NCBI GenBank assembly: GCA_043809315.1
Contig: JAZDDX010000039.1
Location: 32,001 to 96,000 of the forward strand
Reading direction: 5' to 3'
Length of the DNA: 64,000 bases
From: Pseudomonadota bacterium
GTDB lineage: Bacteria > Bdellovibrionota_G > JALEGL01 > DATDPG01
Position 1 is the stretch's first letter. Every line of letters starts with the position of its first letter. The notes beneath the pieces were generated by a model. That model ran no database searches, was not told the origin of the DNA, and saw nothing but the letters and a program-made list of their open reading frames with translations. This document shows, piece after piece, positions 1-64,000 of this stretch. The translations under genes were made by a program, and so were the position numbers.

Positions 1-176
1 AGGTTTTTCTCTTTCGCTCTCCCCTTCCGTTTCGACTTCGTCCGACTTTTCGTCTTCGGAGCCATCTGGATCTCCTCGAACGCCTTGTCGAGATCGGAGA
101 AGAAGTCGTCGTTCAACTCCGCTCCGAGGAACGGGGGAACGGTCGGGGGGGTCTCAATACGCAATGTCGGTCTCAT
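1..176 (-). CDS. Hypothetical protein, partial (runs off window start)
   Basis: AGGAGG RBS (182-187), then ATG at 176; open frame MRPTLRIETPPTVPPFLGAELNDDFF... to the window edge. Not in the ORF track. Confidence 0.65.
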   Translation of the reverse strand, partial: MRPTLRIETPPTVPPFLGAELNDDFFSDLDKAFEEIQMAPKTKSRTKSKRKGRAKEKN

Positions 177-237
177 GTCAGCCTCCTTGGCAGCTTGCAT
201 TCGTTCAACAGTTTCAACAGCAATTTCAGCGGGAGAA

Positions 238-265
238 AATGTAATGTAGTGCAATGCGGTGTCAA
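238..265 (-). promoter_or_regulatory. Putative sigma70 promoter for the gene at 1-176
   Basis: Minus strand TTGACA-16 nt-TACATT. Confidence 0.45.
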
Positions 266-313
266 CAGATTCTTTGCAGAGGGGGGCGCTGCATCCATAA
301 TAGTGCGATCGAA

Positions 314-886
314 ATGCCTCCCTTTCGGCTCCTGATTCTTCTTCTTCTTTGGATCCCGCTCCCCTCTTCCGCTGGGACCGACGACATCGTCCGTCTGGAA
401 CCGGTGGAAGGGAGTCGCGTGAAACTCGGAACCACGCAGGGGGTGATCGACGCCGATCCCGAGACCATCTTTCGCGTGCTCACGGACTACGAGCACTACG
501 CGGAGTTCATGCCGAGGACGGAGAAAGCCGAGGTCCGAGAACGAATGACGGACCGGGTCGTTTTTTTCAGCCATCTCGGGATGCCGATTCTCATCGAGGA
601 TGTCGAGTACCTCTGCGAGGCGAAGTTCGCCTCCGATCACCGGTCGGTGGAGTTCCGGATGGTCCCCGGCAGCGGGAAAGGGGTTCGTCAGTTCCACGGC
701 TCCTGGAAACTGGAACCGTTCGGGACGGAACCGGGAAAGACCCTCGTCACCTACCGCGTCTTCTTCGATCCGATGCGGGGGTACGCTCCGTGGCTCTTCG
801 ACCTCGGGACGAAACATTCCCTGGCGAAGGTAATCGGAGCGGTCCGAAAACGGGTCGGATCCGCTGCCGCCGGGGATCAGAAGTAG
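314..886 (+). CDS. SRPBCC/START (polyketide cyclase, Coq10-like) family protein with signal peptide
   Basis: IDADPETIFRVLTDYEHYAEFMP and FHGSWKLEP are typical SRPBCC segments. Hydrophobic N-terminus from ATG 314 (ORF track starts at 254). Confidence 0.8.
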   Translation: MPPFRLLILLLLWIPLPSSAGTDDIVRLEPVEGSRVKLGTTQGVIDADPETIFRVLTDYEHYAEFMPRTEKAEVRERMTDRVVFFSHLGMPILIEDVEYLCEAKFASDHRSVEFRMVPGSGKGVRQFHGSWKLEPFGTEPGKTLVTYRVFFDPMRGYAPWLFDLGTKHSLAKVIGAVRKRVGSAAAGDQK

Positions 887-902
887 ATCCGACTTGGAAA
901 AC

Positions 903-916
903 CTGATCTGAATCAG
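903..916. promoter_or_regulatory. Crp/Fnr-family-like palindrome
   Basis: CTGAT-CTGA-ATCAG (TGAT-N4-ATCA core), centred 41.5 bp upstream of ATG 951. Confidence 0.45.
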
Positions 917-950
917 CTTTTCCCCCCCAAAGATCTGAGATTGTTCCCCG

Positions 951-3758
951 ATGCGTTTTCGCATGCGCACCTTGGCTTGGTTCTTGAGCGCCCTGGCGAT
1001 TGCCTCGGCATCGCCATTCCTGGCTCGCTCCGCCGAACCGAAGCCCCCCCCAGGCTCCGACGATTGTCTCGCCTGCCACGAAATCGGTGAGGGAACCAAA
1101 AAACGGGAAGCGGGGGTTGCCCCCGTCTTCTCCGCTTCAGCGATCCTCGACTCCCCCCATTCCGCAATCCCTTGCGTCGGCTGTCACAAAGATCTCGAAA
1201 AGGCCGACTTCCCCCACAATGAAAAACTTCTCCCCGTCGATTGCGGCAAGTGCCACCCGGATCAGGAAAAGCAGTACACTGAGAGTTTGCATGGAGTGGC
1301 AGGGAAGCGGGGGGACCGGCTGGCACCGACCTGCAAGAGCTGCCACGGGGGTCACGCGATCCGCCGGAATTCGGACTTGGGCTCTCCCACCAACACCGTG
1401 AACGTCCCGGCTCTCTGCGGTCAGTGCCATCACGAAGGCTCCCCGGTTCAGCTCACGCACAAGATCCACCAGGACAAGATCCTCGAAAATTATACGGAGA
1501 GCATTCACGGGGAGGGGTTGTTTACGAAGGGGCTTCTCGTAACTGCAGTCTGCACAAGCTGCCACACGGCCCACCATGTCCTCCCCCACACCGACCCACG
1601 CTCCTCGATCGCGCAGAAACAGATCGCCAAAACCTGCATGAAGTGCCACGGGCAGATCGAGCGGGTCCATCGGAAGGTGATTCGGGGAGCCCTTTGGGAG
1701 AAGCAGCCGCACCTGATCCCCGCCTGCGTCGACTGTCATTCGCCTCATAAGATCCGGAAGGTCTTCTACGCGCAGGGGATGTCCGATCGGGACTGCCTGA
1801 TCTGTCACTCTCGGAACGATCTTCGGTCCGACCAAGGGATCGACAGCAAACGGCTATACGTGGACGCTCCGGAGCTAGCCGGTTCCCGCCATTCGCGCGT
1901 GGCCTGCGTGCAGTGCCACAGCGGGGCTTCCCCGACTCTCATCCGACCCTGCTCTGCCATCACCGCCAAAGTGGATTGCTCCGCCTGCCATGCCGAACAA
2001 GTTGAAACCTTCAACGACAGCGTTCATGGGAAACTCGCCAAAACGGGAAGCCCGGATGCACCGATCTGCCGCGACTGCCATGGAACTCACGGCACCCTCG
2101 GACGCACGAACTCCGAAGCCCCCACTTTCTCGCGAAATGTGCCGGCTCTTTGCGGCCGGTGTCATCGCAAGGGAGAAAAGGCGGCGGTCCGGTACACCGG
2201 CAGCGAAGTCGGGATGGTCGAACATTACCGGGAGTCGATCCACGGCAAAGGGTTGTTGGAGAGCGGGCTGACCGTCACGGCGACCTGCGTGAACTGCCAT
2301 ACCGCCCACTCCGAAAAGCCGGCCAAAGACCCGACTTCGAGCGTAAACCCGGAGAACATCGCCAAAACCTGCGCCCAGTGCCATCGCGGAATCTACGAGT
2401 TGTTCGCCGCCAGCATCCATTCACCGTCGGTCTCGAAGACGGACCAGAAGCTTCCGACCTGCACCGGTTGTCACACCGCCCATACCATCGGCCGGACCGA
2501 CGTCACCGACTTCCGCCTGCACATCATGGACCAGTGCGGAAACTGCCATGACGAGATCGCCAAGAGCTACTTCGACACGTACCACGGGAAGGTCTCCAAG
2601 CTGGGATACCTCAAGACCGCCAAATGCTACGACTGTCACGGCGCTCACGACACCCTTCCCACTTGGAACCCCAAGTCCCACTTGAGCCGGGCGAACATCG
2701 TGGCGACCTGCGCCCAGTGTCATCCGGGATCGAACCGTCGTTTCGCCGGGTATCTGACCCACGCCACCCATCACGACCCCGCGCGATACCCGTTCCTCTT
2801 CTACACCTTCTGGGGGATGACGATCCTTCTCCTGGGAACGCTGGCCGTCGGTTTCCTGCATACCGCTCTCTGGATTCCGCGATCCATCCAGTTCCGGCGG
2901 GAGCTCCAAAGGATCGAAGAGAAGACGGAGGAAACCCAGTACATCTGGCGGATCCGCCCGTTCTACTCGAAACTCCACCTGCTCGTCATCGTGAGCTTCT
3001 TCGCCCTCGCCCTGACCGGGATGACGCTCAAGTTCTCCTATACCGGCTGGGCCCGTGTCCTTGCGCATCTGTTCGGTGGATTCGAGTCGGCCGGGGTGAT
3101 CCACCGGATCGGGGCGGTCATCACCTTCTTCTATTTCGGCGCCCACCTGTACGATCTCTGTAAGCGCGCCCGGAAAGAGCCGGGAGGATTCCGCGCTCTC
3201 CTTCTGGGTCCGGACAGCATGATCCCGAACCGAAACGATCTCCGAGAACTGATCGGATCGATGAAATGGTTCCTCGGGCGTGGTCCAAGACCTCAATACG
3301 GACGCTGGACCTACTGGGAGAAATTCGACTATTTCGCAGTCTTCTGGGGGGTCGCCATCATCGGCTCGAGCGGCCTTCTCCTCTGGTTCCCGGAGTTCTT
3401 CACGCTGTTCCTTCCGGGTTGGGCGATCAACATCGCCACGATCATTCACAGCGACGAGGCGCTGCTCGCAGTCGGGTTCATCTTCACGGTCCACTTCTTC
3501 AACACCCACTTCCGGCCGGAGAAGTTCCCGATCGACACCGTCATCTTCACCGGGAGGACGCCGCTCGAGGAATACAAGGTGGACCGACCCCGCGAGTACG
3601 AGGAGTTGGTGGCATCCGGGAAACTGGCCGGGAGGCTCGGAGACGCGCCCTCCCCGCACGTCCACCATTTCTGGCGGACGTTCGGGTTCACGGCACTTGC
3701 GATCGGTTTGACTCTGATCGGACTGATCGTGTACGCGACGATCTTCGCGTACCGGTAG
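951..3758 (+). CDS. CbcL-like inner-membrane cytochrome: 19 c-heme motifs fused to an FdnI/HydC-type cytochrome b domain
   Basis: Signal peptide; 19 CxxCH counted; C-terminal TM domain with His ligand candidates (KLHLL, IHRIG, IIHSDEA, VHFFNTH) and RWTYWEKFDYFAVFWG. Confidence 0.88.
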   Translation: MRFRMRTLAWFLSALAIASASPFLARSAEPKPPPGSDDCLACHEIGEGTKKREAGVAPVFSASAILDSPHSAIPCVGCHKDLEKADFPHNEKLLPVDCGKCHPDQEKQYTESLHGVAGKRGDRLAPTCKSCHGGHAIRRNSDLGSPTNTVNVPALCGQCHHEGSPVQLTHKIHQDKILENYTESIHGEGLFTKGLLVTAVCTSCHTAHHVLPHTDPRSSIAQKQIAKTCMKCHGQIERVHRKVIRGALWEKQPHLIPACVDCHSPHKIRKVFYAQGMSDRDCLICHSRNDLRSDQGIDSKRLYVDAPELAGSRHSRVACVQCHSGASPTLIRPCSAITAKVDCSACHAEQVETFNDSVHGKLAKTGSPDAPICRDCHGTHGTLGRTNSEAPTFSRNVPALCGRCHRKGEKAAVRYTGSEVGMVEHYRESIHGKGLLESGLTVTATCVNCHTAHSEKPAKDPTSSVNPENIAKTCAQCHRGIYELFAASIHSPSVSKTDQKLPTCTGCHTAHTIGRTDVTDFRLHIMDQCGNCHDEIAKSYFDTYHGKVSKLGYLKTAKCYDCHGAHDTLPTWNPKSHLSRANIVATCAQCHPGSNRRFAGYLTHATHHDPARYPFLFYTFWGMTILLLGTLAVGFLHTALWIPRSIQFRRELQRIEEKTEETQYIWRIRPFYSKLHLLVIVSFFALALTGMTLKFSYTGWARVLAHLFGGFESAGVIHRIGAVITFFYFGAHLYDLCKRARKEPGGFRALLLGPDSMIPNRNDLRELIGSMKWFLGRGPRPQYGRWTYWEKFDYFAVFWGVAIIGSSGLLLWFPEFFTLFLPGWAINIATIIHSDEALLAVGFIFTVHFFNTHFRPEKFPIDTVIFTGRTPLEEYKVDRPREYEELVASGKLAGRLGDAPSPHVHHFWRTFGFTALAIGLTLIGLIVYATIFAYR

Positions 3759-3764
3759 GTCGAA

Positions 3765-4091
3765 CTACTTCTGCTGCGACTTCACGTACTTCGTGATCTC
3801 GTCGGCTTCCGCGGGGGACACTTTCATCGCTTTCATCTTCCGGCTGCCTACTTCGATCGACTTCTTGATGGCTGCGTCGTCCAGCCCCTTCACCGCGGCA
3901 CCCGTCAGGTCCATCGTTTCCGGCTTCTCCGGCTTCATCATCTTCGTGATCTTCTCGTTCCCTTTCAGGTTGTCGCCGTGGCACTTCTTGCAGTGCTGGT
4001 CGTACAGCGCCTTCCCGTCCGCAAACGCGCTCGGAACCGAACCGAATGCCGCCAATGCCAAAATCGCCACCATGCTTCCCATGACTTTCAT
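3765..4091 (-). CDS. Monoheme class I cytochrome c, Lys-rich
   Basis: Signal peptide; ADGKALYDQHCKKCHG; candidate distal Met in RKMKAM. Confidence 0.9.
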   Translation of the reverse strand: MKVMGSMVAILALAAFGSVPSAFADGKALYDQHCKKCHGDNLKGNEKITKMMKPEKPETMDLTGAAVKGLDDAAIKKSIEVGSRKMKAMKVSPAEADEITKYVKSQQK

Positions 4092-4284
4092 TTCCTGAGT
4101 TCTCCTTTTTCGTTGGAATCCAACTGAGTTTTGAAACGGCCGGGCAATGTAGCGTGGTTTTCCTCAGAGGCAACAAAGAAACGAAGTTTCAACCTCCCCT
4201 TCGAAATTCTTCCCTTTTCTCTCCGCTCCTCTTACAAAGATCTGGAAACCAACCCTTTTTTGACCTACAGCCGAAAGACTCGCC

Positions 4285-5709
4285 ATGTTGAAATCGCTTG
4301 AAATTTTCTATCGGATCGTCACGAACAACGTGGCCGGGCTGATCGGCTCGATCTTCGCAACCTCCAGCACCCTCCTCTTCATCGGCTACTTCCTGGCGAT
4401 GCTGTCCGGGTTCGAAGGTGGGCCGTACTTCGGGATTCTCGTCTTCCTGATCAACCCCCTCTTCTTCGTCGGCGGCCTTCTGATGATCCCGTTCGGCCTC
4501 TGGCGGGAGAAGCAGAAACGGCTCCGCTCGGGGCAGGCGACCATCTCGTGGCGGGAACTGATCCAACTCCCCTCGTCTCCGGGCCGCCGGAAGCGCCTCT
4601 TCGTGATCTTCTCCGGCGTGACGGCTCTCAACGTGAGCATCTTGGTGGTCGCGGCCTACCAGGGGGTCCATGTGATGGAAACGACGGAGTTCTGCGGCAC
4701 CGCCTGCCACGCAGTGATGCAACCGGAGTACACCGCCTACCTCCGCTCGGCGCACGCTCGCGTCGGCTGCATCGGGTGCCACATCGGCTCCGGAGCCAGC
4801 TGGTTCGTCAAATCGAAGCTCTCCGGTTCCTGGCAGCTCGTGGCGGTTACTTTCAACCTATATCCGCGCCCGATCGAATCCCCGATCAAGAACCTCCGTC
4901 CCGCTCGTGAAACATGTGAGCAGTGCCACTGGCCGACCAAGTTCGTCGGCGACCGGCTCAAGATCAAGAGTCGTTTCAAGGAGGACGAGGGGAACACCGA
5001 GACGAAAACAGCCCTCCTGATGCGCGTCGGCGGGACGCAAGGGAGCCGGGCCCACGGGATCCACTGGCATGTGAACCCCGACAACAAGGTGGAATACCTC
5101 TCCGATGCCAAGCGGGAAACGATCTACAAGGTCAAGCTGACGGGGAAGAGCGGCCTCGTGACGGAATTCGAGGGCCCGGACGCGACCCCCCAGGCAAAGA
5201 ACGCCGAGTGGCGTGTGATGGACTGCATCGACTGCCACAACCGGCCGACGCACATCTTCCGGACGCCACAGGACGAGATCGATCTCGGGCTGGAAGAAGG
5301 GAGAATCGATCGCACCCTCCCGTTCGTCCGGCGGGAGGGGTTGGCGCTGCTCAAAGGCTCCTTTATGACGACGGGGGAAGCCTTACAGGCTGAGATGACG
5401 GGGAAGCTTCTGGCGTTCTACCGGGCGAATTATCCGCAGATCGCCGCCGACCGGAAGCCGTTGATCGACGATACCGCCGCCGTGCTCGCGGACCTTTATT
5501 CGAAGAACGTCTTCCCCCACATGCACGTGACCTGGGGGACCTACCCGAATCATTTGGGGCACGAGAACTCCCCGGGCTGCCAACGATGCCACGACGGGAG
5601 TCACAAGTCGAAAGACGGAAGGACGATCCCGGACGATTGCGACACCTGCCACAAACTGCTCGCCAACGAAGAGGTCAATCCGGAGATTTTGAAGCAGCTT
5701 CAGCCCTGA
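4285..5709 (+). CDS. ImcH-like NapC/NirT-family multiheme quinol dehydrogenase
   Basis: Three N-terminal TM segments (GGPYFGILVFL...LLMIPFGLW), FCGTACH, SAHARVGCIGCHIG, WFVKSKLSG, RPARETCEQCHWP, MDCIDCHNRPTH, GCQRCH, CDTCH (5 CxxCH + 1 CxxxCH). Confidence 0.85.
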   Translation: MLKSLEIFYRIVTNNVAGLIGSIFATSSTLLFIGYFLAMLSGFEGGPYFGILVFLINPLFFVGGLLMIPFGLWREKQKRLRSGQATISWRELIQLPSSPGRRKRLFVIFSGVTALNVSILVVAAYQGVHVMETTEFCGTACHAVMQPEYTAYLRSAHARVGCIGCHIGSGASWFVKSKLSGSWQLVAVTFNLYPRPIESPIKNLRPARETCEQCHWPTKFVGDRLKIKSRFKEDEGNTETKTALLMRVGGTQGSRAHGIHWHVNPDNKVEYLSDAKRETIYKVKLTGKSGLVTEFEGPDATPQAKNAEWRVMDCIDCHNRPTHIFRTPQDEIDLGLEEGRIDRTLPFVRREGLALLKGSFMTTGEALQAEMTGKLLAFYRANYPQIAADRKPLIDDTAAVLADLYSKNVFPHMHVTWGTYPNHLGHENSPGCQRCHDGSHKSKDGRTIPDDCDTCHKLLANEEVNPEILKQLQP

Positions 5710-7633
5710 TCTCTTGAAGCTCCCGCGGGTGCTGGTGTTCCATCTCTTCCTCGGTCACTTTGCCGGTCAAAAAGATCAGGCTGACCGGGTATTCGTCCGG
5801 GTGAAAGATGACGAAGAAGAAGTGCCAGACGGCGATCGAGAGCCCCGCCAGCCAGGCCTCGTAATAGTGGATCACGTCGGCCAACGGAATCCCCCAAGAG
5901 GGGAACCCAAATAACTGGCTGATCTCTACCGGGAACCAGAGGGCGAATCCTGTCGCTCCCATGATGATCGTCCCCCAGATGACCGCCCAGTATTCCGCTT
6001 TGTGGACGTACGAATACCGCCCCAGGTGTGGGCGTCGTGCGCCCCGGCGGCCGGTCAGCTGCATCCAGTAGTATTTGAGCGAATCCCGGACCTCGAGAAG
6101 GTCGCGGAACCGGGGGAGCAGCTCCTTGATTTCGTGGCGCCCTTTCGGCGTCCAAATCGAATGAACGACGTGCAGAACCCCGGCCAGGAGCATGACGATC
6201 GCCGCCCCCCGGTGGATCAAGCGACGCGCCTCCTCCCCGACGTGAACCCAGTTCAAGAGGATCGTCCAGGGGGCGTCGAAGAATCGCAGGGCAAAGCCGG
6301 TCACGACTAACGTGATGAAGCTGGTCAGAAGCATCCCGTGCGTCACCAGCTGGAAGTTCGTGAAGCGCCGGTACCCTTTCTCCTTCCTTTGTTTCCGGAA
6401 CTTCTGCACGACGGCGGAGAAAAAGATCAAGGCGTTGTGCGCCAGCATCCCGCCGATCGTCCCGAAGATCAGCCAAAGATAAAGCTGACGAACGTAGAAT
6501 AATATCGGGGCCGAGGCTGGTGAGGTCTGGAGATGGACGGGGGTCCGTGCGAACGTCTCCCTAGCCCCCGGGTGACAGTTCCCGCAGGTCTTGGCCAAGT
6601 TCGAAACATGGATCGACGAATTCGGGTCGGAGGACGGGAGAATCTTGTGTCCCCCGTGACAGCTGGCGCAACCCGCCACGGTGACCGATCCCCGGCGTAC
6701 GGCGAGGCCGTGGTAACTGTCCTCGTAACTTGCGGTTCTGCCGGTCGAGAGACCATATCGTTTGGTGAGCATCAGATCGTCGTGACATTTTCCGCAGGTT
6801 TTGGCTGCGAGATGTGCCGGCGAGACCGGCGAGTTGGCGTCGTGCGTCCGTAAGATGCCGTGCTCGCCGTGGCAGTCGGCGCAGGAGGGGGCGTCCTCGA
6901 TCCCCTTCGCCAACGCCTGACCGTGGATCGAAGCGGTGTAATCCTCCACCATCTTCGCATGGCAGCGGCCGCAAGCGGCCGGGATCGCCTTCTTGGCGGT
7001 CTTGGAGGTCATCTCCCGCCCCGGCTGAACGGTGTGGGCGCCGTGGCAGTCGCTGCAGACGGCGGCCTTGAGGTTCCCCGCGGCGACCGCTTTTCCATGA
7101 ACCGAATCTTTGTACGCCGCGAACGGGTCGGCGACCGGGATGTCGTATTTCCGGATGAGGCTCACTTGGGCGTGGCAGCGGGCGCACATGCCGGGAATAT
7201 TGGCCCTGGCCTGTTTCGAGGCGGGGTTGTCGGACGGGAGGATCTCGTGGAGGTTCCCGTGGCAGTCGGCGCAAGCCGGGGCATCGGTGATTCCCTTCGC
7301 GCGCGCCAGCCCGTGAAAGCTTGCGTTGTACTGTTTGACCGCATCCTCGTGGCAGGAGGAACAGTCGACCTTCGGCGGCGCCTCTTCATGCGCTTGGAAC
7401 GGTCCTTTCGCGTGGCAATCGACGCAGTCGAGCCCCCCGTGCACGGAGGCCTCGAAGGCCTTCACGTTCAGGCCGTCATGACACTCCAGACAGGTTTGGG
7501 GCCGGATCTTCTTCGCCCCGGCCGCGACCGCCGAGGAAACCCAGACGGCCGCAACCAGGAACGAAAGAAAACAGAGACTACTTCGCTTGCTTCTGCAAGT
7601 CGCGCGAGTAAGCGGTGATCGCTTTCGCTTCAT
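5675..7633 (-). CDS. Second CbcL-like cytochrome: 11 c-heme motifs plus cytochrome b domain
   Basis: 11 CxxCH counted; TM domain with THGML, IHRGA, RYSYVHKAEYWAVIWG, IHYYEAWLA, WHFFF. Start uncertain because it overlaps the upstream gene by 56 nt. Confidence 0.88.
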   Translation of the reverse strand: MKRKRSPLTRATCRSKRSSLCFLSFLVAAVWVSSAVAAGAKKIRPQTCLECHDGLNVKAFEASVHGGLDCVDCHAKGPFQAHEEAPPKVDCSSCHEDAVKQYNASFHGLARAKGITDAPACADCHGNLHEILPSDNPASKQARANIPGMCARCHAQVSLIRKYDIPVADPFAAYKDSVHGKAVAAGNLKAAVCSDCHGAHTVQPGREMTSKTAKKAIPAACGRCHAKMVEDYTASIHGQALAKGIEDAPSCADCHGEHGILRTHDANSPVSPAHLAAKTCGKCHDDLMLTKRYGLSTGRTASYEDSYHGLAVRRGSVTVAGCASCHGGHKILPSSDPNSSIHVSNLAKTCGNCHPGARETFARTPVHLQTSPASAPILFYVRQLYLWLIFGTIGGMLAHNALIFFSAVVQKFRKQRKEKGYRRFTNFQLVTHGMLLTSFITLVVTGFALRFFDAPWTILLNWVHVGEEARRLIHRGAAIVMLLAGVLHVVHSIWTPKGRHEIKELLPRFRDLLEVRDSLKYYWMQLTGRRGARRPHLGRYSYVHKAEYWAVIWGTIIMGATGFALWFPVEISQLFGFPSWGIPLADVIHYYEAWLAGLSIAVWHFFFVIFHPDEYPVSLIFLTGKVTEEEMEHQHPRELQEIRAEAASKSPD

Positions 7634-7946
7634 CCGCGGTCACTTTATCCTTCATCGGTTTCATCTTGCCAGTTCCTTCGAGAATCGCCTTCTCGAACTC
7701 GGCATCCGACAGTTTCTTCGCGTCGGCGGAGACGATGGAGAGCTTCGCCATCTGCTTCTCGTCGAGCTTCATCGTCTTGGCGATCGGCAGCCATTTCCCG
7801 TCCTTCATGCCGCTGCCGTCCGGGGCGTGACAGGTCTTGCATTTCCCTTCATAGACCGCCTTACCATCGGCCGCAGCCTGCGAAAGATTCCACGCGGCAA
7901 CCGCAATCGCCGCCACCGTAACTCCCAACAACGTCTTCTTGAACAT
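7578..7946 (-). CDS. Monoheme class I cytochrome c, paralog of 3765-4091
   Basis: Signal peptide; ADGKAVYEGKCKTCH; GTGKMKPM; GAGGAG RBS. Confidence 0.9.
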   Translation of the reverse strand: MFKKTLLGVTVAAIAVAAWNLSQAAADGKAVYEGKCKTCHAPDGSGMKDGKWLPIAKTMKLDEKQMAKLSIVSADAKKLSDAEFEKAILEGTGKMKPMKDKVTADEAKAITAYSRDLQKQAK

Positions 7947-7973
7947 ACTCTCTCCTCGTTTAGTTAATAGTTA

Positions 7974-10900
7974 CTACCTCAATGTCGCATTCGGGAAGTC
8001 GGTAGCAAATGAATTCCCCCCGAGCGCCGTGTACGTCCCCTGCAGAAGTTGGACATAGAACGCGGTGTTGTGAATCCCGAAGCTCGCCTCGCGCACCAGC
8101 AGGTTGTGGTTCCAGACGGCTCTTCGGAGACGGTTCCCCAAGGTCGTGTCCTTGCCGGCACTCGCCACTTTGTCGAGCTTCATACAGTCCGCATTTACTG
8201 CACAGACTGTCGCCGGATCGTTGTCACACTTCAAGGCCGTGGTCGTGCCGCACAACCCGTCTCCGCCAGCCCGGTTGAAGCCGTAGCCGCTACCCTGGGC
8301 CGGATAGATGCTCTTTGTCGCGGAGCCCCAGCTGAAGCGGATCGCGGTGGGTCCGCAGTCGGTATCGGCTGTGCAGGACTTCTCCGAGGTTCCGATCTTG
8401 TTCGTGCATTTCCCTGTGCCGGTGTTGCACGTCCCCCAGTCGAAAGAACCGTACGTGGTCGAAGTTTGGCCCAGGCGTTTGAACGTACAGTCGGCATCGG
8501 CCTGACACAAATCGGCATTGTCGAGCGAGCATCGCTGCACTACTTTCGTGCCCGACGGGTCGCCAGTGCCGTCACAATCGCTCGCGGCGCTGCACTTCCA
8601 CCCACTTGTGTAGTCGGTCCCTCCGATCGTCCAGATACAGTACTTCTGCGTTCCACCCGATGACGGGATCGCGCAGGCTCCGGTGGAGCCTACCCCGAAA
8701 ACGGCAGGGTCAAAAACCGTTGCGCTACACGTTCCACCCGTCGCGGAGCCGTCCAGCGTCCGGATCTTGGCCGCCACAGCGACCAACAGCCCCTTCATCT
8801 CGTCCTCGACCCCTTCGATCGTGCCGTCGCCGTCATAGTCGGCTCGCGCCGGGCGGTTGAAGTCGGTCAGGCCGATGTGGCACAACTGACAAGGCTTGAG
8901 GTTTTGGAGGTCGGTCGTTTCATACGACGGTTCGGTCTCCTCCCCTTCCAGGTGACCGATCCCGTGGCTCCGCCGCTGCTTGAAGGCGTGGCCGCCGACA
9001 TGCAAGTACCCCTCTTCGGTCGCGCTCGGGCCCGGGTACATGTGGCAGGTGACACACTTGTTGTTCTCGTTCGGGAGCGACGTGTCCCCGGTTACCGCCG
9101 CGAGATTGAACCCCGGCTGGGAGTGGAACGAGTTCTCCGTCAATGTGAAATCGGCCGTGCCGTCCTTGTCCAGGTCGGTCATCGCCGCCTTCCCTTCGAG
9201 AACCGCCGCCTGGCCGTTGTAGTGAACCTGGCGCAGGTAGAAGTCGGCGCTCTGTTCCGGCGTCATGCACATCCCATTCGTGAGGCCGTCAGGCACACTG
9301 TCGTCGGTGCCGTCGACCACGCCGTCGCGGTTGAAGTCACAGTCCGCCTCATCCCAGTTGTAGAGAGCGTCGTGGCATTTATAACAGACGGCCGCCTTCC
9401 CGGCGTTCACCGTCTGCCCCGTCGCGACCATTGTTACGTTCCCGAACGCTCGCAACTGGTTCGGATTCGTCGCGTCGTGCGGATCGTGACAGCCAGCGCA
9501 ACCCACGTTCACGAACGAGCCGTAGGTTTTGTCGACCGCGGTCAACTCCTCCCCGGCCGCATATTGCGCAAACCCCTCGGAGGTGTGACAACGAACGCAT
9601 CCCACTTCCGTAGGCCACTCGGCCTGGTCGGCCGTTTCGTTGTGCTTCGAGTTGACCCACTGGGCCTCTTCGAGATGGCACTGGCCGCAAACGCCGGTCT
9701 GGGCAAACGAGAAGGAGATCGCGGTCGGGTTGCCGTTGTGGAGACTCCCGGGGCCGTGACAGTTCTCACACTGAATGTTGGCAAGCGCGGCCACCTTCGG
9801 GTTTGCTGTCACAAAATCGGCGAAGGTCGCCGGCGCATCTGTGATCGAGAACCCTTCGGAGGTGACGAGATCGTCGAATCCGCCGTTCGCCGCGTCGGTG
9901 CAGTAACCGACCGTCTCGAATGCCCAAAGGTACGGTTCCGGGGCCAACGCCGACATCGAGGTATATGAATTCTCGAAAACGGAGGCGTGTTTCGTCTCTT
10001 TCCACTCCGTCACCATATCGGGCTCAACGACACCGTTGTGGCAGGTTCCGCATTCCGGAGCCCTCGGGCTGGTGCTCGCGATCGTACCGACGCCGACGAA
10101 CTCTGCGGCGTTGATTCGGATCTTGCCGGTTATCGCACCGCTCGTTGAACTGTACGCCACGGTGTAGAGACCCGCGACGTCCGGCGTGAATTTCGGGAAC
10201 TGAAGCGCCGAAGCGGAGGTTCCCGTATCGGCAAATGTGGCGGACGAACCGGACGGGCGCGTCAGAGTCCAGCTCCAGTCAGTGATTGCCGCGTAAGCCG
10301 GGGTCTGATTCGGGCCCCCCATATAAACGACCGTCCCAATCCCGACGTTGTTGAGACCGCTCGTCGGCCAGATGATCTTATCGTTGTCCTGGAGATAAAC
10401 CGGGAAAGTCGTTTCGTCCGAATTTCCATCGGCATCCGTGACCACCAGCTTGAAAAGAACCTGCAGATTGCTCGCCGAGATCGGAAGCGGCTGCCACTTG
10501 TACTGGTTGGCCGACGTTCTTGTCGTATTCGTATCGTCATCTTTCCCCACCTGCTCGATCCCGACGAGCCCGGGGGCTGTGAACGACAGGGTCGACTCGG
10601 TCAACGCTCCCGCCGGAATCGCGCTCGGCCCGGCCACCTGCGACCATTTGTAGGAAGCGATGGTTCCTGAAGCCCGGCTGGTCGCTCCGGACAAGATCCC
10701 GCCGGTTTGGTCGAGGTTCATTATATTCTCAGTCGCCCCGAACCGGGTTCGCGTCGTGACGGCCGATCCGTCCCCGTTCGTGATCGTCGCCAGGATCGTT
10801 TTCGCCGTGACGGTGAGCGTGTCGGTTGCTTTGCCGCTGTTGATGCTCAAGTGAAGGACGTAATCCCCCGCCTTGTCGGCCGTGAAGGTCGGTGCAAGCG

Positions 10901-11135
10901 ACGTACCGCCCGCCAGCGTCGCCGCCGATCCCGACGGACTCGACGTCAGCGTCCACTGCGCCGTCGTGACGTTGGTCGAGGAGGCGCCGTTCAGCGTGAC
11001 CTTGTCCCCCACCAGAACCTTCTGGTCCGCCCCGGCATTCGCCGTCGGCGTTCCGGCCGGCCCACTACTGGAACAACCAGCCACTGATAGCGCCAGTCCG
11101 ATGAGAACGGTCACAAACAGGTTCTTACGCTTCAT
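7974..11135 (-). CDS. Lipoprotein multiheme cytochrome c (8 CxxCH; OmcB/c552-like C-terminus) with N-terminal PKD/Ig-like domains
   Basis: GGAGGAG RBS before MKRKNLF; lipobox SVAGC; PTANAGADQ PKD motif; CGTCH, CENCH, CGQCH, CVRCH, CAGCH, CYKCH, CVTCH, CQLCH; terminal AVWNHNLL...GIHNTAFYVQLL. Confidence 0.85.
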   Translation of the reverse strand: MKRKNLFVTVLIGLALSVAGCSSSGPAGTPTANAGADQKVLVGDKVTLNGASSTNVTTAQWTLTSSPSGSAATLAGGTSLAPTFTADKAGDYVLHLSINSGKATDTLTVTAKTILATITNGDGSAVTTRTRFGATENIMNLDQTGGILSGATSRASGTIASYKWSQVAGPSAIPAGALTESTLSFTAPGLVGIEQVGKDDDTNTTRTSANQYKWQPLPISASNLQVLFKLVVTDADGNSDETTFPVYLQDNDKIIWPTSGLNNVGIGTVVYMGGPNQTPAYAAITDWSWTLTRPSGSSATFADTGTSASALQFPKFTPDVAGLYTVAYSSTSGAITGKIRINAAEFVGVGTIASTSPRAPECGTCHNGVVEPDMVTEWKETKHASVFENSYTSMSALAPEPYLWAFETVGYCTDAANGGFDDLVTSEGFSITDAPATFADFVTANPKVAALANIQCENCHGPGSLHNGNPTAISFSFAQTGVCGQCHLEEAQWVNSKHNETADQAEWPTEVGCVRCHTSEGFAQYAAGEELTAVDKTYGSFVNVGCAGCHDPHDATNPNQLRAFGNVTMVATGQTVNAGKAAVCYKCHDALYNWDEADCDFNRDGVVDGTDDSVPDGLTNGMCMTPEQSADFYLRQVHYNGQAAVLEGKAAMTDLDKDGTADFTLTENSFHSQPGFNLAAVTGDTSLPNENNKCVTCHMYPGPSATEEGYLHVGGHAFKQRRSHGIGHLEGEETEPSYETTDLQNLKPCQLCHIGLTDFNRPARADYDGDGTIEGVEDEMKGLLVAVAAKIRTLDGSATGGTCSATVFDPAVFGVGSTGACAIPSSGGTQKYCIWTIGGTDYTSGWKCSAASDCDGTGDPSGTKVVQRCSLDNADLCQADADCTFKRLGQTSTTYGSFDWGTCNTGTGKCTNKIGTSEKSCTADTDCGPTAIRFSWGSATKSIYPAQGSGYGFNRAGGDGLCGTTTALKCDNDPATVCAVNADCMKLDKVASAGKDTTLGNRLRRAVWNHNLLVREASFGIHNTAFYVQLLQGTYTALGGNSFATDFPNATLR

Positions 11136-11163
11136 GGATTTCTCCTCCCTAACTTTTTGTTGG

Positions 11164-11838
11164 CTAAGACCGAGCATGACAAACCTCACAAGCGGTTCCG
11201 TTATCCGTGTGCCGCAGCGGCGTGTGGCAGGTCCGACAGTCGACCCCCACCCCATGCTTGGCGTTCGCGGGAAGTCTCGGCGTCAAGGCGTGCGACGTCG
11301 AACCGCGGTGACAGGTGGCACAACCCTGCCCCCCCACCGACTCGAGCGGGTAGTGACAGCTCACGCAGTGCCGGTTGAGCGGCGACCCCCACCCCGCCGT
11401 GTGCGTCATCGGACGGGTGCTCGAATGGCATCGCTCGCAGAAATCGGTGTGATGGCAGGTCTCGCACCGGGTTCGGTTGAATCCGACCTGGAGACCGTGT
11501 CCTTTGATCCGGAAGAACTGATTGTGATCCTGCGGCGTCGTCTGTTGATGGCAATCGTTGCAGAAGTAGGCCGAGGAGTGGCAGATCACACAGTAGTTCG
11601 TGTTCACCAGGCCGAAGCGGCGGATCAGCCGGCCGTGCTCCCGCATCCAGAGCACGTCGTGCCCCGGCGGCTTCGTCTTCGTCGACATCCCCTCCGTATG
11701 GCACTCGGTGCAATCCGTTTTCGTAGCGACCGCGGGGTGGTCGAACTTCGTCCCTTCGCACCCCTTGTTCCCCATCGCAAACGGGAGAAGCGCCGCCACC
11801 AGGACCGTGGGAACGACCGAGCGTCTCAAAACTTCCAT
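11164..11838 (-). CDS. Small 9-heme cytochrome c (periplasmic or lipoprotein conduit subunit)
   Basis: 9 CxxCH in 224 aa; N-terminal signal, possible lipobox Cys at NKGC. Confidence 0.88.
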   Translation of the reverse strand: MEVLRRSVVPTVLVAALLPFAMGNKGCEGTKFDHPAVATKTDCTECHTEGMSTKTKPPGHDVLWMREHGRLIRRFGLVNTNYCVICHSSAYFCNDCHQQTTPQDHNQFFRIKGHGLQVGFNRTRCETCHHTDFCERCHSSTRPMTHTAGWGSPLNRHCVSCHYPLESVGGQGCATCHRGSTSHALTPRLPANAKHGVGVDCRTCHTPLRHTDNGTACEVCHARS

Positions 11839-13178
11839 ACGACCCTCGTGTCGACGGTGTGAAAATTCGCGAGCGAATCCTGCTCGAACTCGTATCCGAC
11901 CCGCCCATCGAGACTCTCCAGAATCTTCATCGAAACCCGGGCGAAATAGGTCCGGACATCCTCTGACTCGTTTCCCGTGAAGAGGTTATAGCGATAGAGG
12001 TAGAACGCCGTTCCCCCCGACAGCCGCATCCGCCGTTGCCAGACCTCCTGGTCCGCCGCGAACGATGCGCTGAACAGGTTGTTCTTGAACGTGCTGTCGG
12101 TCCCGTGAAAGTAATCGCCGGTAGCCGAAAGACTCATCCCTTCCAGCGGAAACCCGGCCGTCGAGACCGTTACGAAACCGCGCTGGTATCCGTGGTTGAA
12201 TGCGCTCCCGATCTGCGTGTCCCGCAGGAAGCGTCCCATATACCCGAGGTCGACGAAGAAGTGTTCTCCGAACCCTTTCGTGACCGTCGTCATCACCTCA
12301 AAAAACGGCTCGTACGAGCCGATGAATCCGTAAGCGTCGAAATCGATCGCCCGGATCCCTTGCGGCTTGAGGAGTGTGTAGAAGCGGTTCTCGATCGTCA
12401 GCTTCTGATCCGGAACAAGCATCCGGACCTCCGTACGGAGATCCCGAACCTGGTCCGAAAATGCCGTGAATCTCGTGCTGACCATTACGTTCGGGTCGAG
12501 ATCGAACCAGAGGCTGGTGCCGAAGAGCGTGTCTTCCTGATCGCCGAAGTTCGCGCGAAACCCGGATCCCTTATCCCGCAGATGAACCATGTCGAAACGG
12601 AACCGCGCCCAAGGTGCCGGATCGAACTGCAGCGCTCCGCCCGCCATCCAATCCCCGGTCTGATGACCGAGGCGGTTTTCAAACAGGTGGACCGGGATCC
12701 CGCCGAACGCGGTCACTGAAAGCCCCGCCGCGCTTCCCGTCTGGAGGGTCGCCCCGTCGTAATGAAGCGATTCGAATTCGTACCGGTACTGTCGGCCGGC
12801 CCGGAACTTCTCGAACGGGCCCGCTTCCTTCACGTCGACGTACGCGTGGTAGATCCGTTCGACCGCCGCCGAGTTGAACCCGCCGTAGACGTCGGCGAAC
12901 GGCCCGGTGTTCTTCCGGCCGTCCACGTTGAAGACCCCCCCCACCTGAACCGATCCGGTCACCCGATCCGAAAAAGCGTCCCCGAACTCGGCCGAACCGA
13001 CCGTTTCAATATCCTGGTCGCTGACCCCCTCCGCCGTCCGGAAGCGGTACCGCGTCGACAGGGATCCGTGGGTCGTATAGGCGAAAACCGGGGTAGCGGC
13101 GCATGCCAGAGCGAGGAAAAACCCAAATAGTTTCGGAAGAAATCCCACGAAGAAGAGAAAAGGATAAGAACGGCCCAT
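11826..13178 (-). CDS. Outer-membrane beta-barrel porin of a porin-cytochrome complex
   Basis: Signal peptide, alternating aromatic/hydrophobic strands throughout, C-terminal VVWKF barrel signature; overlaps the 9-heme gene. The true start may be GTG 13148. Confidence 0.8.
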   Translation of the reverse strand: MGRSYPFLFFVGFLPKLFGFFLALACAATPVFAYTTHGSLSTRYRFRTAEGVSDQDIETVGSAEFGDAFSDRVTGSVQVGGVFNVDGRKNTGPFADVYGGFNSAAVERIYHAYVDVKEAGPFEKFRAGRQYRYEFESLHYDGATLQTGSAAGLSVTAFGGIPVHLFENRLGHQTGDWMAGGALQFDPAPWARFRFDMVHLRDKGSGFRANFGDQEDTLFGTSLWFDLDPNVMVSTRFTAFSDQVRDLRTEVRMLVPDQKLTIENRFYTLLKPQGIRAIDFDAYGFIGSYEPFFEVMTTVTKGFGEHFFVDLGYMGRFLRDTQIGSAFNHGYQRGFVTVSTAGFPLEGMSLSATGDYFHGTDSTFKNNLFSASFAADQEVWQRRMRLSGGTAFYLYRYNLFTGNESEDVRTYFARVSMKILESLDGRVGYEFEQDSLANFHTVDTRVVWKF

Positions 13179-13186
13179 CTATGTCA

Positions 13187-13202
13187 TATGATTTAGATCA
13201 CC
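13187..13202. promoter_or_regulatory. Crp/Fnr-family-like box upstream of the porin operon
   Basis: Minus strand GGTGATCTAAATCATA matches the CRP consensus TGTGATCTAGATCACA at 13/16; -10-like TATCCT at 13166-13161. Confidence 0.5.
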
Positions 13203-15285
13203 TTCCTGAGACCAGGTCGATTTCTTTCGCACCGTATCCGGACCACTTCAGTTGCTGCCGCAAGAAGCTCTCGGAATCGACGAGCCGGACATCGACCGGG
13301 CGTCCCCCCTGCTCGATCAACTGCAGCTCAGGATAGACGTAGGCGCAGTAGCTCGGAAGCCCGAGCTTCTTTTTCCGATCCCGGATCTCGGTCGCCAGTT
13401 TCGAATCGTACGTTGCCGCCCCGTACCCCTGCGCCAGTTTCCGGATCGCCGGGAGATCCCCTTCGGACTTGATCCGTTGAAGTTCGCGGAGCAGTTCATC
13501 CACGGCCTGTCGCATCCTCGGAATGTTCTCGTCCCGCACGACCCAGAATGTTTTCATATGTCCGCCCACTTCGCGCCGGACCTCCTCGACGACCCCCCAT
13601 TTCTTCCGGAAAAAGTTGACCGCGAAGAGACCGCCGACTTGATGCGGCTCCTCCAGATTCGTCGAACCGAGGGGGATCTCCGCCAGGCCAATCAGCTCGG
13701 ACACGGGATACTGTTTATACATTGCTCTCGCGGCCTCGTCCGACCAATCCTTCCGGATCCGGAACGTCTCGGGGTCCCAGGCATGGTGAAGCGCCAGGAG
13801 ATCGGCCCGTTCCTCCTCCAGCCAGCTGTAGTAGCCGGGGAGGTAGTGGCTCGGATCCTCCGTCAATTTCGGATTCGCCTGTCCCGAGGCGTGCCCCAGC
13901 GTTTCATGGAACCCCACCAGGATCTCGATCGCCGCCTGCCGGTGTTTCAGCAGAATCTCCTGATCCTCGGGGATCACGAACTCGCGCACCGCCTTCTCCC
14001 CGATGATCTCGTCCCGTGCTCTCTTGGTGTTCCACAGGAGAACGTTCTTGCTCCCGTATTGCACGCGGAGAGCTTGATCGTTCGGAAGGTTGACCCCGCT
14101 GAAGCTGATCGGTCCGGCCTCCCCCGCCTCGACCAACACCTCGACCATGTTCGCAATCGGCTTCACCCCGCTTCGTTTGTATGCGTCCGAAATCGGGGCG
14201 TGCGATTCGTAGTAATCGGCCTTGGAAGCGACCTCCCGGAGCCAGCCGGAGCTCTCCTCGTCCACGAAGTAGGTCATCCCTTCCCAAGCCCCCTTCTTTT
14301 CCCGGGGATCGAGGTACTCCTCGATGAATCCGTTGATGATGTCGACCGTCGGCTTGGAATAGGCGAGCCAGGCGATGTTGTATTTCGTGAACAGCTTCGG
14401 ATCCCCCGTCCGGTAGTACTCCGCAAGAAGCCTGAGCGACTTCGCGTTCTCGGGGGTGGCGTACTCCACCGCTTCGTCGAGATGCCCGGCCACCTTCGCA
14501 AGATACGGAGCGTAGATTCCGGGCGGGATCTTTTTCGACGGGTCACCGGCCCGCGCAACTTGCTCGACGATCTTTTTCCCCTCCCGGGCGAGTCGCGAGT
14601 TCAACGGATGAAGATCCGTGAACCTTTGAAGGTCGGATAAGTGGATCCCACGGTCATAATAGTTGTTGGCGCTCGCGGTGAGAAGATCCTCCCCCGGTTT
14701 CGGCGACCGGGAGGTCACGAAAGGTTCGAACGCAGGATCGAAGATCGTCCGGCGCAACGAATCGGCATATTCCCGAACCTCCCGCTTCCCCTGCGACTGG
14801 AAGACGGCTCCGTTCCGCTTCGCGCGTTCCATCGCATCTTCGAACTTCCCATAGGTGATCCTTTTCGGCGGCAGAAGCTTGGCGTAGGTGAACTTCCCGT
14901 AGATCCCGGTATTGAGATACTGCAGCTTGAGATACGTCGCGATTTCCCCGAGCAGTTTCTTGTCGATCCCATCGGAGTGGAGAAGGATCTCCTCGCAGAC
15001 CTGCCGGATCTCGAGATTGCGCCGGTGAAGCTGATCGAAGTGGATATCCCGCCCCGCAACGGCCGCCTGGTACAAATGATAGGCGAGCAGTTTGTCGTTG
15101 AGCGACAGACGGTCGAACCCCTTAACCGGGAGCCTCAAGATCGCGTACTCCTCCACCGTTTCGAGGGGCGCGGCAGATCCCCCTTTGGCGGGATGGGGCC
15201 GAGGCCGGGAGCAGGAAGCCAGAACGAACGCCATCAAAACGATCCCTGCGAGGGAACAGCCGACCGGTGTGGCATGAATCCTCAT
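13198..15285 (-). CDS. Peptidase M49 (dipeptidyl peptidase III family), lipoprotein
   Basis: HETLGH and LEEERAD zinc motifs; GVNLPND; INGFIEEYLDP; lipobox LASC. Confidence 0.88.
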   Translation of the reverse strand: MRIHATPVGCSLAGIVLMAFVLASCSRPRPHPAKGGSAAPLETVEEYAILRLPVKGFDRLSLNDKLLAYHLYQAAVAGRDIHFDQLHRRNLEIRQVCEEILLHSDGIDKKLLGEIATYLKLQYLNTGIYGKFTYAKLLPPKRITYGKFEDAMERAKRNGAVFQSQGKREVREYADSLRRTIFDPAFEPFVTSRSPKPGEDLLTASANNYYDRGIHLSDLQRFTDLHPLNSRLAREGKKIVEQVARAGDPSKKIPPGIYAPYLAKVAGHLDEAVEYATPENAKSLRLLAEYYRTGDPKLFTKYNIAWLAYSKPTVDIINGFIEEYLDPREKKGAWEGMTYFVDEESSGWLREVASKADYYESHAPISDAYKRSGVKPIANMVEVLVEAGEAGPISFSGVNLPNDQALRVQYGSKNVLLWNTKRARDEIIGEKAVREFVIPEDQEILLKHRQAAIEILVGFHETLGHASGQANPKLTEDPSHYLPGYYSWLEEERADLLALHHAWDPETFRIRKDWSDEAARAMYKQYPVSELIGLAEIPLGSTNLEEPHQVGGLFAVNFFRKKWGVVEEVRREVGGHMKTFWVVRDENIPRMRQAVDELLRELQRIKSEGDLPAIRKLAQGYGAATYDSKLATEIRDRKKKLGLPSYCAYVYPELQLIEQGGRPVDVRLVDSESFLRQQLKWSGYGAKEIDLVSGR

Positions 15286-15297
15286 GGTCCCGTCTTC

Positions 15298-16233
15298 CTA
15301 TTCCTTCACCGCCACGCCGAACCGCACGAGCTTCGCCGAGGAGCCGGCCTCGACCGGGAGAAGGAACGTGGCCGCTCCAAGATCCATGGAAAACGCGGTG
15401 ACCGGACCCTTCCAGTCGGCCGGAACGGCCGGTATCGCGACCTCCCCTCCCTTGACTGTGACGGCGAAAACGCGCCCGGTCGCCCGGTCTGCGGTCATCA
15501 GATGAGAGCGGTACGGTTCGATCCCGGTCAGGTCGGTCCCCGGAAACGCTTTCAGTAATTCCGTCTGACGGCTTTTGAGGTTCACGATCGCGATCGCGCT
15601 CCCCCCCTCGGTATTCCCGGCTTGTGTCGCCACGAGGTAAAGACGGCGCCCGTCGGACGAAGCGCGCAGATACCGCGGTTCCCCCAATCCGGTTTTCTCG
15701 AGCGCTTCGGCGCCGAGGATCACCTCGACGGTTTTTTTCTTCGGGTCGAGCGACCAGATCTGTTTCGCCGACGGGGAACAGAAATAAGCACGGGCGTTCA
15801 GAATCGAATAGTCGATCGACGTGATCTCCCCGGCCCCGGAGATCGGGATCTCGATCGGAGGGGTGTCCGACTTCTTCGATTTTACGAGACCGAGAAACCC
15901 TCCGACTTTCGCGATCTTCAGGAGATCCTTCTCCGCCCAGAAAAGGCGTCCATGCCGTGCATCGTATGCGATGGCGGTCGGACTACTCGACGCGGGAGAG
16001 AGATCCTCCAGCTTCCCCCCGTGAACACTTGCCAGCATCCAACTTCCACCCTCCACCGGCCGTGCCACCAGATAGGTTCCCGGTGCATCGATCGCCAACC
16101 CCGCTGCGGGAGAAAGGCCGTCTCGAAGAACCTCCACGGCCGGTTCGGTCCGACGAGCCGGCTCCCCCCGCTTTCCCGCGCAACTCGCGGCGAGTCCAAT
16201 CAATAGATAGACGAGTGTCTTGTTTTGTCCCAT
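15298..16233 (-). CDS. Hypothetical lipoprotein, probable beta-propeller (NHL/SMP-30-like)
   Basis: Lipobox LAASC; repeated blade-like segments (PAAGLAID, PTAIAYD, PRYLRASSDG). Confidence 0.6.
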   Translation of the reverse strand: MGQNKTLVYLLIGLAASCAGKRGEPARRTEPAVEVLRDGLSPAAGLAIDAPGTYLVARPVEGGSWMLASVHGGKLEDLSPASSSPTAIAYDARHGRLFWAEKDLLKIAKVGGFLGLVKSKKSDTPPIEIPISGAGEITSIDYSILNARAYFCSPSAKQIWSLDPKKKTVEVILGAEALEKTGLGEPRYLRASSDGRRLYLVATQAGNTEGGSAIAIVNLKSRQTELLKAFPGTDLTGIEPYRSHLMTADRATGRVFAVTVKGGEVAIPAVPADWKGPVTAFSMDLGAATFLLPVEAGSSAKLVRFGVAVKE

Positions 16234-16324
16234 GGCGGCGGCAGCTTACCCTTTTTGAACATCCTTGACGAACGGCGAGGTTTCGGAGATTTTCCCTCCG
16301 ATCAATCACTCGGACGGAGGCTTC

Positions 16325-17695
16325 ATGTTTAAGAAAATTGCGTTTCTGATCGCCGCTCTTTCCTTCCTCTCCTCGCCGGCCTTCGCGTCCGGATTCAAGG
16401 AGGGGACGGTCGAGATCGGCCCGTACGTCGGGTATGCGTTTCCCGACAGCTACGGCGGGATCGAGCCGAAGAACAATCTCTTGTACGGGGCCCGCGTCGG
16501 AATCTGGTTCACGCCGGAGATGAGCTTCGAATCGTCGTTCCAGATGTTGTTCACGAAAGCAAATCCGGGAGACGTCAGTTTCCGGATCTACTCCACCCGC
16601 TTCAACCTCCTCTTTAACTTCCTTCCGGAAGGCCCGTGGGTTCCGTTCCTGACAGGCGGCGTTGGATTGGAGCGCTCCCGGTACACGTCGATTTCGACCT
16701 CGAACGATCTCGGGATCAACGCGGGAGCGGGCCTCCGTTACCTTGCGTCCGAACGGATCGCGATCCGCCTCGACGGTCGCGTCATCTATTCCGACGTCGG
16801 AAGCGGCGTTGCGCTACGCCAGTACAATTACGAAGGGGCGCTTGGCGTCTCGTATCTCTTTGGAGTCGCACCTGCGAAGGATGGCGACGGCGACGGCGTT
16901 CCGGACAAACTCGATCAATGCGCCAACACCCTCAAGGGGGCCACGGTGGATGCCAAGGGTTGCCCGAGTGATGCGGACGGCGACGGCATCTTCGACGGAA
17001 TCGACAAATGTGCCGACACCGCGAAGGGGGCCAAAGTCGATGAGACCGGATGCCCGGTCGATGCGGACGGCGACGGCGTCGCCGACGGGATCGATCAGTG
17101 CCCCGACACGGCGAAGGGGGTCGCGGTCGATGAAAAAGGCTGCCCGATGGACAAGGACGGCGACGGCGTCGCCGACGCCCTCGACAAATGTCCGGAAACT
17201 CCCAAGGGGGTTGCGGTCGATGCGACCGGCTGTCCGGTCGACACGGACGGCGATGGCGTTGCCGATCATCTGGACAAATGTCCCGGCACTCCGGCGGGGC
17301 TGACCGTTGACGCCACCGGGTGTCCTGCCAAAGCCGGCAAGGCCCGCGGAATCCTGAAAGGGGTTACGTTCATGTTCAACAAAGCCGACCTGAAGCCGGC
17401 GTCGTTCAAAGTGCTCGACGAGACGGCAGCCGCGTTGAAGGAGGTTCCGGAGGTCCGGGTGGAGGTTCAGGGACACACCGACAACACCGGCCCGTCGGCT
17501 GCGAACTTAAGCCTCTCGGAGGCCCGGGCGAAAACGGTCATGAACTACCTCGTCTCGAAAGGGATCGACCCGAAACGCCTGCAGGCCAAGGGATACGGCG
17601 GAACGAAGCCGATCGCCGATAACGCGACGAAGGCCGACCGTGCCAAGAACCGGCGCGTGGAGCTGAACTGGCTCGACACGCCGAAGGCGCAGTAG
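16325..17695 (+). CDS. OmpA-family protein: N-terminal beta-barrel, TSP3-like repeats, C-terminal peptidoglycan-binding domain
   Basis: GGAGG RBS before MFKKIAF; VQGHTDNTG, LSEARAKTV, NRRVEL. Confidence 0.92.
   Translation: MFKKIAFLIAALSFLSSPAFASGFKEGTVEIGPYVGYAFPDSYGGIEPKNNLLYGARVGIWFTPEMSFESSFQMLFTKANPGDVSFRIYSTRFNLLFNFLPEGPWVPFLTGGVGLERSRYTSISTSNDLGINAGAGLRYLASERIAIRLDGRVIYSDVGSGVALRQYNYEGALGVSYLFGVAPAKDGDGDGVPDKLDQCANTLKGATVDAKGCPSDADGDGIFDGIDKCADTAKGAKVDETGCPVDADGDGVADGIDQCPDTAKGVAVDEKGCPMDKDGDGVADALDKCPETPKGVAVDATGCPVDTDGDGVADHLDKCPGTPAGLTVDATGCPAKAGKARGILKGVTFMFNKADLKPASFKVLDETAAALKEVPEVRVEVQGHTDNTGPSAANLSLSEARAKTVMNYLVSKGIDPKRLQAKGYGGTKPIADNATKADRAKNRRVELNWLDTPKAQ
16880..17329 (+). 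repeat. Five tandem 90-bp (30 aa) thrombospondin type-3-like repeats within ompA
   Basis: DxDGDGV/IxDxxDxCxxTxxGxxVDxxGCP repeated five times. Confidence 0.9.
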
Positions 17696-17701
17696 CCGCG
17701 G

Positions 17702-18391
17702 TTATTTCTTCTTGAACAGGCCTTTGAGGCCGGCCCCGACTTTGCCGGCCTCGTGGGAGACCGCTTTCCCGGCGCCGGCGATTCCGGCCGTGACTCCCCC
17801 CATCAAGCTGTCCAGGACGGCGCCAACCGCCTTGTCCGGGGCGACCCCTCCCTGCGCCCGACCGATGTTCGTCAAGTGAATGTCGGAAAGAGAAACGGTC
17901 TTCATCCCCCCCAGGATCTCGACGTTCGCTTTGGCATCCTTGATCCAGAGATCGTCGATGATCAGTTTTTTCGGTTTCGACGCTTTCTTCGACTCCGCGT
18001 CGGCAGGAACGAAGCTTTGAACGTTCTTCTGGATGACGTTCAGGTTGTTCCCCTCTTTCGTGATCTCCGCCCCCTCGATCGAGACGCTTCGAATCTGGAT
18101 CACATCGCTCGCAAGCGAGGTCGGGGAAACCCGGACACGAAAGTCCTTAAGCTTCACCGCCAGAGGCGCCTTGAAACCGGCCGGGTTCCCGATCTCGAAC
18201 CCCCGGATCCGGCATCGGCCGGTGATCGGGGAGAGGGTGACGGAGCTGACCGTCATCGTGGTCTTCGTAAGCATCGGGCCGACGTTCCGGATCCCCGCCG
18301 CGACGATCGACCCGAGGAACAGGTACGAAGAAAGCAAGAGGAGAAGAAGAACTCCGCCGATCGAGAATAAAGCGATTTTGATCCAACGCAT
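17702..18391 (-). CDS. AsmA/DUF748-like membrane-anchored protein
   Basis: GGAGGG RBS before MRWIKIAL; N-terminal TM helix; IGNPAGF and LSDIHLTNIG segments. Confidence 0.65.
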   Translation of the reverse strand: MRWIKIALFSIGGVLLLLLLSSYLFLGSIVAAGIRNVGPMLTKTTMTVSSVTLSPITGRCRIRGFEIGNPAGFKAPLAVKLKDFRVRVSPTSLASDVIQIRSVSIEGAEITKEGNNLNVIQKNVQSFVPADAESKKASKPKKLIIDDLWIKDAKANVEILGGMKTVSLSDIHLTNIGRAQGGVAPDKAVGAVLDSLMGGVTAGIAGAGKAVSHEAGKVGAGLKGLFKKK

Positions 18392-18404
18392 ATACCCTCC
18401 GGGC

Positions 18405-18433
18405 TTGACGATTGATGACAGCGGTTTTATACG
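18405..18433 (+). promoter_or_regulatory. Putative sigma70 promoter of fdxA
   Basis: TTGACG-17 nt-TATACG, ending 6 nt before the ATG. Confidence 0.5.
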
Positions 18434-18439
18434 ATCCGC

Positions 18440-18775
18440 ATGGCTTACGTTGTTGCTGATCCTTGTGTGAAATGCAAATACACCGATTGCGTCGAGGTCT
18501 GCCCCGTCAACTGCTTCTACGAGGGGATGAACACCCTCGTGATCCACCCCGACGAGTGCATCGACTGCGGAGCCTGCGAGCCGGTCTGCCCGACCCAGGC
18601 GATCTTCACCGCCGACGAGTGCCCGGACAAGTGGAAGGAGTACATCGCCCTCAACGCCGAGTACGCCAAGAAATGGCCGGTGATCTCGCTCAAGAAAGAG
18701 GCGATGGCGGACGCGGAAAAATGGAAGACGGTCGAGAACAAGCGGAAAGATTTCGACCCGAATCCGTTCAAGTAG
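18440..18775 (+). CDS. fdxA: FdxA-type (7Fe) ferredoxin
   Basis: [18 protein letters not shown] and [17 protein letters not shown]. Confidence 0.93.
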
Positions 18776-18779
18776 ACCC

Positions 18780-19109
18780 GTGACCGGCGCTCCGGTCCGC
18801 CTCTCGATCAGAGTCGTCCCCCGCGCCTCGAAAAACGAGATCGTCGGGGTTCAGGATGGGGTCTGGAAAATCCGCCTCACGGCCCCCCCGGTCGATAATG
18901 CCGCGAACGAAGTCTTGGTAAAATTCCTGGCTCAGATTCTCGATCTCCCGAAACGGTCGGTCTCGATCGTCTCCGGAGACCGCGGCAGGAGCAAGGTTAT
19001 CGAAATATCAGGACGTTCCGAACTGGAGATTACGGAGAAATTCTCTTCGAGCTACCACGGACCTGGGCGATCCAAACGAACCGTCCTCGATCGCTCAAGA
19101 ACGCCGTGA
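18780..19109 (+). CDS. DUF167/YggU family protein
   Basis: IRVVPRAS...KIRLTAPPVDNAAN...G...RSK. Confidence 0.88.
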   Translation: MTGAPVRLSIRVVPRASKNEIVGVQDGVWKIRLTAPPVDNAANEVLVKFLAQILDLPKRSVSIVSGDRGRSKVIEISGRSELEITEKFSSSYHGPGRSKRTVLDRSRTP

Positions 19110-19425
19110 GCAACCAGCTCACGATGCTCACCAGAATCGACCCCCAGAGCGCGGCCCAGAATCCGTGAATGGCAAACCCTTGGACGAGATAGGAGGTCAG
19201 CAGCAGGCAGAACGCGTTGAGAGCGAACAAGAACAAGCCCAACGTGAGCATGGTGAGAGGAAAAGTCAAGAAGAGGAGGATCGGCCGCACGACCGCGTTG
19301 ACCAGGCCGAGAACCAATCCGGCCCCCAGCGCGGCGAAGACTCCGCTGATCTCGATGCCGGGTACGATCTTGCTGACAAAGAGAATCGCCGCGCCGTTCA
19401 GAAGGATGCGAACCACGAACCCCAT
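19030..19425 (-). CDS. YvlD-like 4-TM membrane protein (phage holin family annotation)
   Basis: LGLVNAVVRPIL...PLTMLTLGLF...NA motif. Confidence 0.85.
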   Translation of the reverse strand: MGFVVRILLNGAAILFVSKIVPGIEISGVFAALGAGLVLGLVNAVVRPILLFLTFPLTMLTLGLFLFALNAFCLLLTSYLVQGFAIHGFWAALWGSILVSIVSWLLTAFLSDRGRFVWIAQVRGSSKRISP

Positions 19426-19427
19426 AC

Positions 19428-19772
19428 CTAGCCGCGCCCCTCGAAGTGAAACCGGTGCAGAAGCCGGTGAACAAACGGCGCGACGAGAAGTGCGGCCGTC
19501 GTTAGAAAAACCACGCCGCTGAAGAGCGCATAGAACGAGGCGAAAAGCTTCGCGGTGACTCCTACCATCGGGGAGATCGGACCCATGCCGGTCAAGATCA
19601 TCGACGCATTCTCCAGGGAATCGATCCAGGGAAGGTCTCCCAGCCAGTGGTATCCGGCCATCCCGATCCCGAGCGATGCTGCGATCACGCCCGCGGCCAT
19701 TCCACCGTGGTGGAGGAGGCGCAGCGCAAACTTCCCCCGGTCGAGGACCGGGGCACGTCGGTGTTCGTACAT
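19428..19772 (-). CDS. Small 2-TM protein resembling an ion-channel pore domain
   Basis: GMAGYHWL...WIDSLENASMILTGMGP...KLFASFYALFSG. Confidence 0.7.
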   Translation of the reverse strand: MYEHRRAPVLDRGKFALRLLHHGGMAAGVIAASLGIGMAGYHWLGDLPWIDSLENASMILTGMGPISPMVGVTAKLFASFYALFSGVVFLTTAALLVAPFVHRLLHRFHFEGRG

Positions 19773-20127
19773 CAGCCGCGCTTCCCGCGAGTGGCCTTAC
19801 GCGCGGAACGCTCAGTGAGCCAGCTCTGGCATGAATCGCTGACTTTCTTCCCCGCTGCGTTTTCGAGATGGGTCTTCAGGCAGTCAATCTTGCGCCCGTG
19901 CCCCGCGACAACGTCGTTACAGAGGGTTTTCACGTCGGACTTGCAGGCGGCCCAGAACGATTCGGCCACCTGTTTCGCCTTCCGCCCTTCCGAAATACAC
20001 TCCTGCGACAGGTTGGCGCGGTTTTTCTTCAGATCCGAGCAGGGGCCCGGATCCCTTAAAGGTCGAGCGGAAGCCACGGGAAGCGCCCCGAGAAGCGAAA
20101 AACCGTTGCGGCAATCATCAATCTCAT
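19772..20127 (-). pseudogene. Secreted Cys-rich (GLG1-like repeat) protein with an apparent 1-nt deletion in the signal-peptide coding region
   Basis: AAGGAG RBS and ATG at 20127. Adding one T to the T5 run (20098-20102) gives MRLMIAATVFSLLGALPVASA fused to the ORF 19772-20077 (ACKSDVKTLC...GRKIDCL...SDSC). Confidence 0.6.
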
Positions 20128-20146
20128 CGTTTCTCCTTTTCTCCGA

Positions 20147-22342
20147 CTATCGGAAGAAAAGCATCTCGCGGTATTTCGGAAGCGTCCAAAGCTCGTCCGC
20201 CACGCACCCCTCCACCTCGTCGGAGATCTTTCGTACTTCCTGCATAGCCGAAACCACCGTTTCGCTCAACGCTTTGGCCCTTCTCCCCTCCCCGTCGATC
20301 TTCTCCGCCGCATGAAGACTCTTCTCGAGCGTCTCGCACCCGCTCTTCAGGCTCTCGTAGAGCCGAACGATCCCGGTCAGCCGGTTCTTGGCGACCCCCG
20401 CCTCCGGCACGTTCCGGACCACCCTACCGATCCTCTCCATCTCCCCTTCTGCTGCGGGAAAGACATGCGTCCGGACGAGGTCGAGCATCGTCGCCGCCTC
20501 CATCTCGATCTGTTTGATGTAGCGCTCGAGCATGATGACGTGCCGGGCGCCGATCTCCTCGGCGGAGAGAATCCCCAGCTTGGATACGAACTCCCACCGT
20601 TTGGCGTCCCCGAGGACCGCGAGTGCTGCCGGCGCCGACTGAAGGTTCGAAAGCCCTCTTCGCTCCGCCTCCTCCTTCCAATCGGACGAATAGTTGTTCC
20701 CCTCGAACCGGATCCGTTTCGTCTCGGTGATCACTTCCCGGATCAAGAAGAGAACCGCCTCGTCCCGGACCTTGGTTTGGGCCAGCTTCCTTTCCAGACG
20801 GTCGGCCAACTGGGAGAAGGAGTCCCCGGCCGCCGCGTTCAGGAACGAGATCGGTACGGCGATGTTGGCCGAGGCACCGACCGCCCGGAATTCGAACTTG
20901 TTCCCGGTGAAGGCGAACGGAGAGGTCCGGTTCCGGTCGGTGTTGTCCCGGGAGATCACCGGAAGCTTTGAAACCCCGAGGCTCAAGATCGCCTCCTCGG
21001 TGGGGTGCTCGACGACATCCCCGGTTTCAATCTTGTCGAGAATCCGGCTCAAGTTCTCCCCCAAGAAGACGCTGATGATCGCCGGTGGGGCCTCGTTCGC
21101 CCCGAGACGGTGGTCGTTTCCGGGGGTCGCGATCGACGCCCGAAGCAGATCCGCATGATCATGTACTGCTTTAAGAACACCCGTCAAAATAGCTAGAAAT
21201 CTTAGGTTTTGATGCGGAGTTTTTCCGGGCTCCAGAAGGTTCTCCCCACGCTGGGTCGCGAGACTCCAGTTGTTGTGTTTCCCGCTCCCGTTGATCCCGG
21301 CAAACGGCTTTTCGTGAAGCAGGCAAACCAGGTCGTGCCGCAGAGCGATCCGACACATCAGATCCATGGTAAGGGAATTGTGATCGGCGCTGACGTTCGA
21401 ATCCTCGAAGATCGGGGCCAGCTCGAACTGCGCCGGAGCGACCTCGTTATGCCGGGTTTTGACCGGTACGCCGAGCTTGTACAGCTCCTGTTCCAGCTCC
21501 TGCATGAAGGCGAGAACCCTCGACTGGATCGTGCCAAGATAATGATCCTCGAACTGCTGGCCGCGTGTCGGGGATCGCCCCAGAAGGGTCCGCCCGGTCA
21601 TCAGGAGATCGGGACGGGCGGCGAAGAACCCCCGGTCGATCAGGAAATACTCCTGCTCCGCTCCCAAGGTCGTGTGAACCGTCGTGATGTCGACGTCGCC
21701 CAGGAGCTTCACGAACCTCACCACCTGTTTCGAGAGCGCTTCGTTCGCTCGCAAAAGAGGGGTCTTCGTGTCGAGCGCCGCTCCGTGATAGCTCAAGAAG
21801 GCCGAAGGAATGCAGAGGGTGTTCCCGTTGACGGTCTCGATGATGAAGACCGGACTGGTCGGGTCCCAAGCTGTGTACCCGCGCGCCTCGAACGTCGAAC
21901 GCATTCCTCCGCTCGGGAAGGAGCTGGCGTCCGGCTCGGACTGGATCAGCGCCGCACCGTTGAACCGTTCGATCGCCGACGTCTGGCCGCTCTCCGAGGT
22001 CCGGGTCGTGATGAAGGCATCGTGTTTCTCGGCGGTGAGTCCCGTCATCGGCTGGAACCAGTGCGTAAAGTGGGTCGCCCCGTGGGCCATTGCCCACTCC
22101 TTGATCGCGTTCGCCACCTCGTCCCCGACATTCCGGGGGAGTCTCTCCCCTTTGTGGACCAGGTTCATGAGCGCCTCGTACGAGTCTTTCGAGAGCTTCT
22201 CCTTAATCTGGTCGAGACCGAAGGTGTTGCTTCCGAAGAATTCGCTCACGGGAAGGATCTTCCCGAGCGCATCGGTCGGGCGGTGGATTTCACGGGTGCG
22301 TCGGGTGATGGAGGCTTTGATCGCCTCCTGGCGAAGGAACAT
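20147..22342 (-). CDS. glnA: Glutamine synthetase type III
   Basis: HFTHWFQPMTGLTAEKHD, EPDASSFPSGG, GAEQEYF, HEKPFAGINGSGKHNNW, RNRTSPFAFTGNKFEFR. Confidence 0.95.
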   Translation of the reverse strand: MFLRQEAIKASITRRTREIHRPTDALGKILPVSEFFGSNTFGLDQIKEKLSKDSYEALMNLVHKGERLPRNVGDEVANAIKEWAMAHGATHFTHWFQPMTGLTAEKHDAFITTRTSESGQTSAIERFNGAALIQSEPDASSFPSGGMRSTFEARGYTAWDPTSPVFIIETVNGNTLCIPSAFLSYHGAALDTKTPLLRANEALSKQVVRFVKLLGDVDITTVHTTLGAEQEYFLIDRGFFAARPDLLMTGRTLLGRSPTRGQQFEDHYLGTIQSRVLAFMQELEQELYKLGVPVKTRHNEVAPAQFELAPIFEDSNVSADHNSLTMDLMCRIALRHDLVCLLHEKPFAGINGSGKHNNWSLATQRGENLLEPGKTPHQNLRFLAILTGVLKAVHDHADLLRASIATPGNDHRLGANEAPPAIISVFLGENLSRILDKIETGDVVEHPTEEAILSLGVSKLPVISRDNTDRNRTSPFAFTGNKFEFRAVGASANIAVPISFLNAAAGDSFSQLADRLERKLAQTKVRDEAVLFLIREVITETKRIRFEGNNYSSDWKEEAERRGLSNLQSAPAALAVLGDAKRWEFVSKLGILSAEEIGARHVIMLERYIKQIEMEAATMLDLVRTHVFPAAEGEMERIGRVVRNVPEAGVAKNRLTGIVRLYESLKSGCETLEKSLHAAEKIDGEGRRAKALSETVVSAMQEVRKISDEVEGCVADELWTLPKYREMLFFR

Positions 22343-22472
22343 GTCGTTCTCCTTTCGGCTTCAGGAAGTCGTTCGACCCACTGAAACCTGGATTCGGGTT
22401 TCGACTCGGAGAAGCGCACGCCTCTCCGAATCCAAAGAATTTGTAACCCGTATTTCGGAAGGTGGAAAGGGG

Positions 22473-23132
22473 TTACAGCTGATTTCCCGGAAGTCCAAGC
22501 TCCTCGGGGGTTCGCTTTGTCAGGAGCAGCTCGAAGTATCTCTCGATCACCATGGCCGGAAGATAGTAGACCCTGTACCCGTACGGATCGTGCGGAACAG
22601 GTTCGTCGCGAGGAGGATACCGGTCGGCGAAATCCCGGAACCAGCGCTCGAAACGGCCCAGTTCCCGCCGAACGATGGTCGGTTCGACCGTCAGATACCT
22701 TTTCTTCTGATCCGCCGTAGAACTCTCCCCCCAGTCCACCTTCTCCCCACTCGGACCGAAGGTGTCATCCACCCGAATTACCCCTGGGATTGTGACAGGG
22801 ATTGAATCCAGGCCCGCCCCATTTCCGGGAAGACGAAACCCTGCGATGACGCGTCCAAGTTCCGCCCTTTCGATTTCTTTCAGGCGGTCGATCGCCACCT
22901 GAATCTGTCTCCCCTGGATTCTCTTCCAGGAGAGAAACGCAGCGGACTTATTGCTCGGGTTGACGAAATAGACCAGGGGCTGATGATCTTCCTCCAACGT
23001 GAGATCGGCACGGAAGGCGTTTTCGGGGTTCGTTGCACCACTCCAAACCAATTCGATCGCCCCGCGCTCACTTCCGGCCCTTGCGACCGAGAAGCCAAGG
23101 AGGAGAAGAATCGTTGCGAGGATCCGTTTCAT
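22473..23132 (-). CDS. Hypothetical exported protein
   Basis: MKRILATILLLLGFSVARAG signal peptide; no recognised domain. Confidence 0.55.
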   Translation of the reverse strand: MKRILATILLLLGFSVARAGSERGAIELVWSGATNPENAFRADLTLEEDHQPLVYFVNPSNKSAAFLSWKRIQGRQIQVAIDRLKEIERAELGRVIAGFRLPGNGAGLDSIPVTIPGVIRVDDTFGPSGEKVDWGESSTADQKKRYLTVEPTIVRRELGRFERWFRDFADRYPPRDEPVPHDPYGYRVYYLPAMVIERYFELLLTKRTPEELGLPGNQL

Positions 23133-23342
23133 CGGGTCACAAGAAAACACCTAGTCGATTTCGAAGGAGGAAAAAAGAGAATCCCTGATCCCGGAGAGGT
23201 TCGCCGAAATTCTGCTCAGCTGGAGCGTTGCGCGTGTCGCATGGAGCGTCTTAGGCGACAGAAACAAGTAACAAAATCAGGAGATTGGGAATCGACCCGT
23301 GGTGGCATGCCCTTTGCGGTAGCCTGTTGGGTCAAAGGAGGA

Positions 23343-24158
23343 ATGAAAGTGACGCGACCCGAAATCCGATTTCTCAAACAGAGTCTCCCCCTGGTTTGTC
23401 TTCTTCTTTTCTTCTTTCCCGTTCGTTCGTACGCGCAGGAGGACCCGATGTTCTCAATGCCCGGGATGAAAGAGAAGGACCAGACCTCTCCGGCGATGAA
23501 CGGGGAGGAATCCCGGTCACGCGCCAAAGAAGTTCGGAAGACGAGATCGAATGACGATGAATCCGATCGGGAGACCTCCACGCCGACTACGAAACGAGGA
23601 GTTGTCTTTCGGACTCCGGACGGCTCCCCCGTGTTTCTCACCGCGGATTCGACGAGAAAATCGCGATTGGTCGCGACCATAAAACAGAAGAAACAGACCG
23701 TGTACTTCCTTGTGATCATGGCGGGTGACATCGAGGAAGAGAACGTGAGTTCAAATTCGGACGATGTGGACGACGTCAAGAAAAACATCGCCGTCGACTC
23801 CCGCTCCAAAGACCACTCGAATATCGATTACGGACATCTAACCCAGGAGGAGATCCTCGGTCACTGGTGGGTCGCCCCTTTGAGCAAGAATCACACGAGT
23901 TGCGGCCGGGAGTTCAGGGTCCTGAAGGATGGTTCCACCGAACTTCGAGAACCTGATGGGAAGGAATCGATGAAAGGAACCGATTCCAAATGCCCCTGGT
24001 ACGAGGGGGGGTATGGGTGGACGAATCGGACCGAGATCAACCCGGGTTCACCGAGCGAGGTGCACGCTTTGATGATCGACGGGGAGAAGGTGGAACTTCC
24101 GCCCATGGCGCTTCTTGAAGTACCGTACCCCGCTACCAAAGATATCGCCGAACGGTAA
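23343..24158 (+). CDS. Hypothetical exported protein
   Basis: AAGGAGG immediately upstream (start 23343 or GTG 23349); signal-like LVCLLLFFFPVRSYA; no recognised domain. Confidence 0.55.
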   Translation: MKVTRPEIRFLKQSLPLVCLLLFFFPVRSYAQEDPMFSMPGMKEKDQTSPAMNGEESRSRAKEVRKTRSNDDESDRETSTPTTKRGVVFRTPDGSPVFLTADSTRKSRLVATIKQKKQTVYFLVIMAGDIEEENVSSNSDDVDDVKKNIAVDSRSKDHSNIDYGHLTQEEILGHWWVAPLSKNHTSCGREFRVLKDGSTELREPDGKESMKGTDSKCPWYEGGYGWTNRTEINPGSPSEVHALMIDGEKVELPPMALLEVPYPATKDIAER

Positions 24159-24177
24159 CAATCGCCGAAGCAACTCT

Positions 24178-24495
24178 CTACTTCTGCGTCGGGGAGGTGG
24201 GAAACACCAGGAGCTTCGACTTGTCGCTCCGAAACTTGAGCCCCTTGTGCTGCTTCCCGACCTCCTGCACCGAGATGACCGTGTAGATCGAAAGATGGAG
24301 CGTCTTGACGTCGGCGAGCCGTTTCTCGAGCGCTTCCTGCTCCGGTGAGATGACGAGCGCGTCTTTGTCGAACAAGAAATCGGAGATCGCGATGAATCCC
24401 AAACCGAGACTCGAGTCGTGGATCCTCGCTGCCTTGAGCGAGAAGATCTTCCCCTCGGTCGGGTCGCGGTAGGTCAGGATGAAGTAGCTGCTCAC
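24178..24495 (-). CDS. DUF1820-like protein
   Basis: LGFIAISDFLF...EQEALEKRLADVKTLHLSIYTVISVQEV; overlaps the EF-G2 stop codon. Confidence 0.7.
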   Translation of the reverse strand: MSSYFILTYRDPTEGKIFSLKAARIHDSSLGLGFIAISDFLFDKDALVISPEQEALEKRLADVKTLHLSIYTVISVQEVGKQHKGLKFRSDKSKLLVFPTSPTQK

Positions 24496-26600
24496 TCCTC
24501 TTCTTCCTTAGCCGCCTGTTTCAGGAACGGGGAGGCCGCCTTGATCTTTTCAATCAGATGTCCCGGCACCTCGCGGTACGAATCGAACTCCATCGTGAAG
24601 CTCCCCTGCCCCGCCGTCATCGACTGCAGGTCGGCGACGTAACTCTGAACCTCGGAGAGAGGACAGAAGGCGTTGACCACCGTCATGTTCCCCCGGTTTG
24701 TCATCCCGGCCACCTGTCCGCGACGAGTCGAGACATCCCCCATGATCGCGCCGGAACTCTCCTGCGGCACCACGATCTCCATCTTGTAGTACGGCTCCAG
24801 GAGCTTCGTCCCGACCTTCTCCATCGCCGCCCTTAAGCCCTTGTACCCGGCCTGTTGGAACGCGATGTCTTTGGAATCGACCGGGTGGTACTTCCCGTCC
24901 CGGAGCGTCACGCGGAAGTCGATTAATGGATACCCGGCCATCATGCCGTGCTTCGCCCGCTCGATGACCCCCTTCTCGACGGAGGGAATGAACTGCCGCG
25001 GGATCGCGCCTCCCGAGATGTCGTTCACGAACTCGAACCCCTTCGTGCGCGGAAGCGGCTCCGCATCGATGTAACAGACACCGAACTGTCCCGCGCCGCC
25101 GGTTTGTTTTTTGTGTTTCCCCTCGATCATCTGGACTCTTCCGCCCAGCGTCTCGCGGTACGGGATCGGCGGGAGCTCCTTGGTGACGGTCACCTTGAAC
25201 TTCCGATTCAGCCGCTCGATCGCGATGTCGAGATGGCTGTGACCGAGGCCGCTCAAGACTATGCGGTGGGAGAGATCGTCGACCGAGATTGAAAGCGTGG
25301 GATCTTCCTCGAGGAGGCGGTCAATCGCCTCTTTCATCTTGTCCTCGTCCTTCTTGGCGGCCGGGATCAGGATGCAGCCGATCATCGGTTTCGGATAACT
25401 CGGATTCGGCATCACCCGGACCTGTTTTAGTTCACAGAAGGTGTTGTTGGTGTGCGTCCGGGTCAGCTTGATCGCCGCCGCGATGTCGCCGCAGACGAAC
25501 GAATCGACCCGGGAGAAATCCTTTCCGCGCACGAGGTACGGCGTTCCGAGACGCATCTTTTCTCCGGTCGCGACGTTCAGAACCTCCCCGTCCTTCGTCG
25601 GTGTCCCCGAAAAAATCCGGAAGACGGTGACATGACCGACGTTCAAGTCGATCGCCGTGTGAATCACTTGCCCGAGGAACGGCCCGTTCGGATCGGGGGT
25701 GACGGTCGTCTCCTCCCCCTCCTTGGTCTGGCAGACGACCGGGGGACGGGTGAGCGGGCTCGGTACCCCGCGGGCGATCAGGTCGAGAATCGGCTGCACA
25801 CCGATGTTCTTCGAAGCGCAGGTGAAGAGAACCGGGGTCAGATTCCCTTGCGCGACCGCCTTGAAAAACACCTCCCGGACCACTTCGGGGTCGGCCTGGT
25901 TTGTTTCCAGATACTTTTCCAAGAGGGCGTCGTCGGTCGAAACGATCCCCTCGGTCAGTTCGGCGGAATTAACCTCGACTTCATCCTTGAGATCGGCGGG
26001 AACCGGACCTTCCGTCACTTTTCCGGTCAGATCTGCGGCCCATCGGTACCCTTTCTGTCCGATCAGGTCGACCACCCCAGAAAACGACTCCCCGGCTCCG
26101 ATCGGGAGCTGGATCGGGAGCAGCTGAGCCTCGAGCGCCTCCCCCACTTCCCGGACGATATCGCTCCATTTCTTCGCGGCGCGATCCATCTGGTTGATGA
26201 CCAGGACGCACGGGAGGTTCCTCTCCTTTGCCTGCGCCCACGCTTTTCGGGTCTGGAGGCGGACGCCGTCGACCGCGCTCACGACGATCACGGCCGCATC
26301 GGCCCCTTGCATCGCGGTCATCCCGTCCCAAAAGAAGTTCTGATCCCCCGGGGTGTCGAGAAAGTTGATCTTTTTCCCGGCGTACTCGACCCACCCGAAG
26401 TGCGTGACGATCGAACCCCCTCTTTTATGCTCTTCCGGCTCCGTATCGAAAACCGACGTCGGGTCCCCCGGCTTCCCCAGACGGGTCGTCCCCCCCAGGG
26501 TGAACATGATCGCTTCGGACAGGGCGGTCTTCCCGGAATGCGAGTGCCCCACGATCGCTACGTTTCGGATCTCCTCAGGTTTGACCATGCCGTTTCCCAT
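24492..26600 (-). CDS. fusA: Elongation factor G paralog (EF-G2/FusA2)
   Basis: IRNVAIVGHSHSGKT, DTPG, KKQTGGAGQFG, GKYHPVDS, LLEPY, TAGQGSF; lies outside the str operon. Confidence 0.9.
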   Translation of the reverse strand: MGNGMVKPEEIRNVAIVGHSHSGKTALSEAIMFTLGGTTRLGKPGDPTSVFDTEPEEHKRGGSIVTHFGWVEYAGKKINFLDTPGDQNFFWDGMTAMQGADAAVIVVSAVDGVRLQTRKAWAQAKERNLPCVLVINQMDRAAKKWSDIVREVGEALEAQLLPIQLPIGAGESFSGVVDLIGQKGYRWAADLTGKVTEGPVPADLKDEVEVNSAELTEGIVSTDDALLEKYLETNQADPEVVREVFFKAVAQGNLTPVLFTCASKNIGVQPILDLIARGVPSPLTRPPVVCQTKEGEETTVTPDPNGPFLGQVIHTAIDLNVGHVTVFRIFSGTPTKDGEVLNVATGEKMRLGTPYLVRGKDFSRVDSFVCGDIAAAIKLTRTHTNNTFCELKQVRVMPNPSYPKPMIGCILIPAAKKDEDKMKEAIDRLLEEDPTLSISVDDLSHRIVLSGLGHSHLDIAIERLNRKFKVTVTKELPPIPYRETLGGRVQMIEGKHKKQTGGAGQFGVCYIDAEPLPRTKGFEFVNDISGGAIPRQFIPSVEKGVIERAKHGMMAGYPLIDFRVTLRDGKYHPVDSKDIAFQQAGYKGLRAAMEKVGTKLLEPYYKMEIVVPQESSGAIMGDVSTRRGQVAGMTNRGNMTVVNAFCPLSEVQSYVADLQSMTAGQGSFTMEFDSYREVPGHLIEKIKAASPFLKQAAKEEEE

Positions 26601-26720
26601 GAACTCCTCCGCGTAAGAAACCCCTGCCCCCGGCCTTTCGCCGGTGAACGTGCTGATTTAGAACACTCTTGTTAATTGTGCAAGATTGCAGGAGAGGTTT
26701 ATCCTGGTTAACGTTAACAC

Positions 26721-28430
26721 GTGGAAGATATCCCTCTGATCCTGACGTTGCTCGACAAGAGCATCCGGCAATTCACGCTCTACGGCCGGGAACATCCCCA
26801 GACCCAACTTGCCCTTCGGGATCTCATGGCCCGCCTGGACGAGTACCTGACCAACGTCGGGCGGCTGGAGCTCACGGTCAAGCGAACCGAGTTGGAGTGG
26901 AAAGGCGAGGCCGTATTTCGGATGGAGAAGCGGGAGAACAATTACCTCCAACAGATGTATCTCGACGGAATCCGCCGACTGGGGTTCGCGCGCGAAATCA
27001 CGCCGGAAGAACTCAAGGACTTCGTGCAGGTCCTCTCCCGGGACCCCGGAGTCTACGAATCGCAAGAGGACGACACGGTCACCCTTTTCTGGAAGAAAGC
27101 GTTCCGGCACCTCTTCTATCAGACGGTCGATGTCTACGGCGGCGACCTGGTCGCCATGTTCCAGAACAACCTGTCCGAAGAAGACATGACCAAGGAGGAA
27201 ATGGACGAACGGAATTATGCACGGCATTTCGTGGAGAAACTCGTCGCGGCGGAACCTTCCCCGGGCGCGGAGTCCGTTCCCGCCCGAGCCCCTGCCAAGC
27301 CGCTCCCGGAGGTTCCTTTATTCCATTTCGAGGTTACCAGCGAGAACGGCGACCGGATCCGGAAGGAGGCGCAGGAGACCGGCATCCGCGACTTTCACCC
27401 TGAGCTGCGGACGGTCTTCTGCGAAGTCCTCGAAACCGAGGGGGAATCCGAGGATCTTCCGCCGCTGGTCGCCGCATACCTCGCGATCGTCGCGGGGTTC
27501 GTCGAGGAAGGAAAACCTACGCTCGCTGCGGAGTGGATGACGGAGCTTCGAATCGTTGAAACGTTCCTGGCCGGATCCCCGACGGCCTCGGCGATCTTCG
27601 ACCGGGAGATCGACCGCGCGTTTCCGAGCGAGATGTTTACGGCGTTGGGGAAACAGTTCGCGCACGCCTTTCCGGGAACCCCGGAAGAGTGGATCGCTTT
27701 CTTTCGGCCGCTTAAGAGCACCGCCGCTCCCATCGTCATCGAGCTTCTTACCCACCTCCCGCAAGAGACGCTTCATGCCACATTTACCGACTTCCTCCTC
27801 TCGGACATCCCGGGGGAAACCGAACTCTATCGGTCCCAACTCACGAGCCCGAACTGGATGATGATTCGGGACATGGTGCGGATCCTAGGGAAGCTCCTGT
27901 CGGGGAAGGATCTCGTGGACGCTCTCAACCGCGTGGCCGCACACCCGCACCCGGAAATACGACTGGAGGTTCTTCGTGTGGCTGGCCCGATCCCCGGGGA
28001 GTCGACGCACGAGCTGCTTCGCAGGGGGCTTATGGATTCCAACGCAGACGTCCGGAATGCGGCGCTCCGATTCGTCGGTCAGCACCGCGACCCCTATTTC
28101 GCCAAACCGCTCGCGAAGCTCGCCAACGCCGATTCGTTCCTGGAACGCGACCCGGTCGAGAAGAAGCGGTGGATGATCACGTTGGGGCGTTGCGCGGGAA
28201 CGGCCGCCCTCCCCTTTCTCGAGCAGGTTCTCGACCGGGTCGGATCGACCGATCCGGAGATCGAGGTTCGCGTGGCGGCGTTGCACGGCCTGGCCGAGAT
28301 TCCCGACCCCCGCGCACACAAGGCATTGCAGAATGCAGCGTCCCCGCTCTTCGGAAGCCGGGAGGTCAAGAAGACCGCGCGTCACCTTCTGGAGCGAAAG
28401 ACCCCGCCGAAAGAGAAGGACCCCAAGTGA
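26721..28430 (+). CDS. HEAT-repeat protein
   Basis: C-terminal repeats HPHPEIRLEVL, DSNADVRNAAL, EIEVRVAAL; GTGA overlap with the next gene. Confidence 0.75.
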   Translation: MEDIPLILTLLDKSIRQFTLYGREHPQTQLALRDLMARLDEYLTNVGRLELTVKRTELEWKGEAVFRMEKRENNYLQQMYLDGIRRLGFAREITPEELKDFVQVLSRDPGVYESQEDDTVTLFWKKAFRHLFYQTVDVYGGDLVAMFQNNLSEEDMTKEEMDERNYARHFVEKLVAAEPSPGAESVPARAPAKPLPEVPLFHFEVTSENGDRIRKEAQETGIRDFHPELRTVFCEVLETEGESEDLPPLVAAYLAIVAGFVEEGKPTLAAEWMTELRIVETFLAGSPTASAIFDREIDRAFPSEMFTALGKQFAHAFPGTPEEWIAFFRPLKSTAAPIVIELLTHLPQETLHATFTDFLLSDIPGETELYRSQLTSPNWMMIRDMVRILGKLLSGKDLVDALNRVAAHPHPEIRLEVLRVAGPIPGESTHELLRRGLMDSNADVRNAALRFVGQHRDPYFAKPLAKLANADSFLERDPVEKKRWMITLGRCAGTAALPFLEQVLDRVGSTDPEIEVRVAALHGLAEIPDPRAHKALQNAASPLFGSREVKKTARHLLERKTPPKEKDPK

Positions 28431-29935
28431 GTCCGGAAGCCAAACAAGGAACAACGCGGTCGAAAGAACAGATCGTGCAACTGAATCGGGTCGGAAGACA
28501 GTGGCTGCAGGCGTTCGCGACGATCCTCCGCACCTCCCACTTCCACGATCCGCAGAATCAGATCTTCAACAAGCCGATCGCCGCCCTCCTCCAAGCGAAC
28601 CAGGAAGTCTTGAGCGGCGAAGGGAAGATCGAGTTCCGCATCCTGGACGATCAGTTCTTTCTGAACGGACTCTGGATCAAGTCGACCCTGGCCGAGAAAG
28701 ACGCGCTCTACGCTCTGGCCGATGCGTTCAAGAAGATGGGACTCGGCGGGATCGACGTCCGTTCCGAATCGAAGGAGGAGCATTGGCGAACGCTGGCCGG
28801 AATCTTCAAGACCCTTCACGGCCCGACCGGGGAACGTGCGGAAACGATCAATGTCGAACTCGCCCGTGCCGGCATCGCCGGAATCCAGATGCACCGCGTG
28901 TTCCATCTCAAGGGCGACTCGGAACAAGGGCAACCCCTCCCGGCCCCCTCTTTCTTCGCCGTTTCGTGGTACGCCAAGTCGTTGGCGGCGCTTCGCGACT
29001 TCACCCAATCCCCCCGGGGGGAGGAGCAGGTCGCCGTGCTCCGAAAAGTCCAGCGGATCGTGTGCGAGATGATCGACCTGTGTGAAAAAAACCCGGCCCT
29101 TTTCGCCACGCTCGCCCTGATCCGAAGCTACGAATCGTACTTTTTCCACCACGGGGTCAACGTGATGATCCTCTCCATCTTGACCGGCCGGGAGATCGGC
29201 ATGGAACGGAAGGAGACGGCCGATCTTGGGATGGCGGCCCTTCTTCACGATATCGGGAAGCTTTCGATCCCGGACGAGATCCTCTCCAAGCCTGGAAAGC
29301 TCACGCCGGAGGAATGGGCCCGGATCTCCCGTCACCCGATCGAGTCAGCAAAGACGTTCCTTCTTCTCGGGTACATGAACGAATCGGTCGCGGAGCGCGT
29401 CCTGGTCTCCTACGAACACCATCTCGCTTCGCGCACGCCGAAGGCCTACCCGACTCCGCGACGGAGCGTGAACCCGACGTTGATGGCGGAGATCATCTCC
29501 GTGGCGATCGCGTACGATTCGATGACCAATGCGAAACCGTATCGGCCCGCGCTCTACCCCTGGGAGGCGATCCGGATCCTGGCGGCTCGCAGCGACCAGG
29601 GGTTCTACCGGAAGGAGATCGTCGACGCCCTTCTGCGCGTCCTGGGCCCGGTGCCGTTCGGAAGCTGGGTTTTCGTGGAGGGGGGGTTCGAGGGGATCGT
29701 GGCCGCTGCCGGGACGCTCGCTCCGACTCCGATGGTTCCGCTGGTTCTGGTCCCCGGGGAAAACGGGGATTTCCGCTGGATCGACACCGCCGAACCAAAT
29801 CCCCAGACCGGACAACGCCCCGGTGTCGTCCCCCGCGCGACGAACCTGAACCGATACCAGGATGCCGTCAAACTCCTGTTCCACTGCGTCGCTGCGGACG
29901 GACGCCTGGGCACGACCGTAGCCGCCTCTTCTTGA
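28427..29935 (+). CDS. HD-GYP domain protein (variant motifs)
   Basis: HGVNV, LLHDIGK, KPGKLTPEEW, HP, EHH, AYP, YDSMTNAKPYR. Confidence 0.85.
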   Translation: MSPEAKQGTTRSKEQIVQLNRVGRQWLQAFATILRTSHFHDPQNQIFNKPIAALLQANQEVLSGEGKIEFRILDDQFFLNGLWIKSTLAEKDALYALADAFKKMGLGGIDVRSESKEEHWRTLAGIFKTLHGPTGERAETINVELARAGIAGIQMHRVFHLKGDSEQGQPLPAPSFFAVSWYAKSLAALRDFTQSPRGEEQVAVLRKVQRIVCEMIDLCEKNPALFATLALIRSYESYFFHHGVNVMILSILTGREIGMERKETADLGMAALLHDIGKLSIPDEILSKPGKLTPEEWARISRHPIESAKTFLLLGYMNESVAERVLVSYEHHLASRTPKAYPTPRRSVNPTLMAEIISVAIAYDSMTNAKPYRPALYPWEAIRILAARSDQGFYRKEIVDALLRVLGPVPFGSWVFVEGGFEGIVAAAGTLAPTPMVPLVLVPGENGDFRWIDTAEPNPQTGQRPGVVPRATNLNRYQDAVKLLFHCVAADGRLGTTVAASS

Positions 29936-29971
29936 GTAAATCTTGGGATCCGGGTTACAACGAAAGCTGCC

Positions 29972-30964
29972 ATGAGCCTCCGAACGCTTCTCATCGGCCT
30001 CGCTCTCGTTCTGATCACCGGCACGGTCGGTTTTCATTTTCTCGAGCATCAAACGTACTTGGACGCTTTCTACATGACGGCGGTAACGGTCACGACGGTC
30101 GGGTTCACAAACGCAACGGAGCTCACCCCCTACGGGAAGATCTTCCAGGTTCTGATTCTTTTTGCGGGGTTCGGCGTCGCCTTCGCCGCCCTCTCGCAGC
30201 TCGCAGCCTCCCTCTTTCGGGGAGAGCTCCAACAGGTGTTAGGGAGAAGACGTATGGAACAAGAGATCCGGAACATGAAGGACCATTACATCCTCTGCGG
30301 CCTCGGTCGCGTGGGGCACGTCATCGCCGAGGAGTTTTTCAACCGGGAGATCCCGTTCGTGATCGTCGACAAGGATCCGGAAACGGTGCGGGGGATGACG
30401 AAGCTGGGGCAGTTCGCCTACGTCAAAGGGAATGCCGAGGAAGAAGAGGTTCTGAAATCGGCCGGGATCGCGAACGCGAGAGGGATTGTCGCGGCGGTCG
30501 GCTCCGACGCCGACAACGCCTTTATCTGCATGACAGCCCGGTCCCTGAACCCGAAGCTCCGGGTCGTCACCCGGGCGACCGACCCGAAAAACATCACCAA
30601 GCTCAAATACGCCGGTGCGGACAAAGTGGTCTCCCCCTATTCGATCGCCGGAACCCGGATGGCGCAGACGATCCTGAACCCGAGCCTCGTCGACTTCATG
30701 GAGATCGCCGCGGATCAGAGCCGCTCCGATGTCGACATGGCCGACGTCGAGATCCCTCGGGATTCGGCGTACGACGGAATCCGTCTCGATCACGCGGAGA
30801 TGAAAGACCTCGACGTGATCATCATCGGAATCCACCGGGGCGACCAGGCGATGGATTTCCATCCCGCCGCCTCATCGGTGCTTCATAGCGGCGATCGTCT
30901 GGTTGCTGTCGGACGCCCCGACCACATCCAGCGGATGATCCAGCGCGCCTCGCAACGTCGTTGA
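29972..30964 (+). CDS. RCK-gated potassium channel (pore + TrkA-N + TrkA-C)
   Basis: DAFYMTAVTVTTVGF pore; HYILCGLGRVG; AGADKVVSPY. Confidence 0.9.
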   Translation: MSLRTLLIGLALVLITGTVGFHFLEHQTYLDAFYMTAVTVTTVGFTNATELTPYGKIFQVLILFAGFGVAFAALSQLAASLFRGELQQVLGRRRMEQEIRNMKDHYILCGLGRVGHVIAEEFFNREIPFVIVDKDPETVRGMTKLGQFAYVKGNAEEEEVLKSAGIANARGIVAAVGSDADNAFICMTARSLNPKLRVVTRATDPKNITKLKYAGADKVVSPYSIAGTRMAQTILNPSLVDFMEIAADQSRSDVDMADVEIPRDSAYDGIRLDHAEMKDLDVIIIGIHRGDQAMDFHPAASSVLHSGDRLVAVGRPDHIQRMIQRASQRR

Positions 30965-31021
30965 CGCGGCTGATCCATGTCATATCCTGCCGCGGCCGAA
31001 CCAATTAACCAGAGGCGCGTC

Positions 31022-32623
31022 ATGAGAAAAGCTGCGATTTTGTTGGGAGATGAAGCGATCGCCCTTGGGGCGATCCACGCCGGAATCTCGGGAGTTTACG
31101 GGTATCCGGGAACCCCTTCGACCGAGATCTTCGAAGCGATCGAATCGTTCGACCGGGATAAAAAAATCCACGCCCGCTGGTCGACGAATGAGAAGGTGGC
31201 GTACGAGCAGGCGCTCGGCATGAGCTTTGCCGGGAAACGGGCCCTGGTCACGATGAAGCATGTCGGCTTGAACGTCGCAGCCGACCCGTTCATGAACTCC
31301 GCGGTCACTGGGGTTCAAGGTGGGTTGGTCCTCGCGGTCGCCGACGATCCCGGGATGCACTCGAGCCAGAACGAACAGGACTCCCGCTTCTACGCCCAGT
31401 TCGCCATGATCCCCTGCCTGGAACCGGGGGACCAGCAGCAGGCGTACGACATGATGCTTGGGGCGTTCGATCTCTCGGAAAAACACAATGTGCCGGTCAT
31501 GCTGAGGCTCGTCACCCGCCTAGCGCATTCGCGAGCGAACATCCGGGTTCTCGAGCGCGGCCGAGAGATGCATTCCGTCCCCCTCGCCGAGGACTGGAAG
31601 AAGTGGACGCTCCTTCCCGTCAACGCCCGGCGGAACTTCGACAAGTTGATCGCCGCGCAGAAGAGTCTTCTGAAAGAGAGCGAGGAGAGCTCCGACAACC
31701 GGCTCCGGTTTGCGAACAACTTTCGCCGAGGGATCCTGATGAGCGGAATCGCCGCGAACTACGTCTACGAGAACCTCGGAAGCGATCTCGCCGGCTACTC
31801 GACCCTCCATGTCTGCCAGTACCCTGCACCGACCGCTCTCGTCCGGAAGTTGGTCGACTCCATTGACGAGCTCCTGATCGTCGAGGAAGGGTACCCTCTC
31901 CTCGAACAACAGTTGACCGGTCTTCTCGGCCTCAAGGACGTCAAAGTCCGCGGAAAACTCAACGGGGCGCTTCCGCGAACCGGGGAACTCAACCCCGACT
32001 TGGTGCGCACGGCTCTCGATCTTCCGCCGCGGGAAAAATTGCCACTTCCGCCGAATCTAGCCGGCCGCCCCCCCCAGCTCTGTAGCGGCTGTCCGCACGA
32101 CGCCACATTTCACGCGCTCAAAGAGGCACTGGAGACCTTCGGGCGGGGACGGGTCTTCAGCGATATCGGCTGTTACACGCTGGCCGCCCTCCCCCCGCAC
32201 GATATCGTCGAGAGCTGTGTCGACATGGGGGCGAGCATCTCGATGGCAACCGGCGCCTCTCACGCCGGCCTACGTCCTGCGGTCGCGGCGATCGGTGACT
32301 CGACCTTCGCGCACAGCGGGATGACACCGCTCCGGGATGCGGCCCGGGAGAACACGCCGGTCACGGTCGTGATCCTGGACAACGCCACCGTGGCGATGAC
32401 CGGAACTCAAGAGAGCGCCGCGACGGGGGAGGAACTCCTGAACATCCTCTACGGTCTCGGAGCGCCGAAAGAGCACGTCCTCGCGATCGATCCTCTTCCG
32501 AAGAACCACAAGACGAACGTCGAGATCTTCCGACGGGAACTCGCGCACGAGGGGTTGAGCGTGATCGTCGCCCACCGAGAGTGCCTCGAAGCGATCAAAA
32601 AATCCCGGAAAGGGAAGGCGTAA
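31022..32623 (+). CDS. iorA: Indolepyruvate:ferredoxin oxidoreductase alpha subunit
   Basis: GYPGTPSTEI, NEKVAYE, MKHVGLNVAAD, SSQNEQDSR, CSGCPH, DIGCYTL, GDSTFAHSG. Confidence 0.93.
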   Translation: MRKAAILLGDEAIALGAIHAGISGVYGYPGTPSTEIFEAIESFDRDKKIHARWSTNEKVAYEQALGMSFAGKRALVTMKHVGLNVAADPFMNSAVTGVQGGLVLAVADDPGMHSSQNEQDSRFYAQFAMIPCLEPGDQQQAYDMMLGAFDLSEKHNVPVMLRLVTRLAHSRANIRVLERGREMHSVPLAEDWKKWTLLPVNARRNFDKLIAAQKSLLKESEESSDNRLRFANNFRRGILMSGIAANYVYENLGSDLAGYSTLHVCQYPAPTALVRKLVDSIDELLIVEEGYPLLEQQLTGLLGLKDVKVRGKLNGALPRTGELNPDLVRTALDLPPREKLPLPPNLAGRPPQLCSGCPHDATFHALKEALETFGRGRVFSDIGCYTLAALPPHDIVESCVDMGASISMATGASHAGLRPAVAAIGDSTFAHSGMTPLRDAARENTPVTVVILDNATVAMTGTQESAATGEELLNILYGLGAPKEHVLAIDPLPKNHKTNVEIFRRELAHEGLSVIVAHRECLEAIKKSRKGKA

Positions 32624-32624
32624 C

Positions 32625-33365
32625 ATGGAACAGAACATCATCTTATCCGGCGTCGGCGGACAGGGGATCCTGTCGATGTCGTACATGATCTGTCAGGCGG
32701 CCCTCGAGAAAAACTGGAACGTCAAGCAGTCGGAGGTCCACGGGATGGCCCAGCGTGGAGGGGCGGTCTCGAGCCACCTCCGGTTGTCCCCGAAACCGAT
32801 CGCGAGCGATCTCATCGCCAAAGGGGACTGCACTCTCCTGATCTCGGTCGAACCGCTCGAAGCGACCCGGTATCTCGATTTTCTCGCCCCCACCGCCGCC
32901 GTCGTCACCAGCATGACGCCGTACAAGAACATCCCCGACTACCCCGACCTCGCGAAGGTATGGGAGCAGCTCGACCGGGTTCACAATCTCGTCCCGATCG
33001 ACGCCGAGCCGCTCGCGAAGAAAGCGGGAAGCTCTCTCGCTCAGAACACGGTACTCCTCGGGGCCGCCTCTCTCTTCCTCGATTTTCCGGCTGCCCTGCT
33101 GGAAGCGTGGCTTGAGAAGACCTGGAAGGCGAAAGGGGATCGCATCGTGGCGACCAACCTTGAGGCGTTCCGGAACGGACGGAAGATGGCGGCGTTTCTG
33201 AGCAGCCTTTCGGCCGAAAGCGCGCCGGCCGAGGGGATCCGATTCCTGTCGAAACAGGTGCCGATCGAGAAGGCCGATCCGGCCCGGGCGTCGTCCTGGA
33301 CCGTGTTTCTCACGAACCATCGTCCCGAATCCTGGGCGGAGAAAATCCAAGGACAACTGGCCTGA
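32625..33365 (+). CDS. iorB: Indolepyruvate oxidoreductase beta subunit
   Basis: GVGGQGIL, SEVHGMAQRGGAV. Confidence 0.92.
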   Translation: MEQNIILSGVGGQGILSMSYMICQAALEKNWNVKQSEVHGMAQRGGAVSSHLRLSPKPIASDLIAKGDCTLLISVEPLEATRYLDFLAPTAAVVTSMTPYKNIPDYPDLAKVWEQLDRVHNLVPIDAEPLAKKAGSSLAQNTVLLGAASLFLDFPAALLEAWLEKTWKAKGDRIVATNLEAFRNGRKMAAFLSSLSAESAPAEGIRFLSKQVPIEKADPARASSWTVFLTNHRPESWAEKIQGQLA

Positions 33366-33370
33366 CGACC

Positions 33371-35716
33371 GTGCCAAGGAACTTCGAAGCCCCCGATCGG
33401 ATCCTCGAGCGGGCCCAAAAAGAGGGAAGAAACTTCCTTTTCGAGCACGAGGTATACGATCTCCTGAAGATCCTCGGGATCGGCTCGCCCGTGCCGTATC
33501 GCCTCCTGACCCCCCAAGAGGCGGCCACGAAAACGTTCTCCTCCTTCGCCGAAGAAGAGTACGTCCTCAAGATCGTCCACCCGCGGATTCTCCACAAGAG
33601 CGACGTCGGCGGCGTGCGCTTCGCCAAACGAGGACAGCTCGAGGAAACAACGCGGGCGATCCTCGCGGAGGTTCCCGGAACCTTCCTGGAAACACTTCTC
33701 GCCGACGGCAATCTTCCCGCGGAGTTTTCGCGCGCTTCCAAACGGGAGCTTTCGGACCGCTTGAAAGCGGAAACGGTCGGCGTCCTCGTGTTGCCGAAGG
33801 TCATCTCCTCTTCCGGATTCGGGCGCGAACTTCTCTGCGGCCTCCGCGTGACCCGCGAATTCGGTCCGGTCTTGACCGTGGGACTGGGCGGCCTCGACAC
33901 CGAACTTTTCGCGAAGAAGTTCCCGAAGGGGGAAGCCGCCGTGAGCACCAGCCCCGTCCTGACCGGAACCGATGCGCTCCGAGCCCTGTTCGAGGAAACC
34001 GTTTCGTTCCGAAAACTGACCGGACGGAGCCGCGATCGTGCCCGAACCGTCGAAGATGCCACGATCGAGACCCTGCTCGGACGGCTGCATACGATGGCGA
34101 TCCACTATTCGCCGCTCAACCCGTCAGCCCGTTTCTGGATCGACGAGTTCGAGGTCAACCCGTTCCTCTTCTCGAGCGGCCGGGCGATCCCCGTCGACGG
34201 TCTCCTCAAGTTCCGCAAACCCTCCTCCCTCCCCCCCCACACGACGGTGGCGAAGCTCGACTCTCTCCTGTGCCCCAAGAACATCTGCGTGGTCGGCGTC
34301 TCCGCGAAAGGGATGAACGTCGGACGGATCATCCTGAAAAACCTTCTGGAAGGGGGAATTTCCGCCGAACGGCTCGCCCTAATTCGCGAGGACGGTGCTC
34401 CGGTCGACGGGGTTGCGGCCTATCGCTCCGTCCCCACCCTCCCCTCCAAATTCGATCTAATGATCGTTTCGATCCCCGCAGCCGACGTTCCGCAGCTCCT
34501 GGAGGAGACGGTCCGGAACGACAAGGCCGACTCGGTGATCCTCATCACCGGAGGGCTGGGGGAAACGACCGGGGGAAAGACGATCGAAAAAAGGATCCGC
34601 GAGATCCTTGCGGAAGGGAAACAGCAGCGCTCGCGCGGGCCGGTCCTCGTGGGGGGAAACTGCCTCGGGATCGTGAGCGGCCCCGGCGGGTACGACACCC
34701 TCTTCATCCCGGAGTCGCGGATGCCGCGGAACCGGTCGCTCCCGATGGGGAAGAACACCGCGATCTTGAGCCAGTCCGGAGCGTTCATGATCACCCGGAT
34801 GAACCGGATGGGGAGTTTCGTCCCCCGATACGCGATCTCGACCGGAAACCAGGTTGACGTCGGCACCGCCGACTTCCTGGAACATCTCGTGACCGACGAC
34901 GGAGTTCGGACGTTCGGATGCTACATCGAGGGGTTCCGCGACCTGGAGGGGATCCGCTTCGCCCTGGCGGCCCAGGAAGCGGTTCGGAGCGGAAAAGAGG
35001 TGATCGTCTACAAGGCGGGGAGGACGAGCGCCGGGAAGAAAGCGGCTGGCGGACACACTGCTGCGGTCGCGGGGGATTGGGACATCGCCCGTGAAATCCT
35101 CTCGCAGGCCGGATGCATCTTCGCCGAGTCGTTCGAGGAGTGGTCCGATCTCCTGATGCTCTCCTCGCTTCTGGCCAGGAAATCGGTCGGCGCGGGACGG
35201 ATCGGCGCGATTTCGAACGCCGGATGCGAGACCGTCGGCCTGGCCGACCGGACCGGGACCGGACGGGGGCTTCTCGAGCTCGCCCAGCTCAGCGAGTCTA
35301 CCGTTTCGGAGCTCCGCGGGGTCCTGGAGCGCGCTCGGCTGACCGAGCTGCAGGAGGTCCGCAATCCGCTCGACTTGACCCCCATGGCGAACGATCGTGC
35401 CCATCTCGAGGCGCTTAAGGCGTTTCACGACGACCCGAACGTCGATCTCCTCGTCCATTCCTGCATCCCGATGACCTCCACGATCAAGGCGATCGATCCG
35501 ACCGATCCAGAGGGGTATGTCCGGATGCTGGTCTCCCTTCTCCCGCCGTTCGTCAAGCCGCTCGTTTGCGTGATCGATGCGGGAACATTGTACGATCCAC
35601 TGGCCGACGCGCTCTTCAAAGCGGGGATCCCGGTTTTCCGGTCGATCGACCGGGCGGTGATGGCGCTCACACGATGGGCGACCCGACATCGGAGCTATCG
35701 TCCGAAAGGAGCGTAG
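33371..35716 (+). CDS. ADP-forming acyl-CoA synthetase (acetate-CoA ligase family), ATP-grasp domain first
   Basis: HKSDVGGV, EVNP, GGNCLG, SQSGA, STGNQVD, YIEG, KAGRT...GHT, NPLDLT. Confidence 0.88.
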   Translation: MPRNFEAPDRILERAQKEGRNFLFEHEVYDLLKILGIGSPVPYRLLTPQEAATKTFSSFAEEEYVLKIVHPRILHKSDVGGVRFAKRGQLEETTRAILAEVPGTFLETLLADGNLPAEFSRASKRELSDRLKAETVGVLVLPKVISSSGFGRELLCGLRVTREFGPVLTVGLGGLDTELFAKKFPKGEAAVSTSPVLTGTDALRALFEETVSFRKLTGRSRDRARTVEDATIETLLGRLHTMAIHYSPLNPSARFWIDEFEVNPFLFSSGRAIPVDGLLKFRKPSSLPPHTTVAKLDSLLCPKNICVVGVSAKGMNVGRIILKNLLEGGISAERLALIREDGAPVDGVAAYRSVPTLPSKFDLMIVSIPAADVPQLLEETVRNDKADSVILITGGLGETTGGKTIEKRIREILAEGKQQRSRGPVLVGGNCLGIVSGPGGYDTLFIPESRMPRNRSLPMGKNTAILSQSGAFMITRMNRMGSFVPRYAISTGNQVDVGTADFLEHLVTDDGVRTFGCYIEGFRDLEGIRFALAAQEAVRSGKEVIVYKAGRTSAGKKAAGGHTAAVAGDWDIAREILSQAGCIFAESFEEWSDLLMLSSLLARKSVGAGRIGAISNAGCETVGLADRTGTGRGLLELAQLSESTVSELRGVLERARLTELQEVRNPLDLTPMANDRAHLEALKAFHDDPNVDLLVHSCIPMTSTIKAIDPTDPEGYVRMLVSLLPPFVKPLVCVIDAGTLYDPLADALFKAGIPVFRSIDRAVMALTRWATRHRSYRPKGA

Positions 35717-35718
35717 AG

Positions 35719-36621
35719 ATGCCAAAGGAAAGCTGCGCGTTGTCGGTCGATCTCGGCGGGACGAACCTCCGAGGGGCGGTCGTCGATCGGGACGGATCGA
35801 TCCTGATCCGTCGGGAAGTCGGAAGCAGCAAAGGGGGGACCGCCGACCTCGCGGTGGAACAGATCTCCTCGTTCTGCGCCGATCTCATCCAGGAATCGCG
35901 CAAATCGCGGATCCGGATCGAGGGGGTCGGCCTGGGTCTCGCCGGGTTCCTCGTCGGTCGGACCCGGATGCAGTTTTCGCCGAACCTTCCCCATCTGCTC
36001 GGTGTCGACATCGGTACGCAGGTATCCAAAGCCGTCGGCCTTCCCTGTATCAGCGAGAACGATGGGAACTGCGCCGCACTCGGGGAATGGTGGATCGGGA
36101 GTGCTCGGGGGCACCGGAATGCGATCGTTCTCACACTCGGAACCGGCGTCGGCGGCGGGATCATCTCGGATGGGATCTTGTTGCGGGGAAGCCGGGGGGC
36201 GGGGGCCGAGGTCGGGCATGTCTGCGTCGACCCGAGCGGCCCGCCCTGCGGATGTGGTTCGAACGGCTGCCTGGAGGTCTTCGCCTCCGGCGGCGCTTTT
36301 GCACGGGAAACCGGGATTCCGGGCAACCGTCTGTTCGATGAAGCCCGACACGGAGACGAAACGGCGCTCTCCGCTTTCCGGAGGTTTGGACGTTACTTGG
36401 GGATCGGCATCTCGAGTTTTTGTTTTCTATTCGACCCGGAAATCATCGTGCTTGGAGGAAAAGTTGCCCGATCGGCCCAGTTCTTCCTGCCTGACACCCG
36501 AAGCGAAATCGGCCGGCGCTTGCGAAATCACCCCTCTCGCAACACCCCGATCGTAGTGGGAACACAGTTGGACGACGCGGGACTCCTAGGCGCCGCCTGG
36601 TTGGTTCTTAACCGCGCCTGA
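35719..36621 (+). CDS. ROK-family sugar kinase (glucokinase-like)
   Basis: DLGGT, ENDGNCAALGE, LGTGVGGG, EVGH, CGCGSNGCLE. Confidence 0.92.
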   Translation: MPKESCALSVDLGGTNLRGAVVDRDGSILIRREVGSSKGGTADLAVEQISSFCADLIQESRKSRIRIEGVGLGLAGFLVGRTRMQFSPNLPHLLGVDIGTQVSKAVGLPCISENDGNCAALGEWWIGSARGHRNAIVLTLGTGVGGGIISDGILLRGSRGAGAEVGHVCVDPSGPPCGCGSNGCLEVFASGGAFARETGIPGNRLFDEARHGDETALSAFRRFGRYLGIGISSFCFLFDPEIIVLGGKVARSAQFFLPDTRSEIGRRLRNHPSRNTPIVVGTQLDDAGLLGAAWLVLNRA

Positions 36622-36626
36622 GAAAC

Positions 36627-36824
36627 TCAGCGCCGCCCCAGCATCCTGTCGACTTTCTCCTCGGCCGCAAGCCAGTCTTGAACCGGATCTCCTCCGGAAA
36701 ATCCACGACGCTCTGCGATGAAATAGGCCGCTTCACAAATCATTCGGTAACGTTCTTCGGGAGTTAGTGTCACCCGGTACATGCTTGTTACATTCCCCTG
36801 CCGGTTCGTCGCCTTATTGAACAT
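36627..36824 (-). CDS. DUF2934 domain protein
   Basis: MICEAAYFIAERRGF...DWLAAE; GGAGG RBS. Confidence 0.82.
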   Translation of the reverse strand: MFNKATNRQGNVTSMYRVTLTPEERYRMICEAAYFIAERRGFSGGDPVQDWLAAEEKVDRMLGRR

Positions 36825-36957
36825 CTCACCTCCGATTCGGATGCACTCTAACAAATGAAAGGAACGTGAACAACCGCCCTGATCGCGGTATAGTATTCAG
36901 CTCTTGAAGTTATGGAACTTCTGAGGCGTAAGCCTGGGCAAGGAAAGGGGAAAGTCC

Positions 36958-38205
36958 ATGCCAACAAGTAGCAGTGGAGTCCTGTCCGTTGTTCTGGCGG
37001 GAGGGGAAGGGAAACGGCTGGGGCCGCTCACGCGAAAGCGTGCGAAACCGGCGATCCCGTTCGCCGGACAATACCGCCTGGTCGACTTCGTTCTGTCGAA
37101 CCTGGTTCATTCCCACCTCCTCCGGATTCACGTTCTGACCCAATACCAATCCCATTCCCTGATCCGACACATCTCGCACGGGTGGTCGTTCTCGGCCCAC
37201 CTCGGCCAGTACTGCGAGGTGATCCCGGCCCACTCCGGGGAGGGGAAGGGGTGGTACAAAGGGTCGGCCGACGCCCTCTATCAGAACCTCCGCCCGATGA
37301 TGTCAAATCACCCGAAGATCGTCGCGGTGTTCGGAGCCGACCACGTCTACCGGATGGATGTCCGCCAGATGATCAACGAACACCTCGAGTCGGGAGCCGA
37401 CATCACCGTCGCCGTCGTTCCTCAGCCGATCGAAACCGCAAGTCGGTTCGGATGCATAACGGTCGACGACCAGATGCGGATCGTGAACTTCTTCGAAAAA
37501 CCGGCGAACCCTCCGCCGTTCCCGAAGGATCCATCGAAGTCATTGATTTCGATGGGAAATTATCTATTCAACCTGGACGTCCTAAGGGAGGTGATCGAAA
37601 CCGACCATTCCGACCCCGGAAGCCGGAACGACATCGGCGGCGACATCCTCCCGAAATGGGTCCAGAGGCTGAACGTTCATGCCTACAACTTCCTGGACAA
37701 CAAGATCTCGGGGCAGACGGTGGAGGAGTGTGGATACTGGCGCGACGTCGGAACGATCGAGGCGTACTGGAAGGCCTCCATGGATCTCGTCAGCGTCTCC
37801 CCGGTCTTCAACCTGTACAACGCCGAATGGCCGATCTTGACGGCGAGTACGAATTACCCGCCCGCGAAGTTCGTCTTCGCGGACGAAGCGGCGAACCGGA
37901 TCGGAATTTCGACCGACTCGCTCGTCTCGAACGGTTGCATCATCTCCGGCGGTAAAATCGACCGCTGCGTTTTGGGCCCGGCGGTCCGGATCAATTCCTA
38001 TTCGGAAGTCCGGAACTCGGTCCTCTTCGAGAACTGCGAGATCGGACGGCGCTGCAAGATCCAGAACACGATCGTCGAGAAAGGGGTCTTCGTACCGCCC
38101 GACACCCGGGTCGGATTCGACGAGGAGGAAGACCGGTCCCACGGAATCCACGTGGATGAGAGCGGGATTCGCGTGGTGGATCAGGAGACGGAGCTCCCGA
38201 AGTGA
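36958..38205 (+). CDS. glgC: Glucose-1-phosphate adenylyltransferase
   Basis: LAGGEGKRL, AKPAIPF, FEKP, SMGNY, YWRDVGTI. Confidence 0.96.
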   Translation: MPTSSSGVLSVVLAGGEGKRLGPLTRKRAKPAIPFAGQYRLVDFVLSNLVHSHLLRIHVLTQYQSHSLIRHISHGWSFSAHLGQYCEVIPAHSGEGKGWYKGSADALYQNLRPMMSNHPKIVAVFGADHVYRMDVRQMINEHLESGADITVAVVPQPIETASRFGCITVDDQMRIVNFFEKPANPPPFPKDPSKSLISMGNYLFNLDVLREVIETDHSDPGSRNDIGGDILPKWVQRLNVHAYNFLDNKISGQTVEECGYWRDVGTIEAYWKASMDLVSVSPVFNLYNAEWPILTASTNYPPAKFVFADEAANRIGISTDSLVSNGCIISGGKIDRCVLGPAVRINSYSEVRNSVLFENCEIGRRCKIQNTIVEKGVFVPPDTRVGFDEEEDRSHGIHVDESGIRVVDQETELPK

Positions 38206-40385
38206 AGCCGGTCTCCCTCTCCTTCCTCTGGCACATGCACCAGCCGATCTACCGGCTGCGGGGGCAGGATATCTGTTTCATGCCGTGGGTCCGCCTCCAC
38301 GCCGTTCGGGCGTACTACGACATGATCCGGGTTTTAGACGAGTTCCCGGCGGTCCGGGTGACAATGAACCTCGTCCCGTCGATGGTGGAACAGCTGATCG
38401 ATTACAACGAAGGGGGCCGCGATATGTTCCAGCAGATCGGCTCCCTCGAGCCGGATGCGCTGGGGGAGGTAGAGCGGACGTTCCTCTTCGACAATTTTTT
38501 TTCGGCCCAGCTCGACCAGATGATCCGCCCGATCCCGCATTATGCGGAGCTCTTCGCCCGACGCCAGCAGGCGCGGCTCATCCGGGCGGCCGGGGACGCC
38601 TGGAAAGAGTTTTCCACGCAGGATTATGTCGACCTGATCGCGCTCTTCAACCTCGCCTGGTTCGGGTTCAAGGCGCGGGAAGATTTTCCGTCGATCAACG
38701 CCCTCTTGCGAAAAGGGGGAAAGTTCACGGTCACGGAGATCCGTGAGATCCACGAAATCCAGTCTTCGATCCTTCGGAAGCTGATCCCTCTGTACCGGGA
38801 AAAACTCGAGCGGAAGCAGATCGAGATCTCCACCACGCCATACGCCCACCCGATCCTCCCCTTGATCACCAACAACGAATCGGCCCGCGAGTCGATGCCG
38901 AAGCATCCTCTCCCTCCCCTGTTCCGGTATCCGCAGGATGCCCGGAGGCAGGTCTCCGACGGCCTCGATCTGATCGAGAAAGTCTTCGGGAAGCGTCCGA
39001 TCGGGATCTGGCCCTCGGAAGGGTCTTTAAGCCAGGAAGTGGTCGAGATGCTGGCCGCCGCCGGCCTCCAATGGACGGCGACCGACGAAGGGAACCTCCA
39101 TCGGTCCGACCGCGACGCCCCGCCGAATCACCACCACCTGTGGGAAACGACGACACCGACCGGCGCCCTGAAACTCGTCTTCCGGGACCGGGAACTCTCC
39201 GACCGGATCGGATTCACGTACCAGACCCGGGATCCGCGTGAAGCCGCTCGGGATTTCGTCGACACGATCCTCGCCAAGTGCGCACCGGACCGGGAGCACA
39301 AAGACTTCGTCCTGGTGGCGCTCGACGGGGAGAACCCCTGGGAACATTACCCGTTCGCCGGCGCCCTCTTCCTCCGCGCGCTCTACTCCGAGATCACGCA
39401 GCGGAAAGAGGTGACCGCCGTTCCGGTCGGGGAACTCATCGCATCCACCGGCACGAAGAAGAAACTCCGGCACGTTCATGCCGGCAGTTGGATCAACACC
39501 GATTTCGGGATCTGGATCGGCGGACCGGAGAAAAACCAGGCCTGGAGCATCCTCGGACGGGTGCGGGAGGAGCTGTCGGCCGATCTCGACGCCCCCGCCG
39601 CGGACGATCCCCGGCGGATCGATGCGTGGAAATCGATCCGCGCCGCCGAGGGGAGCGATTGGTTTTGGTGGCTCGACGGGCAGTTCACGAACAGCTACCG
39701 CGAGCAGTTCGACGAGACGTTCCGCAATCACCTGCAACAGGCGTACGAGGCGCTCGACCTTCCCGTGCCGAATTTTCTCGAATGGTTCATCCCCTCGACC
39801 CGGGTCCTCTCGGAGGGGGTTCACGGGGAGCCGTTCGAGTGGCTCGCTCCCGCGGTCGACGGATTCGAGTCGGATCTTTTCGAATGGCACGGGGCGATCC
39901 GTCTCCCCTGGAAGAGCCTGAGCATCGGATCCCAGCTCCGCCGCCCGCTGAAGCCGTTCTCGATTCTCTGGATCGGTTTCTCGTGCGACCAGAAACTCTA
40001 TCTCCGCATCGATCCGGAGAAACTCGGGGACGGGTCCCCGTTCCAGGGGATGAGGATCGAGATGTCGTTCAACTGCGCCGGCCGGGTCCGTAAGATCCGC
40101 GTCCAGCTCGATCCGAAAGGAGATCTTTCCGAAGCGACGGCAATCGACGGTTTGCCGGAAGGGAACGGTTCGGTCGAGCCCGCCGGGCTGCGTTCCGAGA
40201 GCAGGGCGGTTGCCCGGAAGATTCTCGAAATCTCCGTCCCCTGCCGGGAAGCGGGGCTGACGCCGGATCAACCGGCGGTGATGATCCTCAACCTGGAGAG
40301 CGCCTCGGTCGACGTGCAGGTCCGCGAGATCCGCATCAAGCTTCCGAGCGATCACTCGATGATCGACAGCGCGGGGGTCGAATGA
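38202..40385 (+). CDS. Glycoside hydrolase family 57 (amylopullulanase-like)
   Basis: WHMHQP, PWVRLH, HPILPL, WPSEG, LDGENPWE, AEGSDWFWW. Confidence 0.9.
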   Translation: MKPVSLSFLWHMHQPIYRLRGQDICFMPWVRLHAVRAYYDMIRVLDEFPAVRVTMNLVPSMVEQLIDYNEGGRDMFQQIGSLEPDALGEVERTFLFDNFFSAQLDQMIRPIPHYAELFARRQQARLIRAAGDAWKEFSTQDYVDLIALFNLAWFGFKAREDFPSINALLRKGGKFTVTEIREIHEIQSSILRKLIPLYREKLERKQIEISTTPYAHPILPLITNNESARESMPKHPLPPLFRYPQDARRQVSDGLDLIEKVFGKRPIGIWPSEGSLSQEVVEMLAAAGLQWTATDEGNLHRSDRDAPPNHHHLWETTTPTGALKLVFRDRELSDRIGFTYQTRDPREAARDFVDTILAKCAPDREHKDFVLVALDGENPWEHYPFAGALFLRALYSEITQRKEVTAVPVGELIASTGTKKKLRHVHAGSWINTDFGIWIGGPEKNQAWSILGRVREELSADLDAPAADDPRRIDAWKSIRAAEGSDWFWWLDGQFTNSYREQFDETFRNHLQQAYEALDLPVPNFLEWFIPSTRVLSEGVHGEPFEWLAPAVDGFESDLFEWHGAIRLPWKSLSIGSQLRRPLKPFSILWIGFSCDQKLYLRIDPEKLGDGSPFQGMRIEMSFNCAGRVRKIRVQLDPKGDLSEATAIDGLPEGNGSVEPAGLRSESRAVARKILEISVPCREAGLTPDQPAVMILNLESASVDVQVREIRIKLPSDHSMIDSAGVE

Positions 40386-42466
40386 GCGTCCGGCTGGTCT
40401 TCGCCCTTCACTTCCATCAGCCGATCGGGAACTTCGACTCGGTCTTCGAGGATGCGCTCGCCAAGTGCTACGCTCCGATCGTCGAGGCGTTCGAACGTCA
40501 CCCGAAGGTTCGGGCCGCCTTCCATCTTTCGGGATGTCTTCTGGAATGGCTCGAATCGCATCACCCCAAGTTTCTCGACCGGGTGTATCGGTTGGTCTCC
40601 TCCGGCCAAGTCGAGCCTTTGGGCGGCGGGTTCTACGAACCGATTCTTTCCGTGATCCCACGGGAAGACGCCCTCCGCCAAATCGCGCTCTTGAACGCCT
40701 TCTGGAAATCACGCGTCGGCATCACCCCCCAAGGGGCCTGGCTCTCGGAAAGGGTTTGGGAGCCAGGGCTCGCCGAACTCCTCTCGGAAGGGGGGATCCG
40801 TTACACGATCCTCGACGATCAGCATCTCCGCTTCGCCGGGATCGTCCGGGACCGGATGACCGGACTCTTCGTGACCGAGCGGTTCGGCAAGGCGCTCGCC
40901 TTTTTTCCTTCCGACTACAAGCTCCGCTACCTGATCCCGTTCCGGCCGATCGACCGCGTTCGGGAGCACTTTGACGCGTTGGCCGAGGGATCGCGCGAAA
41001 CGATCCTCACGTACGGTGACGACGCCGAGAAGTTCGGCCTCTGGCCGGGGACCCATCAATGGGTTTTCGTCGAGAAGTGGCTCGAACAGTTTTTCCTCTA
41101 CCTCGAAGAGGAGAACGCCCCGGTCCGAAGTGTCCAGCCGGGGGAGATCTTCCGTCTGAAACCGCCGGCGGAGAAGGTCTACATCCCGAACGCGGCGTAC
41201 TCCGAGATGCTGGAGTGGGCTCTCCCCTTCGAGTCGGTCCCGGCTTACACCAAGCTTCGCGACACGTTCCAAACGACGAACTCCGACGAAGCGGTGAAAT
41301 CGTTCGTCCGCGGAAGCCTCTGGGACATGTTCTTGGCGCGCTACCCCGAATCGAACCAAATGCTCAAACATGTCATCCGCACGTCGACGCGGGTCCGTGC
41401 GCTTCCGGAAGGAAAAGCGAAGAAGCGCGCTTACCCGTTGGTCCTCCGCGCGCAGTGCAATTGCGCGTATTGGCACGGCCTCTTCGGCGGGATCTACCTC
41501 CCGCACCTCCGGCACGGCGTCTACCAGAACGTGATCGAGGCGGACTCGATCCTCTTGGGGGATCTCGGGTCGAAGACGAAGGTCGAGGTCGAGGATTACG
41601 ACGGCGACCTGGAGGAGGAGATCATCGTCTCTTCCAAGACGCTTCAAGCCTTTTTCCGCCCGGGGGACGCCGGAACGATGGCGGAGCTCGATTTTCTTCC
41701 TTCCCGCTACAATGTCACCAACCTCGTTTCCCGGTGGAAAGAGAGCTACCACTCCGGGAACGACATCACGCATTCCCACGCAGCTTCGGACGGTCCGGCG
41801 TCGCCGCACGAACTCTCCGTGGGGATTCGTCCCTCCGATCTCGCGAACGCGACCTTCGACGAACTTCCCCTCCGCTCCCTGCGCGATTTTCACATCACCG
41901 GAGAGTTCGATCCCCACCGCTTCCGGAAATGGAACGATGTCGCTTTCGCCCGCGGTCGAATGGAACGGTGGGCGACTCACGCCGCCGGCTGGAGCGGTCA
42001 CCATGCCATCGGATCGCTGCGGTACGGGAAAGAAGTCCGGATCCACGAGTCGAACACGCTGGCTTGTCGATGGACCGTCGATCCGACGCAATCGATGGAC
42101 GGCACTTTCGGAACTCTCTTCGCCTTCACGCTTCTCACTCCGGACGCGGCCGACCGACGCGCGGAGGTCGAGGACACCGACGGACCGGCGAGGATCGGCA
42201 AACCGGGGGACGAATTCGATCGCCCGGAGGTCACCCGCGTCACCTGGGAGGATTTCGCCTTCGGTTTCGGCTTCGACCTGACCTTCTCCGTCCCGCCGCG
42301 CATGGTTTCCGTGCCGATTCGGACGTTTCAGCGCTCGGAAAAAGGGTACGAGGCGGTCTATCAGGGGACACTCCTGGCCGCCCTCTGGCCGGTCAGCGCC
42401 CTCTTGGGGGACGGTGTCACAGCCGGGATTCGGTTTCGTTCTCTTGTGGACAGGAGGGAAAAGTAG
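40382..42466 (+). CDS. GH57 alpha-amylase/4-alpha-glucanotransferase
   Basis: HFHQPIGN, GGGFYEP, WLSERVWE, DDAEKFGLWP, AQCNCAYWHG. Confidence 0.9.
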   Translation: MSVRLVFALHFHQPIGNFDSVFEDALAKCYAPIVEAFERHPKVRAAFHLSGCLLEWLESHHPKFLDRVYRLVSSGQVEPLGGGFYEPILSVIPREDALRQIALLNAFWKSRVGITPQGAWLSERVWEPGLAELLSEGGIRYTILDDQHLRFAGIVRDRMTGLFVTERFGKALAFFPSDYKLRYLIPFRPIDRVREHFDALAEGSRETILTYGDDAEKFGLWPGTHQWVFVEKWLEQFFLYLEEENAPVRSVQPGEIFRLKPPAEKVYIPNAAYSEMLEWALPFESVPAYTKLRDTFQTTNSDEAVKSFVRGSLWDMFLARYPESNQMLKHVIRTSTRVRALPEGKAKKRAYPLVLRAQCNCAYWHGLFGGIYLPHLRHGVYQNVIEADSILLGDLGSKTKVEVEDYDGDLEEEIIVSSKTLQAFFRPGDAGTMAELDFLPSRYNVTNLVSRWKESYHSGNDITHSHAASDGPASPHELSVGIRPSDLANATFDELPLRSLRDFHITGEFDPHRFRKWNDVAFARGRMERWATHAAGWSGHHAIGSLRYGKEVRIHESNTLACRWTVDPTQSMDGTFGTLFAFTLLTPDAADRRAEVEDTDGPARIGKPGDEFDRPEVTRVTWEDFAFGFGFDLTFSVPPRMVSVPIRTFQRSEKGYEAVYQGTLLAALWPVSALLGDGVTAGIRFRSLVDRREK

Positions 42467-43516
42467 ATGTCGGAGTTACGACGGTCATTGACGGGACGTT
42501 GGGTGATCATCGCGGCGGAGCGGGCCAACCGGCCGAACGCGTTCCGAACCTATTCGCACGTGAAAGATCCGAAGGAGACCTGCCCCTTCTGCCCGGGTCA
42601 CGAACACATGACCCCGCCGGCTGTCTTGAGCCGGACGACCGAGGGGACTCCGGGATCTTGGAAGGTCCGCGTGATCCCGAACCGCTTCCCGGCGCTCCGG
42701 ATCGAGGGGTCGCTCGACAAGCGCTCCGAGGGGATCTACGACAAGATGGCCGGCGTCGGCGCGCACGAAATCGTCATCGACACCGCCGACCACGACGCCG
42801 ACTTCGCCGATTTCTCACTGGAGCAGCTCTCCGAGCTGATCGCCGCGTACCGGGACCGGACGCTCGATCTCTTACGCGACAAGCGGTTCCGGTACGTGAT
42901 GATTTTCAAGAATTCCGGGCACGCGGCCGGGGCGACCCTCTCCCACTCGCACTCGCAGTTGATCGCCCTGCCGGTTATCCCGGCGCAGATCGAGAGGGAG
43001 ATCTCGTCGGCCAAAAAATATTACCAGTTCCGCGGGCGCTGTTTGTACTGCGACGTCGTCGGGCAAGAAACCGCAGAGGGGAAACGGCTGGTGGTCATGA
43101 ACCACGACTTCGCCGCCTTCACGCCGTTCGCCGGACGCTTCCCGTTCGAGATCCATCTCCTTCCGAAGACGCACATCCCCTATTTCTGGGAGATCACGCC
43201 GCGGCAAATCGAGTCGTTTGCGGAGCTTCTGCGGGACACGCTCCGCCGGTACAAGCTGTCGCTCAAGAACCCGCCGTACAGCATCATCATCCACACCTCC
43301 CCGCCCGACTTCCAGCACCCGGAGTGCTATCACTGGCACGTCGAGATCATGCCGAAGCTGACCGAAACCGGCGGGTTCGAGTGGGGGACCGGCTTCTACA
43401 TCAACCCGACCCCCCCGGAGGACGCCGCATCCCATCTGCGCGATCTCGATCGGTCGATGAACGTCCCGAAGAACTACCTTCTCTCGCCGGCGGAGGTGAT
43501 CGATCATGGCTCTTGA
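42467..43516 (+). CDS. galT: Galactose-1-phosphate uridylyltransferase family (HIT) protein
   Basis: CPFCPGHE, NRFPAL, FKNSG...AGATLSHSHSQ, GFEWGTG. Confidence 0.9.
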   Translation: MSELRRSLTGRWVIIAAERANRPNAFRTYSHVKDPKETCPFCPGHEHMTPPAVLSRTTEGTPGSWKVRVIPNRFPALRIEGSLDKRSEGIYDKMAGVGAHEIVIDTADHDADFADFSLEQLSELIAAYRDRTLDLLRDKRFRYVMIFKNSGHAAGATLSHSHSQLIALPVIPAQIEREISSAKKYYQFRGRCLYCDVVGQETAEGKRLVVMNHDFAAFTPFAGRFPFEIHLLPKTHIPYFWEITPRQIESFAELLRDTLRRYKLSLKNPPYSIIIHTSPPDFQHPECYHWHVEIMPKLTETGGFEWGTGFYINPTPPEDAASHLRDLDRSMNVPKNYLLSPAEVIDHGS

Positions 43517-45008
43517 AGTATGGATGGTCAGCGCGGAATTGAGCCCATTGGCTCGCACCGGCGGCCTGGGGGACGTTCAGCGGGCTCTGCCGAGCGCCCT
43601 CGCGGGGCTCGGCGTGCATGTCCGGCAATTCATCCCGGCCTACGGCTTCGTGAGCCGCACCGGGTTCGCCGAGGATCCTGAACGACTCGAGATCCCGCTC
43701 GATAAGGTGAAGCTCCCGGTCCGTTTCTGGTCCCGCACGGAGCCGACCGGCGTCACGACGACGCTGGTCGCGTGCGACGAGCTGTTCGGCCGTGACGAGA
43801 TCTACGGCCCTCCGGGAGGGGAGTTCCCCGACAACCCGCGACGTTTCACCTTCTTCTGCCGCGCCGTCACGGAGTTGGCGCACCAATCCCACCGGGCGCC
43901 CGACGTGATCCACTGTCATGACTGGCCGGCCGCCCTCATCCCCCTCTTCGTGAAAAAACTCTACACCTGGACCGATCACCGTCCCGCGACGGTCTTCTCG
44001 ATCCATAACCTCGCCTACCAGGGGCGGTTCATGGCCCGCCACATTCAGTGGCTGTCGCTGAACGGGGCACAGACGCAGGAGATCTTCTCCCCCGACGGAC
44101 TCGAGTATTACGGCGACGTGAGCTTCATGAAGGCGGCGCTCCTCTACGCGGATCATCTCGTCACCGTAAGCCCCACCTACGCTCACGAGATCCTGACCCC
44201 CGAATTCGGTTGCGGCCTGGAGGGGATTCTTCTTTCCCGAGCCCACGCGTTGACCGGCATCTTGAACGGCGCCGACGAGCGCGTATGGGACAGCGCGAAC
44301 GACCCGCTCCTTCCGAAGGCGTACGACGTGAACACGGTCACCGAAGGAAAGAAGGCGGCGAAGCGGATCGCACAGAAAGAGCTCGGGATGGCGGTCAGCG
44401 AGCGATTGACCCTGGCGCTGGTCGGGCGGTTTGCGTACCAGAAAGGGATCGACGTTCTCCTGGAAGCATCGCTCAAGATCATCGGGCAAGGGGTCGATCT
44501 CATGATCGTCGGGGACGGCGATCCGGCTCTGGCCCGTGACGTGCTCACGCTCCGAAAGGATCTTCCGAACCGGGTCGGGGTTTATGTCGGGTACGACGAC
44601 CGGATGGCTCACGTGGTGATGGCTGCGGCCGATCTGGTCGCTGTTCCGTCCCGATACGAGCCGTGCGGGCTGACGCAGATGCATGCGCAGAGATACGGCA
44701 CGATACCGATCGTCCATTCAACCGGTGGTTTGGCCGACACGGTCACGGACGCCGACGAGAACCCGAAGAATGGGAACGGCTTCCGCTTCACGCCACTCAA
44801 TGCGGTGAAGCTGCTGGACGCGGTCCGTCGCGCGGTCGATTGCCATCATACGGACTCGAAGCGCTGGAGCGCGATCCAGAAACGGGGGATGACGAAGTCG
44901 TTCTCCTGGACCGATGCCGCGAAGAAGTACCTGACGGTCTACCGCGAGCTCGCCGATCAGCCTTCGACCGGGAAGTCGGACGTCTTGGCCCCGGCCGTTG
45001 TTAGATAG
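43506..45008 (+). CDS. glgA: Glycogen synthase
   Basis: RTGGLGDV, HCHDW, IHNLAYQG, TVSPTYA, PSRYEPCGLTQ. Confidence 0.95.
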   Translation: MALEVWMVSAELSPLARTGGLGDVQRALPSALAGLGVHVRQFIPAYGFVSRTGFAEDPERLEIPLDKVKLPVRFWSRTEPTGVTTTLVACDELFGRDEIYGPPGGEFPDNPRRFTFFCRAVTELAHQSHRAPDVIHCHDWPAALIPLFVKKLYTWTDHRPATVFSIHNLAYQGRFMARHIQWLSLNGAQTQEIFSPDGLEYYGDVSFMKAALLYADHLVTVSPTYAHEILTPEFGCGLEGILLSRAHALTGILNGADERVWDSANDPLLPKAYDVNTVTEGKKAAKRIAQKELGMAVSERLTLALVGRFAYQKGIDVLLEASLKIIGQGVDLMIVGDGDPALARDVLTLRKDLPNRVGVYVGYDDRMAHVVMAAADLVAVPSRYEPCGLTQMHAQRYGTIPIVHSTGGLADTVTDADENPKNGNGFRFTPLNAVKLLDAVRRAVDCHHTDSKRWSAIQKRGMTKSFSWTDAAKKYLTVYRELADQPSTGKSDVLAPAVVR

Positions 45009-47080
45009 CAGCTCTTTACGTAGTCCATCACCATCCGGTCGGAGTTGTAACGAACCCCCAACGTGCCGAGCGCGTGCAGGATCCGCTCGATCCAGCGCGT
45101 GGGAACCCCTTCCGGAGACCGCTCGTAGAAATCAGGAATGACCTGCTGTTCGAGCGTGTCGAGAAGATCGCCCGCGTCTCACTGATCCTGGACCGTCGGG
45201 TCGGTGTGCGTGAGGCCGTTGCCGAACGCATACCCGTTCTTCCCGTCGAACGCCTCCGCCCACCAGCCGTCGAGCGTCGAAAGATTCAGAGTCCCGTTGA
45301 AGATCGCCTTCTGACCGCTCGTCCCGCACGCTTCCAGCGGCCGGCGCGGGTTGTTGAGCCAGAGATCGCACCCCTGGACCATCCGCCGCCCCATGTTCAT
45401 GTCGTAGTTCTCGAGCAGGAAGACCCGCCCTTTGAACTTCGGATCCCGCGCGAACTGACAGATCTGCCGCAGGAGGATCTTCCCCACCTCGTCGTTCGGA
45501 TGCGCCTTCCCCGCGAAAACGAGCTGCACCGGCCGCATCGGATCCGAAAGAATCCGGGCCAGGCGGTCGGGATCGCGGAAGATCAGCGCCGGGCGCTTGT
45601 ACTCGACGAACCTCCGCCCGAACCCGATCGTCAACGCCTCGGGGTTCAGTTCGGTTACCGCCTTCGTGAATCCGACCCGCTCCGCCCGTGCGGAGAGTCG
45701 TTTCCCCGCGAAACCGACGAACGAGCGCTTGATCGCGCACTTGGCGTCCCAGACTTCGAACGGGTCGGCGCTGTAGATTCCATCCCACGTGCTGGAACGG
45801 CAGAGGCGCGTGAGCCACCCTTGCCCCAGATGCCGGTCGAAAAACTGAGCCATCCTCGGATGGATCCAACTCGGGACATGCACTCCGTTGGTGATGTGCC
45901 CGATCGGAACTTCCGTATCGCTCCGCCCCGACCAGAGATCGCGCCACATCGTCCGGCTGACCTGCCCGTGGAGCGTCGAGACGGCGTTCGACCGATGCGC
46001 AAGCTTGAGAGCCAGAACCGTCATGCAGAACGTCTCGTTCGGATCCCCCGGACGGATCCGGCCCAATCCCAGGAACCCTTCGCGGTTCAAGCCCAGACGA
46101 TGATAGAGCGGCGCCAGGTGCTCATCGACCAGGTTCGGCGGGAAGCGGTCGTGTCCCGCCGCCACCGGCGTGTGGGTCGTGAAGATCGTCTGTCGCCGCA
46201 CTTTGTCCGCGGCGGCGTTGAAGCTTAACCCTTCCTCCTCCATCGCATCCGTCACCGCCGCGATCGTCGCAAAGGCGCAGTGCCCCTCATTGAGATGGAT
46301 CACCCCCGGGCGGATCCCGAGCGCTTTGAGAGCATAATAACCGCCAACCCCGAGGATCAACTCCTGCAGAAGCCGGGACTTCTGGTCGCCGCCGTACAGG
46401 CGCTTCGCCAGCGGATGCTTTCCGGAGGCGTCGCTCCCCTGGTACCCCTCGAGGAGGAGAAGGTTCGCCCGACCGACGTTGGTCCACCATACGTCGACCG
46501 AGATCTTCCCGGAATTGACCGGGAACTCGACCGTGAGCGGCTTCCCGTCCGGACCGTTCACCCGCTCGATCGCCACGCGCCGCAGGTCGAGATCCTGATA
46601 GACCTCCTGTTGCGTGCCGTCGGCGTCCAGGTGCTGCAAAAAGTATCCTTCGCGGTAGAGAAGACTCACCCCCCAGATCGGGATCCCGAGGTCGGAGCTG
46701 CTCTTCAAGTGATCGCCGGAAAGAATCCCCAAACCGCCGGAGTAGATCGGAATCGATTCGTGCAGACCGAACTCCGCGCAGAAATAGGCGATCGGTCGCG
46801 CGGTTAGGGAGGGTGCCAAGCGAGCGGCCCAGTGCCGTTGCGAAGCCACATAGCCCCGAAGAGAGGCGCAGGCCCGTTCGAGACGGACCCGGTAATGCGA
46901 GTCGTTGGCACGCGCCTCCACCTTGGCGGCGTCCGCCTCCAGAAGGAAGGCGGTGGGGTTGTGGTTCACCTCCGTCCAGAGCGGATCGTCGATCTCCCGG
47001 AAGAGGAAATCGAATTCGCCGTTCCAGGTCCATCGAAGATTGGCCGCTAGTTCCGCTAACAGTTCACGCGTCGACGACAT
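44957..47080 (-). pseudogene. glgP: Alpha-glucan (glycogen) phosphorylase interrupted by an in-frame TGA at 45179-45181
   Basis: YSGGLG, HLNEGH, FTTHTPV, ITNGVH, EACGTSGQK (PLP Lys). After QDQ* the same frame continues DAGDLLDTLEQQVIPDFYER...YNSDRMVMDYV to TGA at 44957. Confidence 0.85.
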
Positions 47081-47101
47081 GCCTTAGTAGATTATCGCAA
47101 C

Positions 47102-47154
47102 AATCGGGTGACACAAAGTGTATTGGGACACCTTTCTGATGGTGTCCCCCGATT
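47102..47154. repeat. Nested inverted repeat / hairpin between the Ni transporter and glgP
   Basis: GGGACACC (47125-47132) pairs perfectly with GGTGTCCC (47141-47148); AATCGGGTGACAC (47102-47114) pairs with GTGTCCCCCGATT with one mismatch. Confidence 0.55.
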
Positions 47155-47848
47155 AAAGGCCGAGGAATTCGATCGCGAGGCCGGAGAGGAGAAGCGTGAA
47201 CCCTGCGATCGCATGGCTGTATTTCTCGAGCGGGGCGAAACGGATTCTTTGAACCCCCAACACCCCGAGCCCCACGAAGACGAGCATCGTCCCGATCGTG
47301 GCGAGGCTGAACAGGGCCGTGACCCAGATGAGCCCCAGATAATCCCCTTTGGCCGCCGGATACATGATGAGCGGAATCATCGGTTCGCAGGGGCCGAAGA
47401 CGAAGATGATGAACATGATCCAGGTGGTTCGCGAAACGGCGTGCTCTCCGCCCTGGCCGTGCTGATGATAGTGCGGAACGCCGTCCCCGTGGTGGTGTTC
47501 GTGCAAGTGGCGTTGTGCCTTGGGCCGGATCGCGCGGACCAGCCCCCAGACTCCGTACACCAGACCGAATCCGATCAGGAGCCACGCGGCGATCGCCCCC
47601 CGACTCGCCTCGAGCCACTGCACCTTGGAGATCCCGACCCCCGCCGCCACGCCGACCAGCGCGATCGCAATCGAGCTTGCGATATGCCCCACACCGCAAC
47701 CGAGTGTGATCCAGAGCGCCTTCTTGAGCGACCAGTTCCCTGCCCGCGCCAGCGCGATGAACGGAACGTAGTGGTCGGGACCAGCGGCGGCGTGGATCAC
47801 ACCGACCGTCAGCGTGGAGAGAAGCAATATTTCGGTACCGGTCGTCAC
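47153..47848 (-). CDS. UreH/HoxN-like nickel/cobalt transporter with His-rich loop
   Basis: HAAAGPDHY, CGVGH, HLHEHHHGDGVPHYHQH, GPCEP; directly follows hypE. Confidence 0.75.
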   Translation of the reverse strand: MTTGTEILLLSTLTVGVIHAAAGPDHYVPFIALARAGNWSLKKALWITLGCGVGHIASSIAIALVGVAAGVGISKVQWLEASRGAIAAWLLIGFGLVYGVWGLVRAIRPKAQRHLHEHHHGDGVPHYHQHGQGGEHAVSRTTWIMFIIFVFGPCEPMIPLIMYPAAKGDYLGLIWVTALFSLATIGTMLVFVGLGVLGVQRIRFAPLEKYSHAIAGFTLLLSGLAIEFLGL

Positions 47849-48898
47849 TCAGCAGATTCTCGGCAACTGTTCCCCGCTCAATAAGTCGATCACCCGTTTC
47901 GTCCCGAGCTTCGTCGTCATCGTGACCGACGGCGCCCCGGCTTCGATTACCTCCCCGATCACGGCGGCTCCGGCGGAAACCGGCTCCTTCTTCAGAACCG
48001 AAACCGCCCGTTCCGCTTCGTTCCCCGGAACGAACGCCACGAACCTTCCTTCGTTCGCCACGTAGAGCGGATCGAGGCCCAGAATCTCGCACGCGGCCGA
48101 AACCCCCTCGATGATCTGGATCTCTTTTTCGCGAATTCCGATCCGGATCGCCCGGGTCCGGGCGATCTCGTTCAGAGCCGAGGACAGCCCTCCGCGCGTC
48201 AGGTCCCGCAGGCAGTGGACCGTGATCCCGGCATCCAGGAGCCGGTGGACCGCCGGCCAGAGGTGGGCGCAATCACTTTGAACGACCGTCTCGAACGACA
48301 ACCCCTCCCGGGCCGACATCACGGCGATCCCGTGTCGCCCGAGGTCGCCACTCACGATCACAGCGTCCCCCGCCTTCACGTTCCGCGGGTGGATATCGGC
48401 GTTCAGCCGGATCACGCCGATCCCCGACGTGTTGACGTAGAGGCCGTCCCCCTTCCCGCGTTCGACCACTTTGGTGTCCCCCGTCACCAGCGCCACGCCG
48501 ACCTCCTCGGCGCTTTTCGACATCGATTGGGCGATCCGCTCCAAGCTTCCGATGTCGAACCCCTCCTCGAGGATGAACCCCGAAGAGAGCGCCAATGGCT
48601 CCGCCCCCGCCATCGCGAGGTCGTTCGCCGTCCCGCAAACGGCGAGCTTGCCGATATCCCCGCCGGGAAAGAAGAGCGGCCGGACGACATACGAGTCGGT
48701 CGTGAACGCCAGACGCTCGCCGCCCAAATTCATCGTGGCGGCGTCGTGCGAGGCCTGCAGCCTCTGGTCTTCGAACGCCTTCACGAAAACGTCGCGGATC
48801 AGATTGTGCATCAGGGAACCGCCCCCTCCGTGCGCGAGCAGGATCGTCGAACCGGGCGGAATGGGGGCCGGGCATTCGGGTTTGAACTCTTTCTTCAT
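47849..48898 (-). CDS. hypE: Hydrogenase maturation protein HypE
   Basis: LAHGGGG, TTDSYVV, GDTKVV, RDLTRGG, VANEG, C-terminal PRIC; start at MKKEFKPEC. Confidence 0.96.
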
Positions 48899-49986
48899 GG
48901 CGTGTTCCTCCGATAGCGGTGGTAGGCGGCACAGGCCCCTTCGGACGACACCATCGGTGCCCCCAGGGGGCGCTCCGGTGTGCATCGGGTCCCAAACACC
49001 TGACATTCCTGCGGCTTCCGGACCCCCTGGAGCACGAGGCCGGCGATACACTCTTTCGATTCCTCGCTCCGAACTTCGGAAGTGGGGAAACGAGTTTCCG
49101 CGTCGAATTCGGCAAACTCCTCCGAAAGACCGAAGCCGCTCTGCGGGATTTCTCCGATCCCCCGCCATTCCCGCGCCACCACCCGAAACACCTTTCGGAG
49201 AAGCTCTTGCGCGGGACGGTTCCCCTCCCTGCGCACCGATCGGGTGTACTGGTTTTCCACCTCCGCCCGCCCTTCTTCGAGCTGCGAGACCGTCATCAAC
49301 ACCCCTTGCAGGATGTCGATCGGTTCGAACCCGGTGACGACGATCGGAACCCGGTACTTCTTCGAAAGCGGCTCGTACTCTTCGAACCCCATCACCGTGC
49401 AGACGTGCCCCGCTGCCAGGAACCCTTGCACGCGGTTCATCGGGGAGGAGAGGATCGTTTCCATGGCGGGCGGAACCAGCACGTGCGAGACGAGAACCGA
49501 GAAGTTCTTGAGACCCAGACGCTTCGCCTCCGCAATCGCCATGGCGTTGGCCGGCGCCGTCGTCTCGAAGCCGACGGCGAAGAAAACCACCTCCCGATCG
49601 GGGTTCTCCCTCGCGACATGGATCGCGTCGAGCGGCGAATAAACGATCCGGACATCGGCCCCGTTCGCCTTCGCCACCTGGAGACTCTCTGTGGTCCCCG
49701 GGACCCGGATCATGTCGCCGACGGAGAGAAAGATCACTCCCGGCTTCTTTGCGATTGCGATCGCCCGATCGATCTTCTCGATCGGCGTCACGCAGACCGG
49801 GCATCCCGGCCCGTGGATCAGGGAGATCTTCTTCGGAAGGAGCTGATCCAACCCTTCCTTCAAGATCGTGTGTGTCTGCCCGCCGCAGACCTCCATGATC
49901 ATCCACGGCTTCGTCGTCACCCGGGCCAGATTGTCCGCCAATTTGAGGGACAGTCGTGTGTCCCGAAATTCGCTGACGTATTTCAT
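48895..49986 (-). CDS. hypD: Hydrogenase maturation protein HypD
   Basis: [35 protein letters not shown]. Confidence 0.97.
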
Positions 49987-50219
49987 TCGGAAGCCTCGAT
50001 CACTTCGCGGATCAGGGTGAGGGTCTTCTGCGCCTCCTCCTCGTCGAGTTTGGAAAGTGCAAATCCCACATGAACGATGACGTAGTCGCCGATCTCCGCG
50101 TCCGGAACGGTCGCCAGGGCCACCTCTTTCACCACCCCTCCGAAATCGACCTTCCCGATCCGAAGCGGGTTCTCCCCTTCGTTGATGCTTATGATCTTAC
50201 CCGGTACCGCCAGACACAT
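49983..50219 (-). CDS. hypC: Hydrogenase chaperone HypC
   Basis: [19 protein letters not shown]. Confidence 0.97.
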
Positions 50220-50223
50220 GGCT

Positions 50224-52494
50224 TCAGTCCCTCTTCAAGATCTCCGCGCCGATCGCGATCTGCCCCAGCGAAATCCCGCCGTCGTTCGGCGGAACACGCT
50301 GGTGCCAGTAACATCGAAACCCTTTCGCGCCGAGCCGCGCGATCGCCCGTTCGGTCAAACGGCGGTTCTGGAAGCAACCGCCGGAGAGCACCACCCGCTC
50401 GATCGCGGTTTCTTTCGCCATCCGGACGATCGTTTCCACAAGCGAATTGTGAAACGCGGCCGCAATCTCCCCGGTGGGTCGTTTCTCCTGCCAATCCCCC
50501 AGGACCCCTCTCACGATCCCCGCCCAATCGACGACGACCGGCTGTTCTGCCTTTCGAATCAGTTCAAATGGATACGAACGATCGGTCTCCAGGTTCGAAG
50601 CGGCAAATTCGAGCTTCATCCCTCCTTGCCCTTCGTACCGCGAGCACTGGCACAGTCCCAGGATCGATGAGACGGCGTCAAAGAGGCGCCCGGCCCCCGA
50701 CGTCAATGGAGAATTTAGATTCTTCACGAGCATCTTCTGCAGAACATCGATCTCCTGCGCGGAAAATGCCTCAATGGAAAGAAGTTCGTGATCGTCGAAG
50801 ACACGCTTTCCCAGGAGTTCGAAGAGAAGACCGAGCGCGATCCGTCTCGGCTCCCGGATCGCCCGCTCACCGCCGGGAAGGGGGAAATAACGGAAATGCC
50901 CGGCGCGACGGTATGTGGCTCCGTCGACCACGAGAAACTCCCCGCCCCAGAGAGCTCCGTCTTCCCCGAGACCCACGCCATCCCAGGCAACGCCGAGGAC
51001 CTCTCCGGAAAGATCGTTCTCCGCCATGCAAGAACGGATGTGAGCGTGGTGATGCTGGGCCTCGATCAGACGGATCTCCAATTCGCGCGCCGTTCGGCTG
51101 GAGGCATAGTCGGGATGGCAGTCGGTGACGACTGCTTCCGGTTGGATTTCGTACAACTCCGGAAAATCGGAAAGCACCTTCTCGAACGCGTCGATCGCCT
51201 CGGCATTCTCGAGGTCTCCGATGTGCTGACTCACGAAGACATCTTTGCCGCGGGAAAAAGCGAGCGTGTTCTTGAGATGGGCTCCGACCGCTACGATCGG
51301 CGGCATTTCAACCCTCAAGGAGATGGGCATCGGCGCATACCCGCGCGCCCGCCGCATCACCGCTTCCCTTCCTCCGATCATTCGCACGATCGAATCGTCA
51401 GCGTGCCTGGTAATCGGACGGTTGTGAACGAGGAACCCGTCCGCCAGATCGCCAAGCCGGGTAAACGCCTCCTTTTCATCGGTGCAGATCGGCTCCTCGG
51501 AACGGTTTCCGCTCGTCGCAACAACCGGGAAGCCGAGATCGCGGAGAAGTAGATGATGGAGCGGCGTGTACGGGAGCAGAATGCCGAGATACGGATTCTC
51601 CGGAGCCACGGATTGCGCGAGCTTCTCACCATCCTTGGGAAGTAGAACAATCGGCGCTTCGAGGGAGAGAAGCCTGCGTTCTTCGAGTTCGGTCACGTGA
51701 CAGCAGCGTTTCACCCCTTCGAGCGACGGGAACATGACCGCCAGCGGTTTTTCCTCGCGGTGTTTCCGCTTTCGGAGCAGCTGGACGGCGGCGTCGTCAC
51801 GAGCGTCGCAGAGCAGATGGAAGCCGCCGAGACCTTTACATGCGATGATCTTACCTTTGCGGATTCCTTCTACGGCTTGACGGAGTGCTGCGTCTCCTGC
51901 CTCGACCTCATGCCCGTTGGGGGTGCAATAGGACAACTGGGGCCCGCACACAGGACAAGCGTTCGGCTGGGCGTGGAACCGTCGGTCGCCCGGATCGTCG
52001 TACTCCGCCTGGCAGGCGAGGCACATCGGGAACGCTTCCATCGTCGTGTTCTTCCGGTCGTACGGCAGGCGACGGATGATCGTGAAGCGCGGACCGCAGT
52101 GCGTGCAGTTGGTGAAGGGGTATCGATACCGGCGATTCGTAGGATCGAGAATTTCGTCGAGACAACCGGAACAGGTGGCGATGTCAGGGAGGATCCAGGC
52201 GCTCTTTTCTCCCCCCTCTTCGCTCGGCCGGACTTCAAACGCTTTGTAACCGGCAGGGTCGAGGAATGATGTTTCGAGGTTGGCGATGACGGAAAGGGAC
52301 GGCCTCTCTTTGGAAAGTCGGAGAAGGAATTCGTCGAGCTTCTTCGAATCTCCCTCGATCTCGATCGTGACGCCCCGGGGATTGTTGTTCACCCAACCGG
52401 TGAGAGCGAGTTCGTCTGCTAAGCGGTAGACAAAGGGACGAAAACCGACCCCCTGAACCACCCCTGCAATCTGGATTCGCGCACGGCTCGCCAT
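50224..52494 (-). CDS. hypF: Carbamoyltransferase HypF
   Basis: GVVQGVGFRPF, zinc fingers, RRFHAQPNAC, QHHHAH, NDGGISLGQ. Confidence 0.97.
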   Translation of the reverse strand: MASRARIQIAGVVQGVGFRPFVYRLADELALTGWVNNNPRGVTIEIEGDSKKLDEFLLRLSKERPSLSVIANLETSFLDPAGYKAFEVRPSEEGGEKSAWILPDIATCSGCLDEILDPTNRRYRYPFTNCTHCGPRFTIIRRLPYDRKNTTMEAFPMCLACQAEYDDPGDRRFHAQPNACPVCGPQLSYCTPNGHEVEAGDAALRQAVEGIRKGKIIACKGLGGFHLLCDARDDAAVQLLRKRKHREEKPLAVMFPSLEGVKRCCHVTELEERRLLSLEAPIVLLPKDGEKLAQSVAPENPYLGILLPYTPLHHLLLRDLGFPVVATSGNRSEEPICTDEKEAFTRLGDLADGFLVHNRPITRHADDSIVRMIGGREAVMRRARGYAPMPISLRVEMPPIVAVGAHLKNTLAFSRGKDVFVSQHIGDLENAEAIDAFEKVLSDFPELYEIQPEAVVTDCHPDYASSRTARELEIRLIEAQHHHAHIRSCMAENDLSGEVLGVAWDGVGLGEDGALWGGEFLVVDGATYRRAGHFRYFPLPGGERAIREPRRIALGLLFELLGKRVFDDHELLSIEAFSAQEIDVLQKMLVKNLNSPLTSGAGRLFDAVSSILGLCQCSRYEGQGGMKLEFAASNLETDRSYPFELIRKAEQPVVVDWAGIVRGVLGDWQEKRPTGEIAAAFHNSLVETIVRMAKETAIERVVLSGGCFQNRRLTERAIARLGAKGFRCYWHQRVPPNDGGISLGQIAIGAEILKRD

Positions 52495-52525
52495 CGCGCC
52501 GGTCTATATCACGAAGGGGGCCCGA

Positions 52526-53899
52526 TTACACCGGCGCCAGTCGCGCCGTGAAGTGGCGGAGAATCTCCGCCTCCTCCAGGATCTGGAGTCCCCGGATCTT
52601 GCCGCGGTTCCGGAATACCTCCAGGATCACCTCGATCACGTAATCGACATGGCTCTGCGTGTAGGTCCGCCGCGGGATCGCGAGGCGAACCAGCTCCTGC
52701 GCCGCGCAGACCTGTTTTCCCGTCTTCGGGTCGGTCCTGCCGAACATCAGCGTCCCGATCTCGACCCCCCGAATTCCACCTTCCAGATAGAGTTCGCACG
52801 CCAGCGCTTGCGCCGGGAAACGTTCCGGAGGAATCGCCGAGCAGAACGATTTCGCATCCAGAAAAACCGCGTGCCCTCCCGTCGGCTGAACGATCGGAAC
52901 CCCGCCCTCCGTCAGATGCTTCCCCAAATAAGCGACCGAGGCGATCCGGTACTTCAGATACTCCTCGTCCATCGCCTCCTCCACCCCCTGCGCGATCGCT
53001 TCAAGGTCCCTGCCGGCGAGCCCCCCGTACGTCGGGAACCCTTCCGTCAGAATGAGCAGGTTCCGACAACTCAGCGCGAGACGATCGTCATTGAGCGCCA
53101 GCATCCCGCCGATGTTCGCGATCCCGTCTTTCTTCGCGCTGAACGTGCAGCCGTCGGCCAGGGAGAACATCTCCTTCGCGATCTCCCGGACCGACCTTCC
53201 CCCCTGCCCGTTTTCACGGATCTTGATGAAGTACGCGTTCTCGGCGAACCGGCAGACATCGAGAAAGAACGGGATCTTGTTCTTCCGACAGAGCGTCGAA
53301 ACCTCCCGGATGTTCTCCAGCGAAACCGGCTGTCCCCCCCAAGAGTTGTTCGTGACCGTCAGCATCACCAGGGGAACCTTCGAAAGATCTGTTGTAGCCA
53401 GGAACTTCTTGAACTTCTCGAGGTGCATGTTCCCCTTGAACGGATGCCCGCAGGAGAAATCTTTCGCCTCGTCCATCACGAAATCGAGCGCTTCCGCCTT
53501 CCGGTACTCGACGTTCGCCCTCGTCGTATCGAAGTGCGTGTTGCTCGGGACGATCTCCCCTTCCCGGACCGCCGCCGTGAACAGGATCTTTTCCGCCGCC
53601 CGGCCCTGGTGCGCCGGGATGATGTGTTTGAATCCGGTCAGATCGCGGAAGACTTTTTCGAAGCGGAAGAAGCTTCGTGCGCCGGCGTACGACTCGTCCC
53701 CCTCCATCATGCCGGCCCACTGTTTCGCGCTCATCGCGCCGGTGCCGCTGTCGGTCAGGAGATCGATCGTCACATCCTCGGCATGGATGTTGAAAAGGTT
53801 GTATCCGGCTTTCTGAAGCGCTTTCTCGCGCTCCTCGCGGGAAAGAACCCGGATCGGCTCCACCATCTTGATCCGGAACGGCTCGATGATCGTCTGCAC
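52526..53899 (-). CDS. tnaA: Tryptophanase (beta-eliminating lyase)
   Basis: EPFRIKMVE, DLLTDSGT, HQGRAAE, SAKKD (PLP Lys). RLAIPRR and LRHFTA favour tryptophanase over tyrosine phenol-lyase. GTG start. Confidence 0.88.
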   Translation of the reverse strand: MQTIIEPFRIKMVEPIRVLSREEREKALQKAGYNLFNIHAEDVTIDLLTDSGTGAMSAKQWAGMMEGDESYAGARSFFRFEKVFRDLTGFKHIIPAHQGRAAEKILFTAAVREGEIVPSNTHFDTTRANVEYRKAEALDFVMDEAKDFSCGHPFKGNMHLEKFKKFLATTDLSKVPLVMLTVTNNSWGGQPVSLENIREVSTLCRKNKIPFFLDVCRFAENAYFIKIRENGQGGRSVREIAKEMFSLADGCTFSAKKDGIANIGGMLALNDDRLALSCRNLLILTEGFPTYGGLAGRDLEAIAQGVEEAMDEEYLKYRIASVAYLGKHLTEGGVPIVQPTGGHAVFLDAKSFCSAIPPERFPAQALACELYLEGGIRGVEIGTLMFGRTDPKTGKQVCAAQELVRLAIPRRTYTQSHVDYVIEVILEVFRNRGKIRGLQILEEAEILRHFTARLAPV

Positions 53900-53928
53900 G
53901 GGGCCCCTTTCTCGGGGGCGTTTATACC

Positions 53929-54111
53929 TCAGGGCTGGTTCGGATGCACCGGAAGCTTCTCCGGTTCGTCGAGGTCTTTCGAGGTGGTGAGGGAGCTGCA
54001 GGAGCCGCACCCCGCGGGCCCTTTGCGAAGAAAGGTCCGGACGAGGTACCGCGCCAACCAGAAACCGGCGAACGCTGCAATTACAAGGACGATGAGGGTC
54101 TGGATCTCCAT
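53929..54111 (-). CDS. FeoB-associated Cys-rich membrane peptide
   Basis: One TM helix followed by GCGSCS, directly after feoB. Confidence 0.7.
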   Translation of the reverse strand: MEIQTLIVLVIAAFAGFWLARYLVRTFLRKGPAGCGSCSSLTTSKDLDEPEKLPVHPNQP

Positions 54112-54112
54112 C

Positions 54113-56308
54113 TCACCCTCCAAGATATCGCGCCGTGTGGTAGACGCAAAGGGCGGCCAGATACGCCAGCGCCGTGAGATATACGAACGTCACGATCGGC
54201 CACCTCCAGGAGTTGGTCTCCCGTTTGATCGTCGAAAGGGTCGCGCCGCACTGACAGCAGAGCGCGAAGAAAACCATGATCGAAAACGCCACCGCCAGCG
54301 TGAAGACCGGGGAACCATCCTCCCGCTTGGCGTGCCGGAGGCCCGAGATCAGCGACCCCTCCTCCTCCGTTTTTCTTGTTTCCGAATTGTAGATCGTCCC
54401 GAGCGTCGAGATCACCACCTCGCGAGCGGGGAAGGAGGCGATGGCCGCCATCCCGATCTCCCAGTTCCACCCGAGCGGCGCAACCGCCGGTTCGATGAAA
54501 TGTCCGAGACGGCCGAAATAGCTCTGCCGCAAATATTGGGAGTTCTCCTCCCTCTGAAGGTTCTCCTTGTTCACCGCGTTCGCCATCGTGCGCGCCCTCT
54601 CGAACCGATCATGGATCTGCGCCGGATGCGGAAAGTACGAGAGGGTCCAGACGACGATCGTCATCGCGAGGATGATCGTTCCGGCCGTCCCGACGAACTC
54701 CCGGACACTCGAGTAGATCCGTAAGAGAACCGTCTTCCGTGTCGGCCACTTGTACGAAGGAAGCTCCATGAAGAACGGCGTCGGCGGGCTCTTGAGGAGC
54801 GTCCGGTTCAAGAGCCAGAGCGTCGGCACCGCGACCACGACCCCCGCCAGATGCATGGCGAAGAGAACGAGCCCCTGCAGACCGATCCACCCCCCGAGAT
54901 ACCGATTCGGCGGGATAAACGCGCCGATAAAAAGGACGTAAACCGGAAGACGGGCCGAGCAGCTGATCAACGGGGAAACCAGGATCGTCGCGAACCGCTG
55001 CTTGCGGTTTTCGATCACGCGCGTCGCCATGATCCCTGGGACGGCGCAAGCGAAGCAGGAGATGAGGGGGATCACCGACCGGCCGGTCAAACCCACGAAG
55101 CGGAACAGTCGATCGGTAAGAAAAGCGGCGCGCGACATGTATCCGCAATCTTCTAGGACCGCCATGAAGCCGAAGAGGATCGCGATCTGCGGGAGAAATG
55201 CCAGAACGCTCCCGACCCCACCGATCACCCCGTCCGTCAGAAGGGATTGAAGAGGACCTGCCGGAATCCATCGCCCCACCCAGGCGGAGAGTTCGTTGAA
55301 CAAGGCTCCGATTCCATTCATCAGAGGAGCGGCCCAGGCGTAGATCGATTGGAAAACGACTCCCAGAATGACGAGAAGAGAGAGCGATCCCCACACCCGG
55401 TGCGTAACGACCTCATCGATTCGATCGGTCAGCGTTCGCGCTGCGGTCTGGGGTGCCGATACGGACGCTTCGAGAGCCGAGCGGACCCATCGATACCGTG
55501 CTTCCGCTTCGATCTTCGAAAGGGGGCCGAGCATCGATAGACGCTGACGAGAGGTATCGAGAAGAAGACGAAAACTCTCGCCGTATTGCCGAACCAGCCG
55601 GAGTTCCGCATATCCGCCGTCATCCACAAGAGTCCGAAGGGCTTCGGGCAGAGAGAGTTTCCGCCCCTCGGGACTCTTCATCTTGCGGACGTACTCCGTC
55701 AGACCCTCCACCTCCCGCATGACTTCCAGCGGAAGGCAGAACGTCGGAGGTTCCGGAGTGCGGGTTTTCAGAGCCACTTCGATGGCATCGATCAATCCCT
55801 GAATCCCGTCCTTCTTATTCGCCTGTGTCGGAACGACCGGGATCCCCATCCGGCGTGAAAGCTCCACGAGATCGATCCGGACCTCCTGTTCTTCGGCGAT
55901 GTCCGCCATGTTGAGACAGGCCACCACCGGAAGTCCGAATTCACGCAGTTGGGAAAGGAGATACAGATTCCGTTCGAGGTTACTCGAATCGAGAATCGCT
56001 ATGATCAGATCGACCGGCCGCTCCCCGACCTGCTGCCCGAGAAGGACATCGGTGACGATCATCTCGTCGGGGGAACGTGCCGCGAGGCTGTAGGTTCCCG
56101 GGAGATCGATGACGCGGACTTTCCCGGATGGGAGTTCGAGGCTCCCCACCTTCCGCTCGACGGTGACGCCGGGGTAGTTCCCCACCTGGAGGGAAAGACC
56201 GGTCAGGGAGTTGAAGATCGTCGTCTTGCCGGTGTTCGGGTTCCCGACCAGGGCGATCGTCGGAGTCCGGTCGCGGGTCACGAGCTTGATGGGAGAGGTT
56301 ACGGACAC
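54113..56308 (-). CDS. feoB: Ferrous iron transporter FeoB
   Basis: GNPNTGKT, NYPGVTVE, DLPGTYS, LEDCGYM, CSARLP, MELP. Confidence 0.96.
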   Translation of the reverse strand: MSVTSPIKLVTRDRTPTIALVGNPNTGKTTIFNSLTGLSLQVGNYPGVTVERKVGSLELPSGKVRVIDLPGTYSLAARSPDEMIVTDVLLGQQVGERPVDLIIAILDSSNLERNLYLLSQLREFGLPVVACLNMADIAEEQEVRIDLVELSRRMGIPVVPTQANKKDGIQGLIDAIEVALKTRTPEPPTFCLPLEVMREVEGLTEYVRKMKSPEGRKLSLPEALRTLVDDGGYAELRLVRQYGESFRLLLDTSRQRLSMLGPLSKIEAEARYRWVRSALEASVSAPQTAARTLTDRIDEVVTHRVWGSLSLLVILGVVFQSIYAWAAPLMNGIGALFNELSAWVGRWIPAGPLQSLLTDGVIGGVGSVLAFLPQIAILFGFMAVLEDCGYMSRAAFLTDRLFRFVGLTGRSVIPLISCFACAVPGIMATRVIENRKQRFATILVSPLISCSARLPVYVLFIGAFIPPNRYLGGWIGLQGLVLFAMHLAGVVVAVPTLWLLNRTLLKSPPTPFFMELPSYKWPTRKTVLLRIYSSVREFVGTAGTIILAMTIVVWTLSYFPHPAQIHDRFERARTMANAVNKENLQREENSQYLRQSYFGRLGHFIEPAVAPLGWNWEIGMAAIASFPAREVVISTLGTIYNSETRKTEEEGSLISGLRHAKREDGSPVFTLAVAFSIMVFFALCCQCGATLSTIKRETNSWRWPIVTFVYLTALAYLAALCVYHTARYLGG

Positions 56309-56538
56309 AACTCCACTTCGACATGTTCAGCGTCCGCCTTCCGAAGCGAAAGGCGGTACCGCCCCACACGGATCTCCATCGGGTCCCCCAACGGCGCGAA
56401 CCTCACCACTTCGATGACCGATCCTTGGACCAGCCCCATCTCCATGAGCCTCTGCCCGATGCCGTTGGTGAAACCGACGTCAACGATTCTGCATCGTTGT
56501 TTCGGCGCGACTCGATTCAGTGTGGTGCGTTCGGTCAA
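56299..56538 (-). CDS. feoA: FeoA
   Basis: RLMEMGL...APLGDP...LSLRK. Confidence 0.92.
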   Translation of the reverse strand: MTERTTLNRVAPKQRCRIVDVGFTNGIGQRLMEMGLVQGSVIEVVRFAPLGDPMEIRVGRYRLSLRKADAEHVEVELCP

Positions 56539-56604
56539 TTCTCACCCATCTTCAAGAGCCAGCACTTATGTCACACCTCGCGTTTAGGTTTCAACCGGTC
56601 GGAT

Positions 56605-58623
56605 CTACTTTTCCGGAAGGACCATCGGGAGGATCACGAACGGCAGGCCGGAGAAGCGGAGCTGCCTCTGGATCGCGTAGGCCGTCTGGTTGTGGAGCAG
56701 CGGCTCGTACCATTTCGGTTTCCCGAATACCAACTCCCCGGCAAAAAACGTTACGTTCCGGAGATCTTTTCCGATGTCGAGGCAGAGTTCGGATGCGGTC
56801 CGGACGACGTCGGCGCCGGAGGTCACGTAGCTCTTGGCCGGCAGCCCGATCCGGGCCGCGAGGTCGACGTACTTGTCGAGGTTCTCCTTCGTCCTTTGTT
56901 CCACAAGCTCGGCATGCCCCCGTTTCAGGAACTCCGAATCGATCACGCCGACCGACATGAAGACGACATTCGAGAACGTGTGGGGAAACCGTTTCAGGAT
57001 CCCGAAGAGATTCCGGATGCCGAGTTGATTGTATCCGCCGACCAGGATGGCGGCGGTCGGTTTCAACGGATCGAACGACGGGAGGGGGTTGGTCCGGGCC
57101 CGATCGAACCAGGTCTGGATCTCGGCATCCTCCCGGAACTCCCGCGTCGACCCCGCGATCCGTTTCCCGACCGTCCGGTAGTGTTTCCGGATCGCGACAC
57201 AGGCGGCGATCAACGCCCCCGTAACGAGGATCGTAGCCCACGCCCCATGGAAGAACTTCTCGAGAATCATCACCCAGAGGATCGAGAAACAGAGGATAAA
57301 ACCGACGACATGAACCGACAGGTTCCTCCGCCATTTCGTCGGATGATCGTGCCGGGAGCGGATCCAGAACCAGGCCATCGCCGCCTGCGAGAGCGAGAAG
57401 GTCACGAAGACGTTGATCGAGTAAAGCACCACGAGGATTCCGATCCGTCCTCGGGTGAGTGCAAGGGCGACGATCGCCGTCAGCCCCATGAGGATCACGC
57501 CGTTCTGCATGGAAAAACGGTCCGAAAGGTTCGCAAACCGCTTCGGGAACCAAAGATCGACCGCCATGTTGGCCATGACTTGGGGCCCCGCGATAAAACC
57601 GGTCTGCGCGGCAAACACGAGAAGGATGCTTTCGGAGAAGATTGTTGCCCAGACGAACCACTTCCCCACCTCGAACGGACCGATCTGCCACTGCCCGGCG
57701 AATGCGGTGGCAAGAACCGTGTTGAGCGTTCTCCCCTCCTCGGGACGGACGCCGAACAGCATGTAGAGGGAGAGAAGTCCGAAGGCGAGAACGGCCAGAG
57801 AGAACGCAAGCAACGCCATGGTCCTCTTCCCCGTCAAGACTTTCGGCTCCCGCAACGTCCCCACGGAGTTCGAAACCGCTTCGATCCCGGTGTAGGTCCC
57901 GGCTCCCATCGAGTAGCCGCGGAGAAAGATCAAAAACAGGCCCCAGACGCCGACTTGGGCCACGCCGGTGCGAAAGTCTTGGGCCGTCTGATGGACGACG
58001 GTCGAGACGTCTCCGATGTGCGTTACGAACCCGCCGATGATCAGGACCGCATGAGTAACGAGAAAGAGAAGGAAGAACGGGACGACGATACCGACTGACT
58101 CCTTGATCCCCCGTAGGTTCATCCCTACGAGAAGAATGACCGCCGCATATTCCGCGATCAGCTTGTACGGCTGCCAGGAGATCGGTAAAAGCGAGAAGAC
58201 GGCGTCTCCGCCGCTGGCGATCGAGACGGTGATCGTGAAAACATAGTCGACCAGGAGCGCCGAACCGGAAACGACCCCGGCCGGTTTCCCCAGAATCTGC
58301 GTTGCGACGACGTAGCCGCCTCCGCCGTGCGGGAAGTGCTCGATCAGGCGGCTGTACGCGAAGGAGATCACAAAGACGGTGATCGCCGTCGCTAACGCCA
58401 CGAAGATCGCCAGATAGGTATGGGTACCGAGCCCCCGGAACGCTTCTTCAGGTCCGTACGCCGAGGAGGTCATCCCATCGACGCCGAGACCGACCCAGGC
58501 GAGAAAGACGGCTAACGACATCTTGTGCATCAACGACGGATCGTGCGGATCTCGCGGATCACCCAGGACGGCGTGCCAGACTCGCTCCGTCAGCGTCTTT
58601 GGAATTTCGTTGGAATGGTTCAA
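56605..58623 (-). CDS. APC-family permease, KimA/YdaO-like (probable K+ uptake)
   Basis: DGMTSSAYGPEE, PHGGGGY, ALLVDY, YTGIEAVSN, LYSINVF; cytoplasmic C-terminal domain with LHNQTA. Confidence 0.8.
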   Translation of the reverse strand: MNHSNEIPKTLTERVWHAVLGDPRDPHDPSLMHKMSLAVFLAWVGLGVDGMTSSAYGPEEAFRGLGTHTYLAIFVALATAITVFVISFAYSRLIEHFPHGGGGYVVATQILGKPAGVVSGSALLVDYVFTITVSIASGGDAVFSLLPISWQPYKLIAEYAAVILLVGMNLRGIKESVGIVVPFFLLFLVTHAVLIIGGFVTHIGDVSTVVHQTAQDFRTGVAQVGVWGLFLIFLRGYSMGAGTYTGIEAVSNSVGTLREPKVLTGKRTMALLAFSLAVLAFGLLSLYMLFGVRPEEGRTLNTVLATAFAGQWQIGPFEVGKWFVWATIFSESILLVFAAQTGFIAGPQVMANMAVDLWFPKRFANLSDRFSMQNGVILMGLTAIVALALTRGRIGILVVLYSINVFVTFSLSQAAMAWFWIRSRHDHPTKWRRNLSVHVVGFILCFSILWVMILEKFFHGAWATILVTGALIAACVAIRKHYRTVGKRIAGSTREFREDAEIQTWFDRARTNPLPSFDPLKPTAAILVGGYNQLGIRNLFGILKRFPHTFSNVVFMSVGVIDSEFLKRGHAELVEQRTKENLDKYVDLAARIGLPAKSYVTSGADVVRTASELCLDIGKDLRNVTFFAGELVFGKPKWYEPLLHNQTAYAIQRQLRFSGLPFVILPMVLPEK

Positions 58624-58685
58624 CGTGCAGCCCCAGGAAAGCGGGTTTTCTACATTGAAACGGGGAGGTTGTCACACTGCCAGGG

Positions 58686-58715
58686 TTGACGAACCGCCAG
58701 GCGAAAGGTTATTAT
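58686..58715 (+). promoter_or_regulatory. Putative sigma70 promoter of the tetR-efflux operon
   Basis: TTGACG-18 nt-TATTAT; overlapped by a GACGAA...TTCGTC inverted repeat. Confidence 0.5.
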
Positions 58716-58736
58716 TCGTCTGGTTAGTTAAATTAT

Positions 58737-59354
58737 ATGGATAAACAAATAACGAGAACCACACTGAAACAGGCGGCAGCCGAACTTTTTGCGGAATACG
58801 GCTTCGATGGAACCACCACGGAGATGATCGCCCGGCGCGCAGGGGTTAATAAGGCGCTGATCAATTATTACTACCGGTCCAAAAAGGAGCTCCATCTGGA
58901 GATCGTCGAAACGATGCTCTCGTCGCTCCGCGAGCCGTTGGAGGGGCTGAAGAACCTGAACCTCCCGCCTGATGAACAGTTACGACGGTTCATCGAGATC
59001 TTCGCCGATCGGCACAAGGTGTACCCGATGCTCTCGACGATGCTTCTCCGCGAACTTCTTTCCGGCGGCGAACAGATCTCGGAGCGATGCCTGCCGCATT
59101 TCCTCTTCATGATGAAGTATGTTGCGGATCTCCTGGCTCGGGGAATCCGCGAACGGGTTTTCCGGCCGGTCGATCCGTTTCTCACGCACTTGAGCCTCAT
59201 CGGTACGTTGGTCTTTTTCTTCGCCACCATGAAGGCGCGAGATCACCTGATCCGTTCGGGGATCCCGGTCACCCCCCCGACCGCCGACCAATATTTGCCG
59301 CACATAGCCGAACTTTTTCTTCGAGGCTTGAAGCCCGATCCGGAGAAACCATGA
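58737..59354 (+). CDS. TetR/AcrR-family regulator
   Basis: AAAELFAEYGFDGTT...IARRAGVNKALINYYY. Confidence 0.93.
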   Translation: MDKQITRTTLKQAAAELFAEYGFDGTTTEMIARRAGVNKALINYYYRSKKELHLEIVETMLSSLREPLEGLKNLNLPPDEQLRRFIEIFADRHKVYPMLSTMLLRELLSGGEQISERCLPHFLFMMKYVADLLARGIRERVFRPVDPFLTHLSLIGTLVFFFATMKARDHLIRSGIPVTPPTADQYLPHIAELFLRGLKPDPEKP

Positions 59355-60175
59355 AACGACGAACCGCCATCCTGACGTTGATCCTCCTCTCGATGATTCT
59401 CCTCGGCTGCTCGAAAGGGAACCGCGGAGAGATCATCCCCGCCTCCGGGTACATCGAAGCGACCGAAGTTCGCATCGGAACGAAGGTCCCCGGCAAACTC
59501 GCTTCCCTCCTGATCGCGGAGGGGGACGCGGTCCGGAAAGGACAAACGATCGCCCGGATCGATCCCGTCGACCTCCGTCTCGCACTCGACACCGCCAACG
59601 CCGAGCGGGCGCAAGCGAACGCCGACGTCAACGGCGCGGGGACCGACTTGAAGCGGATGCAACAGCTCTTCGACACCGGTTCGGGAACCGCCAAAGCTCG
59701 CGATGATGCCAGAACCCGCTTCGAAGTGGCCTCGGCCCGCCTCGCTTCCGCCAACGCGAAAACCGCTCAGCTCGCGCAGCAGCTGGCCGACACCGCCATT
59801 GCGAGCCCTCTCGACGGGATCATCACCGAGAAACTCGCCGAAGAGGGGGAGCTTCTCTCCCCCGGGGCGACGATCGCCGTCGCCACCGACGTCCGAAACG
59901 CATGGTTGACTGCCTACGTCGGGGAACCGGACGTTCCCCGGATCCGCCTCGGGCAGGAGGCCGACGTGACGACCGATGCGGCCGGGGTTTCCCGAAAAGG
60001 GAAGATCACCTTCGTCTCGTCGGCGGCGGAGTTCACGCCGAAAAATGTCCAGACCCGGGACGAGCGCGTGAAGCTCGTCTTCAAGATCAAGATCACGATC
60101 GACAACCGGGACCTGACGTTCAAACCCGGGATGCCGGCACAAGCCAAGATCCCGATTTCGGCCGCGGCAAAATAG
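59351..60175 (+). CDS. HlyD/YbhG-like periplasmic adaptor
   Basis: ATGA overlap; lipobox LLGC; AEFTPKNVQTRDER, KPGMPA. Confidence 0.9.
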   Translation: MKRRTAILTLILLSMILLGCSKGNRGEIIPASGYIEATEVRIGTKVPGKLASLLIAEGDAVRKGQTIARIDPVDLRLALDTANAERAQANADVNGAGTDLKRMQQLFDTGSGTAKARDDARTRFEVASARLASANAKTAQLAQQLADTAIASPLDGIITEKLAEEGELLSPGATIAVATDVRNAWLTAYVGEPDVPRIRLGQEADVTTDAAGVSRKGKITFVSSAAEFTPKNVQTRDERVKLVFKIKITIDNRDLTFKPGMPAQAKIPISAAAK

Positions 60176-60188
60176 CGGTGGAGCGCGA

Positions 60189-61142
60189 GTGAGCCATTCG
60201 ATCCGCCTCGACAACGTCTCCCGCGCGTTCGGACCGGTCCGGGCCGTCCACGGCATGAGCTTCGAGATCGAACGGGGAGAGATGTTCGCCCTGATCGGTC
60301 CCGACGGTGCCGGGAAGACCACTACGCTGAAGATGATCCTCGGTCTCCTCCCCTCCGATTCCGGCCGGATCGAGACGCTGGGACTCTCGCCCGAGCGGGA
60401 CCGTCTCGTGCTGGCGGAGAAGGTCGGGTATCTCCCCCAACGGTTCTCGCTCTATGGCGATCTCTCGGTCGACGAGAACATCTCCTTCTTCGCCACCATT
60501 CACGGCGTCGGCCACTGGCGTTCCCGTCGGGCCGAACTCTTGAAGATGATGCGCCTCGACCCGTTCCGGACCCGACTCGCCGATCGTCTTTCCGGTGGGA
60601 TGAAGCAGAAGCTCGCCCTCTGTTGCACCTTGATCCATACCCCGGAGCTTCTCATCCTCGACGAGCCGACCACCGGAGTCGACCCGGTATCCCGTCGCGA
60701 GTTTTGGGCGATCCTCTCCGGACTCAAGCGGGACGGGATCACGATCGTTCTCACGACGCCGTATCTCGACGAAGCGGAGCGCGTGGACCGCGTCGCCCTG
60801 ATGATGAAGGGGCGCCTTCTCGATCTCGACACCCCGGCCCGATTGCGAGCTTCCGTCCGCGGATCGGTGATCGAGGTTCTCGCCCGCCCGAAGCGGGAGG
60901 CGGCCGACCTCCTACGACGTATTCCGGGAGTTTCCGGAATCGAAACCTTCGGCGAGCGTCTCCACGCCGCGGTCCCGGACCTCTCGGGGGAAGCGGCTGA
61001 AACGTTCGGGAAGACGATCGAGGGGTCCCTTCGCTCGGCCGGCGTCGTCGTAACGACGGTTCGCGCCGTCGCACCGACCCTGGAGGATCTCTTCATTTCC
61101 CGCGTCCGCAACCAAGAAACCGGCGAGGAGGCCGTCCCATGA
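60189..61142 (+). CDS. ABC transporter ATP-binding protein (YbhF-like)
   Basis: GPDGAGKT, LSGGMKQK, LDEPTTGVDP. Confidence 0.93.
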   Translation: MSHSIRLDNVSRAFGPVRAVHGMSFEIERGEMFALIGPDGAGKTTTLKMILGLLPSDSGRIETLGLSPERDRLVLAEKVGYLPQRFSLYGDLSVDENISFFATIHGVGHWRSRRAELLKMMRLDPFRTRLADRLSGGMKQKLALCCTLIHTPELLILDEPTTGVDPVSRREFWAILSGLKRDGITIVLTTPYLDEAERVDRVALMMKGRLLDLDTPARLRASVRGSVIEVLARPKREAADLLRRIPGVSGIETFGERLHAAVPDLSGEAAETFGKTIEGSLRSAGVVVTTVRAVAPTLEDLFISRVRNQETGEEAVP

Positions 61143-62449
61143 TCCGACGATCGATCCCGATTCTCTCGATTCTCTTGCTCGTCTCCGCCGGAGCGGCGGA
61201 AGAACGGGGTCCGCTCACGCTCCAAGCGGCGATCGAACGGGCGCAGGGTGTCGCGCCGAAGATCCGCCGCCTCCGGGCGCTCGAAAGCGCCGCCCACGCA
61301 TCCTCCTCGGTTGCCCGCGGAGGACGCTGGCCGTCGGTGAACGCGAGCGCCGGGTACGCCCGGTACTCCGACGTCCCTTCGCTGACGGCGAACTTCGGAA
61401 ACGGGCCGGTCGCCCTATTCCCCAACCTCCCGAACAACTACCGGACGCGGGTCGAAGGAAGTGTGCCGCTCTTCACCGGCGGTAAACTCTCTTCGGCGAT
61501 TGCGGCCGCCCGGAATCAGGAGTCGTCGGCGGAGCAGGAACGGGAAAGCAGTACGGCGGACTTGACGCTCGAAACGACGGTCGCTTATTGGGGCCTCGTC
61601 ACCGCCGCCGAGAGCGAAACCGTTCTCAGTGCGGCGGTCGCCTCGTACGACGGTCACCTGAAAGATGCCGAGAACCGCGCACGGATCGGAATGGCGGCGC
61701 GGAACGACGTTCTGGCGGTCTCCGTCGAGCGCGACCAGGCGGAGCTGTCGTTGATCCAAGCGCGCGACGAAACCGCAATCGCCAGGGCCAACCTCCTGCG
61801 GCTGCTCGATTACGGGACCTCGGACGCGGTGGAGCCGTCCGACCGACTCGATCCCGTCCCCGCCCACACCCCACCTTTGGAGGAATCGATCCGTAAAGCG
61901 CTCGAGTCACGCGCCGACCGCAAAGCAGCAGCGTCTCGTCTTGCCGCCGCGAACGAGACGACGGGGATCGCCCGGTCGGTCTGGTGGCCGCAGATCTCCG
62001 CCGTCGCAGGATACGATTACGCCCGGCCGAACCGACGGATCGTTCCGAACACGGACGAGTTCAAGGGGAGCTGGGATGCCGGCATCAACCTCACCCTGAA
62101 CCTTTTCGAGGGGGGCCGCACACGCGCCGGCATCGACCAAGCCGAAGCGCAGGCCGAGGCGACCCGGGCCCAACTTGCGGAACTCGATCAACGGATCCGT
62201 TTCGAGGTGAGTGCCCGCCTTTCGGACCTTCAGAGCGCGAACGCCGCGATCCCGGTCGCTCTCCGGAACGTCGAGTCGGCGACGGAGAACCTCAAGGTCT
62301 CTCAGAACCGTTACCGGGCCGGCGTAATTCCCTCGTCTGAACTTCTCGACGCCGAAACCGCCCTCCTGCGGGCCGGGTTGCTCAAGGTCGACGTCCTGGC
62401 TCGAATCCGGGTCACGCAGGCCCAGTTCGAGAGGACCATCGGAGAGTGA
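61139..62449 (+). CDS. TolC-family outer-membrane efflux protein
   Basis: Signal peptide; PLFTGG and LFEGG repeats; RYRAG...ELLDAE. Confidence 0.9.
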   Translation: MIRRSIPILSILLLVSAGAAEERGPLTLQAAIERAQGVAPKIRRLRALESAAHASSSVARGGRWPSVNASAGYARYSDVPSLTANFGNGPVALFPNLPNNYRTRVEGSVPLFTGGKLSSAIAAARNQESSAEQERESSTADLTLETTVAYWGLVTAAESETVLSAAVASYDGHLKDAENRARIGMAARNDVLAVSVERDQAELSLIQARDETAIARANLLRLLDYGTSDAVEPSDRLDPVPAHTPPLEESIRKALESRADRKAAASRLAAANETTGIARSVWWPQISAVAGYDYARPNRRIVPNTDEFKGSWDAGINLTLNLFEGGRTRAGIDQAEAQAEATRAQLAELDQRIRFEVSARLSDLQSANAAIPVALRNVESATENLKVSQNRYRAGVIPSSELLDAETALLRAGLLKVDVLARIRVTQAQFERTIGE

Positions 62450-63387
62450 ATGTGACGGCCGCCATCGAAACGCACGAGCTCACGAAGCGCTTCGGTTCGT
62501 TCACGGCGGTCGATCGTCTGACCATGGAGGTCCATTCCGGAGAGATCTTCGGTTTTCTCGGAAGCAACGGGGCGGGGAAATCGACGGCGATCCGGATGAT
62601 GTGCGGCCTCCTTTCCCCGACCTCCGGGAGCGCCCGGGTTCTCGGACTCGATGTCGCGAGTCAGCCGGACGAGGTGAAACGCAAAATCGGGTACATGAGC
62701 CAGCGTTTCTCTCTCTACGACGATCTGACGGTCGAGCAGAACCTGACTTTCTTCGGCGGTGTCTACGGCCTCGATGACCCTACGCTCCGGAAACGACGTT
62801 CGGCGGCGGTCGAGATGGCGGGGCTGACCGGAAAAGAGAAGATCCTGACCGGCGATCTCCCCCAGGGTTGGAAACAGCGCCTCGCTCTCGCGAGCGCGGT
62901 CCTCCACCGGCCGAAACTTCTCTTTCTCGATGAACCGACCGGCGGGGTCGATCCGATTTCCCGGCGACAGTTTTGGGGATGGATCGATGAGCTGGCCGCC
63001 TCCGGCGTGACGATCGTCGTGACGACGCACTATCTGGATGAGGCGGAACGTTGTGATCGTCTCGCGCTGATGCATGCCGGTTGCCTCATTTCGATGGGAA
63101 CCGTGGGCGAACTCCGCGGGATCTTCGCCGACCGGACGATGATCGAGATCTCCTCCCCCCGCTACCTCGAACTCCACGAGAAGCTCCGTTCCGAGCCGGG
63201 GATCCGGGAAGCGACCCTCTTCGGAACGTCGCTTCATGTCGTCATCGATCGGGACGACGCCTCACTTGCCGCGCTCCGCGCGCGGCTCGACGAATGGAAC
63301 TTCGCCCCATACCGGATCTCTCCCATCGTCCCGTCGTTGGAGGACGTCTTCATCCACCAGATCGACGCCGTGGAGGGGCGGAGATGA
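62446..63387 (+). CDS. ABC transporter ATP-binding protein (second YbhF-like ATPase)
   Basis: GSNGAGKS, LPQGWKQR, LDEPTGGVDP. Confidence 0.93.
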   Translation: MNVTAAIETHELTKRFGSFTAVDRLTMEVHSGEIFGFLGSNGAGKSTAIRMMCGLLSPTSGSARVLGLDVASQPDEVKRKIGYMSQRFSLYDDLTVEQNLTFFGGVYGLDDPTLRKRRSAAVEMAGLTGKEKILTGDLPQGWKQRLALASAVLHRPKLLFLDEPTGGVDPISRRQFWGWIDELAASGVTIVVTTHYLDEAERCDRLALMHAGCLISMGTVGELRGIFADRTMIEISSPRYLELHEKLRSEPGIREATLFGTSLHVVIDRDDASLAALRARLDEWNFAPYRISPIVPSLEDVFIHQIDAVEGRR

Positions 63388-64000
63388 GGAAGATCGCCGC
63401 GATCGCTCTCAAGGAGTTCCGGCAGATCCGCCGCGATCCCCTTTCTCTGGTGATGCTCCTCGCCTTTCCGGCGGTCATGCTTCTCCTGTACGGATACGCC
63501 CTCAACTTCGACGTGAAACATGTGCCGCTCGCGGTACAGGACCGGAGCCGATCGGCCGAGAGCCGAGACCTCGTGGCGGGGTTCACACACTCGATCTATT
63601 TCGATCAGGTCGCGGATCTCCCTCCCGACGCCGACTTTCACCGGCTGTTCGAACGACGAACGGCCCAGGCGATCCTCGTGATCCCGGAAGGGTACGGACG
63701 GAAGGTCGGAAGCGGCCGGCGGGCGCCGGTTGCGTTCCTTCTGGACGGGGCGAACGCTTCGACCGCAGCGACGATCCTCGGGTACGCCAGCGCCGTGGTC
63801 AACGAAGCGAACGCCGAGCTCTTCACGCAGACCTCCAACGAACAGAACCGTTCCTTTTCGCCGCCGCTCCTGTACCGCCCGCGCGTCTGGTACAACCCGG
63901 AGCTCAAATCGACGCAGTTCCTGATCCCGGGGTTGATCGGCTTCATCATGATGATCACCGCCGTCCTTTCGACCGCCCTCTCGATCGTCCGGGAGAAAGA
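63384..64000 (+). CDS. ABC-2 permease (YbhS/R-like), partial
   Basis: ATGA overlap; MRKIAAIALKEFRQIRRDP...YGYALNFDV...WYNPEL...IPGL; runs off window end. Confidence 0.9.
   Translation, partial: MRKIAAIALKEFRQIRRDPLSLVMLLAFPAVMLLLYGYALNFDVKHVPLAVQDRSRSAESRDLVAGFTHSIYFDQVADLPPDADFHRLFERRTAQAILVIPEGYGRKVGSGRRAPVAFLLDGANASTAATILGYASAVVNEANAELFTQTSNEQNRSFSPPLLYRPRVWYNPELKSTQFLIPGLIGFIMMITAVLSTALSIVREK

Follow-up and report, generated by a model that had tools for sequence, protein, structure and literature searches.

Seven c-type cytochromes and a 450-aa outer-membrane protein, as determined from motif and ORF listings, lie between positions 951 and 13178 of the window, the 64,000-nucleotide stretch of DNA analysed here, which comes from a subsurface bacterium that is uncultured. 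The locus carries 54 CXXCH motifs and one CX3CH motif, 55 in all; the preliminary description had reported seven cytochromes, 55 motifs and a beta-barrel gene packed together, and these counts were reproduced exactly. Genome-wide, only 12 ORFs with a length of 60 aa or more contain at least 3 CXXCH motifs (125 motifs in 2.42 Mb). Since 5 of these 12 ORFs and 52 of the 125 motifs fall at the locus, their concentration is far beyond chance. Three further multihaem loci (C24, C26 and C37) are present in the genome. The genes at the locus occupy both strands in at least 4 transcription units, and contiguous packing here does not amount to one operon. The locus consists of two juxtaposed modules: a minus-strand operon in the order barrel, peri9, OMC8, mono122 and c11b, and a plus-strand pair, c19b and an ImcH-type gene, with the monohaem gene mono108 between them. 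The two modules are convergent and their 3' ends overlap by 35 nt, hence they are not co-transcribed. Genes for an SRPBCC protein and an M49 peptidase flank the locus, neither of which is a conserved neighbour of the system among relatives.

The first gene of the minus-strand operon (11826-13178), single-copy in the genome, encodes a protein with a signal peptide and a C-terminal W-x-F, for which AlphaFold2 modelled a barrel of 22 strands (pLDDT 86.5, pTM 0.79). Foldseek returned generic barrels only (TM 0.26-0.50), and no Pfam or NCBIfam family matched at E<=0.01; a word search puts the family at 54 proteins and an HMM search at 1050 representatives. Directly following the barrel gene, in all 15 junctions for which there is sequence, is the gene for peri9 (11164-11838, minus strand), a 224-aa secreted nonahaem cytochrome. 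At ~22 aa per haem it is denser than MtrA-type wires, for which PMC5566968 cites ~33. Its homologues (n=11) retain all 9 motifs together with 10 other His, and peri9 had neither an NCBIfam match nor a solved relative. The two genes overlap by 13 nt in 12 of 14 measured junctions and, likewise in 12 of 14, the peri9 ATG falls within the codons for the barrel's terminal W-x-F, an arrangement that points to translational coupling of barrel and peri9. We propose that peri9 is the insert of the barrel.

OMC8 (7974-11135, minus strand, in an ORF open back to 11255) most likely starts at MKRKN and has the lipobox VAG↓C. It comprises three Ig/PKD-like domains, a domain with 8 CXXCH motifs and a conserved C-terminal helical segment with an invariant His, together with a lineage-specific insert of 206 aa containing 16 Cys. 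Pfam matches were to K319L-like PKD (PF22352) and, weakly, to Cytochrome_C554; the AlphaFold model was confident for the Ig-like domains and C-terminus only, and Foldseek matches were restricted to Ig-domain surface proteins. Among 1214 relatives of the haem domain, some carry, in precomputed Pfam lists, PF22113, which we take to be the MtrC/MtrF II/IV domain, and PF18962, presumably a type-9-secretion sorting tail. Based on the lipobox, the Ig/PKD-like domains and the relatives bearing this tail, OMC8 is predicted to be an extracellular surface lipoprotein cytochrome. Its homologues (n=28) share the 8 CXXCH motifs and exactly 8 invariant extra His, which argue for electron-transfer haems rather than a catalytic haem.

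The last gene of the operon encodes c11b (5675-7633, minus strand; 652 aa), with a periplasmic domain of 11 CXXCH motifs and a cytochrome b domain that scored 45.1 bits for PF01292, over its cut-off. Its ORF start overlaps the preceding gene by 56 nt, and the true start may lie further downstream. Histidines 399, 432, 474, 488 (HX13H), 589 and 604 are invariant, and orthologues occur at the same position in genome G003 (61% identity) and near the barrel/peri9/outer cytochrome triad in locus L011 (38% identity). On the plus strand, c19b (951-3758; 935 aa) has a signal peptide, a periplasmic domain of 19 CXXCH motifs (~30 aa per haem) and a C-terminal cytochrome b domain of FdnI/HydC type. It matched Cytochrom_c3_2, c7 and Paired_CXXCH, as well as PF01292 at 23.2 bits, under its cut-off; six His in the membrane domain are invariant across 5 homologues, and an orthologue (75-76% identity) was found only in G005. 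The two proteins are 31% identical over both haem and b domains. Two stretches of c19b align to one same region of c11b, and the 19-haem form arose by internal duplication. Both proteins have the architecture of the CbcL/MtrH/MtoC type, and their 11 and 19 motifs and 652 and 935 aa lie within the ranges published for that family (3-23 motifs, 416-1034 aa, 4-6 TM; PMC6295460).

The 474-aa ImcH-type cytochrome (4285-5709, plus strand) has three N-terminal hydrophobic helices, a CX3CH motif at residue 137 right after the third, and 5 CXXCH motifs, or 6 motifs as counted in the preliminary description. It contains a PF03264 NapC/NirT N-terminal region (E=6.3e-10), has NrfH as its sole solved relative and is 52-58% identical to homologues in Acidobacteria and others; 7968 of 8000 scored candidates belong to its family at E<=1e-3. 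Judged by its sequence, it bears the ImcH signature of 3 TM, CX3CH next to the TM domain and 5-9 CXXCH, as published in PMC6295460. Two secreted class-I monohaem cytochromes c, 37% identical to one another, complete the set. Mono108 (3765-4091, minus strand; 108 aa) has a signal peptide and one motif (CKKCH, from translation). Mono122 (7578-7946, minus strand; 122 aa, 1 CXXCH) matched PF13442 and PF00034, has Kuenenia cytochrome c-552 as its nearest solved relative (E=1.3e-5) and has an orthologue at the same position in G003 (46% identity); we consider it a candidate periplasmic shuttle. Monohaem genes also adjoin the triad in L005, L006, L008 and L053. A structure of MtoD exists in the PDB, and the monohaem proteins had no match to it at E<=1.

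The claim that every tier from the quinone pool to the surface is clustered here was borne out by the gene content: three cytochromes of the inner membrane that serve the quinone pool, two small ones in the periplasm, the barrel with its periplasmic multihaem protein, and a surface lipoprotein cytochrome. We consider it fairly probable that these genes encode a real trans-envelope porin-cytochrome (Pcc) conduit with its own quinol oxidases, running outward. In the proposed path, quinol from complex I, hydrogenases and other dehydrogenases would be oxidised on the periplasmic side of the inner membrane by three enzymes, namely the CbcL-type c/b fusions c11b (11 haems) and c19b (19 haems) together with the ImcH-type cytochrome. 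Electrons would then move along periplasmic haem chains to the outer membrane, directly or via the two class-I monohaem cytochromes, and peri9, threaded in the 22-stranded barrel, would carry them over the outer membrane in what would be a physical complex. OMC8, its eight haems presumably all bis-His and placed on the surface behind three Ig-like domains, would be the final carrier in this order and would pass electrons to an insoluble or extracellular acceptor, candidates being oxides of Fe(III) or Mn(IV), humics, a partner cell or an electrode. Complex I and two NiFe hydrogenases are encoded in the genome, as are proteins for cytochrome c maturation.

In relatives, the triad of barrel, 9-haem and outer cytochrome genes is conserved, whereas the full 12-kb clustering is a juxtaposition found in this genome alone among its family. 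The inner-membrane partner of the triad varies: it may be a CbcL-type fusion, an ImcH-type protein, NrfCD with a tetrahaem protein, or Rieske/cytochrome b. All adequately flanked loci have an inner-membrane module that interacts with quinones no more than a few kb from the triad, except L009, where no recognisable module sits beside the triad. The partner is of CbcL type in G000, G003 and L011, Rieske/cytochrome b plus a 9-haem protein in G003 and L011, cytochrome b6/petD-c in L005, tetrahaem plus NrfC and NrfD in L006, L008 and L053, and NrfD only, at the contig edge, in L051. The ImcH-type/19-haem module does not track with the conduit in relatives. The ImcH-type gene is ~70 kb from the conduit in G003 and present with no barrel match in G004, and none of 5 other genomes that bear the triad gave a match to the protein at E<=1e-10; the pair of ImcH-type and 19-haem genes in G005 lies on a different contig, in opposite gene order and with unrelated flanks.

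These separations favour a reading that we nonetheless regard as improbable, in which the locus does not form a single system. The minus-strand operon, from barrel to c11b, would be self-contained, c19b, the ImcH-type cytochrome and mono108 would be general quinol:cytochrome-c oxidoreductases replacing the missing bc1, and their adjacency would be a rearrangement accident; the plus-strand module would feed other periplasmic or outer-membrane cytochromes, those of the three further multihaem loci. The absence of the cytochrome b of bc1 from the genome, the existence of those loci and the convergent arrangement of the modules all fit this reading. In contrast, L053, an independent metagenome contig, carries a second triad with ImcH-type and monohaem genes immediately upstream, on the same strand, and Desulfuromonas acetexigens has ImcH and CbcL homologues with adjacent accession numbers, both expressed on electrodes according to PMC12133095. 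Under the preferred reading, the plus-strand module would be coupled to the conduit.

Outward electron flow is the most likely direction, judging from the gene families present. ImcH is so far implicated in quinol oxidation only (PMC6295460). Neither a bc-type cytochrome b nor RuBisCO was found in the 96%-complete genome, and its sole haem-copper family protein (721 aa), encoded beside a nitrous-oxide-stimulated-promoter family gene, is one that we infer to be a quinol NO reductase (NorB-like). The usual microaerophilic Fe(II)-oxidiser route, from cytochrome c to a cbb3/aa3 oxidase with reverse flow through bc1, is thus not evident. Fe(II) oxidisers, too, have members of the CbcL/MtrH/MtoC family and class-I monohaem cytochromes (mtoABDC; PMC6295460), so these families do not fix the direction. 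Cytochrome bd, also present in the genome, could take quinol made by inward flow, and counts against the outward reading.

An inward conduit is an alternative that we think unlikely: Fe(II), a cathode or a partner cell would deliver electrons through OMC8 and peri9 to the monohaem cytochromes and on to the c/b fusions acting as quinone reductases, with cytochrome bd or the NorB-like enzyme re-oxidising the quinol. The operon, with barrel, periplasmic multihaem, monohaem c and c/b fusion, has a layout like that of mtoB-mtoA-mtoD-mtoC in two Fe(II) oxidisers, Gallionella ES-2 and Dechloromonas RCB (PMC6295460), the class-I monohaem cytochromes are conserved accessories, and haem-copper-oxidase-like genes, judged by ORF sizes and TM counts only, lie just downstream of the triad in L005. 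However, no cbb3/aa3-type oxidase was detected in the genome in addition to the lack of bc1 and RuBisCO, the monohaem proteins fail to match MtoD, and the adjacent ImcH-type quinol oxidase belongs to a family so far tied to outward flow only.

Finally, it is highly improbable that OMC8 acts catalytically, as an octahaem enzyme akin to the tetrathionate, nitrite, hydroxylamine or sulfite reductases, with the system serving a soluble substrate at the cell surface rather than minerals: its haem number is that of the octahaem reductase families, and it has the weak Cytochrome_C554 match and a weak local match (E=0.0015 over 45 residues) to PDB 6i5b (entry name 'Uncharacterized protein'), which we take to be the Thermincola surface cytochrome OcwA, but it contains no CXXCK or other atypical motif, its 8 invariant non-motif His fit all bis-His ligation, and no substrate-specific accessory genes are present. 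Moreover, non-orthologous 7-, 10-, 12- and 13-haem lipoproteins substitute for it in related loci while barrel and peri9 stay, and the outer cytochrome is likewise reported as the variable, exchanged part of Geobacter conduits (PMC6148476). The preliminary description had allowed for a neighbouring subunit of a soluble-substrate reductase in relatives; in none of the related loci examined does a molybdopterin subunit, or a catalytic one of another kind, sit next to the triad.

The outward conduit has close parallels among known systems. In architecture it resembles OmbB-OmaB-OmcB of Geobacter sulfurreducens, with the same order of barrel, small periplasmic multihaem and lipoprotein multihaem, but OmaB has 8 haems versus 9 in peri9, OmcB has 12 versus 8 plus Ig/PKD-like domains in OMC8, no OrfR-type regulator is present here, and a quinol oxidase lies inside the same operon. 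In G. sulfurreducens, the CbcL and ImcH genes sit away from the conduit loci. In architecture, CbcL of that organism is like c11b and c19b in having a multihaem c domain at the N-terminus, an FdnI/HydC-like dihaem b domain in the membrane at the C-terminus and conserved membrane His; it differs in that two paralogues occur at one locus here, one a 19-haem form derived by internal duplication. CbcL itself has 9 haems, fewer than either. Likewise, the ImcH-type protein shares with the G. sulfurreducens ImcH family both that signature and the NapC/NirT-like region, whereas Geobacter ImcH has 7 haems versus 6 here, at the low end, and 495-519 aa versus 474 (PMC6295460).

The 22 strands and 9 periplasmic haems fall within the published Pcc ranges of 18-22 and 5-14 (Shi et al. 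2014, PMC4245776), unlike the 28 strands predicted for MtrB/MtoB (PMC4245776); the barrel has no MtrB_PioB Pfam match, and peri9 no match to the DmsE/MtrA decahaem model. The mto clusters (Gallionella ES-2, Dechloromonas RCB), like the mtr cluster with mtrH/cymA in Rhodoferax ferrireducens, combine a porin-cytochrome, a class-I monohaem cytochrome and a CbcL/MtrH/MtoC-type fusion (PMC6295460), as does the minus-strand operon; an outer lipoprotein cytochrome sets the operon apart. In that source mtrAB/mtoAB are not found next to imcH, whereas here and in L053 the ImcH-type gene adjoins a Pcc-type conduit. PCC3 and PCC4 (He et al. 2017; PMC5566968) similarly cluster a porin, multihaem cytochromes and an inner-membrane redox protein and are proposed to span the envelope, but neither the median haem counts of 34 and 21 given there for PCC3 cytochromes nor the ~300-aa five-helix protein with WX3HX13H motifs of PCC3 and PCC4 has a counterpart here.

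The preliminary description had spoken of non-standard subunits and an undescribed architecture. Neither characterisation is supported: c19b and c11b, the ImcH-type cytochrome, the barrel and its 9-haem partner all lie inside published family ranges, and published clusters already combine an outer-membrane conduit with a quinol oxidase of c/b-fusion type, examples being mtoA-mtoB-mtoD-mtoC and the Rhodoferax mtr cluster (PMC6295460) and, in Desulfurobacterium and Thermovibrio, the pcc clusters with the inner-membrane c/b-like Dester_0351/Theam_0871 (PMC4245776). Taken together, these comparisons identify the system as a variant of known electron conduits rather than a new kind.

The eight genes at 951-13178 form a real and coherent feature, very likely an envelope-spanning electron conduit, and the best-supported proposal for its working is a porin-cytochrome (Pcc-type) conduit that would be served by its own dedicated quinol oxidases. 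The minus strand carries the barrel gene (11826-13178; 450 aa, without a haem motif), peri9 (11164-11838; 224 aa, 9 CXXCH), OMC8 (open reading frame 7974-11255; 1053 aa from the likely start, 8 CXXCH), mono122 (7578-7946; 122 aa, 1 motif) and c11b (5675-7633; 652 aa, 11 CXXCH). The plus strand carries c19b (951-3758; 935 aa, 19 CXXCH) and an ImcH-type cytochrome (4285-5709; 474 aa, with CX3CH at residue 137 and 5 CXXCH), and mono108 lies between these two on the minus strand (3765-4091; 108 aa, 1 motif). The sum of 55 haem motifs reached in the preliminary description was right when the CX3CH was counted in. The source genome, G000 (2.42 Mb in 44 contigs, 96% complete), possesses 12 open reading frames with at least 3 CXXCH (125 motifs), 5 of which fall within 951-13178, and a genome-wide scan for CXXCH frames also found a 27-haem frame elsewhere.

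The GC content of the locus was level with the remainder of the window and its neighbours were housekeeping genes (type III glutamine synthetase, EF-G, 2-oxoacid:ferredoxin oxidoreductase, ADP-forming acyl-CoA synthetase and glycogen enzymes), giving no sign of an imported island. A promoter and terminator scan of the locus found sites no more numerous than in shuffles. Among the sequencing runs listed for 5675-13178, one subsurface-metagenome DNA run contained 0.30 of its words and no RNA run contained the locus. A peptidase of the M49 family, carrying a lipoprotein-like signal (13198-15285, minus strand), ends only 19 nt ahead of the barrel gene, and upstream of it lies a lipoprotein-like protein of 311 aa with no assigned family (15298-16233, minus strand). 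Neither is kept beside the conduit in relatives; their co-transcription with the barrel operon here is possible. Further along, at 16265-17695 (plus strand), is a 476-aa outer-membrane protein with central repeated Asp/Gly/Cys-rich motifs of thrombospondin-type-3 look and a C-terminal region that is OmpA-like by eye.

The proposed placement among Pcc-type conduits is by architecture. Pcc clusters are themselves defined in this way, with barrels of 18-22 strands, periplasmic cytochromes of 5-14 haems and identities down to 8-13% (Shi et al. 2014, PMC4245776). The barrel was modelled confidently by AlphaFold2 with 22 strands (45-sequence alignment; pLDDT 86.5, pTM 0.79), the adjoining peri9 has a signal peptide and a motif count within the periplasmic range, and OMC8, with its lipobox (VAG/C), 8 CXXCH and Ig/PKD-like domains, corresponds to the outer cytochrome present in most Pcc clusters. 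Sequence conservation in peri9 extends to its nine motifs and ten further His, all kept in 11 homologues, at a density of ~22 residues per haem; a sequence search of the PDB gave it no match. A predicted complex of the barrel (32-450) with peri9 (28-224) reached a median score of 0.21, the mark being 0.32, and the fold of the partner was uncertain; the score speaks neither for nor against the pairing.

The barrel itself matched no Pfam family at E<=0.01 and no NCBIfam family, and Foldseek returned generic barrels only (AlgE, MOMP, FimD, Occ porins). It fell within unnamed clusters of the protein atlas, the best named structural neighbours being barrels labelled PEP-CTERM-associated and 'alginate export', which serve only as leads. 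A word search collected 54 family members, all 'hypothetical', while a full HMM search collected 1050 representatives (50% identity) at E<=1e-3 and 510 at E<=1e-30; none of 10 distant representatives looked up had a functional name, and 2 were labelled 'hypothetical protein'. The family occurs widely among uncultured bacteria of groundwater and sediment. In the phylum of G000, represented by 17 species in the comparison set, it was found in 3, G000 included, and NCBI labels the relatives as Deltaproteobacteria or Bdellovibrionota MAGs. Because no domain library includes the barrel family, annotation based on Pfam or NCBIfam would miss it.

Several named systems were considered and rejected. 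A barrel of the Mtr/Mto/Pio kind is predicted to have 28 strands (MtrB/PioB family; Shi et al. 2014, PMC4245776) as opposed to the 22 found here, the MtrB_PioB Pfam model gave no match, and no MtrB structure appeared among Foldseek ranks 1-50. Membership of peri9 in the decahaem MtrA/DmsE family was likewise rejected, since its 224 aa carry 9 motifs and it matched no NCBIfam model, TIGR03508 included. PCC3 and PCC4 are characterized by a five-helix inner-membrane protein of ~300 aa with WX3HX13H, and PCC3 by medians of 21 and 34 haems (He et al. 2017, PMC5566968); no such protein is encoded within 951-13178, and the haem counts here are 9 and 8.

We next consider how the triad of barrel, peri9 and outer lipoprotein is conserved. 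A peri9 homologue directly followed the barrel gene at all 15 junctions with sequence, namely those in the window, in related loci L005-L013, L015, L051 and L054, and two in L053; three short metagenome contigs (L055-L057) were left out of this survey, as was L052, a duplicate of L006. An overlap of 13 nt, the value in the window, puts the start codon of peri9 inside the barrel's terminal W-x-F codons at 12 of the 14 junctions measured, the exceptions being L006 and L010. An OMC8 homologue came next in 9 loci, in one of which (L008) it was interrupted and split. In L006, L012 and L051, another lipoprotein of 7 or 10 haems followed peri9 in OMC8's stead, while in L011 and the first unit of L053 other multihaem lipoproteins preceded the barrel. 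The same pattern, in which the outer lipoprotein is swapped and the periplasmic partner kept, is described for Geobacter conduits (PMC6148476).

The inner-membrane partner proved exchangeable. A c11b-type fusion of multihaem c and cytochrome b occupies the same operon position in G000 and its family relative G003 and lies near the triad in L011; right by the conduit, G003 and L011 additionally carry a Rieske protein, a cytochrome b and a 9-haem cytochrome. G000 yielded no bc1/b6f cytochrome b, and may have swapped this set for the ImcH-type/19-haem module. L005 has a split cytochrome b6/petD-dihaem c, L006, L008 and L053 have a tetrahaem cytochrome with a Tat-exported 4Fe-4S protein and NrfD, L051 has NrfD only (at the contig edge), the second triad of L053 has an ImcH-type protein (39% identical) and a monohaem c directly upstream, and L009 has none recognisable. 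Among five further triad-bearing genomes, no ImcH-type protein was found at E<=1e-10, and a c11b-type fusion was present in 3. The preliminary description had raised the prospect of a conserved neighbouring catalytic subunit in relatives; no molybdopterin or other catalytic subunit stood beside any triad examined.

Some of these loci have features of their own. The metagenome contig L053 (1-19776) is richer than the window's locus, with two tandem barrel/peri9 units, an NrfD/tetrahaem/FeS/NrfD set, 12- and 10-haem lipoproteins, and the ImcH-type and monohaem genes. In L008, from a complete-genome relative, a 284-aa open reading frame on the opposite strand (12194-13048, minus) lies between the peri9 and OMC8 homologues, the latter being split into frames of 748 and 474 aa (13118-16785, plus), which may reflect disruption by an insertion sequence; the NrfD-like gene and barrel of this locus read as one 855-aa open frame. 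In L005, five open reading frames (9820-13535, minus; 553 aa with 11 TM helices, 233 aa, 194 aa and others) have the look of a haem-copper-oxidase operon by their sizes and helix counts, and lie 263 nt downstream of the OMC8 homologue, convergent with it.

OMC8 most likely starts at MKRKN (~11135), just ahead of its lipobox. Its AlphaFold model (mean pLDDT 60.6) was confident for three Ig/PKD-like domains and poor for the haem domain and a Cys-rich insert; Foldseek returned Ig-domain proteins only and was uninformative on the haem fold, and a sequence search of the PDB gave weak matches to 6i5b and a PKD protein. Exactly 8 CXXCH were present in 25 of 28 homologues and 9 in the other three. Besides the motifs, exactly 8 further His are invariant, one of them in a conserved C-terminal helical segment. 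Because motifs and extra His are equal in number, every haem can be bis-His, as judged by a count of His and not by a structure. The same count, along with the lack of CXXCK, CX3CH and CX4CH, led us to reject a catalytic octahaem reductase (OTR/HAO/MccA/NrfA-like). The haem domain had 1214 relatives at E<=1e-3, some with precomputed matches to PF22113, which we take to be the MtrC/MtrF II/IV domain, and PF18962, presumably a type-9-secretion tail; these would fit a surface location. The insert (8150-8770; residues ~795-1000 from MKRKN) comprises 206 aa, with 16 Cys and an abundance of Gly, Thr, Asp and Ser, at pLDDT <35. Its counterpart in the G003 orthologue is 247 aa long with 24 Cys, two others have ~170 aa with 8 Cys, and in the other 24 of the 28 homologues this stretch is 34-85 aa with 0-4 Cys. 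The insert may be a disulfide-rich surface module.

The inner-membrane cytochromes c11b and c19b are paralogues, with 31% identity across their haem and membrane domains. A single haem region of c11b is matched by two different stretches of c19b, indicating that c19b grew by internal duplication. Both end in a cytochrome b domain of the Ni/Fe-hydrogenase/formate-dehydrogenase type (PF01292: 45.1 bits for c11b, above the cut-off, and 23.2 bits for c19b, below it), with ~5 and ~6 helices, respectively, by crude hydropathy. Five homologues keep six His of this domain without exception, among them an HX13H pair that lies on one helix and has the spacing of the two b-haem ligands in FdnI. A PDB sequence search with c11b gave one weak match, 'Cytochrome c' (E=0.0046). 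Motif counts, lengths, and a b domain of 4-6 TM helices with conserved His all fit the CbcL/MtrH/MtoC family, whose members have 3-23 CXXCH, 416-1034 aa and identities of at least ~28% to CbcL, MtrH or MtoC (Zhong & Shi 2018, PMC6295460).

The ImcH-type protein has helices near residues 16-40, 50-68 and 105-123, with the CX3CH directly after the third, and a NapC/NirT region (PF03264, E=6.3e-10). Three N-terminal TM helices, an adjoining CX3CH and five CXXCH fit the ImcH family, for which 5-9 CXXCH and at least ~31% identity to Geobacter ImcH are given (PMC6295460; Levar et al. 2014 as cited there). Its closest named relatives are 'NapC/NirT family cytochrome c' proteins of Acidobacteria-type MAGs (52-55% identity), and the PDB gave a weak NrfH match by sequence (E=0.005). 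The two monohaem proteins, mono108 and mono122, are secreted class-I cytochromes with 37% mutual identity.

The preliminary description regarded the locus as one complete 12-kb system. The eight genes are indeed there, but the plus-strand module stands apart from the conduit in relatives. An orthologue of c19b was found only in G005 (75-76% identity), on an 11.4-kb contig where it directly follows an ImcH-type gene and the flanks are unrelated; G003 has its ImcH-type gene alone, ~70 kb from the conduit; and G004 has the ImcH-type gene and no barrel match. Thus, the supposed single system consists of two modules that happen to abut in G000, where they are convergent and overlap at their 3' ends by 35 nt.

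With respect to direction, we favour outward electron flow, because an ImcH-type protein is present and its family is implicated in quinol oxidation only (PMC6295460), because the 96%-complete genome yielded neither a bc1/b6f-type cytochrome b (PF00033) nor RuBisCO, because its sole haem-copper protein reads as a probable NO reductase and not as a cytochrome-c oxidase, and because it encodes complex I, two NiFe hydrogenases and cytochrome c maturation. That haem-copper protein (C11:29843-32008, or 736-2901 of the excerpt L035; 721 aa, without an NCBIfam name) is a candidate quinol-dependent NO reductase; a 'nitrous oxide-stimulated promoter family' gene directly follows it. Direction is nevertheless something we infer, since G000 also has cytochrome bd and since the minus-strand operon mirrors the mtoB-mtoA-mtoD-mtoC layout of Fe(II) oxidisers (PMC6295460).

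Two further claims, of non-standard subunits and of an undescribed architecture for extracellular electron transfer, were not borne out. All three inner-membrane proteins fit published families by architecture, inner-membrane c/b-like cytochromes associated with pcc clusters are already described (PMC4245776), and envelope-spanning clusters of the same logic are in print, so that no new principle is shown. In Desulfuromonas acetexigens the accession numbers of the ImcH and CbcL homologues are adjacent (PMC12133095), and a Planctomycetota MAG has an NrfD-type cluster downstream of a PCC (PMC10732223). The account of imcH loci in PMC6295460 places no mtrAB or mtoAB beside imcH; unlike those loci, the window and L053 have an ImcH-type gene adjoining a Pcc-type conduit, a small addition to the published picture. 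Literature searches of one library on Bdellovibrionota/UBA10199 cytochromes and PKD-porin conduits (for UBA10199, by title and the start of the abstract) found neither the triad nor conduits described in this lineage. What is new here is the unnamed barrel family, the nonahaem insert, the Ig-domain octahaem lipoprotein and the swappable inner-membrane partners.

A broader reading, which as a whole we put forward tentatively and consider somewhat doubtful, would make the barrel, its ~200-aa nonahaem insert and the outer lipoprotein a separate unnamed conduit family, unrelated in sequence to Mtr and to the Geobacter Pcc/Ext barrels. The triad would then be a universal 'socket' for at least four quinol dehydrogenases (CbcL-type, ImcH-type, NrfCD-tetrahaem and Rieske/cytochrome b) and the main respiratory outlet of a small-genome host without bc1 or cytochrome-c oxidase, with a membrane-anchored 19-haem chain long enough to span the periplasm without soluble shuttles. 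Exchange of inner-membrane partners round a conserved triad offers a natural experiment in the wiring of electron conduits to the quinone pool. If the conduit is as predicted, a bacterium from a tiny subsurface lineage without cultured members would respire, or draw electrons from, solid-phase minerals.
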